Origin: Anolis carolinensis
Taxonomy: Eukaryota
Direction: 5' to 3'
Length of the DNA stretch: 64,000 nt
NCBI RefSeq assembly: GCF_035594765.1
Contig: NC_085843.1
Location: forward strand, 41,555,955-41,619,954
Numbering within the stretch: the first letter of the stretch is position 1; every line of letters starts with the position of its first letter. The notes beneath the pieces are model-generated. The model had not been told where the DNA came from. It ran no database searches and was given only the letters and a program-made list of their open reading frames with translations. The translations under genes were made by a program, and so were the position numbers. This document shows positions 1 through 64,000 of the stretch, piece by piece.

Positions 1-69
1 GAATTTACAAATGGTTAAATAAAAACAGGTAGATATCCATCTACTTCCCAAAAAAAAAGATAAAATAGG

Positions 70-1300
70 TACAGTGTTATCTGACTATACTCTACTAGAT
101 GTAATCACCCTTTTCCCTACATTGACTTCCCCACTTTTTGTTGTGTTGCAGCCTTGAAATTATTTTACTCAATATTTTTACCATTCGATTTACACATAAT
201 ATGCTAAATATTGCCTAAATATTCTCCTCCCTCTCATATACACTCACAATCAATAGCTGGTAGAACAACTTTAGGCAGCAATTACAACTGCAACTTTTGG
301 TTAACCCTGCCAACTTTGTGGAGCCCATAATTTTTTGCTGATTTTCTTGGCAAAATTGTTCTAGCACTATCAGATTAGGTAAGGAACCAGTTATGTTGGT
401 TATGTTTTTAGGCTCATATTCTTGCTGGAATGTGAATGTTCACCCCAGCACCAGGTCCCTTGCAGACAAGTTTTCCTCTAAAATTGTTTGTATTTGGCTT
501 CATATATTTAGTCCTCAATCAAGAACAAGTCCCTGCCAAGAAGGGGCATGCTTACAACATGATGCTAGCACAAATGCTTCATCACAGAACAATAAGTGCT
601 GCTCACTTTGCACTACATGTACCATGTAGTGCAAAGGCCAAAAAGTTTTGTGTTTGATTGATTAAGCTTTTCTCTGATTTTGCTATCCCACCCACATGCA
701 TTTTCACATTTTCTAAAACCATTGTTTCAACACCATGTCTCCATAAAGCTCAGCTTTATAGAATGTCCAGATGATAACCATCCCATGTTTTTTCCTATCT
801 CAGCTGTGAATATAATCATTTTTTTTTTCAAATTTGCCATAGGCCACTTGATTTGTTGTCGAAGGTTGTCATAGTTGGAATCACTGGGTTGCTGTGAGTT
901 TTTCAGGCTGTATGACCATGTTCCAGCAGCATTCTCTCCTGAAGATGCCAGCCACGGATGTAGGTGAAACATTAGGAGAGATTACTACTGGAACATGGCC
1001 ATACAGCCTGAAAACCTCACAGCAACTTGGTCACTTGATTGTTTTTCAGACTAATACCCTCCTACGCTACTACTGTGCTTTGGTAGATGGACTTCTAAAG
1101 GCAATGTCATAATTGAGCAATAGTCCTTTGATTTTGTAATAATTTTTGCTCTATTTATGATAACCCAACCATGATTGGCGCTCCCACAAAATGTCATCCT
1201 GAACTTGTTTGGATAATTCCTTGGCCTTCGTGATGCTGTTACTTTAGGTAGTCTCTCTAATAAACTCTGGGGGCTTCCTGGTGTGGATATATTTAATATG
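70..1300. mobile_element. Possible degraded Tc1-like transposon remnants
   Basis: Segments at ~120-200 and ~1200-1285 resemble recalled Tc1 subterminal sequence; no ORF support. Confidence 0.25.
854..1028. mobile_element. Penelope-derived fold-back element with degenerate hammerhead at its centre
   Basis: Inverted arms GTTGCTGTGAG...CATGTTCCAG / CTGGAACATGG...CTCACAGCAAC; flanked by GG(C/T)CACTTGATT duplication. Confidence 0.7.
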
Positions 1301-1848
1301 TCTCTTCCAACTCTATGATTCTATGTGGTTATCTGGCATAGGAAATGCATGCAGGTAGACTGTATTCATTGACTTATGGGGCCTCTGGAAGCAGCAGGTG
1401 ATTAAATCACTTATTTAGGTATCGTATAGCAAAAAAGGGCACCAGCAAGTGTCACTTTAAAAAAAAAGCTGCACTTCCAGTGTTTAGTACTTTTGTGTAT
1501 ATTTGGTGGTAACAACCACAAATAAATCCATTCCAATTCTATGAAGCAAGTTGCCATTTGATGTGAAGCTGTGTTATTTATTCACAAATGTGGATAAACA
1601 AGTCTTTCAGGGAGGAACTGAGCAAAACTAAAGATTACTAATTAAGCAAATACTTTCCTAAATACAACAAAGGGGATAATGATGCTAATAGCAAAGGCCA
1701 GAAATATTCCACCAGTGTAAATTGGAAAGTCTTTTCAGCAGAGGATCTTCTCTGGCATTCTTTTTCTCAAAAGCACAGAATTCCTACCATTCCATTTTGA
1801 GGGAAAGATTAGGAGAGGGAGCAAAAAATATTAATGGTAGGTGCTTAC

Positions 1849-4800
1849 CTTGTTGAATCCCAGTGTTCTACTGCATATAATAGCTGTGCAGTTTTCTGGT
1901 CTTTCTGGACCAGATATTCTTTCTTGGTAAGTCGTATGACCTCAAAGAAGTTAAGTGGAAGGCGTATACAGTGCCTTACAGGCATAGATATCTAGACAGG
2001 AATATTGTGACAGATATTTAGAAAACATTTAAAACTAGGAGAGGATAACGTATGGCCAGATGTTATTGGACTGTCATTGGATTGTAGCCAATAATCAGGA
2101 ATTATGGGAATTAGAGTCCAACTTCATGGTGAAGAGCGTACTGGCTTCCCAGCCCAACAGACAAAAACATTGAATTTACGTAGTGTTTTATAGCAGAAAG
2201 AGATTTCTATCACCATTGCCTTAAACCAGTGTTTGGCAAATTGTACTCCTCCAGGTGTTTTGGACTTCAGCTCCCAGAAATCCCAGCCAGCTTACTAGTG
2301 GTTAGGAATTGTGGGAGTTGAAATTCAAAACACCTGGAGGAGCACAATTTGAGAAACTCTGCCCTAAACTAAGATATAGACTATTGCTGAAGTTTTATGT
2401 ATTTCTTTTAAAAAGTAAATATAGGAGCCTGAACAAAGTTAAAAAAGGAACAAGTATTGTTAAGCCAAAAAAGAAAACACAAATAGGTTAGAAAAATGAG
2501 AAACAAATTGTTTAAAGAACAAATTGTTAAAGGATTAAAGCCTTCACAATATAAATAAAAATTAAAATATCAATCAATAGAGTACAGATTTCATACATGT
2601 GTTTTCAAAACGGCAAAACACTCTCTTAACAAGTTTATCAAAATCTTCCGAAAACTATTCATGGGATAGTACAACATATCATGGCGTGAGTAAATAAACT
2701 GTAAAACATATAAGAATTATTTGAAGAGCACTTACTTTGATGCAGCAATCCTGACAGATCACACTAAAGTAAAACAAAAAATCCATGCTTTAGATGCAAG
2801 GATGGTGGAAAAGCAAACCTCAGCAAAAGTAAGGTACTTTCATGGGATTTGAGATACAGTGTATATAAGTCTGTCGCACATGTACTGACCAATTTTGAGC
2901 TGGAATACTGAGTACACTTCCAGGGTCAGAAAAACCTGACAACACCACCTGGAATATGCCTAAAATGCCAGAAAAGACTGGCATCCATCAACCATATAAT
3001 GAAGTGCCTTTGTAGAATCAATTTTCAGCATATCCATCATGCACACAGAAAAGGGAAACTAGCATGCCTGCTACTCTTCTATGCACTTAAATCCACCAGC
3101 TTTTAGCAGCTTTGGTAAGAGGTTGCAGGGATAATGAGAAGTCTATGCTGCCAGTTGTCATTGTTCTATTGAGAGCCTTGAACATATTGTATGCAAATCT
3201 ACCTTCGGTGTAAGTTTTGGTTGTTGTTTTTTTAACATCTTTTGTACTTCTTGTACAACTTACCTGCTGCAGAGATGGCACATATAAGGCCATATGAAGT
3301 ACTGGTTACGGCAAACGGGGCAAACCTATAGAGGAGAATACACGATTTGTAAACAATAGTAACTACAGTAGATTTTCAGTTAACTGACACCCATGGAGAT
3401 TGGTAAATATCAGATAAATGTTGTCTCTGGTTGCTTCAGAGTTACAGTAGAGTCTCACTTATCCAACATTCGCTTATCCAACGTTCTGGATTATCCAACA
3501 CATTTTTGTAGTCGATGTTTTCAATATATCATGATATTTTGGTGCGAAATTCGTAAATACAGTAATTACTATGTAGCATTTCTGCATATTGAACTACTTT
3601 TTCTGCCAAATTTGTTGTATAACATGATGTTTTGGTGTTTAATTTGTAAAATCATAACCTAATTTGATGTTTAATAGGCTTCTCCTTAATCTCTCCTTAT
3701 TATCCAACATATTCGCTTATCCAACGTTCTGCCGGCCCATTTATGTTAGATAAGTGAGACTCTACTGTACTATTAAAGTAGGCCTAACTAATACTATACT
3801 TGGCCTATACTACACCATAGTATATATTGACTTCATATGGATAATGATGGATAACACTGGCCAACACACATTTTGGTGCCTCAAATGTTAGCCCTGTTTC
3901 TGTTGGAGATAGCAACCCTCTCAAGCCTCCTCTATTTAATGTTTTGTCTGTATTATAATGTATGGGCTTATTTCCTGAAGAGTATGTCTTCTTTGGATTG
4001 CAGTTTTCTTAGCTCTATGTACTTGAAGCAGAGGGTGGGGCTGCAGACTATGTGACTGGTTCAGTGACTGTTTAGAATGCAGTTTTAAAAGGAAGACAGT
4101 TGAGGCTTGAGTCTGAGTGCAGGAGCCAGTGTTAGGAGCTAGAAGGCTTGAGTCCCTTGGAAGTAGACTGTTATAAAAGAGAGCTATACAGAGTTTTAAA
4201 GAGACTGTTAAAGACTATAAGTTAAAGACACAAAATGAAATGTTTTAAAGTTTAACCTGACAAGAAATGTACCTGTATATTTAAATATATAAATATGTTA
4301 TTTTAAAGAAGTCTACTTGAATCTTTGTCTGCTGAGAGCATCGAATAGAAACAAGATGTTTAACTGCCCAGTGATCTTCCATTACCCAATAAACTAAAAG
4401 AACACTCATGAAACTCTGCTACCCAATACGTTATGATCCTAATAGGTCATAATCCCCAATAGGTTATGATCCTAACAGGTCATAATCCAATAGTCCAAAA
4501 GTTTCTGGGTATATTTGATCTACTGATTCCAAAAATGGAATTAATTATATATATGTTTTTAAGGTTTTTATAATGTGTTTTAACAATGTTATTAATGGAT
4601 CTGTATGTATTGTTTTGTTTTTATGATTGCATTTTGGGCATTAAATTTTGCCAATTTTTGTAAGCCACCCTGAGTCCCCTCGGGTGAGAAGGGCGGGGTA
4701 TAAATGTTGTAAAAAAATAAAAAAAATAAAAAATGGCACCAGTTTCCCCCTACCAGTGCTAGTTTTTGAGATACAGAACATACCATATTCCATCGCATAA

Positions 4801-7800
4801 TAGCCACCATCACATAATAGTCATACACCCTGTTTTGGGTACCCAAATTAGTATTTTAGGATTTTTCGCATTAATAGTTGCATCCTTGATTTAGACAGCC
4901 TCTCTGCTGTAAAGATCTAACAGTCCCTTCCATGTGTCTTGCTGCCCTGTCCTAAACAGCTTTGTCTGCCCCCCCCCCCCCACCTTTCAGCAAGGGTGCT
5001 TAACTCGCTTGCCCATCCATCCATCCGCCTGCTCATCTGCCCACCAAATGGCGCTTCATACCTGAGCCCTTGAAGAGATACACAGATCTGTCTGGATGGA
5101 ATTTTTCATTTCTGAATATCTTGTTCCCATCAAATCTGCAATGGTTGGTAATGATACTGCTGTATATGTTTTCTGATTGTAGATAGGAAGTGACTGGGAA
5201 TCGAAAACATTAAAAATATTCACTGGGACTTTCATTAATTGAACAGGACTAAAACATATTCAATATAGTCAGACCCTAGGCCCTCTTCTGGGCTCTAGCC
5301 CCCTTTTGGACCAAGTGTCCTTAACAATGTTTACCAATTCTCCTCTGTAAGTGTCCTGAATATACTTTGGGGAGGGGAGAAAATGGGCAAAACACTTTTA
5401 GGTTGCCTAAGTATTGCATGTTTTAAATGAGAATTCAGGAATACTTGGAAATATAAAAGAAATATGTTGAGTCACTTAGATTCCTTTACAGTCTGCATGC
5501 CTTCCTCCTGCTAAAAGGGATTACCAGTAAGACTGATTCATTCTTTCAATTGATTCTATATTTGCCTTATTTGGTTGTAAAATACATGATTGTTTATTTA
5601 AGTGCTGTCTAAACAAAATCTACAAAATTAGTTTTAAAAAGAAAGAAGAGGTACCTTAGATTCTGGGCCTGAAGTGGTACAATCCAGCCGAAGCTTTTTA
5701 GCATTTGAAATGTGTAATGTACTGCTCTTCTGCTCAGAGAAGATGCTGGCACTTGGAGAATTCAAGACAAACTTCTGACAGTTTTCTGAAGAGAAAAACA
5801 CATAAATGCAAAAACACAATATAAGGGGAAAGTGTGATCTGATGATGAAACATACAGAGCTGTTACAAGTTCCACTTCTATTGGAACTTAGCAAAAGTAT
5901 TGCTAAGCATGTAAAGATTTGGATCCCAGGCACAGAAGCTATACATCAGCAAAAATATGTATGTACTAATGAATATTTATCTACAATATCACTTACTCAA
6001 CAGGTTAGGAACCAGAGCATTGTCAAAAAAAAGAGAAATTTCAAAATATGAAACACAGTATTTTAAAAGCTTTTTTATAAGTATGAATTGAGAGGAAATA
6101 TTATTTATTATTTCATTTACGATATACCACTTTTCTCACCCACGGGGGACTCAAAGTGATAAACAACATAGTAAAGGGCAAAGATTCAATGCCTCACATC
6201 CATATTTTAAAAAACAACAACATTGCAAGTCTAAAAGCAGTCACATATAACCATAAATTAACATTAAAACTATATAAATAATCAAACATACCATAAAACA
6301 TTAAACATTAAGGCATTTAAACATTGCATCGATCCCGTGGTTTCCTATAACTGGATGCGTATTGTTATCATTCATCGAATGCCTGCTTGCACAGACAAGT
6401 TTTAAGCTATTTCCTGAATGCCAAGAGGGAGGGAGCCATCTAATCTCACTGGGGAGGGAGTTCCACAGCCGAGGGACCATCACTGAGAAGGCCCCATCTC
6501 TCGTCCCCACCAATCACACCTGTGAAGGCAGTAGGACCAAGAGAAGGACATCTCCAGGTGATCTTAACACTCTAACTGGTTCATAAAATCAGTGTGTAGT
6601 CTTAGATATGCATGTCAGGCCATGGAAGCATAATGACACATGATAAAAGAGTAGACTGTGGATTCTGACTATATTAAAAGGGGTTGAAAGAGGATCAAAA
6701 AGCAGACCCCTGAAAAGCAGTGGATGGGCATATAGGAATAGATTTGACCAAATTAAATACATTTAGGGTAGTGGTTCTCAACCTGTGGGTCCCCAGGTGT
6801 TTTGGCCTACAACTCTCAGAAATCCCAGCCAGTTTACCAGCTGTTAGGATTTCTGGAAAGCAAAAGCATCTGGGGACCCACAGGTTGAGAACCACTGGTT
6901 TAGGGAAAGGGGCCTGTTAGCAAAAAGCATGAAAGTGAGTGTTTTGAATTTTATGGAAAGCATGGAAATGGATGCAGAAGAGGAAAAGAAGAGCAGATAG
7001 TGGAGAAGAATAAGACAACGGGGACAAAAACTGACATCCATGACAAGTCCCTGCTTTGGGCCTACCATTGGTAGTGACTTGAGTTTGGTTTCAGGACCTC
7101 ATGGATACCAATATTCATACCCAAGCCCCAACATATACAAATGACATTTTCTTATAGAAAATGGCAAAATCAAGCTTTGCTTTTTGCAATTTTAAAAAAC
7201 AAACATTTTCAATCTGTGGATGCAGAATCTATGGATATGGAAAGCCAACTGTATTTGCTTTTGGTTTTGGCCTTAATCACCAACAGCAGTATACAGCCTT
7301 TGACCACCTCCATATAGAGGTATGCAGCTCACTTCCAGTTTTTAAAATAAGCAGATGCAGTGTCAAAATAGTTCCCAAACCCACTATTTCAGGTATACCT
7401 TTGCGATAACTATGACTTCTTTCTGTAAGGGTTGGGCGAAGCATTGGTGGATTTTTCACTTCCATCATGAGTTGATCATGAAGGCTGAGCTTTTGATAAG
7501 GTCTCTCTTTTCGTTTGCGCACCGATGCCTACCAAATAAAAAGATACAAATCTAGTTCTTCATTTAATTTTTAGCACGTATCAGATGGAAATGCAAGTCC
7601 TTCCCACGATTCAAGTGGACTCTCTGGTCATAAAAGAAATAAATTGTATCTTTTCTCCACTATATGAAGCCAATGTGGAGAAAGGTTGGCCGTTCAAATA
7701 TTATTGGGCTGTACTCTCAGCATTTCTCACCACTAAGTCATGGGAGCTGTAGTCCAACAAGACACGGAGAATCAACATCTAGCCAATATCTGATATAAAG

Positions 7801-10800
7801 GATGAGATATTAGTCTAGTCCTTTCAGAGATCTAAAAAATAAGCATTGGGCATGTAAGGTACTACTGCAGGAAGAGAGCCGATATGGTAAAACAATAGGA
7901 AGTCTACAAAAAAGCATGCCAGTAATTAGAGAATATAGGTATGGAAAGGCTGGTAGCTCTATCAAATGTTATTTTTGCATGCTTTTATACATTGTTCATA
8001 AGATCACCCATTTATCAGAAATTACTCTTTCATATCCTTACAGTTTTCCAACCTATTTTTATCCTGTTACTTTGACCTATGAACTGAAAACTGCTATCTA
8101 GAGTTGTTTGCTGGACAAATAGGCAAGAAGGAGAAAACAAACAGAAGATATCTAGAAAAAAGTTTCTGGTCAGGCCTCTTCAACCTGTGGCTCTCCAGGT
8201 GTTTTGGACTTCAGCTCCCAGAATTCCTGACCATTGAACAAACTTGCTATGGATTCTGGGAGTTGGAGGCACAAACACCTGGAGGGCCGCAGATTGAAGA
8301 GGCTTGAATCTGGAGGATACAAGGAATAAGCAAAGTGTCCTATCTCAGCTCAATAACTGAGGTTGAAGTAGACTGAAGAGTCATGTTAAGAAATGGCTAA
8401 ATGTCTATGCTTGTTTAGAAATCAGCTTTACAATATAGCATTGGGTATTTCGGACCTTGATGCAGACAAGAAATACTAATACAAAAATAGATGGGAATAT
8501 AGTAGGAATCCATTGAGGGTTGTCAGTCATGGCCAAGGCAATTTGTTTGGAAAACTAGTTTAAGAGTAGAGACTATTTTCTCAAGTAGTTGTTGCATAGA
8601 TACTAAAGGCTAGAGATGTAGAGCTTGATCACTTACTTTGTGGAGGACATAGCGCTTATTTTTTATATCATCCAACACTGCGCTATATGATAATTGTAAA
8701 CCCTCGTTGGGAAGGGGCTTATGTGGAAGTTGCTTCCTGGCCGTTTGCAACTTCACCCCCTTCTGCACATCACCAAGTACACCCTGCCACAAGTCAACCT
8801 GAAAAGGGGAATGACAAACTAAATGTGACTCTCTAGAATCTAGATCAGTGGTTCTCAACCTTTTATTTGACCAGGGACCACCTGATTGGGAACCACTTTG
8901 ACCAGGGACTACTCTCCAACATTAGTACCAAAAGGGTTACAAATCAGTTTTTGGTCAACTTTAGATTTGCTTTGGTTATTCTTAGTGCTGATTCAGAAAA
9001 CTGCATTGGATGGACCATATCAGCTCTATGTTCTGATACAGAACATATGCCATCCAGTAGTCACCATCTGCTTGCCCACAGAAAACAATATTTAATAACC
9101 TAGAGCTGATGTGGTCTATCTGGTGCAATTTTCTAAATCAGCACCCCAAATAACCCCAGGAACAGGCCTAATAACAAAGACACCAAGACATCCCTGCTTC
9201 CAGGTGCCACATGGAACAGCTCCGTGCAAGAGGAGGAGGAGGAGGAGGAGAAACAGCAGTCAGGAGGCTTGTTACACCTTTTGTGGATAGTTAGCCTCTC
9301 CCCACCTGACATCCCCGTTGCCTTGGCACTATAAGTGAGTTTCGCAAAACTAATAATTCTTGCTGCAATTATGTAGTAATGGTTAAGCCGCAGATCATAT
9401 TTTAGTTCTTGGGGACCACTGGTGGTGCACAGACCATAGGCTGGGAACCACTGGTGTAGATGAACCTGTGTTGCTAAGGTAGCAAAGTAATTTTTTGGAT
9501 TTCCTTCAGCACAGAAGCTTGCAAACTTTAGATATCCAACAATATGTCACTTTTTTCTTCATGGAAAAAGTGAAGTCTGAAAGCTGAAAGATAGTAATTT
9601 ATACCCAGTTTTTCACCTTTTGCGGTTCAGTGTGGTCTTCCATATCCATTTCTCTCAAAACCTGAAATAAATGAAAGACATGTTTTTGTTTCTTGTTTGC
9701 TTTTTGTAAAGCTGATAATGTATCTGCTTTCCAGCTTCCAGTTATGTTTCTTAACAAGGGGGGGGGGGGGAGAGTTTAAGACGGATTGAAGATTGCTTCC
9801 CTTCCCATTCTGAATACCTCTTTGCAGCTTTGAATGGTGAACATGAGTTTCTGACATTCGCTGTACTCTGCAAACAGCAATTTGCAGATCCCTGTGTAAT
9901 GGCTGGCAGCTTTTGAAGGTTCGAGAAAATGATCTTCACAGATCTGAAATGAAAAATAGCCATCAGCTCTGGATTCATATTAAAAAGATTTATACTGGAC
10001 TACAAGATGGCTTTTATGTTTATCTAAATCCTAAAGAAGACAGAGGCCCATTGTACATTAATACAGTTGTAGCAATATGATTCTACTTTAAGTACCACTA
10101 TGGACTCCTGATATGCAGTGTTCAGGAAGGGGCATTTAAAATGCTCTGCCAGAGAACTAAATGCCTCACCAGGATATGAACCCAGTTTTTCATAAGATGA
10201 AGTCATGACAGTTAAAATGAAATCATACTGCTATGATAGTGTAGTGAAGTGGGTTTCAACCTTCCTTATGCTGCAACCCCTTAATACAGTTCCTCATGTT
10301 GTGGTGACCCCCAACCATAAAATTATTTTCGTTGTGACTTCATAACTGTAGTTTTGCTACTGTTATGAATTCTGGTGGGGTTGGGGGTGGTTAAATTTGT
10401 CATTTGAGAGTTGTAGCTGTTGGGATTTATAGTTAACCTACAATCAAAGAGCATTCTGAACTCCACCAATGATGGAATTGAACCAAACTTGGCACACAGA
10501 AGTCCCATGACCAACAGAAAAGACTGGGTTTGTTGGGCACTAATCTTGGTTTTTGGAGTTGTAGTTCACCTACATCCAGAGAGCACTGTGGACGCCACAC
10601 AATGATGGATCTGGACCAAACTTGGCACGAATACTCAATATGCCCAAATTTGAACACTGGTGGAGTTTTGGGAAAGAAGGCCTTGACATTTGGGAGTTGT
10701 AATTGCTGGGATTTATATTTCACCTTCAATCAAAGACCCCCTTGAACCCCACCAATGGTAGAATTGGGCCAATCTTCCCATTCAAAACCCCCATGACCAA

Positions 10801-13800
10801 CAGAAAATACTGGCGGGATTTGGGTTTCTAAGACCATGTGTTTTCTGATGGTCTTTACCAACCCCTCTGAAACCCCCAGGGGCAGTTCAACCATTAGGCG
10901 AACTAGGCGATTACCTAAGGTGTCATGAGTCGGAAGGGCGCAGCCTGCCTCCCTATGCCTCCCTGGCTCCCCTGCCCTCTTTGCACCCTCCGACCTCCTC
11001 CCTCCTGGAATCGCTGAAGGTGGCGGGGACAAAGCAGCGGAAGGAGAGGAAGGCTGTGCCTGGGCCTCCTTCTTGGTACTCAGTCCACAGCACCCTCTGC
11101 GGCCTGGCTTGCCTCCATGGCCTGGGCCTGGCTCTGCGGCCTGGCCTGGGCCCACCTCTCAGCAGCAGGTAGGCGAAGGAGGGTCAGAGGAGGAGGAAGG
11201 AGGAGGGTCTGGCAGTGCCTCGCGCTGCCCAGGGAGCCCCTTGCTCCCTCCCACTCCCTCCCTTCACACCCTCCCCTTCCCCCTCAGCCCACCCAGGCGC
11301 CGCCGAGCTTCCCAGGGCCAGCCCAAAGCCGCCACCGCCTATCAAGGCCAGGGACTGAGGGGAGTGGGAGGGAGTGGGAGGGGGCAGGGGCTTCCTGGGT
11401 GGCGCGAGGCACTGCTAGCCCCGCCTCCTCCTCTGACCCTCCTTCGCCTCCCTGCTGCCAGCACCCCCCCCTTCTCGGAAGCGCCCGGGCCGGTGGGCTG
11501 TTGGGAAAGCACCATGGCTGAGGTGGCGAGGCTGGGGCTGCTCGTTGGGGCGCTGCTCCACTCCTGTGCAGCCTGCCGGCACCTGGGGGGAGCCATCCAG
11601 TGCCGGACCCAGGTGAGCCCTCTCCTGCTGCTGCACACCAAGCCGCTGCTGGTGTCCAACCGAGGCATGTGGGTGCCCTTCGGAAAGGGGGTTGCTCTTG
11701 CCCTCTAGCTCCTCCCCTTCCTCCTCCTGCTCCTGCCCACCGGAGGAACATGGTTTTTTTCCTTTATTGCAGTGGCTGGCTCTTTCCCTTTCTTTGCTCC
11801 AGGACAAGCCATTAACTTTTTGAAGTCACCCCACCGCTCTTGTCTTGGTTGGTCCCGTAGGTAAGAAAGCAGCAACGATCTGGGGCCCCTTCCACACAGC
11901 TGGATAAAAATTCCACATTTTCTGCTTTGAACTCTAATATGTGGCAGTGTGAACTCAGATACCCCACTTCAAAGCAGTTATAACTGACAATATCGGCCTT
12001 GATCTGGGTTATCTGAGTCCACACTGCCATATAATCCAGTTCAAAGCAGCTATTGTGGGTTATCTGCCTTGATATTCTGGGTTATATGGCTGTGTGGAAG
12101 GACCCTCAGGGCTCTTCCACACAGCCATATAACCCAGAATATCAAGGCAGAATAACCCACAATAGCTGCTTTGAACTGGGTTACCTAAGTCCACATTGCC
12201 CTATATCCCAGTTCACTGTTTGGTACTAAATTGCAAATATAGTAATTCCTACATAACACTACCATGTATTGAACTGCTTTTTCTGTTGATTTGTTGTAAA
12301 ACATGATGTTTTGGTGCTTAATTTGTAAAATAATAATGTAATTTGATGTTTAATAGGCTTTTCCTTAATCCCTCCTTATTATCCAACATTTTCACTTATC
12401 CAACGCTTTTATTTTTCAGTGATTGGTTTGGGGGGCGCCAAAATTCTGTTCGCCTACACTTGAAAATTACCCAGGGCCAGCCCTGGAAACCCCCTCGCAA
12501 CCCCCCAGGGGTCTCCATCCCCAGGATGAGAAACGCTGGTGTAGTATGAAAGTAAAGAAATGACGTGGAAAACAATAGACTCAGTGCATATTGGAAAGGT
12601 GACAACAGGTGAACAGAGACATAACTTTGTTCCATCTTTTTTTCTTCTATCAGAATTAGCACGGAAGCAACAAGTGAAGAACATCTCCTTGTCAAGTAAT
12701 CACCTTTCTGACATAGAAGAAACAATGATGAATAATATACTAGAGGTCCAGCTATGAAAGAAAAGCAGTAAATCTATCTGGAAAATACAATACTCAGGGA
12801 TAAAGTGTGCTTCTAAAAGAAGGATTGCTAGTTTTATCAGCTAAAAGACTTTACAACTACTCCATCATTTCCTACATGGATTTTCTCTTGAAAGAAAAAT
12901 CAATATAAGTAATAATGGGAAATGGCAGGATAGCTGCAAATGATAACAATATAAGTCTCATAACTGAGCAGGAAGTGCAGAATGATTTCAGATTATCAGG
13001 AAATATATTTGGAATTAAATACAAGGGCTATAGATATGATTTTGGAAAATCATAATTATATAGCACAACTTCATCCATGATTCTTCCAGCCCATGTAGAC
13101 CTTGATCTTCACCTTCTCAGCTCTCTAATTGTGTCAGAAACATCAATGTCCTTCATTCAAAAGTTCCCTACCAAATACTAAGAGTGTGACAGAAGTAGGT
13201 CTCACCTAAACTGCCATATAATGAAGTTTCAAACTGCATTATAAGGCAGTGTAGATGGAGTTGTAGATGGGAAACATTGATGTAATGTAGTAGACTGGTC
13301 TCTGGGTTTTTTTTTTGACTAATTTTATTTCCTAACCTTTTAGCCTTTTATGAGCTTTGATTGTTTTGTGCTGCTTCTGCTTGTATGCTAATTATTTTAT
13401 AAATATTTTAATTCAACTTTTTTTTTAAAAATGCACTGTACTGCTAATGACTCTAGGAATTTTAATCAGATACAAGGTATAAATGCCTTTAAGTGAGTTA
13501 CTTAATGGAGTTGTAGAACTAGAAAAAGAGTAAAAGAAAATAATCACCTTGATTACATCCTGGAAAGCAATGGTGGCTTTTGTAGTCCCTGTGTTCAATT
13601 TCACCATAAAACGGATTAGCTTCTCCAAGTCCTCACTAAGCTCTCTCTCCATATTACTTTCAATCCCCCAATCCAAAGCTTTGTAGATGAGCATTCCCAA
13701 TAGTTCGGTCATCTGCAAAGGAGGCAACTTTAAGTCTTGGTACTAGGGTAAGGTTACTCAAAAGCAATATATATATATTGCTTTGACATATGACATATTT

Positions 13801-16265
13801 TATGCAGTATTCCTCTGTTTTATTTCAAATGTTTTGTCCCACAATTAAGCCGGAACAGTGATAGGAAGACAATTTGAAATGTGGTGCTGGGGAAAGAGTC
13901 CTGTGGATATCGTGGAATGCCAAAAAGACAAATAAATGGGTTCTACAACAATCATGCCTGACCTCTCCCTAAAAGCCAAGATGAACTTTCCCTAGAAACC
14001 ATATTATGAGAAGACATGTCTTGGTAAAAAAGACAATGCTTGCTAAGGTGGAAGGCAGTAGGAAAAGAGGAAGACTGTATTCCAGATTCATAGACTCAAT
14101 CGAAGAAGCCATGGAGCTATGGCACTGAGTCTGCAAGGCACAGTTGGGTTGTTGATGCTAGAGTGACTTGGAGGTCTCTTATTCAAAGTTGACCTGACTG
14201 CAATAAAATCATTTCCTCCAGGGTCGGTATAAAGAAGACAAAGGTTTATTCATTGATAACGAACCTGAATAAAGTAATTATGTAGAATAATTTCACTTTG
14301 CTAAACCCTATGCTGAAAGCCATGTTAAATGGAAGAGCTTTACCTTGTCTTCTAAGGCATCATTGGGTTCTAGACTGATGTGATTCTCTGAAACAAAAAA
14401 TAAGTAAAATAAATGGTAAGTTCCTTCAGTCTTATTAACTCTCTGTGAAATGTGCCCATTAATAATATTTCTGTTCTTTTCATCCAGTAGCCAAGAGTTT
14501 TCACCATAGCCACAGAAAACAAAGACACTATTTCATTGAATCTTGTGCTGGAAGAGCAGCAAGATATAAACCGGTCATATTTGCACAAGATAATTGTTGA
14601 GTCCCCCCAGGTGAGAAGGGTGGGGTATAAATGCTGGAAATAAATAGAAATAAATACATTTTGGAAAGTTAATTTTAAGACTGTAATTCCCATAAATCTA
14701 GGACCTGTAATCCAAACAACAACATTTATAAACTCTAGTTTGCAAAATAACCATGTTCTACCAATCCTAGAGGAATTACTTAGATGCAAGCAAAAGCTAT
14801 TGGACATAACCTATTGGAAATAACTGCACTCAGTCTCTGGGCAGATATCCCTTTGGAAATAAATGGCAATCATAACCTTACTGAAAAAGAAAAATGATGT
14901 CATATCCGTTTGGCAAATGTGAATCTCCATAAACATATGGAGACCACCTTTTGAAAAACACTAGTCAAAAAAGACATGACCTTATTAGAAGTCAACCCTT
15001 TCGACAAGTAATATTCATAAGCATTCATGTAATAGCACAAAGATAGCTTAGCTGTTAAACTGAAGAACCATGTAACCATGCCAAGGACAAAGACATGCCA
15101 CTACAAAAATATATTTGGTTAGCAGAGGATGGTTGTTTTGGTTGTTGTGAGATTTTCATGCTGTATGGCCATGTTCCAGAAGCATTCTCTCCTGATGTTT
15201 CACCCATATCTATAGCAGGCATCCTCAGAGGTTGTGAGGTACAGAATGTTGGAAACCAAGCAAAGGAGGTTTATATATCTGTGGAAAATCCAGGGTGGGG
15301 AAAGTAACTCTTGTCTATTGGAGGCTAGTTTGAATGTTGTAATTAATCACCTTGATTAGCATTAATGGCCTTGTTTTTTCTGCCTGGGGGAATCCTTTGT
15401 TCGGAGGTGTTAGCTGGCCCTGATTGATTCATGTCTGGAATTTCTGGATGGTGGTTTTTTTGAAGTTGAAATTGCAGTTTGCACAAAAGATATACACTCT
15501 ATTGAAATCTCTTAGTTTAAAATATGCACTCAGAGATAATAAAAAAAAACAAAGTCTTCTTTGAAAAATAACGTATCTTGTTTACTCACTCTTTTTATTC
15601 AATTGTTAAATTAGCTTTGTTTAAACATCTTTTTTACTACTGATTCAAATCTAATGTTTCTAGAAGCTTTCCTTACACTCCTTAGTGTTGCAAAGGACTA
15701 GGATAAAACAAATTAGGCCATACTATATTATCACAGTGATTATATTTTATAATGATAGGAATCAAAATTAGTCATAAAATCAAAGATGTTTATAGTGCTG
15801 TGTAGTACTAGATTTTATTTCCTCAATTTTTAACCAGACTAAGATCATTTGACTCCAGTACAGAAATTTACTCAAAACTGAGGTCAAAAGTAGTAAACTC
15901 CTTAAGAAATACTATGCAAAAAACTACAGCAATAAGGAAAGAGGTAGAATATGAAAGCAAATGTAGAATTAAGAGAAACATGAACACACCTATTGGAAAC
16001 TTCCTGATTTTTCCTTACCAATGTCATGCTGTAGATTGAAGGACACGCTACCATCAGAATGGATGTAAAGGTTGTCAATATCTAAAATTGTCATATGCGA
16101 TACAGAATCCAGTCCTTGACCTAAAATCTGTTTCATTTTATAACAAGACTGGAAACAAATAGCCCACGCCTGTTCCTCGTTTATGGGCTGCTCATAATAG
16201 CTCAGAAATTCAGCCAGAGAGATCTTTGTGAGATCTCCATTACTAGAATTCTTCCCCCCTACCAT
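1849..16265 (-). CDS. Divergent Spire-family actin nucleation factor (protein spire homolog 1-like), 3'-partial
   Basis: Exons (5'->3', all AG/GT, phases continuous): 16265-16019, 14387-14344, 13712-13548, 9943-9818, 9661-9605, 8798-8637, 8110-8042, 7528-7399, 5785-5655, 5193-5062, 3325-3264, 2763-2736, 1991-1849; 1496 nt without a stop. KIND motifs ISLAEFLSYYEQPINEEQAWAICFQ, LIYKALDWGIESNMERELSEDLEKLI, HYTGICKLLFAE. WH2-like VDLWQGVLGDVQKGVKL, SAVLDDIKNKRYVLHK, SLHDQLMMEVKNPPMLRP. Spir-box-like LPTIADLMGTR. FYVE-type CPVC..CHLC..VICQDCC. Last exon(s) lie left of the window. Exons 8110-8042 and 5785-5655 rest on splice signals and frame rather than homology. Confidence 0.88.
2226..2365. mobile_element. 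Short palindromic hAT-type MITE
   Basis: CTCCAGGTGTTTTG ... CAAAACACCTGGAG inverted arms. The same family recurs at 6769-6897, 8170-8306, 21547-21706, 23131-23236, 35918-36052, 36496-36600, 51105-51222 and 59722-59842. Confidence 0.65.
3445..3767. mobile_element. Tc1/mariner-pogo-type MITE
   Basis: TIR CAGTAGAGTCTCACTTATC ... GATAAGTGAGACTCTACTG with TA TSD; nested in an older related MITE. Confidence 0.85.
4570..4731 (+). mobile_element. L2-type LINE/SINE 3' tail
   Basis: GTAAGCCACCCTGAGTCCCCTCGGGTGAGAAGGGCGGGGTATAAAT followed by an A-rich tail. Confidence 0.6.
6100..6590 (-). mobile_element. L2 LINE 3' fragment
   Basis: ORF remnant RDGAFSVMVPRLWNSLPSEIR and L2-type tail. Confidence 0.75.
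6769..6897. mobile_element. Palindromic hAT MITE
   Basis: AGTGGTTCTCAACCTGTGGGTCCCCAG ... CTGGGGACCCACAGGTTGAGAACCACT. Confidence 0.8.
8846..9453. mobile_element. Non-autonomous hAT (Charlie-type) element
   Basis: TIRs CAGTGGTTCTCAACC / GGCTGGGAACCACTG; imperfect 8-bp TSD ATCTAGAT/GTGTAGAT. Confidence 0.75.
10247..12538. mobile_element. SPIN/URR1-like non-autonomous hAT composite
   Basis: Left end matches recalled URR1/SPIN_NA sequence (TTAATACAGTTCCTCATGTTGTGGTGACCCCCAACCATAAAATTATTTTCGTTG); right end GAGAAACGCTG; TSD GTGTAGTG/GTGTAGTA. Confidence 0.75.
10877..12485. mobile_element. Nested GC-rich hAT (Tip100-like) element
   Basis: CAGGGGC...GCCAGCCCTG ends with a perfect 8-bp TSD GAAACCCC (10869-10876, 12486-12493). 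Confidence 0.75.
13840..14195 (+). mobile_element. Old RTE-clade LINE 3' fragment
   Basis: Degenerate FEMWCW...HIMRR...GKVEGSRKRGR-like coding remnants. Confidence 0.65.
15139..15450 (-). mobile_element. Penelope-like fragment
   Basis: Same repeat as 44089-44856; hammerhead variant GAAACATC. Confidence 0.75.
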
Positions 16266-16370
16266 TTCTGTGTTGTATTACTCTTAAGTATTTTATAACT
16301 AAACAACAGCAAAAGGCCTTCCTGGGATCTCTTTTATTTGTTCTTAAAAGATCTCCACCAGGTGTGGTTG
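16266..16370 (-). other. 5' UTR part of the ATG-containing exon of the Spire-like gene
   Basis: Minus-strand acceptor TTTTTTTTTCAAAAACAG ends at 16371, implying an upstream non-coding exon. Confidence 0.5.
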
Positions 16371-16444
16371 CTGTTTTTGAAAAAAAAAATGGAACAGGCT
16401 TTATTAAAGGGCAACTAACTACCTCCGCGGTCTCATCAAAGTAT

Positions 16445-17590
16445 GTATATTTATCGTATCAGAAGCAAACTGAGGGTTGTAGTAGATTTAAAAATACAGA
16501 GTGAAAAACTTGGCATTATACTAAATGTTCTTTGACCAGGAGCTGGCCACTTGGAATGCCTCTGGTGTTGCTTTAAGAAGGTTCCCCATTGTGCATGTAG
16601 CAGGGCTCAAATTGCATTGTAACAGGTGATCTGTGGTTTGCTCTTCTCCACACTCACATTTATTTATTTACAGTATTTATATTCTGCCCTTTTCACCCTG
16701 AAAGGGACTCAGGGAGGATCACAATGCACATATACATAGCAAATATTCAATGCCATTAGACATAAAACTTATAGACAGGCACAGAGGCAATTTAACATTT
16801 TCCAGCTTCTGGCTTCATGAGGGTATGCTCAATTCTGGCCACAGGGGGAGATGCCGCTTCATCGACCACTTATGACACCAAGTTCTTGATGGAGTACTTC
16901 CTCATTCCTTTCCACATACTGCTGGATGTTTTTATGGTGTTGTAAATTAGTTAAATTAGCCTCCCCGCATAAAGCGGTACCTACATTTTCTACTCGACAG
17001 ATGAAACTGTCTTTTGAGCTGTATGTTTTAGGAAAGTATTTCTTGATTTAAGGCATTGGCGTGCTGGCTGATATCCGAACAGAAGATGGGCTGGAGATGT
17101 CGCTGCCTTGGTCCTTTCATTATTGGCTGCTACTTCCCAGCAGATGTCAGATACTGGCTAAACAGTATACGTAATTTATCCAGTGGTGTGGGGTGTAGAC
17201 ATCCTGTGATAATGTGGCATGTCTCATTAAGAGCCACATCCACTGTTTTAACGTGGTGAAATGTGTTCCACACTGGGCATACATAGCAGCAGAGTAGAAA
17301 AGCACACGGGCAGATGTCTTCACTGCATCAGGTTGTGATCCCCAGGTTGTGCCAGTCACCTTTCGCATGATATTGTTTCTAGTGCCCACTTTTTGCTAGA
17401 TATTCAAGCAGTGCTTCTTGTAAGTCAGAGCAAGGTCCAGGGTGTCTCCCAAGTATTTTGGTGTGCTGCAATGCTCTAGTGGGATTCCTTCCCAGGTAAT
17501 CCTCAGAGCTGGAGGTGCTTGTCTGCTCTTAAGGTGAAAAGCACATGTCTGTGTTTTAGATAGATTAGGAATCAGCTGGTTTTTCCTATA
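16445..17590 (-). mobile_element. Vingi/Ingi-clade LINE 3' fragment interrupted by a SINE
   Basis: ORF remnant RNNIMRKVTGTTWGSQPDAVKTSA; 3' end CTTCTGATACGATAAAT; insertion at ~16658-17020. Confidence 0.65.
16658..17020 (-). mobile_element. SINE with L2-type tail
   Basis: TTTATTTATT tail and GGGACTCAGG L2-type 3' motif in reverse orientation. Confidence 0.55.
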
Positions 17591-17769
17591 CCATTTTCAC
17601 AATGTATTGATTTAAACAGGTATCCATCTATCTTTAGAAGTAATAAAACATTTATTCAATTTATTGACTCACTTCCCCCCTAGCATAGGCTCCAGATATA
17701 AGGACCAAACTATACAATGGTCCTTAGCAAGGCTAGAAAAATCAATGGGGGAAACTTTATTCTCCTCTG

Positions 17770-18110
17770 AATGAATGTCAGGAGGACATAATGGGCTGCG
17801 TGAAGAAAAACAAATTTAAATTGATCCACATAAGACAGAGGGATTTGCTATCAAGGGTCCTAACCTGGGGGTGGACGTGTGTTCAGGATGGGGCTATACT
17901 CCCCCTGAAAGACTGTGTTTGCAGGTTGGGAGTACTCCTGGATCTGTCTCTCCAAACGTCAGCTCAGGTAGATGTGATGGTCAGGAGTGCTTGCTACCAG
18001 CTTCGGCTGATTCGCCAGCTTTATCCCTTCCTAAAATCTGAGGACTTAAAGATGGGTAGTTCACACACTAGTAGCCCCAGGGCTGGACTTCTGCAATGTG
18101 CTTTATTTAC
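17770..18110 (+). mobile_element. L2 LINE RT-region fragment
   Basis: LGVLLDLSL...ACYQLRLIRQLYPFL remnant. Confidence 0.7.
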
Positions 18111-19911
18111 AGTGAGTTACTTCTGAACCAAGAACAGAAAAGCTAATTAATTCAATACATGTATTGTTGAAGGCTTGTAAGGCCATGTTCTAGTAGCATT
18201 TCCTCCTGACGTTTCACCTGCATCCGTGGCTGGCATCTTCAGAGGTACTTTCTAGTAAACATTGTGGGTTTTTTTGTGGGCGGGGAGGTAACTCTGATAG
18301 TGTTGAGTATTTTCAGGACCAGATTCTATGGATATGTGATTTGGATAATAAAAGCTTATGGAAAAACCACATTATGTGAAAACCAGCTATTTCATATTTA
18401 CTGGGAAGAAACTCCCCCCTGTATCCTGAAAACACCTAATTCTCAACTATTTCAATGCAGCCTGCTCCTAGACTAGAACGTCCCTAACTCTGCATCTGGA
18501 AAAATTACAAAAACCTTGGAAATGTATGTTATTATCTTACAAATCATCTATATATATAAAAGAGTGATGGCATCAGGGCAGCGGACAAAGCAACAAAACT
18601 ACAGGCCCCCCAACCTCGAAATTTGACAACACAACCCATCACACATGCCTCAGGGTTGATACAACAAAAAGAAAAGAAAAATAAAGTCCTAATTAGAGGG
18701 AGAGCAATAATTGTTTTTATCCAATTGCTGCCAGTTTAGAGGGCTAATCTCTGCCCACTTCGTTGCCTAGCAACCAAGGGACAGCCAGGTTTCAGTTAGG
18801 GGACAGGCAAATTTAGGCCTCACTTAGGCTTCTTCCACAGATTATCTAATTTGCACTGGATTATATGGCAGTGTAGACTCAAGGCCCTTCCACACAGCTA
18901 TATAACCCATTTATAATCTTATATTATCTGCTTTGCACTGGATTATCTTGACTCCACACTGCCATATAATCCACTTCAGTGTGCATTTTATACAGCTGTG
19001 AAGAAGGGGCCTCATATAATCCAGTTCTAAGCAGATAATATAAGATTATCAATATACAGTAGACTCTCACTTATCCAACATAAACAGGCCAGCAGGATAA
19101 GTAAATATATTGGATAATAAGAAGGGATTCAGGAAAAGCTGATTAAACATCAAATTAGGTAATCATTATACAAATTAAGCACCAAAACATCATATTATAC
19201 AACAAATTTGACAGAAAAGGTAGTTCCACGCGCAGTAATGCTATGTAGTAATTACAGTAGAGTCTCACTTATCCAACACTCGCTTATCCAACGTTCTGGA
19301 TTATCCAACGCATTTTTGTAGTCAATGTTTTCAATATATCATGATATTTTGGTGCTAAATTAATAAATACAGTAATTACTACATAGCATTACTGCGTATT
19401 GAACTACTTTTTCTGCCAAATTTGTTGTCTAACATGATGTTTTGGTGTTTCATTTGTAAAACCATAACCTAATTTGATATTTAATAGTCTTTTCCTTAAC
19501 GCCTCCTTATTATCCAACATATTCGCTTATCCAACATTTTGCCAGCCCACTTATGTTGGATAAGTAAGACTTTACTGTACTGTATTTACAAATTTACCAG
19601 TAAAATATCACAATGAATTTAAAACACTGACTACAAAAACATTGATTATGAAAAAGCAGACTGTGTTGGATAATCCAGAACATTGTATAAGCGAATGTTG
19701 GATAAGTGAGATTCTACTTTGATATGAAATAATTTCTAGGATAGAATAATGCAGAACAATATAATCTCTAAAACCAGGACAGTAATAAAAAAATAAAGAA
19801 AGTAAATAAAGCAAGGAAATTGGAAATTCCACAAAGGAAACAATCAGGGCCAACTAACACCTCCCAAGAAAGGAAGCTGAGAAGGCAGTGAAGCACTATG
19901 TATTACCAAAG

Positions 19912-19979
19912 TCATTATTATTACTATCATTACTATCATTACTATTATTACTATTATTATTATTATTATTATTATTATT
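19912..19979. repeat. (ATT/ACT)n microsatellite
   Basis: Directly visible trinucleotide run. Confidence 0.9.
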
Positions 19980-20469
19980 GTGTTGCGGTCAACCGTGAAA
20001 ATGAATACAATCTGGCTCCAAGTATTCAAAAACACTAAAATCAGAATATATAAAAATTAATGTGGTATAATAAAACAGAACAATACAATCTCTAAAATCA
20101 GAACACTAAATAAAGAACAACACTCTGAAAACAAGGCAATTCCAGACAGGAAAGAATCAGGGCCAGCTAACACCTCCCAACAAAGTATTCCCATCATCAA
20201 AGTCTGGCCAATCCTCTGTTTTCTCAGGGCCACAGACAGTAGAAGCACATAAAATATCGCAAACAACACCATTCTGAAAACAAGGCAATTCCAGACAGGA
20301 AAGGATCAGGGCCAGCTAACACCTCCCAACAAAAAAATCACTCAGGGAGGAAACAGCTAGGCTTTAAATCTGCAAGGCCATTACATCCTAATCATTTTTC
20401 CTAATTGCAGCATTCATACTTGCCTCCAACAGACAAAAAAAACAAAAAAAACAATCAGAAATATTGTAT

Positions 20470-20797
20470 CCCCTGATGGCACAGCATGTTAAAGCGCTGA
20501 GCTGCTGAACTTCTGGACCGAAAGGCCGCAGGTTTGAATTGGGGGAGCGGAGAGAGCCCCCACTGTTAGCCCCAGCTTCTGCCAACCCAGAAGTTCAAAA
20601 ACATGTAAATGTGAGTGCATCAATAGGTACTGCTCCGGCGGGAAGGTAACGCCGCTCCATGCAGTCATCCCACATGACCTTGGAGGAGTCTACGGACAAC
20701 ACCAGCTCTTCGGCTTAGAAATGGAGATGAGCACCAACCCCCAGAATCAGACATGACTGGACTTAACATCAGGGGAAAACGTTTACCCTTTACCTTA
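20470..20797 (+). mobile_element. Sauria SINE (inside Helitron)
   Basis: tRNA-like head and GGCTTAGAAATGGAGATGAGCACC...ACCTTTACCTT tail. Confidence 0.8.
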
Positions 20798-21869
20798 ACT
20801 ACCACCAATTCCTCAATACTTTATTTCCCATACCACCATTCTTCGCCACAGCAACGCGTGGCCGGGCACAGCTAGTATACACTAAAGTATCACTTATCCA
20901 AGCTAAACGGGCCGTCAGAACCTTGGATAAGCAAATATCTTGAATAATAAGAAGGGATTAAGGAAAAGCCCATTAAACAGAAATTAGGTTGTTATTATAA
21001 GGACATGAATACCTCTTGTTGGAAATGTAAGCAGCAGTAATGCCGGCCACATAACATTGGAGGTGTCTATGGACAACGCTAGCTCTTTGGCTTAGAAATT
21101 GAGATGAGCAGCAACCCCCAGATTCGGACTCAACTAGACTGAGTGTCAGGGGTAAAACCTTACCTTTACCTTGCTAGTGAAACTGAATTACTGTGTCAGG
21201 AAATGATGCATGTCTAAAATGTGTGTCACCAACATGAAATCTTTGGAAGAGCTCGTTCTAGACCAGGCATGGATAAACTTTGTCCACTAGGAGGGCTTTA
21301 CTGTTCTAGTATTTGAGCACAATTGTTCTTATCTGATGATTGCATTTTCAGTCCTGCTATGAATTTGGCTGCTTTAATTACATTGAGTCTACATTTATAC
21401 TTTGTAGGGGTTTCCAATTAGTTGAGGCGCCAACACCCTTTAGCAGAGGGCGAAACGCCTTGTAGAACTACAACTCCCACGATTCCATAGCATTGAGCCA
21501 TGGCAGTTAAAAGTAGTGTCAAACTGCATTCGTTCTACAGTGTGGATCAGGCATGGGCCAACTTGGGCCCTCCAGTTGTTTTGGACTGCAACTCCCACCA
21601 TTCGCTTAAGCGGCTGAGGGGGGGAAAGGAAGGGGCCTGAGGCTGTCAGGAATGGTGGGAGTTGCAGTCCAAAACAACTGGAGGGCCCAAGTTGGCCTAT
21701 GCCTGATGTAGATAGACCAGCCCTCAAACAAGCTTCAGTAATTGCACCAACTAATTAAAAGCAACTCAGTGATGAATTATTCTGCAACTTTGGCAATAAT
21801 ATTATTTTAACTTGCATTTTGTGTTGTAGCTCTGCTTTTTAAAGCTGGAGCAATTCTTCCTTATGAGAG

Positions 21870-22200
21870 GAAAGCAGGCCTTGACGCCCCCTTACGGCGG
21901 CTGAGAGCAAAGGCAGGGGAAAGGAGCCTTGAACTACGGCTCCCCCTGCGGGACAGAAAACTTGGTTGAGTCCTACGAAGACCTTCCTCCCCCTGAGTGG
22001 AATGTGGTTTCATCCAGGAAAGATGGCGGCGCCCATACGAGAGGAAGCGGTGTGGAACCGGCTACGAGTGCCATGGCCGGGCTGCAGCGCCGGCATCGTT
22101 GTACCGGATCACCATGCTTCGGGTAAAGAAAAGGAGGCGAAGGAGGGCCAGCCGTCCTTTTAACAGCCCCTCACTCCCTTGTCCATGACTGTCTGCCAGG
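21870..22200. promoter_or_regulatory. NEPRO CpG-rich promoter/first exon, possibly bidirectional
   Basis: Local CpG enrichment; YY1-type AAGATGGCGGC overlapping the ATG (22020-22030); ACTACGGCTCCC SBS-like motif near 21933. Confidence 0.6.
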
Positions 22201-25200
22201 CCATGTGGATTCGAGGTGTATCTGCACTGTGGCGTTAATTAGTGCCATAGAATGCTGGGTTGCTGTGAGTTTTCCAAGCTGTATGGCCATATTCCAGAAG
22301 CATTCTCCCCTGACGTTTCGCCCACATCTATGGCAGACATCCTCAGAAGTCGCCCTCATCTATGGCAGACATCCTCAGAAGTTTATATATACAGTAGAGT
22401 CTCACTTATCCAAGACTCACTTATCCAAGGTTCTGGATTATCCAAAGCATTTTTGTAGTCAATGTTTTCAATACATCGTGATATTTTGGTGCTAAATTCG
22501 TAAATACAGTAATTACAACATACCGTTACTACGTATTGAACTACTTTTTCTGTCAAATTTGTTGTATAACATGATGTTTTGGTGCTTAATTTGTAAAATC
22601 ATAACCCAATTTCATGTTTAATAGGCTTTTCCTTAATCCCTCCTTATTATCCAAGATTATCCACTTATCCAAGGTTCTGCTGGCCCGTTTAGCTTGGAAA
22701 AGTGAGACTTTACTGTATCTGCAAAGGCAGGAAGCAGCCAGGCTTTGAAGCTGCAAGGCTAATAGTGCTAATCAAGCTGTCCATTTGCAACATTCACACT
22801 GGTCTCAAGCAGACAAGAGTTCTTTCTCTCACCCTGAATATTCCACAGATAAATAAACCTCCCTTGTCGGGTCTTCGGCTTAGAAATGGAGATGAGCACC
22901 ACACCCCAGAGTCAGATATGACTGGACTTAACGTCAGGGGAAAACCTTTACCTTTACTTTTTTGCCTAGTCTCCAACATACCTCACAACCCCTGAGGATG
23001 CTTGCCATAGATATGGGTGAAACGTCAGGAGAGAATGCTTCTGGAACATGGCCATACAGTCTGAAAAACTCACAGCAAACCAGTGATTCCGGCCATGAAA
23101 GCCTTCAACAACACAATCCTATGATGTAGAACAGGCATGGGCCAATTTGGGCCCTCCAGGTGTTTTGGACTTCAACTCTCACAATTCCTGGAATTGAAGT
23201 CCAAAATACCTGAAGGGCCCAAGTTGGCCCATGACTGCTGTAGATGCACCTTGGCAGAAACTGGGCGATTCAAGATTTTCATTGGCTATCATGAACAGTG
23301 GGAGCCCCTGGTGGTGCAGCAGATTAAACCGCTCAGCTTCTGAACTTGCTGGTCGAAAGGTCGGTGGTTCAAATCCAGGGAGCAGGGTGAGCTCCTGCTG
23401 TTAGCCCCAGCATCTCGCAACCTGGCAGTTTGAAATCATGCAAATGTGAATAGATCAATAGGTAGCGCTCCGGCATGAAGGTAACAGCGCTTCATGCATC
23501 ATGCAGGCCACAGGACCTTGGAGCTGTCAATACCGGCTCTTCAGCTTAGAAATGGAAGTGAGCATCAAAACTCAGAGTTGGACATGACTAGACTTAATGT
23601 CAGGGGGAAACCTTTACTTTACCTTAATATCATGAACAATAATAGGGAATTAGGGCAGAGTTTTTCCAATATTACCTAAGTAATCCAGAAATAAATAGTC
23701 CCTCAAAAATAATGTCTAACTAATCTTGTCTTCCTCTGTAATGCAGCTTGTTTATCCCTTATAATAATAATAATAATAATAGCAGCAATAATAAAAAATT
23801 TATTTCTAACTCACTCTCTCGTCCCAAAGGGACTCAGAGCAACTTCCAAAAGTAAAATGGTAAACATTCAATGCCATGTGCAGTATCAAAATAAACAAAT
23901 TAAGCAAAATAGGCAAGCAAAACAGACAATTAACATTAACAGTTAAAATAAATAGATTCAAATAAATAAAACAACCTTAACCAGAGAATGTTATCAGTCA
24001 GGTCTCAAAAGTAACACATTAAGCAGTTAAAATCTATATAAAATCTGAGAATATAAAGTTTGGCTATTCCAATAAGTTAATGTGATCATTGTCAGCATAG
24101 TAAATCGGGTTAGAGTTGGTGTTAAATAAATCCTCTTTCTTTACAAAAGCTAAAGTACAAAGAAAGATTTTTAGTTATTTTTTGAAGGAGATGAGTGAGG
24201 AGGCTGTTCTGATTTAGGTATTAGGAAACATTGTTAAAGTAGAGTTAAGGGCCAGTATTGAGTATGATAGATAAAACATTTATGTACTTAAATGGCAAAG
24301 GTAAAAACCAAAATAAGTATCAAAACCTTCTATGTCTGTAACATCATCTTTTGCTGATAAGCTATTGCTGCTGCACAAAAGCTAGCGACTTTGGTAGTAA
24401 TTTTGGGGTGCTGGTCAGCCAGGAGGTAATCAACATAAAACCATACAGATCTCCCTGGGAAACTTTCTAAAATTGGATTTATAAAATGTTTTCAAAGGTC
24501 TCAGTAAAAAGAACAGTACAGTAAAATGTGCCCCACAGTTTCCACTTCCTCAGCCTCACAAGAATATAGGCTTTCATCTTATGGTACTTTGTTATATCTT
24601 CCCTCCAGTAAAACAGAAGGGTGTACATTGAATTTAGCCAAAGAGAATGCTTTCCTATGTTTTAGGATAATTAGATTGCCTAAGTACTCTACAGGAAGAA
24701 GTGCCGCAGAGTACTTAGGCAATAGACTCTCAGGCTTCATCTGCACTGCTATATAATACAGATGTATCTGTTTTGTATTGGATTATATGAGTCTACATTG
24801 CCATATAATCTAGTTCAAAGAAGGTAATCTTTATTCAGAAACTGGATTATATGGCAGTGTAGATCCAGTCTCCATTAAACAAGTCTCCTGGTAGATGCTG
24901 GATAAATGTAGTTTCTGGTTGTATGAGAGTTTCTATGAAAAATAGACCTTACTAATATTGCAACCCATACTATACCATAAACTATATTTATTTAGACATC
25001 AGATAAAATGTACAAATAGGTTGTTGTTGATATGTTGAACAGATTCTTGCAAATTCAGGCAACTGTCTCTTTTCCAGTGGGATGCTTTGCTGTTGTTAAG
25101 AAAGAGGGCCGTGCTCTTGACAACATACTAACAGATAAAGCCATGGTTGCAGAACAGTGCCTCCTTCGTGCCATCATCTACCGTTTCCGCCACCAGATGA

Positions 25201-28200
25201 GTCATCATAAGCCATATCAGTCTCTCAAACAGGTCAGAATAAGAGAATTGCCTGGAAACACATTTGGACATTGTCTTATCTATTTCCTGGACATTAGGAA
25301 GAACATCTGCCTAGGAGTCTGGTGGAAGCTCCTTCGTTAGAGGCTTTTAAATAGAGGCTGGATGGCCATCTGTTGGGGGTGCTTTGATTGTGCTTGTCCT
25401 TCATGTCAGGCAGTTGGACTAGATGGCCCATGTCATCTTTCCAACTCTGATTCTTTTTGAAACTTTTATCTTGAGAAAGAATATCAGTTTATAGGTATTC
25501 ATCATTGGATAGAAACTATTTTTATGCTCCTATATTTAAGAACTTGAGCTTGCTTTCATTTAATGGAGAAATTATATTTTTCATTGTCTCACTGGAAAAA
25601 TAGTGTGAATCTAATAGAGTAATGTCTATGTTTTTTACAAAGAGAGCCTCAGTCTGATACTTTCCTTAGTCAGTTTCTGAAAATTTTCATTAACATAATG
25701 CTGTGGTTCGTTCTATCTATCAGTGTGTATCAGTGTGTATCAAGCCCCCGGTGGCGTAGTGGGTTAAAGCCTTGTGACTTGAAGGTTGGGTTGCTGACCT
25801 GAAGGCTGCCAGGTTCAAATCCAACCCGGGGAGAGCGCAGATGAGCTCCCTTTATCAGCTCCAGCTCCATGCGGGGACATGAGAGAAGCCTCCCACAAGG
25901 ATGGTAAAACATCAAAACATCCGGGCATCCCCTGGGCAATGTCCTTGCAGTCAGCCAATTCTCTCACACCAGAAGCGACTTGCAGTTTCTCAAGTCACTC
26001 CTGACACGAAAAAAGTTTGTATTATGCAAACTTCATTTTAGTATGCGTGAATTCACTTACTTTCATGATGCTATAGAAATGAATGTACAAATAGCTTTGA
26101 ACAGGAAGTTTTTTTAAAGAGAGTGTAGTCTACCAATACATAATCACTGCTTGTTAGGCTCTGATTTTCACAGTGATGGGCGTTTAACTGACTGATTGTT
26201 CATTTGACTTACGGTTATTGACTTGGCGTAGAATAAAAAGATGCCTGCTGCTGCTCAGCCGTTTAGTCGTCTCCGACTCTTCGTGACCTCATGGGCCAGT
26301 CCACGTCAGAGCTCCCTGTCGGCCGTCACCGCCACCCATTCCTTCAAGGTCAACCCAGTCACTTCAAGGATACCGTCCACCCATCTTGCCCTTGGTCGGC
26401 CTCTCTTCCTTTTTCCTTCCATTTCCCCCAGCATCGTGATCTTTTCCAAGCTTTCCTGTCTCCTCATGATGTGGCCAAAATACTTCAGCTTTGCCTCTAA
26501 TATCCTTCCCTCCAGTGAGCAGCCGGGCATTATTTTCTGGAGGATGGACTGGTTGGATCTTCTTGCGGTCCAAGTCACTCTCAGGATTTTCCTCCAGCAC
26601 CAGAGTTCAAAAGCATCTGTCTTCCTTCGCTCAGCCTTCCCTATGGTCCAGCTCTCGCATCCATAGGTTACTATGGGGAATACCATAGATGCCACTCTCA
26701 TATTATTTCATACATACCAATTATGAATTTAGAAATTTAGTGAACTGAAATGTGTCTAGATGAAAAGTTTCATTTCTCAGCTAATCTCTTAATGTGCTCC
26801 CACTCTCTTCCAGGTAGAACAATGCTTGAAGCGTTTAAATCTAATGAATCTGGGAAAGGCCATTCAAATTCTTACACAACTGGGCCCCATGTAAGTGACA
26901 TAAACTAGATGATATTTATGGAAGTATAAGTCTTACAGGATTTATTTTCCTATATTTGCTAGGTTAAGCACTTTAGCTAAATTTATATTGGCTGAAATCT
27001 ATAGAATTTAAAGTAACTAAATTCTTTTCTTTTCTTGCCAAAGCTGCTAGATTGTTGTGTGGTGGAATCGCCTTCATAAAAGCTTTTAAACAGAGGCTGA
27101 ATGACTGTATTTTGGGTATGCTTTGATTGTGCTTTTCCTGCATGGCAGGGTGTTGGACTAGATGGCCCAAGTGGTCTCTTCTAACTCTGTTGTTCTATAA
27201 TTCTAGGACTTCCCATTTTTAGGTGACTTTTTCCAGATCACTACCCCAAACCACTAGAAAACACTGCGGTTTCCTTGCCTTACCCTCCCACAATACTTGC
27301 CTCTCTCCAAAAAAGGTTGATTTCCTGAAAAGAAACTAGAAGTGTCACAACATCACTTTTAGTTTTTTAGTGATGCACAAGGGTTGCCCTTTGGAGGTAC
27401 ACAGAGTCAAAAAATGTCTTCTGCATGTCTCTCTCTTGGTGTAAGAAAGAGAATGTTTTCAAACTATGCTGAACACTTCAGTAGATAACAGAGTGTCATT
27501 TGAAATCTTACACAAATGGCAGTCAGTCCAAGCAAAGGTGCCCTCCCCCCCGGCTTGTTTTTGTTTCTTCTTTTGTGTAACAAACATAATAAATCAGCAA
27601 TACTTTGTACCCAGCTGGATAGTTTAAGCATTTTTGAAGAAAAGTTTCAAAAAACAAATAAAACCTAAAAGCAAAAACATGGGGCAAAGTTAAGTTAATG
27701 GGAATAGAATATTTTTTTTAAAAAAATTACAGGAGCAAGCCATTCCAAATGATCGGGTGCTTGTCAGAGTTAAGTGCTGGAAGATGCCAACACAGATCCA
27801 CATGATCTATTTCTTATATTTTTCATCATTTTAAACAGGTATCAGAAATCTGAAAATGCTGCAGAATGTTTGGTTCCCAGCCAACCTGTGATAGAAGTTG
27901 TGATGGTGAAGATACTGGGTGGTTGCAAGCTTGTGCTGCGTTTACTTGAATGCTGTTGTGCCGCATTTCTGTATCCTTGTAAGACAAGCACATGGAACTG
28001 ATTTGGAAACTGATGCAATTCTCATTTGTTGCTGTGTTCTTCAAAGTCATTTCTGACTTATGGTGACTCTAATCTATCACTGGGTTTTCTTGGCATGATT
28101 TATTCAGAGATTTGTCTTTGCCTTCTGAAGAGTGTGACTTACCCAATGTCACCCAGTGGGCTTCCATGGATTGAGCAGAGATTTGAACCTTGGCCTCCAG

Positions 28201-31200
28201 TTCTAACCCAAAGCATCACACTGTCTCAGTTCTCATTTAGAAATGCAAAATGGCATGGGAAGTCCATTATTAGAAAAGATATAAAATAAAACAAACAGAC
28301 TTTAATCATATATTAATTGTGTTTACGTCTTCCAGTGAACTCAAGCTTGTATACATGGCTTTCTTATGTGATCTTATGGACTTTTCAAGAGAAACTATGT
28401 GTATTTATGTGTATTATGTGTATATCTGCCATAAGAGACATTGTAGAGTTAATACAGTTTGATACTTCAATTGCCATGACTCAATGTTATGGAATCAAGG
28501 GGATTGTAGTTTTACAAGGTCTTTTGCCTTCTATGCCAATCAGTAATGGTGCTTCACCAAACACCCAGGTTCTATAGCATTGAGCCATGGCAATTAAAGT
28601 GGCATCAAACTGCATTATTTTTACTGTATTAATGCAGTATAATAAAAGAGAATGACAGATGTCAGTTTTACGTAGTGTTAATCAAGATTTAGATATTTTA
28701 TATCATGTTTATGTTTCAAGTTCTGTTGAATAATTTGTTTTATTCACTTGAGTTCTGAGAATGTTACACAAAGCATTCTAGTAGTAAAGGGATTAAGGGG
28801 AACACCTTACAACTTCATCTTCCTCACATAAAGTATCCCTATGGATAATAGGTCTGATAAGGTTTCATAGCATAATGGAGACAAGAACCTGCATCACCTA
28901 AGTCATAGTCCAACAATAACCAATACAGTGTTAACAAATTAATCCTTTTTTCTGTTATTTGTCTGGTGTCAAACTTTGCATTCCTCCATGGCTTCACAAA
29001 TTAGCCTAAATATTATTTAAAGATTTAATAGCATACAGCTCTTGAGTCTTACCCTCAGGTTTGATTGAATGTTTTCTGCTCTCTGAGTTTCACGCAGTGA
29101 AACACAGTTGGTCTTTAATTTTTGTCCCTTCTCCCTTTGATCCATTATTATCCAACCTTAATTTAGTTCTTTAGCTTGTCTGTTAAGCATCTTTGTTTAC
29201 AAGAGCATATACTTCTGAATACTCTGGTTTCAGGATTGCTGAGCCGACTATGGTATGTAACAGTTTAAACACCTTGATTATCTTATTTCTATCTGTACAC
29301 TTGCATTTCTTGAGTAGAGAGCTTGCTTAATATGTTATCTGAAAATAGCAGGTAGTAGCCAATAAACCCTTCCCACTGACATAATGATTTCCATGAATGC
29401 AATTGTAGTGGGTGCCATAACATGTTCCTAGGGTTTTTTTTAGTAACTGATCTAACCCTTTTATTCCACACAGCCAAAACTGCCAGGAAGAATCCCAAGC
29501 ACTGATAAAGAAGTGCAGTTAGCTGCTATAACATTCTTCCACTTAAACATCCCTTTGCTCTTTTTCTTGTTTGCCTATCTTCAAGCAATTACGAATTGTG
29601 GCATGCTATTAAATTGTATTTTAATTAAGCCCAATATCCAGTGCTTGTGACAGTGTTGAAAAGAGGGTAACCCCGATTTGTATTTAAAATAAAGAAAAAT
29701 AGAGAGGACGCAGAGTGGAAGAAAAGTAAAAGTTAGAGGAGTAAAATAGTTCGATATTGGGAGAGGGGTGTTGAGTAAGGTGTGTTACATCCAATTGTAT
29801 CCATGATGTCTCTTATGTATGGAGATAGACAAGTTGCCCAATGCTTTGATTAGCGGCAGGGGCCAAGGTGCCCATTTCTTTGAAGGGAATGTGTAGAAGA
29901 GAGACTGGCAGAAGAAATGAGTGTGCAGAGGCCTTGATGTTTGATGCTGTTTCAAAAACATGGAAACGTTTCATTGCTGTTCTATCAACCAGCAACCCTA
30001 ACAAAATCCCATTGTTTTCAGTAAATTTACTTGTACCCACGTTTCAAGCAGTAAGAGATATGTGTGTTTGTATGGCAGTTTAAAACACAATAAATTATAA
30101 TACTTTTTTACAATGTCAGATAAGCTCCATGATAAAGGATAGCACATTGCCTGTACATAAAGGGATTTCTGGTTCTTCTACCTGGGTGAATATAATTGCT
30201 GAGATTTGCAGGCTTTGAAATATTCTTGTGTTTATGACATTAACAAGGAATTGAGTGTTTGAGTACTCTTCTTAGCCTTTTCTTCTGGATACCTGATACC
30301 AGAGTTTTCTGTATCTGATACCAGAGATTGTTATAGTAGAAGGACTGGTAAAGTCATATTGTTGAGATCAAACTAGGAGTAGCAAAAAAAGAAATAAAAC
30401 ATTGGAAAATTTTAGTGGAAGAGTCAACCCAATTTAAGAAATGTACCAGTTACACAAGTGTTTCATTTCTTCCCTCTTTGTCTTAGGCTTCTTTCTAGAG
30501 GTGTATTAAAAAGCCTCAGTTCTTTGTATAACATCCTGTTTGAATTACATCGAGAAGTTTCGGAAATACAACCAAGTCCTTATATAAAAGGATTTGCTTT
30601 TCCTCCTGAAATAAATGAATTTGTGGGAACCTCTTATTCAGAGATTAAGAAGAAAATGCCTAGAGCATTTGTGATGAAAAAGGCCAGAAGTGGATGGATG
30701 AATAAACTATTTGCTGCAAGCAAGGCCACATCTCAGTCTCAGCTTGAGACAGCAGCCGGTCCTACAGCAGTCGGAGGGAAGATGAGGAATTCGCAAAATG
30801 CTGTTGATATCGGGAAACCAGTTCTGGTCAATAGAACTAACCGAGGTAACAGACTGGCCTTTTCATTTGGGTGAGGGAATGGAAAGAAAACTAAGACTCA
30901 GGTGCAGGTTTTAAAAATTATTAGGATCCTGAGCCTGAGGAATAGCTTTTAAACAGAGTGATAGACACTACTGGAATTAGCTTCTAGGACAGCTGGTGAT
31001 AGCACTCTTTTCTTTCTCATTCAGGATGAATGATTTCTGACCATTTGATATGCGTGTAAACTTCTGCTTCTCCTTAACAGTGTGTTTAGTTGCTACTCTA
31101 AAAAGTCTGAGGAATGGCGACATGGTTCTTACCATGCCATATGTTTCTTTTCAAGAGTGTTGTTGCATGTGCTTTAAAAATAGCCGCTAGCCATATTTTG

Positions 31201-34200
31201 CTGGAATACTTATGTACCGACTGACACAACCATATTTCCTAAACAATTTAAGAATACAGTAGAGTCTCACTTATCCAACACTCGCTTATCCAACATTCTG
31301 GATTATCCAACGTGTTTTTGTAGTCAATGGTTTCAATATATTGTGATATTTTGGTGCTAAATTTGTAAATACAGTAATTACAACATAACATTACTGCGTA
31401 TTGAACTACTTTTTCAGTCAAATTTGTTGTATAACATGATGTTTTGGTGCTTAATTTGTAAAATCATAACCTAATTTGATGTTTAATAGGTTTTTCCTTA
31501 ATGCCTCCTTATTATCCAACATATTCGCTTATCCAACATTCTGCCAGCCCGTTTATGTTGGATAAGTGAGACTCTACTGTAATTTTGAAATGTTAAAAAC
31601 ATGCCATTGATATCAAAATCATTTTGTTCCAGGTTAAGTACATAGGATTGTAGCCAAGCCAACTTTTAAAGGCTATTTTAAGTGTATTTATTATATGTTA
31701 ATTCACATGTATTATTTGTTTTTTAATTTTTGTATTGTGCTTTTAAATATATAATCAAAGTGTGGTATTGTTAGCTGTCTTAAGTTCCTATTTGTAGAAA
31801 GACAGGGTGTAAATAAAGTAAATAATAATAATTTCTCCCATCAACAAATAATTACTTTGCCCATTGTTCTAGATCTGGGAAAGGAGGTGTCAAGGTTTGA
31901 TGTCAAGACATTATGCAAGTATCCTCATCCGGCTCCACAGAAGGTTTGTTCCATTTTGTTTCTGTGTTTTTGTGGAGAGTAATTTTCCATACCCCTCTTT
32001 TACATTTAAGATCCCCCCCAAAAAAAACTGGAGAGTAGAAGTTATCTTTGAGAAGGGATTCAATTTGCTGTTTTAGATGGTGAGGCCAACATTTTGTACA
32101 TGAGTATAATTGATTAGATTTTTCATTTAACTTTTAGCATTTAGTTGCTTTCTAAATAATAAGGAAGCAATCCTGAACTCCGTATGAAACCAGATGGAGT
32201 CTTTAGGATACAATGAAGTGCTAGGCCATTAACAAAGAATAAGTCACTTGGAATGATGGCACTTATGCCATAAGGGCTTCTCAGGTATTCTGCCAGACAT
32301 TTTGGGGTGGTCTTGGATTCATTGGGCTGTAACTATACTAGCCCTTTCAATGATGCAATTATTTTTGTCACACTGGAGTTAATCTTGGAAGTGAAATTTA
32401 TAGAATATAGGTCAGAAAAATATATAGAAAAGGCAGTCTACAGCTTTTCTTTTTTACAGGAAGAAAGCAAGGTTGTTGATCCTGTACCAGAAATATTCTA
32501 CTTGTAGTAATTCTGCTTCTGTATATATTTAAGAAATGTTTAGCTTTCCAAGTAGTTTTGGATTTCTGATCACAGTTGATTGGAGTTGTAAAGCAGGGGT
32601 ATCTGGATGGGCACAGATTTTCCACCTATGTGAATAAGCAACTTCATCCCTCCATTCTTTATACCTGTCAGCAACTAAGAGATTATAAACACTTTAAGGA
32701 AGCTAATTATACTGGACACACAGAGATTTCAATGGCTAGGATCTGAAGAGGTTCTCAGGGAATACTAGATCCTCTATGGAATGTCCTAGCTTTGTTATTT
32801 AAAATCTTTCCATGCAAGATCCATGAGACTTGGGGAAACCATTACTAGTTGTTGTGCCTTGAAGTCGTTTCCAGTTTTTGGTGACCTTAAGGATTTACTA
32901 TTGATTTTCCTCTGAGTCTGAGAGTGACGTTCCAGAGACAACCCTGTAAGTTTCTATTGACAAGTGGTGATTCAAACACTGTCTACAGGAGTTCTAGTCC
33001 AACAATAAGACCATCACATTGGCTCCTCATTACTAGTTGCAATAGACAATATTATGATCATAGAATAATAGAGTTGAAAGAAACCCCCTGAGCCATCTAA
33101 TCCAACCCCCTGCTATGCAGGAAAAACACAGTCAAAGCACTCCTGACAGATGACCATCAATCAAGCCTCTGTTGAAAAGCCTTCAAGGAAGGAGCTGCCA
33201 CCACACTCAGAGGCAGTGAGTTCTACTGTTGAACAGCTCTTATAGTCAGGAAGTTCTTCCTAATGTTGAAGTGGAATGTCCTTTCCTGTATTTTGAATCC
33301 ATTGCTCCGAGTCTTGGTTTCCAGGGCAGCAGAAAACAAGCCTGCTCCCTCCTCATGAAGTCTTTTCAAATATTTAAACATAGCTATCATATCTCCTCTC
33401 ACAGGTCGCTTCTGCAGGCTAAGCATACCCAGCTTTTTAAGATGCTCCTCGTGGTCTTCAGACCTTTGATCATTTTAGTTGCCTTCCTCTGAATACCTAC
33501 CAGCTTGTCCATCTCTTAAACTGTGGTGCCCAGAATTGGACACAGTATTTCAGGTGGAAAAAAGGTGATGTCTAACCAAAGCCAATACAGAGGCACCATA
33601 ACTTCCCTTGATCTATGCTCCTGTTGATGCAGCTCAAAATCCCATTGGCTTTTTTAGCTGTTGCATCACACTGTTGGCTCATGTGCAACTTGTTGTCCAC
33701 GAAGACTCCCAATATCTTTTTCACATGGACTGTTGTCGAGCCAGGTATCACCCATCCTGCATTTGTGCATTTTGTCTTTTCTGCCTAAGCGAAGTATCCT
33801 ACATTTCTTCTTGTTGAATGAAATTTAGCTCTCTAATTTGTTGAGGTCATTTTGAATTCTTCTGAAATAATTGCTAGCACTTATGAGTCATAATTGATAG
33901 CAGTTATGAATTTGCCCTCTACCATTAAAGGACAGAAACCTACTATCTTGTGTTAGCACTCTGTTTAGAGCACTTTTAAGCCAATAGTGAAAACCGCCTA
34001 CAGGTATTTGATTTCTTTGCTTTCAATTCTAGCAAAAGATGCTATAAATTGAAAAAATATAAACCCTTTCTTTGCTGACAAACTTTTACCTTTCAGTGCC
34101 TTTTCACAGTATTCATTTCCTTCCTTTTAATTTAATTTTAGAATATTAAATTCAGAGTCAAACTTCCTGGATCAAAACAGAAAAGCAAATCTACATCCCA

Positions 34201-35111
34201 CAAATCACTGAGATCCCAGCATCTTAAATCTTTTGTGTCCAAATTTCAAGAAGCAACCTCCTTTGAAGAGCTGTCAGATTCACTGAGAACAACAATTATC
34301 TGGTGCAAAAACAATAAACTTGGATCAGAAGCTTTCTTCTTGGGAATGAAGTGCTTGAAAACTAGGCGGCTGCAGCATGTAGAAGCACAAGGTTGCAGGT
34401 TTGTATTACTATTACTACGGTATCATCTGATATTTCTCACTGATGTATCTGGGTCCCTTTGTTAATTTTTAACTTCAACCATTTTACATTCCAAGTCCCT
34501 TTACTTTCCCATTTCTTTTGCGGAGAGTCCTGTGCTCCCTAACAGCAATGAATGTGGAGTGCTGACTGTAATGCTAACTCATATCTAGTTTATTTTAGAA
34601 CTTGGAGAAATGGAGAAAGCTCTTGCAGGCTCCCATCAAACTCTGTCTAGTGCAGAAGAGCTAATAACTGACTTCAGTTCTGAAAAACTGCCGATTACTA
34701 AACATTCTATTTTCCCCTTACAGGCTGCAGAGAAAACTTGGCTGTGTTAAAGCTACCCTCTGTAAATATCTCACACTCTCAAGCTGCAGAAGGAAACCCA
34801 ATCAAATGCTTAGAACACATTCCCATCTGCGAATGAGGAGCAAACGCTCAAGGAGCTCAAGACATGTTTCAAAAAGAACACCATCTTCTATCATACCTGT
34901 TTCATCAGACACTCCTGACTTTAACAAGGGTGAAATATTCCTATCATCTCAGTTTTGGACTCCTACTAACAATAGTTCTAATGTAATTGGTGAAGAACAA
35001 GCTCAGGTGGATTGTTCTGCCTCTATAGTAGAAACAAGTGATGCCCCTATACAGAAAGAAATCGAGAATGAAGATGACATTGATGACATTTTTAAAGCAA
35101 TAGGTTTATAA
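22023..35111 (+). CDS. NEPRO: Nucleolus and neural progenitor protein (C3orf17), 538 aa
   Basis: Exons 22023-22122, 25078-25232, 26814-26890, 27839-27970, 29175-29252, 30487-30845, 31873-31943, 34142-34398, 34724-35111 = 1617 nt in frame. Motifs match recalled human NEPRO: [65 protein letters not shown]-terminal [12 protein letters not shown]. Confidence 0.95.
22255..23115. mobile_element. Fold-back Penelope fragments with nested MITE (22392-22716) and SINE piece (~22870-22960)
   Basis: Opposed Penelope termini; MITE TIR CAGTAGAGTCTCACTTATCC with TA flanks. Confidence 0.7.
23300..23627 (+). mobile_element. Sauria SINE, full length
   Basis: GGGAGCCCCTGGTGG head, ACCTTT tail, TSD TATCATGAACA. 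Confidence 0.85.
25743..26013 (+). mobile_element. tRNA-derived SINE
   Basis: A box GGTGGCGTAGTGG, B box GGTTCAAATCC, A-tail. Confidence 0.75.
26246..26686 (-). mobile_element. Young 5'-truncated RTE/BovB-like LINE
   Basis: Open C-terminal [35 protein letters not shown]; (GCA)n tail; TSD AGATGCC. Confidence 0.9.
27971..29174 (+). other. U12-type (minor spliceosome) GT-AG intron 4 of NEPRO
   Basis: 5' splice site GTATCCTT; branch site CCTTAAT at 29156-29162, 12 nt before the end of the intron. Confidence 0.85.
31257..31579. mobile_element. Tc1/mariner-pogo-type MITE
   Basis: Same TIRs and TA TSD as 3445-3767. Confidence 0.85.
33057..33860 (-). mobile_element. CR1 LINE 3' fragment
   Basis: [22 protein letters not shown] remnant; (ATTCTATG) tail reversed. 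Confidence 0.85.
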
Positions 35112-35115
35112 TACT

Positions 35116-35121
35116 TTTATT
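35116..35121 (-). terminator. Candidate TAF13 polyadenylation signal
   Basis: First canonical minus-strand AATAAA downstream of the TAF13 stop (TTTATT on the plus strand). Confidence 0.4.
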
Positions 35122-35154
35122 CATGATGTGTTATATAAAATTGGGGTTCTGAAT

Positions 35155-35160
35155 AATAAA
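35155..35160 (+). terminator. NEPRO polyadenylation signal
   Basis: AATAAA 44 nt after the stop codon; a second AATAAA at 35299-35304. Confidence 0.5.
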
Positions 35161-35460
35161 ATATTCTATTAACGTTTTGAACAAATGAAGTTGAAAAAAT
35201 TGGGTTTTTTCATGCTTTGATGTTCTGGTTACTTATGCTACAAAAAAGCACACATACAAAAAACCAAAACCAAACATTTGTTTTAAAAAGTCATTTGTAA
35301 TAAATAGCATGATAGTGGGAAACATCTGAGGACACCTGCAGTTTTGAAGACCATACTAAAAAATCATAATCCAAAATGAATATACATGCTGGCTTCAAAG
35401 AAAAGGATAAGTCAGGCAATTAAGGTTTGTCTTCTTGCAAACACCATCCTGCATAAAGCT

Positions 35461-38400
35461 TCAAGATCCATAGTTTGCTTCGTCAAATGCCTTTCTGGCC
35501 CGTTTCAGTTCTTCATTCATTGTTAGCAAGTCTTTCACACGAGCAAACTTCCGTGGGTCTTTACGGATTAAGAATACGATATCTTCAACTTGTACTCGAC
35601 CCTGCCGTCCAATAGACATTGCCTTATGGGTCTATCAAGGAAAAAAACACTTTAAATTAGAGCAAAAATAACTGTTGTCAAACCATTGCTATTTTCAGAT
35701 AACTCGCATCTGGTATAGGTCATTTCTCATTATATATATAATTTCATTTTGTATATCTCAACATGGAACTTGCAAGTCCATCTTTTCTAGAATCATAATC
35801 AATGGCTAATAATTACAATTGCCTTTTGTATTTGAAGGCAAGTTTTATGTTTGTTTTCCAATAGGCCATAAAACTTCCTGCTGTCTTAGGCAGAGATGGC
35901 ACATCATGCTGTTAGAGCAGTGGTTCTCAACCTGTGGGTCCCCAAATGTTTTGGCCTTCAACTCCCAGAAACCCTAACAGCTGGTAAACTGGCTGGGATT
36001 TCTGGGAATTGTAGGCCAAAACATCTGGGGACCTACAGGTTGAGAACCACCGTGTTAGAGATTAAGTTTCTGTCAATGCACTTATCTGTCTCCAAAGCCA
36101 CTGATCACCTGACTCGGTCTGGATTTTCATCTGTACGGCAGGAAGAAGCAGTCTCTATTGCTAGCATAAGGCTGTTCCTCCCTCCTTCAAAGAACAACAA
36201 GACCAAACCCAGGCACATCACTGCTGCCAATCAGCTGGAGAAAGAAGCTATCTTGCTGTTGGCACTGAAGAGGAACCTTGCTGAAGATGTTACTAGACAC
36301 AACCTCATCCAAGGCTCAAAAAGAGTAGGGATAAGCCTCAGAACACCAGTAACAGAAGAATATGCAGAGTTGTTTAATTATGCCTGCTCTCTATACTAGG
36401 CAGAGAAAATGTATATAAGAGTTGATTAATAACTCCTACACAATATGATGAGCTCGCACTGCAAATGAAACTGATGAAAGCTATAACCCACTAGGTAGGC
36501 ATAGCCAAACTTTGACCCTCCAGGTGTTTTGGGCTTCCAACTCCCACAATTCCTAACAGCTGGTAGGCTGTTAGGAGTCATGGGAGTTGAAGTCTGCCCA
36601 TCCACATGCTAGATAAATGTTTAAATTGAATCCTTCATGTTAAGGACATTTTAGATAGATGAACAGCCCATATTCATTATCCTGGATTGTAAAGCTGGAA
36701 GTTTGACCCATCTGTAACCTGAAACTAAGTCTGTGATGAAATTTACTTTGAACCCAGAAGGGCTACTTCTAGGTAAACATGCTTATTGCTAAGTCATGAG
36801 TCTTGCTGTATCAACACCACAGTGCCAATGTAAAAACAATTTTTGTGGCTTTTTTTTGTTTTCCTTTCTTTGAAGAAATTCAAATAGCAGGCATATAAAA
36901 GTATAAAAGTACAGAAATATAATGCAAGTAGGTGTGGGTGAGTGCATCTATACTGTAGAGATGATGCAGTTTGACCCCACTTCAAATGTCATGACTCAAT
37001 GCTATGGAATTCTAGGAGTTGTAGTTTGAGAAGACACCAGGACACTGATAGAGAAAGCTAATCACTTTGTAAAACTGTCTTGATTTCACAACACTGAACC
37101 ACTGCAATTAAAGTGGGTCAGACTACATGAATTCTACAGTGTAGATACAGCTTTGTGTCACAATTTTACTGAAACATGAAGCTATGTTACAGATACTTCA
37201 CAAGTGTTGTGGTTAGATGTGATCACTCCACACTGAAAACCTTTTAGACACAACTGATCCAATATTCTATTAACTATTTCTAAGCCTAATTAAACCCACA
37301 GGACTGCCACCAAAACAATACAATACAAACACATTGCAACTCTGCCCTGAGCACTTGAGACACAATGTAAGTTCCCTGAAGAGTGTTCAGGATGAAAAGA
37401 CTTGCATGCCTTTATCCCCCTTGCTTCCACTCCAAAGAACAAAACAGGACAGTCAATAGGTTTCTTTAACTCCTTTCAAATTCTGCTTTCTCTTCTCCAA
37501 GTAATATAAACTATTGCACAGAAACAAAGAGCCCGTGCCTTGCAACACGTGCTGCATTTAGGTTTCTCACCATCTAATAGTACCAGAAGAACCTACCATT
37601 TCTGTGATGAATTCTATGACTAGGTCTTCAAGAATATCCACTGACTCTGTGTATGGGTTCTGGTCATCTCCAAATCCATACATCATACATCTCACTGTGG
37701 AACAAAAAGAAAAAAAAAACCTTTTAGTTGGATGAGGAATGGAAGCTCTCTGGAGTATTTTTCCCATCTTCATGTCTATACAAACTTTTAAACTAAGTTT
37801 AAGAAATGTCACATGCACGATCTTGATTTAGGAAGTACATTCTAAATTTTGTAGAGCTCTTAAATTGAAACAATATTGGCCACTATCCTTGTTGACTGTG
37901 CAACATTAAGGATAATGCACAAAAATGAATTATTTTTATTTAAACCTCAAATATAAAAGGAATGCTGAATTAGATCTTTGAATTCCAGTGGCCAGCCGGA
38001 TGATTCCAGGAAATCCATAAATACAACACACTAACTGTTGCAGAAATGCAGTGTTCTGATGAAAGTAAAAATTAAATATACTGATCTACAATACTAATTC
38101 ATTAGAGTATTATCTCTCAGATCTATAGACATTTCTTTTGTCCAATGCATGTTTACATAAATTTACACAGTTTTAGCTGTGGAAAAATCAGTGATTCTGG
38201 GCTTCACATATCAGGTGATTTCATACAGACATGATCAACTATCAAGATCATGTAATGGAATGGGAACACAGTTATTACAGATAAAACACCTCTTACAATA
38301 CTTTACAGCATAGCGTATGTGTTTTACTGTCAAGTGGTATGAAATGATGTATTATGGCAGAAATAGCAAAGGAACTCATTAGAAGTGGATAATGAAGACA

Positions 38401-40041
38401 AGAATGGCACCAAATAATACAAGAAGCTGTATTACATCAAATTATATCACTGCACTGTACTATTGTCTATGTGAACTGGCAACATTTCAGCAGAAGTTTT
38501 GACTGCAGCCTTATCCAGTGCTATCTATACATACTACAGATGGAAGATGTAGCTTCCCACATGTGCTCTACCACTTAACTTACATTCTTTAGAAAAAAGT
38601 CTCTTCCTTTTCCCTTGTCCACCATCTGGGCCTCCTCCAGCCTCTTCAGTATCTTCTTCAAACTAAAGAGAAACAGAAACAAGGATGAAGGAGAAAAAAG
38701 CATTAAAGAATAACCAACACTACAACAAATAAAATCACTGTACCATACATTTATAGTGGGAATGCACTGGGAATTATGTACACTTCCCCTTGTTATTCTT
38801 CAAAAGATATGCTGTAATGCTAGAAAAAATGGAGAAGGGGGTCATTAAAATGATAAAAGGGCTAAAGATACTCCCACATAAAGGTGTTGGATACATCATA
38901 AATATGTAAAAATATGTATACTCTGGGAAAAGTAGGGAATGGTTTTATCTTTCACTTGTCACAATAAAACCCACTCATATAAAAAGCTGAATGGCAGGAC
39001 ATTTACACTAGACAAAAAAGTGTATTCACTATGAAAAAAATATAGGGAAGGCTGCCAATTACAACAAGTGTTAAAACAGAAATAAATCAGTGAGGAATAG
39101 AACAATCAATGGCTGTTAGTAATAATGGCAACCAATATTGGAAGATCTTTTAGTCACAATTGTTGGGGAAAGCAAGTGGGGTGCTATTGCGTTCATGTAG
39201 GCTTGGGGTGCTATAGTGCACAGACTTTCTTTAAACATCAGGCTGGTCAATGTGAGGAAAAAAATGCTGGGTTAAATATGGCTTTGGTTTGATCAAACAG
39301 AATTCTTGCATATATTTTCAAGATAACCAAGTGTGTAATGACAAAATTGGCAAATTCTGAATACTCCTTGTCCAACATAAATCTCTTATTAGTGGGTGAG
39401 ATTTCCTCCAAGGAAAATTTGCACAAGATTATTATAGCTTCACAGTCTAATTCCATAGAAACCTATTCAGGTCTATACTCACAGTGTAGAATTATAGCAG
39501 TTTGGCTGCCACAACTGAATGCTACGGGATTCTGGGATTTGTAGTTTTATGAGATATTTACCTTTCTGTCGGTTCCACAATATTTTTTTTTACAAAACCC
39601 AGAGGATGGAGATATGGTAGTTAAAAGTGGTGTAAAACTGCTGTAATTCTGTAGTGTGGATGGTCTCAGGGGTTTAGTTCAGCAACATTACTATACTGTC
39701 TAGCTTTAACAGCACCACTTTTACTGCCACGTCTCAATTCTGGGAGTTGGCGTTCTTTGTCTTTAGCGTTCTTTGTCAAAGAGTGCCAAACTACAAACCA
39801 TAGCACTCCACCTCATCGAGCCACTGCGGTTAAAGTGATGCCAAACTGCATTAATTCTACAGTGTAGATGCACCCACGGTCTTGCCATGAATTAGGAAAG
39901 CTCTGAAGGCAGTGAGCGTCTCCCTCAGTCTCCCAAAAAGCGGCCAGGAAGGATAGGAAGTCTATAAATAATGCTATGAGCGCCCCAAACTGAGTCCATT
40001 TCTTCTTCACTCACAGGAGGGTCTTCTTCTTCATCCGCCAT
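35461..40041 (-). CDS. TAF13: TATA-box binding protein associated factor 13 (TFIID subunit), 124 aa
   Basis: Exons 40041-40015, 38662-38584, 37694-37597, 35631-35461 = 375 nt. Translation MADEEEDPP-FEEDTEEAGGGPDGGQGKRKRLFSKEL-RCMMYGFGDDQNPYTESVDILEDLVIEFITEM-THKAMSIGRQGRVQVEDIVFLIRKDPRKFARVKDLLTMNEELKRARKAFDEANYGS is near-identical to recalled human TAF13. Confidence 0.97.
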
Positions 40042-40220
40042 GATTCCTGGAAGCGACGGAAATGCCCCTTTGTCTTGGCCAACCAGGCAGCACTTCCGCC
40101 TGCGCTGCGATTGGTCCTTTCGCAAAACATTCCTGCGCATGCGCCGTGCGAGGAAAGTAAGCCACTGCAGGCCCTCGCTTTGCCCTTATGCAGAGATGTC
40201 GGGGCCTCTCTCCAGCCTTT
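40042..40220 (-). promoter_or_regulatory. TAF13 promoter/5' UTR
   Basis: CpG-rich; ETS site CACTTCCG at 40091, CCAAT box (GATTGG at 40109), NRF1 site TGCGCATGCGC at 40134-40144. Confidence 0.65.
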
Positions 40221-40341
40221 CTAGTATTTCTCCTTCGCTGCTCTAATAAAGGCATACTTCAATGCACATTTACACTGTAGAATTAATGGGCATTGGATAC
40301 CACTTAAACTGCTATGGCTCAGGATAGGAATACTAATACGT

Positions 40342-40803
40342 AGGTTGCTGTGAGTTTTCCTGGCTGTATGGCCATGTTCCAAAAGCATTCTCTCCTGACG
40401 TTTCGCCCACATCCATGGCAGACATCCTCAGAGGTTGTGAGGTGTTGGAGACAAGGCAAGTCGGGTTTATATATCTGTTGAAGGCCCAGGGTGGGAGAAA
40501 TAACTCTGCTTTGAGGCAGGTCTGAATGTTGCAGTTGGCCACCTTGATTAGCACTGAGTGGCCTTGCTGCTTCAAAACCTGGTGGCTTCCTGCCTGGGAA
40601 GGAACAACCACCATGTCAGACTACACAGAGAAGCCACTGAAACCCACAAGCATGTGGCTACCAGTAATAAACAACTCTAAAGTCAAGACAGTAAATAAAG
40701 AACAACACTCTGAAAACAGGGATTCCAGACAGAAAACAACCAGGGCCAGCTAACACCTCCCAACAAAGGATTCCCCCAGGCAGGAAGCAGCCAGGCTTTG
40801 AAG
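40342..40803. mobile_element. Penelope fold-back fragment
   Basis: Terminal repeat plus inverted GIY-YIG-region piece. Confidence 0.75.
40394..40434 (-). ncRNA. Minimal hammerhead ribozyme motif in Penelope repeat
   Basis: Intact CTGAGGA...GAAACGTC AGG core; stem II GTCTGC/GTGGGC. Confidence 0.65.
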
Positions 40804-40849
40804 TCCATTTAACAGGAGGAAAGAGGGTTTGCAGGCGCTTTCCCTACTT

Positions 40850-41650
40850 CACAGATTAGAGAGATGGGCCAAAACTAACAAAATGAAATTCAACAGGGAC
40901 AAATGCAAGATACTCCACTTAGGCAGAAAAAATAAAATGCAAAGATACAGAATGGGGAATGATGCCTGGCTCAACAGCAGTACCTGTGAAAAAGATCCTG
41001 GTCAACAAGTTAAACATGAGCCTACACTTTGATGCAGCGGCAAAATAAGCCAATGGAATTTTGGCCTGCATAAATAGGAGAATAGCATCTAGATCCAGTG
41101 AAGTTGTGTTACCCCTCTATTCTGCCTTGGTCAGACCAAATCCTGGAATACTGTGTCCAATTCTGGGCACCACAGTTGAAGGGAGATGTTGACAAGCTGG
41201 AAAGTGTCCAGAGGAGGGCGACTAAAATGATCAAGGGTTTGGAGAACAAGCCCTATGAGGAGCGGCTTAAAGAGCTGGGCATGTTTAGCCTACGGAAGAG
41301 AAGGCTGAGAGGAGACCTGATGAGGGCCTTGTATATGTGAGGGGAAGTTATAGAGAGGAGGGAGCAGGCTTGTTTTCTACTGCCCTGGAGACTAGGACGC
41401 GGAACAATGGCTTTAACTTACAGGAAAGGAGATTCCACCTGAACATTAGGAGGAACTTTCTCACTGTGCGAGCTGTTTGGCAGTAGAACTCTCTGCCCCG
41501 GAGTGTGGTGGAGGCTCCTTCTTTGGAGGCTTTTAAGCAGAGGCTGGATGGCCATCTGTCAGGGGTGCTTTGAATATGATTTTCCTGCTTCTTGGCAGGG
41601 GATTAGACTAGATGGCCCGTGAGGTCTCTTCCAACTCTGATTCTATGATT
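40850..41650 (+). mobile_element. CR1 LINE 3' fragment
   Basis: [40 protein letters not shown]; ATTCTATGATT tail. Confidence 0.9.
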
Positions 41651-42316
41651 CATGAAACAACCCTCGACTTATCCACAAGTCATAGCAAAACTCATAATTT
41701 TGGCCCCCAAACCTGCCCTTGACGTATATAAGGTTGACTTATGCACAAGTATATATACAGGCAGTCCCAGAGTTACAAACATCTGACTTTGTGTTAACTC
41801 TTCCCTATGCTACCTGAAGTGGTACTGTTCCATTATCCAGGCAGGCTCCAAAAGAGGGCTTAGACAGAGAAGGATAGTTCATTTTATTGAGGGCGGGGAG
41901 TTGAAGGAGGAAAACCATGTTTCCCATTTTCACAGATTATTCCCCCTTCCCTTTCCCATTTCATAAACATGGGTTGTTGTGTGTGGGTGGAACAAGAAAA
42001 CAGGGGGAAATGGTTTAACTCCTTCAACTCCCTTTTCTCCCCCTTAAAATGGTCTATCTTTCTCTGTCTAGCGTATCCCTTGTAGCTTCCGCCCGGACAA
42101 TGAAACAATATCAAATGGACTATCCTTCTCTGTCTAGGTCCCCTTTCGGAGTCCGCCCGAACAATGGAAAGGTACCAACTCTTCCAAATATAGGAAATCA
42201 ATCAGCCTTAATTGTGGCATTCTGCAGAATGGAAATAAAAAAAAACCCTTTAAAAAGCTTTCTAAGGTGCAGTCTTGTCTTAAAGTACAGCGATTTGAAC
42301 AGCAATTTATGACCTT

Positions 42317-42424
42317 GTGTATTTACACAAAAGCTTTGCTGATATGAAAAACAGCATCGCATCATCATAGGTGTATTTACACAAAGGCTTTGCTGATATG
42401 AAAAACAGCATTGCATCATCATAG
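42317..42424. repeat. 54-bp tandem duplication (2 copies)
   Basis: GTGTATTTACACAAA(A/G)GCTTTGCTGATATGAAAAACAGCAT(C/T)GCATCATCATAG x2. Confidence 0.9.
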
Positions 42425-43308
42425 AACAATTCCACTATACATATTCATCCAGAATAATCCAGATAACAGGAAATCAACATAAAATTAGATGTGAATAATT
42501 TTTGTATTGAAAACCTTGACTGGGTGTTTTTTTTCTGATACAGTACCAGGCAAAGCAAAGGGATGTCTTATCAGTTCTTTTAAGTCTCTTTGCTCATAAA
42601 CCTCTGTGTTTCCTAACTGCCCCGACAAATTGAGAAAACAGCTTTCTCTTTTCTGTGCCTTTCACCCTTGAAATGAGAACTCCATGGGTGATCAAGTCAC
42701 ACCCTTTTTATCAATGTAAGATCACAGCGCTATCACGTGGATCTAAAATACTACCGTGTATGAAAATTCAACTTCAAGGTAGCTAGAATGTGATGCATTT
42801 AATTCTACTTCTCCTGTTCTGATTAAACCCTGGTTCTTCAACTAGAAGCAGAGTGGCATAAATAGGAACACGGGCTGAAGGTTATAATGCAACGTAAACT
42901 GTGTAACGTGAACTGAGACAAAACTATATGGTTGATTCCGTCATGATGAGTAGAATAGTCACTCAGATCTGTGTTCCAAGATTGGCCACTGTTAAACTAG
43001 CTATTGGCGCCATTATTCACAATATAGTCTCTTATTTAAGGGGCTTTTTACTAAAAATCTGAGCAAGAAGTATATACTGTTTTCAAGTATACATTTTAAA
43101 CAAGAGATGAGAAAATGCGTCCAATCTGTAATGTAATACTGAAGCCGAAGCTGTTTAAGCCGAAACTTAAATAGCATCTATTATAACCAAATTATTTACA
43201 GAGCTTAAAAAAACATACATAGAGCATTAAATCATGTAAATTTCATTTAGTTGATGAGGAAGATTTAATTCAGAGACAAGCCTTGTTGATTCTGGTCACA
43301 AAATATCA

Positions 43309-49556
<6,248 letters not shown>

Positions 49557-49767
49557 TTTTAAAATACAGCCTTTAGCTTAGAGTTCACAAGTTCAAAGTG
49601 CTGATTAAGCAGAAAGAAGAGAGATTAGTTAGGAAGGCCACAACAATAATCTTTTGCAGTAAAAATAATGGAAGTGTCAATTGACACAATGCAAATAAAA
49701 CAACGTACAGTGGACTCTCAGTTAACCTAGTGATTGATAGATGCCAAACAAATATATTTTCTGGTTG

Positions 49768-50304
49768 TGTTGTCGAAGGCTTTCATGGCGGGAATCACTA
49801 GGTTGCTGTGAGTTTTCTGGGCTGTATGGCCATGTTCCAGGACCATTTTCTACTGATGTTTCACCTGCATCTATGACAGGCATCCTCAGAGGTTGTGAGG
49901 TATGTTGGAAACTATGCAAGTGGGGTTTATATATCTGTGGAATATTCAGGGTGGGAAAAAGAACTCTTGTCTGTTTGAGGCAGATCTGAATGTTTCAATG
50001 GACCACCTTGATTAGCATTGACTAGCTTTTTCAGTTTCAAGGACTGGCTGATTACTACCTGGGGGAATCCTTTGTTGAGAGGTGATCATTCCACAGATAT
50101 ATAAACCCCACTTGCTTTGAATGTGATTTTCCTGCTTCTTGGCAGGAGGTTGGACTGGATAGCCCATGAGGTCTCTTCCAACTCTATGATTCTATGATTC
50201 TATACCTCACAACCTCTGAGGATGCCTGTCATAGATGCAGGCGAAACATCAAGAGAAAATACCTATGGAACATGGCCATACAGCCCGGAAAACACACAGC
50301 AACT
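49768..50304. mobile_element. Penelope fold-back insertion inside a pogo-type MITE (~49708-50571)
   Basis: 15-bp TSD TATATTTTCTGGTTG at 49753-49767 and 50305-50319. Confidence 0.8.
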
Positions 50305-51399
50305 TATATTTTCTGGTTGCTTGAGAGTCACTATTAAAAATAGGCCTAACTATTACTACACCCTATACTGCAACATTCTATTAACTGTACTGACTCGATG
50401 CTAAGATTGCAACACAGTAATTAAGGGCAAATAAAGACAAATCTAAGTTAATGTAACAGTTCTACTGAATTATCAAAGCAGCTTTGTGAATACTTTGTGA
50501 AAAAAATTGTCTTTTTTTTTTTTGCTTGAGTGTTTTGGTTACTTGAATTCTGGTTAACTGAGAGTCTGTTGTACATGGATTACAATAGGAGTATAAAAGT
50601 TTTCCAAAAATATTTTGTCATTTAAATAATTAGACATGAAGGATATTAACCTGCATGTGATGGAGCAAATCTCAGGTCTATTTTGGATTTAGAATGCTGA
50701 ATTCCTATAGGTTTTCTTTGTGTCAGAAGTGACTTGAGAACATACTGCAAGTCGCTTTTGGTGTGAGATTTGAACCAGCAACCTTCAGGTCAGCATTTGA
50801 GCCAGCACAAGGGTTTAACCCACTGCGTCACTGCAGCTCCTATTCCTATAGGTAATGGTAATAATAATAGCAACAACAACTGTACTCTGCTTTTCTCCTT
50901 CATTGTGGAATTAATGCAATTAGATACTGCTCCAATTGCCAGGACTCACTGCTATGCAATCTTGGGAATTGTAGTTTTACAAAGTCTTTATACTTCTCTG
51001 CCAAAGAGTGCTGGTGCCTCACTAAACTACACATCCCAGGATTCTGTATCATTGAGCTATAGCAGTTAAAGTGGTCATAAACTGCATTAATTCTACAGTG
51101 TAGATCAGCCATGGACAAACTTTGGCCCTCCAGGTGTTTTGGACTCCAACTCCCACAATTCCTAACAGCCTACCGGCTGTTAGGAATTGTGGGAGTTGGA
51201 GTCCAAAACATGCCCATGCCTGGTGTAGATGCATTTAGAGTGGCTCAAAACCAGCAAGCATTTTGTGATGCTGATTTCTGCAAGATTTTTGACAACAAGG
51301 GTCCTTCATATCATCAGGAATCATTCTAAGCAGATGGCAGAAAGAAAGCTCACTGTCGCCCCGACCTCTTTGCAAATGATAGCAACAGAAAAGGCAGCA

Positions 51400-51660
51400 A
51401 ACTCACGCTCCAGAAACTAGGAGGAGGCTGGGATCCAAAAACCGGAAGTCCGGGGAAAGCGTTCAACTTTAAGGCCGACCTTAGAGCTGTACAAAGAAGG
51501 CCGACGTCAGGATCATTCTTGCCGCGCGGAGACAAGGCACTCTGTAGGATTCTGGATCTTGTAGTTCAGTGAGGCCCAAGGGCTCCCTGGCTGAACGTTC
51601 CAAACGCCCCGCCCTAAACTACAGGTCCCAGGAATCCATGCGATATTGCCATGGCAATGG
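51400..51660 (-). promoter_or_regulatory. GTPBP8 promoter
   Basis: CpG patch; ETS site CCGGAAGT at 51442-51449, GC box CGCCCCGCCC near 51605, ACTACAGGTCCCA (ZNF143/SBS-like) near 51618. Confidence 0.55.
51407..51460 (-). other. GTPBP8: Probable non-coding first exon of GTPBP8 (5' end approximate)
   Basis: Minus-strand donor GAGC|GTGAGT at 51407/51406 inside a CpG-enriched patch. The first coding exon has an acceptor TCTTCTTTCTGCTTAATCAG ending at 49601. Confidence 0.55.
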
Positions 51661-51959
51661 AGTGGAACCTAGAGCTATAATGTGTGAGAGTGGTTTTGAC
51701 ATGCGAGGACTATGACAGAATTATAGAGCTATGGTGATAGAGCTCCTGAGATTTGCAATTTGGGGGGACATTTAGCATTCTCAACTCAACAAATGTACTG
51801 CTCTGTATTTTTAATCTGGTCCCCATATATCCAAATTCGTACAACAGAATCATTTCCCTTTAGTGAATAATGCTGTTAAGTTTAATTCCCAGTTGGTGGT
51901 GATCATACAAATGAGGATCTGTTCTGCTCTGAATCACTATAGCCAAATGCTGCAAGTCC

Positions 51960-51998
51960 ACATACATACATACATACATATATACATATATATATATA
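51960..51998. repeat. (TACA)n/(TA)n microsatellite
   Basis: Directly visible. Confidence 0.85.
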
Positions 51999-52366
51999 CC
52001 ATCTGCACATAGCATTGCCACATTTTTACAAGATACATATGTAAACAAGATTATTTGCTAAATTTTTATTAATTAATTTATTTATTATATTTCTCTGGTT
52101 AACAGGGTTCATTGTGTAATGCTATCCCGCTTTTAAACAACAATAACACAGGAATGGGAATTTTGCAACTCACCAGATGTTGTTGAATTCCCAGTCTCAG
52201 CATTTCTCTCTATCCAGATGGGAGCCCTGTTCCAACAACTTCCAGAGTTCTGCATGATTTCTATCCAGCTGTAACAAATGAACAATGACTACCAGCTGTT
52301 CAACACTAGGTGGCAATAGAGAGAAGGAAAAAGCCCTTTGCTGCAGGCGTAGAAATCTATTACTGC

Positions 52367-53088
52367 TTTGGGTTGCTGTGAGTCTTTCAGTCTGTATGGC
52401 CACGTTCCCTCCTGACGTTTCGCCCACATCTGTGGCAGGCATTCTCAGAGGTTGTGAGGTCTGTTGGAAACTAGGCAAGTGGGGTTTATATATCTGTGGA
52501 AAGTGCAGGTTTGCATAAAGAACTCTTGTTTATGTTGGAGGCAAGTGTGAATGTTGCAATTGGCCACTTTGATTAGCATTGAATGGCCTTGCAGCATCAA
52601 AGCAATGTCAGACTACACAGAGTAGCCACTGAAATCCACAAGCATGTGGACAATTTCAACAGAAAGGAGGAAACCATGAAAATGAACAAAATCTGGCTAC
52701 CAGTATAAAAAAAACCCTATAAAATCAGGACAGCAAATAAAGAACAACACTCAAAAACGGGAATTCCAGACAAAAAACATTCAGGACTAGCTAACACCCC
52801 CCAACAAAGGATTACCTCAGACAGGAAGCAGCTAGACCTTGAAGCTGCAAGGCTATTCAATGCTAATCAAGGTGGCCAATTGAAACATTCACACCTGCCT
52901 CAAACAGACAAGTTCTTTCTTCCACCTGAACATTCCATAGATATATAAAAACCCTATTTGACTAGTTTACAAGATACTTCACAACCTCTGAGGATGCCTG
53001 CCATAGATGTAGGTGAAATGTCAGGAAAGAATGCTTTTGGAAAACTCGCAGCATCCCAGTGATTCCAGCCAAGCATTCGACAACACAT
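52367..53088. mobile_element. Penelope fold-back element
   Basis: Opposed terminal repeats with GIY-YIG remnant (TEIHKHVDNFNRKEE); both hammerhead cores mutated. Confidence 0.8.
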
Positions 53089-53909
53089 TGTCTCATCTTT
53101 CATAGGGAGAGTTTGAAACTAGATGTGGGGAATACGTCTGCATCTACAGACTATAAACGTAATGTAGTTTGACACGACTTTAACTGCTGTAGTCGAAGGT
53201 GACCCCCCCCCCCCCCAAATAAAAGCTTTCTCCATTATAGAGTTCTGGCGCCTCACCAAACTACAACTCACCAAATTCCCTAGCATTGAGCCATGGTACT
53301 TAAAGTGGTATCAAACTGCATCTATTCTACAGTGGACCTTTGTGGGTTGCCATTGCCAAACAGGGATTTGAAACCGGCCTCCTGAGGTCCTAGTCCAACA
53401 CTGAAAGCTCAATTATTACACAAGCTCTCATTTACATGTCTAGTATTTAAACTCATTTTCAATTAGAAGTAAGGCTTCAGGGATTAATCCAAAGGGCGTG
53501 TTTTAAGGAGAAGCTGGAAAAATCACAGAATACCATAAATTAATATAAATATCCTAAGTGTGTTTGCAGTGGGTGAAATTAATATGCATGCAAGACTAAT
53601 GCAAACAACTAGATTTGTGTAAATAGAATGGGGGACTTTCTTTGGGCATGATAAATATAGCTGAGGCAACATTCACAGGTTTGAAGTGGAAAGAAAAGGA
53701 CTTTACCTACTATTCCACAAGGACTGCAGCTACAGGGACTGGGAAATGAGTTTATGGCCCCCAAATAAGAATTTTGTCTTCCAAATGAAATTTTCCTTCG
53801 CCCCCTGAAATTTCTAGAATTGCTTTGATACAAAATATCTATTGAGCATTTAGAGTTAGGTAGATATCCACAGAAAAGGGAGAGATAGTTGCCAACAGTT
53901 CTAGGTATG

Positions 53910-55170
53910 AATGATATTCAGTGTCTCACTCTCTGTAATGCCGTTCCCAGAAGGTGTTGGGAGACACCTGATTGGCCCCGCAGCCATTGTTCTGTGGGGT
54001 CCTACAGGGTTCAATACTGTCTCTCATGTTGTTTAACATCTACATGAAGCCTTGGGAGAGATCATCTGGAGTTTTGGAGTTTGTTGTCATCTGTATGCAG
54101 TTCAACTCTATCACTCCTTTCCACTTGCTACTAAAGAGGCTGTTGAGGTCCTGAACTGGTGCTTGGCAGCTGTCATGGTCTAGATGAGGGAGAGCAAACT
54201 GAAATTGAACCAGACAAGACAGAGGTACTCCTGGTCAGTCGCAAGGCCGAACAGGGTATAGGGTTACAGCCTGTGTTGGATAGAGTTACACTTCCCCTGA
54301 AAACGCAGGTTTGCAGCTTGGGAGTTCTCTTGGACTCATCGCTGAGCCTGGAACCTCAGGTTTCGGTGAGGAGAGCATTCACACAATTAAAACTTCTGTG
54401 CCAGTTATGTCAGACTTGGCCACAGAAGTCAGACTTGGCCACAGAAGTCCACGCTCTGGTTACATACTGAATAGACCATTGCAACACACTTTATGTGGGG
54501 TTGTCTTTGAAGACTGTTTGGAAGCTTCAAACGGTCCAATGGGTGGTAGCCAGATTTCTCACCGGAGCAGTGTACAGGGAGCATACATCCCCCCTGCTAC
54601 GTCAACTCCACTGGCTGCCAGTCTGCTACTGAGCACAACAAAGTGCTGGCTTTAGCCTATAAAGCCCTAAACGGTTCTGGCCCAGCTTACCTGTCCAAAC
54701 GGATTTCCTTTTATGAACCATCACGGAGGTTAAGATCTTCTGAGGAGGCCCTGCTCTTGGTCCTTCACAGGCGTGACTGGCAGGGACGAGAGACAGGGCC
54801 TTCTCAGTGGTGGCCCCTCATCTGTGGAATTTGCTCCCTAGGGATATTAGATCAAACCCCTCCCTCCTTACCTTCTGTAAGAGAGTGAAAACGTGGCATT
54901 GTGATCAAACTTTGGAGAACTTGTGCAATAGATAGATATGGATTTATGTGCAAAGACTATTGGAATGGCCCAGATTACGATTGTGGATAGCATGATTAAT
55001 AGTGATGATATTGTTTTAAATGTTTTAATGTATCTTATAAATCTATTTTAAAATGTTTATCTCAATTGTACATTGTTTTCAAGGCATCAAATAGTTGCCT
55101 ATGTGTAAAGCCACCTTGAGTTCCCTCCGGGGTTGAGAAAGGCAGGGTAGAAATGTCATAAATAAATAAA
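53910..55170 (+). mobile_element. L2 LINE 3' fragment (~1.25 kb)
   Basis: GVLQGSILS.MLFNIYM, DKTEVLLV, LGVLLDSSLSLE, YKALNGSGPAYL remnants; (AAAT)n tail. Confidence 0.85.
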
Positions 55171-56794
55171 TGTTACAAAAGACCTGTTACTGGTACAAGT
55201 GCCTACTTACTAGAATTTTGTGTTGATGTGAGTTAACATAGCGGTGTATTTTCTGTGTTTTTCTTGGAGCTTGGTTATTTGGAGGGATGGGGGTGACATT
55301 ATGAGCACTTGAACTTCAAATACTGCATTTGTTAATCATTTGGTTTTGAGGACCTGCCAAAACATCATTTGCCATAATTTATAATGCAGAGTCAAAGGCA
55401 TTTCCAAACTCCTGATACATTCCTTGAAAGGAAAATCAATTCTTTTGCCCCCAGTAAATACTTCCAAAAGCCTTCTAAAGGATAGCAATTTGTCGTGCAA
55501 TTTATCATGTTCCTCCAACTGTTTTAGGCCCAGGAGAGGTCTTTTTTGGGAGAATTACAATCCAAAAAAGTAACTTTTCTAAGAACTGGATCAGTCAGAC
55601 CTCTCAAGATAAAGATGTCTTCTACAGTTTTCTTTTAGCATTGAAGTCTCCAATGAAGGCCAAATTTTAAACGAACATTGTTGAAAAGTCAGCACTATGC
55701 TGGAGTAGCCACCTGGCTCATAGTCTAGAATGTTTTGAAAACAGGAACTCTGTTTGCTGACACTTGCGGGTAGAAATGGGAAACAGGAATTTTGTCAGTA
55801 AACCACTCTTGACAATTATAATTCCTCTCACCAGACAGCTTCTAATTGTGGAGCTAAAGTCATAGTGAACATGACACTGCAAATAACAAAACCAAGATTC
55901 TGCCAGTTGGGGAAAATGTAGTCCACAAATTGAAGAGCTACATTTTCACTTCTGTAGGAGTCAGACTTTTTTTTTTTTTTTAGCTTTGTAGGTATTTCTT
56001 GGAATGAGCAATGCAGACAACATGAACACAAGGCTCTCCTTCAGGTCAAGGTTTAGTCTTCACAGAAAGAAATGCATTTTTTCTGTATGAAACAGTCTTC
56101 ACTTTGTTGTTAATTGAAGTCAAGTCAACTTTGATTGATGGTCATCCTACAAATGAAATACTTCTAAGTCTCCCTGATGTCAACAGCTCTGTTCAACTCC
56201 TGCAAACTCAGGGCCATGGCTTCCTTGATTAATAACACAACTAAACTGTAGAATTGATGAAGTTTGACACCACTTTAACTGCCATGATCCAGTGCTATGG
56301 AATGATAGAAGCTGTAGTTTTACAAATTCTCATGATTAGGGATGGTAACATTTAATTCACATCTGTTAGGTCCTTTGCATGAATGATGTTTAGAAAACAG
56401 CTATCATAAAGAAAGCAGTCGCCATTTAGCAATTACATAAAGGATACACCGAGCATATTTCAGTGCATACAGAGCTAATAATCATTGTTAGTTTCTACCT
56501 AGGCAATATGCATGGCATGTATATGTATCAAAATGATAAGCAATAAGATAATGCTAGGGCATAACAAGGTGTTTGTGTGTTTTGTAATGCTGCAAGCATT
56601 TTTTTATGCAACTATTGCATAGCTATTAGTCATCTCATTCTTCTACCCCCACTCTATCTCATCACCCACTTTTGTAAACTCACGAAGGCCAAGCTATAGT
56701 TGACAATGTGATGATTTTTTAAATCACTTAAAATAGCTATAGTAGGCTTTTAAGGCATAATGTTCCTGACTAAGCAGATAAGATCTGTATACGG

Positions 56795-57838
56795 TAGACA
56801 TGTCCAAATAATCGTTTGAATCGTATATTGGAATTATTTCGGATTGTTCTCGCTTTTTGATATGCATTCCGAGACATTGTCTCACAGCGCAACCAGCAAT
56901 GTAATTCGAACCATTGTTGGCCCATTCTCTAATTGTCTCTTAATGTTTCATTAATCCCCCCCCCCCATTTTTAAAAATATATTTTTAAAAATATTTTTTA
57001 AAAATATATTTTTAAAAATATTTTTTCATTTATTTTTGTTTCTGCAACCTACCTTGAATGGGAGCTTAGCGCAGCCTAACTTGGCTGCCACTCCCCGGCC
57101 AATCAGAAGCTTCTACGGTGGACACAAAGGTGGGGGCTAGGGTCCTCTGCATCCACATGGAAGATTGCCATAAAAGCCTGTTGTGTAGCCCGGGTGAGCC
57201 ATTCTGGGCTGGGCTTTGCGTGGAGAGGGTGGTGGTCTGCAAACGGAGAGCAAGCAAGCCTCGTGTCTTGAGGGAGAGAGAGGGTGAAGGGGCCTGGTCT
57301 GGCTGTTCCCACAGAGGGGTTTGGAGAAAGGGTTAGGGTTTTGTTGCTGGTTCTTTCTCTTAGCAAGGGAATTTCTAGTTTTCAAAGTATTTTTGCACTC
57401 CTTGCCAGGGCATTGCTTGGCGTGGTGGTCACTGGTCCATTTCTAATTGAAGGCATTGGGTTGAGGCTTGTGGGATTACATAGCCAGAGACACCATTGAT
57501 TTCCAGTGTCCTTCTTGCTTACAAATATAGCAAGGGAATTTCTAGTTTTCAAAGTATCTTTGCACAACTTGCAAGGGCATTGCAAATTTGATGAGGATAG
57601 CTCAAGAAATGAGGGTGGGAGAGCTCTGTAAAAGTCCCCCCCCCCCGGTTCCTTTTTTTTTTGGCGATTGCGCATGTGCGTCCGCCATTTTAGAAACATT
57701 TAGAATCATTACGAATTTTTGGAAATATCTGAAATTTTTGAGTGAAAAAATCGGAAATACTTTCTATATCGAAGCACCAGCGCCCCCTACTTTAGAAACG
57801 AGAATTGAAACATTTTTTTCATCGATCGGACATGCCTA
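56795..57838. mobile_element. Non-autonomous hAT (Ac/Blackjack-type) element
   Basis: TIRs TAGACATGTCC / GGACATGCCTA; imperfect TSD GTATACGG/ATATACAG. Confidence 0.7.
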
Positions 57839-60611
57839 ATATACAGACAAGTCAACTCTGAATACATACATAATTATTGTTGAAGACTCTTTTATATCTT
57901 TTGTAGTTCTTGAGGATAATAATAATAATAACAATAACAACAACAACAACAAGACTTTATTTGTAACCTTCCCTATCTCCCCGGGGGAAGCCGCCCTGAA
58001 ACCCTTCGGGGAGATAGGGCAGAATATAAATAAAGATTATTATTATTATTATTGCCTAAGAAAACCCTATGAAATTATCGAGTTGCCATAAGTTGACAGG
58101 CAAATGCACACACACATATTCAACTGGGCAGCAGAAAGGGAGGAGATGCAATAAAGGATGGGGAGAGAGAAAAGGAGGAAAGCATTGAATGTGGGAAGAT
58201 GTGGGAACAGGTCAATATGTGTCAGAGGAAGGAGAGATGGAGGGAGTTACAGTATAGCTTTGCTCATGCCTGTTACTAGAACAGCAGAAAGAATGGGACA
58301 TAGTCCCTGAGTCACAAAACCCATTGTAGCAGTGATGACAAATGAAATAGCTGGTGGTCATCACTTAGTGCAAATGCTGATGCTGGGTGAGGTGAGAACA
58401 ACTCGAGAGAGGGGAGAGGAAAAAGGAGGGAATCATTCCCTTTTCCCCTTCTGATTGCTCTGGTACTCCAGGTAGCATCAGCATTTGTAGCAAACAGTGA
58501 TCACCAGTAATTTTGCATACTGTAGCTAGCACTGTGGGAAGGATGGATGGTGACAGTAAATGTCATCATCTGTCCTTGAGCCTCCTGAACTGGGGAAAAA
58601 TTGCATGGCTGAGTAAACAGCAGCTGCCGGATCCAACTCAGAAGAGGCTCAACTGCTTACATGTTCCCAAGGTGTGAGTGAGCTCCAAAGCTTCAGGAAA
58701 GCTTTGGAACATCCCCCAAATTTGGGTAATGTGGGCCAAGGCTACATTAAGTGGTCTTGCTGCAGTAGGGCAAATTGCTTCATGCATCATGTGAACACCA
58801 CAAAGTCCATTTACCTAAATCTTGCCCTTTTGACCTGTGTAGATCAGCTTAAATCTACTTCCCCATGATGAGGAGGAGAGAGGAGAGGAAGTAGATTCAG
58901 AGCACATCTACACTCAACCATATACACATAAGACTGCAGTGGCCATAGCAAGCTGCACATCAAAATTGCAAGCAGCACATTTTAAAAGTCTCAGGAAAGC
59001 CTGATTTAAGTTATATATCTCAACTGATTCCAGTGTATTCCAGATCCAGAGTGAAATGCAGAATGGGTTGTAGTCACCTCCTCCTGTTGAAGGGCTGCCA
59101 AAACAGGGGACTAATTAAACACCTTCCCTTCTTCCTCTTTTTCACCCAACATGCCTCCAGTGGGCTGATATTCATCTCTCTGGGAGATTGGGGGGTGGGG
59201 GGGTGGGATCTCAAAAGAGGTTTGAGATCAGGTTCCATGGTAAATGTAATCACCTTCCTGGCCTCGAACTGGTTCCAGGCATAGCAATCTGATCACTTAT
59301 GCATTATGGTGTCAGTGTAGAAAGGGGTTTAGTTTACAAAAGTTTATGATACCAGCTTCATTCTTTCAGTCTGTAAGGTGCTAGAAGATCCTTTTGCATA
59401 CGGATACCACAGACTAACATGGCTATTAAACCTCACAACCTCTGAAAATGCCTGCCATAGATGTGGGCGAAACGTCAGGAGAGACACACAACACACAACA
59501 ACCCTAACATGCTTATATCTTTGCATTCTATCCTGTAGAGGAAGACAATGGATCTAAATGTCTTCAATAAAGTGAATGCCAGCTATGTTTCAACAGTGTC
59601 ATCTTTTCAGTTGCCAACATTAAAGTTCTTATAATCTTCTCAGTCTTCCCACCAAGTGTACAACTTTCACAGTTTTTCATAGAATAGAAACAAACATGCT
59701 TCTTGACCTCATTACCTACATCAGTGGTTCTCAACCTGTGGGTCCCCAGGTGTTCTGGCCGTCAACTCCCAGAAATCCAAACAGCTGGTAAACTGGCTGG
59801 GATTTCTGGGAGTTGTAGGCCAAAACACCTAGGTTGAGAACCTAGGTTGGACATCCTTCATGCCCATTGCCAGATCATGATTCCAGTATTGTTGCTCTTG
59901 GCTATGTCCACCATCACTGGCTTGTGATTCTTGGGGCAAAAGGATTTCCAACTTCTGCTTGTACTCGGTTTCTATCCTTTGACAAAGTATCTATACTTCA
60001 TTGTGGTTTGCCTTCTCTGAAGTGGATCATGAAACTTACTTGGGACTTTACCTTTGCACAACTTGCTTGATTCCATCTACTGCAATGACATGTGAAGGCC
60101 AATGAACTCTTACTAGTTTGCATTCAGCCCCTGATATCCATGAATATAATGTCTCCATCTCAATCAGCGAAGGGAGGGCAAAGCAGAGATGAAGCACAAA
60201 GGGGTCAAACTTGCTGGAAGATGAGCCGTGCTTTTACTTAAAACACACACATATACAACTGTAATTACTACATAACACTGAGTCATTTCATGGAAGTGAA
60301 AACAAAGTTTTCCTTTAAGTAAAGAAATTCTGAATCTTAAACACCCACTAAAAGTCATCAGAAATGGAACTAACTTAACAATACACAGGTGTATATAGCT
60401 CCCCTCCCCTGCTTATAGATTATATCATCCATAAAGAGAATGACATCTATAAGCAGCAGCACTGGTGAAACTGAACAACGTGCCATGCAACTGTGCTTTT
60501 TCTTCATGTATGAGAAACACTGTAGAAGTATCTTTGGTGGATTCTGCTGTGATCATATCATGGACCTGTTTTTATGTGATATATGGCTATTCTACAAACA
60601 TCTTATCGTCA

Positions 60612-60738
60612 ATGTGTTGTCGAAAGCTTTCATGGCTAGGATCACAGGGTTGTTGTATGTTTTCCGGGCTGTATGGCCATGTTCGAGTAGAATACTTCTA
60701 GAACATGGCCATACAGCCCGGAAAACATACAACAACCC
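60612..60738. mobile_element. Mini Penelope-derived hairpin insertion
   Basis: Near-perfect palindrome of Penelope terminal sequence; 15-bp TSD AACATCTTATCGTCA. Confidence 0.8.
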
Positions 60739-61104
60739 AACATCTTATCGTCATCTATTATGTGTCATTCTCTTGAAATAAATACCTCTTGGGCTTGATG
60801 CACAAGTTCAGTTTTTTCACAGAGTACTACTGTAGGCAATTATCTTTGCATAGACAGCAGTGAAAAAAGTATCTTGGTCTGTTTCCTCAGTGATCACTTT
60901 TAACTCTAAGCACAAAGGAAGTCCCAAAGAGTGGTAAGGCAGAAGGAGGAACCAAGCCAAGCCAAAGGAGTTAATCAGTGAAGAACATACTGAGTTACCG
61001 CAGAAATCAAGTGACGTGGAAAGAAATGCTGGCTGGAATGAAGCATTTGTACCCAAAGATGCTTGTGGGTTAGACATACTACAGAATGATGAAAAGCCTG
61101 AACC

Positions 61105-61195
61105 ATGGATGCAAAATCTGGCATTAGTTGTTTTACAAAATGGGGTACTATGTATGTCCTGCTGCTCCCTATCATACTGGCCATGGCAGTAATGG
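61105..61195 (+). CDS. Signal-peptide leader exon of a probable CD200 receptor-like Ig-superfamily gene (rest of gene not identified in window)
   Basis: Kozak AACCATGG; MDAKSGISCFTKWGTMYVLLLPIILAMAVM followed by a phase-1 donor G|GTAAGT. Divergent orientation next to GTPBP8 matches the human CD200R1-GTPBP8 arrangement. Identity comes from synteny only. Confidence 0.5.
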
Positions 61196-61867
61196 GTAAG
61201 TCTAATTTTTCACAGGCGATATTATCTTTTCTTCTAATGTCTCTGCCTTTCAGTTTTGCCCACATGAAAGGATATCTCTCAAAGGATCTGAAGAGCCGGC
61301 ATCAGGAACTTAAACTTCACAATTTATTTATAATACTTAGGGTCATGGTTTAATATTGTAACATGTAATATGCAAAATGTATACAGAAAACATAAGATTT
61401 TGTAAAGAACGAATGTAGCATTTGACAGCTGGCCTTTCTTTAAGTTCATGTCGTAGTAGAACATTATTTTAGCAAAACATAGGTCAAAATGTAAAGATGC
61501 AAATATACATTTGCTTTATTTATACCCCGCCTTTCTCCCTGTGGGAACTCAAGGCGGCTTTTATATTAATATAGTTTTATATTATCAATAAAGAATGTTT
61601 TTTTCCCATTTGGCTTTGATATCCTATATCCATGATTGGTTTTCTTTAATAAAATTGTAACTGGTATCATAGCAATAACATATAAAGGCGATGAGAATCA
61701 TCCTGAAAATTTTGATGTTGAGTATTAACTCTCTCCAGTTCTGCTCCAGTTACTCTTAACAGAATATTATACAATTTTATTATACTGTATTTCAGAGCAA
61801 TTTTCTAATGATTTGGCTGATTTCTAAAATTTCAAGGCATTTCTCAATCCTTGTGCGTGGTAGATAA

Positions 61868-62178
61868 CAATATGTAACACTATTTTAATTCCTGGATTAT
61901 AAATGTCATTTCCTAATTGGTTTTATCATAAAAACATGGAAAAAGTTTATTAAACTGCCAAAGCTTTGTTTTTGCGGGATATCCTGTAGCAAATTTTGCT
62001 ATGGTTTTCCAATGACTATCTCGTAGAGTCTCAACCAATTCAACATAGTTTGTGGCAGCCACAAAAACCTAGTTTCTGGAGTATAACAACTACTTTCAAA
62101 GTAAGCATCACACAATTAAACAGGAAATAAAACTTTCAAATCAGGAACAGAAAAAAATTCAAAGTTTGTTACATATTG
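61868..62178. mobile_element. Chapaev3-like non-autonomous DNA transposon
   Basis: TIR CAATATGTAACA / TGTTACATATTG with 3-bp TAA TSD. Confidence 0.65.
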
Positions 62179-63590
62179 TAATCAAATGTGTTCCTATAAT
62201 CAGTTTGTGTTGTGTACAAAATTTCCTGTTGTTCAATATACTTCATCAATTAACAAATGGCATTTCGAATTGAGGCAACTGCCTTTCTATTCCTCTGGAC
62301 AAAGAAAACTTTGAAATAAATCTGGGTGGAACAGCAGAAATTATCAAGGTGTTCTAGGGCTGAAAGTGTGTGATTTGCCTAAGGCCATCCAGTGGGTTTC
62401 CATGGTTGAGTGGGGAGTGAAATCTTGGTCTCTGGGATCATAGGGTACATCTACACTGTAAAATTAATGCAGTTTGGCATCACTTTAATCAGCCATGGCT
62501 CACTGCAACTGAATTTGTCATTTGGGGAGGAAGAGAAAGCAAAGACCTTGCAAAACTGTAATTCCCACAATTCCACACATTGAGCTATTCCAGTTACACT
62601 GGTGTCAAAGTGTGTAGAAGCACCCAAGTTACAAGGCATCCCAGTCAGCCAAGGCTGGAGGTCTGTTTAAACAAGGAGGTCTTTGCCTACCTGGGAGTAG
62701 ATTGAACCTCCTTCCAGAGAGAATGCCAAAACAACGGAGGAGGGGAAATCCAGCCTTCAATTGGAAGCCAAATTCTTCTTCGCCAACCAGCCAGTTGCCC
62801 AAACCAGTTTGAACTGGTGGAAAACTGCTAAAAGTATTATGCTCAGAGGAAAGTGAGCTGCCAATCTGAATGTTGTCCAAACATTTATAAATTTACCTGG
62901 TGGTTATAGCAGTAAGTGAGCTAAAATCCCATATACATCATTTGGATCAACCAACACTTCTGGGAACAGGACTCCCACAGTCCTTTGGACAGAGCACCTC
63001 CTATTTCTTTCCCACATAAATGTCAACACTGAATTTATCCTTTCATGTATCACCTAGCCTTCGTAAAATATTACATGCTTAATGATATGTAAATGGCCCT
63101 TTCTTTCGGCATGAAAAGTCACTCTGCGAGGGAGCAGGTGTTTCTGAGAAGCAGTAAGGAGTGTACCCCATTCTCTCACCACATTCTTCCTACAAAGAGG
63201 TTTCCTAACTCTGAGAGTTTCAGATGCATATTGGCTTTGATCAACACTCCACCACCCCCTCCAATAAACATGCCACTGTTTCCCTGCTCTCAATGACTCA
63301 TGCGTGTGTTTTTAACCCAACAAAGGTTTATTGGTTTTGCTTTATAGGTATTTTTGCTTGTAGCACAAAGCTTATCCTTCATAGTATTTGTAGAGATTTT
63401 GGTTCAGCGTCTATTGATTTCAGTTCTTACTTGCTTAGCATATTTATATCATAAACGTCCTTCAGAAGATTTTGGAAAACATGCCTCCACGCAATTTTAT
63501 CCTTACAGTGACCCTAGCGGGACAAGTTAAGCTAAGAAATGGTGACAAATCTAATCTCATCTAGTGGGGTTTTGCATTACTATAGTTCTC

Positions 63591-63937
63591 AGGAGCCCCT
63601 GATGGTACAGCGGGTTACACTGCTGAGCTGCTGAGCTTGTTGACCAAAAGGTTGGCAGTTCAAATCTGGGAAGCGGGGTGAGCTCTCACATTTAGCTCCA
63701 TCTTCTGCCAACCTAGCAGTTCGAAAACATGCAAATGTGAGTCCATTAATAGGTACTGCTCCGACAGGAAGGTAACGGCGCTCTATGTAGTCATGTCAGC
63801 CATGACTACATGACCTTCGAGGTGTCTACGGACAACACTGGCTCTTTGGCTTAGAAATTGAGATTAGCACCACCTCCCAGAGTTGGACATGACTACACTT
63901 AATATCAGGGGAAAACCTTTACATTTACCTTTACCTT
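63591..63937 (+). mobile_element. Sauria SINE, full length
   Basis: GGAGCCCCTGATGG head and ACCTTT tail. Confidence 0.85.
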
Positions 63938-64000
63938 ATTGTCCCCTGGTCTCAGGACTGGGACCTATTTCCCAATTCTCAAGGGGTAAGAATCTCAGGA

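Follow-up and report, generated by a model that had tools for sequence, protein, structure and literature searches.

Does the multi-exon gene next to NEPRO in the lizard Anolis carolinensis encode a third Spire protein, and what could such a protein do? SPIRE1 and SPIRE2 nucleate actin, and their partners are FMN formins, RAB GTPases and myosin V. From the letters of a 64,000-nucleotide stretch of contig NC_085843.1 (hereafter the window), it had been predicted that 13 spliceable exons with an open frame encode an ancient, intron-containing and fast-evolving Spire duplicate, retained in sauropsids and lost in mammals.

We found a minus-strand multi-exon Spire gene running from position 16265 to 1849, where the original prediction had placed it (table 1). 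A splice-site scan mapped 12 coding exons with canonical AG/GT ends, which splice into 1427 nt, i.e. 475 codons, with zero stops (using the exon 9 acceptor at 5193). The window sequence contains no N. The predicted frame and splice ends were recovered, but the predicted count was one too many, because exon 13 (58 codons and then a stop, with the fourth CxxC pair) lies approximately 90 bp beyond the first base of the window in the public Anolis genomic record, which is 100% identical to window positions 1-19265. The splice-site scan and a tblastn search with eight orthologs found no 13th exon inside the window. Hence, all but one of the 13 coding exons lie within the window, and the 3' exon outside it is intact. 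Two donors separated by 12 nt are available to exon 5 (9605-9617); the public models use the earlier one, and homology to the conserved Trp preceding WH2-A favours the later one. A candidate exon 9 acceptor at 5172 was replaced by 5193 on the evidence of a contig joint. Among public isoforms, P0185 omits exon 3, and P0178 and the python P0002 omit exon 6, which carries both WH2-A and WH2-B.

Table 1. Coding exons of SPIRE3 and neighbouring genes, in window positions.
Feature	Positions	Strand	Evidence
SPIRE3 coding exon 1 (ATG at 16265; KIND start)	16019..16265	-	Pfam KIND E 9.4e-15
Exon 2 (44 nt, KIND loop)	14344..14387	-	splice-site model, public models
Exon 3 (KIND core; Y-x-A-L-D-W-G and E-R-E-L-S stretch)	13548..13712	-	Pfam KIND E 8.8e-13, alignment
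Exon 4 (KIND end)	9818..9943	-	Pfam KIND E 8e-4
Exon 5 (KIND-WH2 linker)	9605..9661	-	splice-site model; public models place the donor 12 nt earlier, at 9617
Exon 6 (divergent WH2-A and WH2-B)	8637..8798	-	alignment; alone no Pfam match
Intron 6 (site of the WH2-C exon in frogs, crocodile, starling)	7529..8636	-	no recognisable relic
Exon 7 (WH2-D)	7399..7528	-	splice-site model, RNA-like contig, alignment
Exon 8 (linker; site of the SPIRE1/2 myosin-V motif, motif absent)	5655..5785	-	contig, alignment
Exon 9 (divergent Spir-box)	5062..5193	-	acceptor 5193 backed by contig joint
Exon 10 (CxxC pairs 1-2 of FYVE-type finger)	3264..3325	-	contig, alignment
Exon 11 (28 nt, CxxC pair 3)	2736..2763	-	splice-site model, contig
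Exon 12 (FYVE insert)	1849..1991	-	splice-site model, contig, public models
NEPRO (head to head; 5.8 kb between its ATG and that of SPIRE3)	22023..35108 (end approximate)	+	homology
TAF13, 4 coding exons	35461..40042	-	homology
GTPase exons taken as GTPBP8 (part of gene)	43473..47823	-	MMR_HSR1 E 4.1e-6

Splicing is shown for exons 7-12. Run X11, whose library and tissue are unrecorded, has an RNA-like contig of 1299 nt (depth 60.5) that joins these exons exactly at the predicted boundaries (7399/5785, 5655/5193, 5062/3325, 3264/2763 and 2736/1991). On the + strand, every joint has CT..AC ends, and the listed pieces are free of mismatches. The contig continues for 129 nt beyond 1849 and, at its other end, for 544 nt upstream of exon 7. 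The joints of exons 1-6 fall outside the contig stretch compared and are based on the sequence and the public models. Three other runs (X13, X8 and X7) gave repeats and intron pieces with zero splice joints; they may be DNA or come from non-expressing tissue.

The protein belongs to a clade of its own. Our model is identical to the public Anolis carolinensis protein G1KYN0/XP_008106071 at 470 of 475 positions, the differences being one substitution and the exon 5 donor 12 nt earlier. RefSeq isoforms of this gene carry both names, spire homolog 1 and spire homolog 2. We inferred a tree of 62 proteins and then a careful tree of 23 proteins rooted with lamprey; groups were named beforehand by annotation and search rank, and most search matches were omitted, keeping the trees small. 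The larger tree gave three clean clades, SPIRE1, SPIRE2 and SPIRE3, and the smaller one supported them at 98/95, 100/100 and 100/100, respectively. The Anolis protein groups with other squamates, then with turtle, crocodile and birds, and then with frogs, a caecilian and the coelacanth. Its crocodile, turtle, bird, frog and coelacanth relatives in this clade carry 'spire 1-like' names. When the Anolis protein is constrained to group with lizard SPIRE1, the log-likelihood falls by 360 units (AU test, p=1.8e-9); the AU test covered this grouping only, SPIRE2 being a separate 100/100 clade. Separate SPIRE1 and SPIRE2 proteins also occur within the same lizard species, e.g. Hemicordylus. Hence, the protein does not nest inside SPIRE1 or SPIRE2, and the predicted ancient third paralog stands. 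The order of the clades is another matter: SPIRE1 and SPIRE3 are joined at only 94/94 in the 23-protein tree, and the 62-protein tree flagged long branches meeting. Exon boundaries match those of frog, crocodile and starling SPIRE3 at shared exons, and exons 3 and 4 are separate in Anolis, unlike the fused exon 3/4 of SPIRE2. Separate exons 3 and 4 and shared intron positions have been described for SPIRE1 and SPIRE3 (bioRxiv 10.1101/591974). No SPIRE3-clade protein among the best 120 matches of our protein search was labelled as mammal or euteleost.

This clade has already been described. The division of gnathostome Spire proteins into three groups, named SPIRE1-3, is that of Kollmar et al. 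(bioRxiv 10.1101/591974, 2019; Commun Biol 2024, PMC11231147), who reported SPIRE3 in birds, reptiles and ghost shark (bioRxiv 10.1101/591974), its loss in mammals and euteleosts (PMC11231147), a shared exon structure, and the absence of the third WH2 (WH2-C) in sauropsids (both papers). At the level of identity, we found no differences between the Anolis gene and this third gnathostome clade, in which sauropsids miss WH2-C. Given the 470/475 identity, the 100/100 clade, the AU test and the match to the published range and missing WH2-C, the gene is almost certainly Anolis SPIRE3, the third jawed-vertebrate Spire paralog. The central idea of the original prediction was therefore right, with mammalian loss as reported in the literature, but it is not a discovery, because SPIRE3 was already catalogued and named. 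Retention in sauropsids also holds, but restriction to them does not, as frogs, a caecilian, the coelacanth and reportedly ghost shark have the gene. A text search of the PMC11231147 supplements gave no mention of SPIRE3 or Anolis. What goes beyond the Kollmar main texts is the membership of Xenopus Eg6, the frog gene order, the missing WH2-C exon in 16/16 squamates and the missing myosin-V motif in 126 proteins, all detailed below.

The domain order is that of SPIRE1 and SPIRE2: KIND, WH2 array, Spir-box and FYVE-type finger. Pfam, searched one exon at a time, matched KIND (PF16474) in exons 1, 3 and 4, with the profile positions in correct order, and gave no significant family match, WH2 included, in the remaining exons. 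In alignments, WH2-A, WH2-B and WH2-D match the SPIRE1/2 WH2 motifs; we call them divergent because of the missing exon-wise Pfam match. These three WH2-like motifs fall within the two to four tandem WH2 domains characteristic of the SPIRE family. The Spir-box is divergent, and the zinc finger, of FYVE type, has its four CxxC pairs in the public Anolis protein. Alignment and an intron search showed that Anolis has neither the WH2-C exon nor the canonical motif for myosin-V binding (GTBM), so that the 'full' domain order predicted earlier holds except for these two elements. Relative to SPIRE1/SPIRE2, with which it shares 32-35% identity, Anolis SPIRE3 lacks one of the four WH2 motifs, the GTBM and the acidic DEGY loop of the KIND. 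The last two absences are general in the clade. With isoforms counted, the canonical myosin-V motif occurs in 102/116 SPIRE1 and 125/129 SPIRE2 proteins but in 0/126 SPIRE3 proteins, and the DEGY loop in 116/116, 126/129 and 0/126, respectively. Both leucines of the motif are required for binding (PMC5021521); a cryptic myosin-V motif may nevertheless exist in SPIRE3.

Most of the putative formin contacts of the KIND are kept. The domain resembles the solved SPIRE1 KIND structures 3R7G/2YLE (E ~1e-24; PDB search with residues 1-200 of the public Anolis protein), and the KIND call is independent of this match because the exon-wise Pfam search also gives it. We take the formin-tail contacts of the SPIRE1 KIND to be Y134, D138 and E146, and also E143. 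The first three align with Anolis Y107 and D111 (of the Y-x-A-L-D motif) and E119 (before R-E-L-S), and the E143 position is Ser in Anolis. The Y..D motif is retained in 117/126 SPIRE3 proteins (isoforms counted).

The WH2 array differs among vertebrates. SPIRE3 has 16 coding exons in frogs, crocodile and starling, and 13 in Anolis and Sceloporus, which have physically lost two exons of the linker and the one encoding WH2-C. Searches for relics of these three exons in introns 6-8 gave only chance-level matches (best protein E 0.065, best DNA E 0.05). Birds (the chicken SPIRE1L group) are less reduced than squamates: their WH2-C exon is degenerate but still there, and their linker is longer than in Anolis. 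All 16 squamate SPIRE3 proteins lack the WH2-C exon, and all 16 retain the WH2-B and WH2-D cores at a spacing of 27 residues; turtles and birds space them by 50-52 residues, frogs by 55. The spacing is also short in the coelacanth models, which may reflect an annotation gap. The helix of WH2-A is absent from all five snake SPIRE3 proteins (P0152, P0166, P0167, P0168 and P0184), which, as read from the sequences, is a reduction going further than in lizards. The family thus offers a natural deletion series (four WH2 in frogs, a degenerate WH2-C in birds and turtles, no WH2-C exon in lizards, no WH2-A helix either in snakes, and the myosin-V motif in none) that could help to sort out which Spire elements are important in oocytes.

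SPIRE3 evolves fast, as had been predicted: lizard and turtle are 57% identical in this protein, but 89% in SPIRE1 and 78% in SPIRE2. Yet, dN/dS (Nei-Gojobori; dS is saturated in the deeper pairs) is well under 1 in six pairs; among them, Anolis-Sceloporus gives 0.34 (0.24-0.48), crocodile-starling 0.38 and the pair of Xenopus species 0.16. With these values, the intact exon 13 and the splice joints of exons 7-12, neither neutral decay with disabled 3' exons nor lack of splicing describes the locus: the gene is real, spliced and constrained. By region, Anolis-Sceloporus dN/dS, computed on 55-143 codons each, is 0.14 in the KIND, 0.70 in the WH2 region (90 codons), 0.98 in the linker and 0.28 in the Spir-box/FYVE part. 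The KIND is the most constrained part.

SPIRE3 had been thought functionally unstudied. This is not wholly so, because Xenopus laevis Eg6 (pEg6; NP_001086543, Q6DFF8), annotated spire1.S, falls inside the SPIRE3 clade in both trees. Its exon boundaries match those of Anolis SPIRE3 at all shared exons and it has no canonical myosin-V motif either; it differs in its 37% identity, a recognisable WH2-C, 16 exons, and PEPCK/Z-alpha neighbours instead of NEPRO. Eg6 thus appears, by sequence, to be the same gene as SPIRE3. We take the J prefix of the Xenopus tropicalis 'spire1' identifier Xetro.J00911 to denote chromosome 10, and the record CM004452 to be that chromosome; by name and chromosome, we infer that this gene is SPIRE3 too. 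PMC2064741 calls Eg6 Spir-2 and cites Le Goff 2006 for its mRNA being maternal and vegetally localised. In embryos of eight cells, Xetro.J00911 shows a 7.7-fold vegetal enrichment (PMC4684228). Frog papers on vegetal maternal 'spire1' or 'Spir-2' mRNA probably describe SPIRE3. The main texts of Kollmar et al. (bioRxiv 10.1101/591974, PMC11231147) mention neither Xenopus nor Eg6, which the CyMoBase data may classify. Chicken SPIRE1L (GeneID 418362), presumably the bird SPIRE3 ortholog by name, chromosome and bird synteny, is the top down-regulated gene in F6 versus small yellow follicles (log2 -7.15), and SOX3, MLPH and EIF4E1B fall together with it (PMC7367319). This fall would reflect dilution of oocyte RNA. 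Together, these ortholog data suggest that SPIRE3 expression is biased to oocytes.

What SPIRE3 does can be reasoned from its parts. We lean, with limited confidence, towards an egg-biased, formin-binding and membrane-held actin regulator without a direct myosin-V link. By analogy with the family, the KIND would bind a formin of the FMN family by its tail, the protein would be held on vesicle or cortical membranes by its Spir-box and FYVE-type finger, and WH2-A, WH2-B and WH2-D would bind actin, helping the formin to build or anchor an actin mesh while the oocyte grows. SPIRE3 probably lacks the direct link to myosin V that SPIRE1/2 have. Its own nucleation is probably weaker because WH2-C is gone. 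Two WH2 domains are enough for nucleation (PMC11231147). In fly, the N-terminal half of Spire is enough for the oocyte mesh, and Spire-formin synergy requires the KIND-formin contact (PMC7183766). The egg-formin role draws on the low dN/dS of the KIND, the retained Y..D motif and the egg data on Eg6, Xetro.J00911 and SPIRE1L; the WH2 dN/dS of 0.70 in iguanians, the loss of the WH2-A helix in snakes, the Ser at the E143 position and the unrecorded tissue of X11 count against it. The weak constraint on the WH2 region makes its main rival a squamate SPIRE3 that no longer nucleates and acts as a membrane-bound modulator or brake, whose KIND inhibits or positions the formin and whose eroded WH2 motifs add little. 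The gradient from the KIND (0.14) to the WH2 region (0.70) and linker (0.98), the losses of the WH2-C exon in 16/16 squamates and of the WH2-A helix in five snakes, and the inhibition of formin nucleation by isolated KIND (PMC7183766) are what one would expect of such a brake. We nevertheless consider it unlikely: the regional ratios come from 55-143 codons only, all 16 squamates keep the WH2-B and WH2-D cores at a constant distance, and two such domains can nucleate.

Even less probable is that SPIRE3 serves RAB/myosin-V vesicle transport broadly, in several tissues and in large part redundantly with other Spire proteins, through a myosin motif too divergent to be recognised. Choanoflagellate SPIRE does bind myosin-5 through a motif of very low sequence similarity (bioRxiv 10.1101/591974), and the losses in mammals and euteleosts suggest redundancy. 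Yet, the canonical motif is missing from all 126 SPIRE3 proteins compared and present in most SPIRE1 and SPIRE2 proteins, squamates have lost two linker exons and evolve the rest of the linker near-neutrally, and the ortholog data point to eggs. Finally, exon losses, long branches and the two RefSeq names might evoke a decaying duplicate, or a mis-called SPIRE1 or SPIRE2. We give this almost no credence: it is refuted by a frame open across 13 exons including the last, exact splice joints, dN/dS well under 1 in six pairs and the AU test, and Hemicordylus has distinct SPIRE1 and SPIRE2 proteins.

The position of the gene bears on its origin. It had been placed next to NEPRO and GTPBP8. NEPRO is indeed its head-to-head neighbour (from 22023), but TAF13 sits between NEPRO and the GTPase gene at 43473..47823, which we take to be GTPBP8. 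The head-to-head arrangement of SPIRE3 and NEPRO occurs in Anolis, Sceloporus, turtle, crocodile and starling, the starling order being TAF13-NEPRO-SPIRE3. The last TAF13 exon matches the starling gene beside NEPRO at 100% identity across 56 residues; therefore, the NEPRO-TAF13 order is common with birds. In mammals, TAF13 presumably lies elsewhere (human 1p13). Frog SPIRE3 is away from NEPRO, a position that is sauropsid-only among the species compared. A PEPCK gene of 622 residues precedes it in three frogs, and in two of them a Z-alpha gene comes next. On the human map, PCK1 and ZBP1 are neighbours at 20q13, SPIRE1 lies at 18p11 and SPIRE2 at 16q24, and the three regions have in common the paralog families TUBB, melanocortin receptors, PTPN1/2, PMEPA1/LDLRAD4 and VAPA/B. 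This sharing suggests that SPIRE3 may originally have lain where frogs have it and that its place beside NEPRO would be secondary.

Through synteny, the frog gene order offers a way to approach how the three Spire genes of vertebrates arose. Tentatively, and with more doubt than for the egg-formin role, SPIRE3 could be a whole-genome-duplication ohnolog from an ancestral PCK1-ZBP1 interval that moved beside NEPRO in the sauropsid ancestor. It would be Eg6, the myosin-V-independent maternal Spire of large yolky eggs, lost in mammals and with its nucleating core being stripped in squamates. Kollmar et al. could not relate the Spire duplications to whole-genome duplications (bioRxiv 10.1101/591974; PMC11231147), and the ohnolog reading, if true, addresses this question, which they left unanswered. 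It would also correct the spire1/Spir-2 label of Eg6 and give SPIRE3 its first functional data.

Some observations arose along the way. Just downstream of SPIRE3 in the frog Spea bombifrons (L004:20060-21840), there are two tandem Z-alpha-like exons of a ZBP1-like gene, and such a gene is also downstream of SPIRE3 in X. tropicalis (L005). The SPIRE3 protein of the turtle Platysternon (P0187) is misnamed 'chitotriosidase-1'. In Lampetra planeri, model P0295 fuses a KIND to five cadherin repeats and is probably a merger of Spire with an adjoining cadherin gene. Intron 3 of the Anolis gene contains a GC-rich block (10870-11760) with nested inverted arms (11162-11262 versus 11366-11458, 86-97% complementary) and other repeats on its flanks; it could fold into a single long hairpin and is probably a transposon-derived insert.
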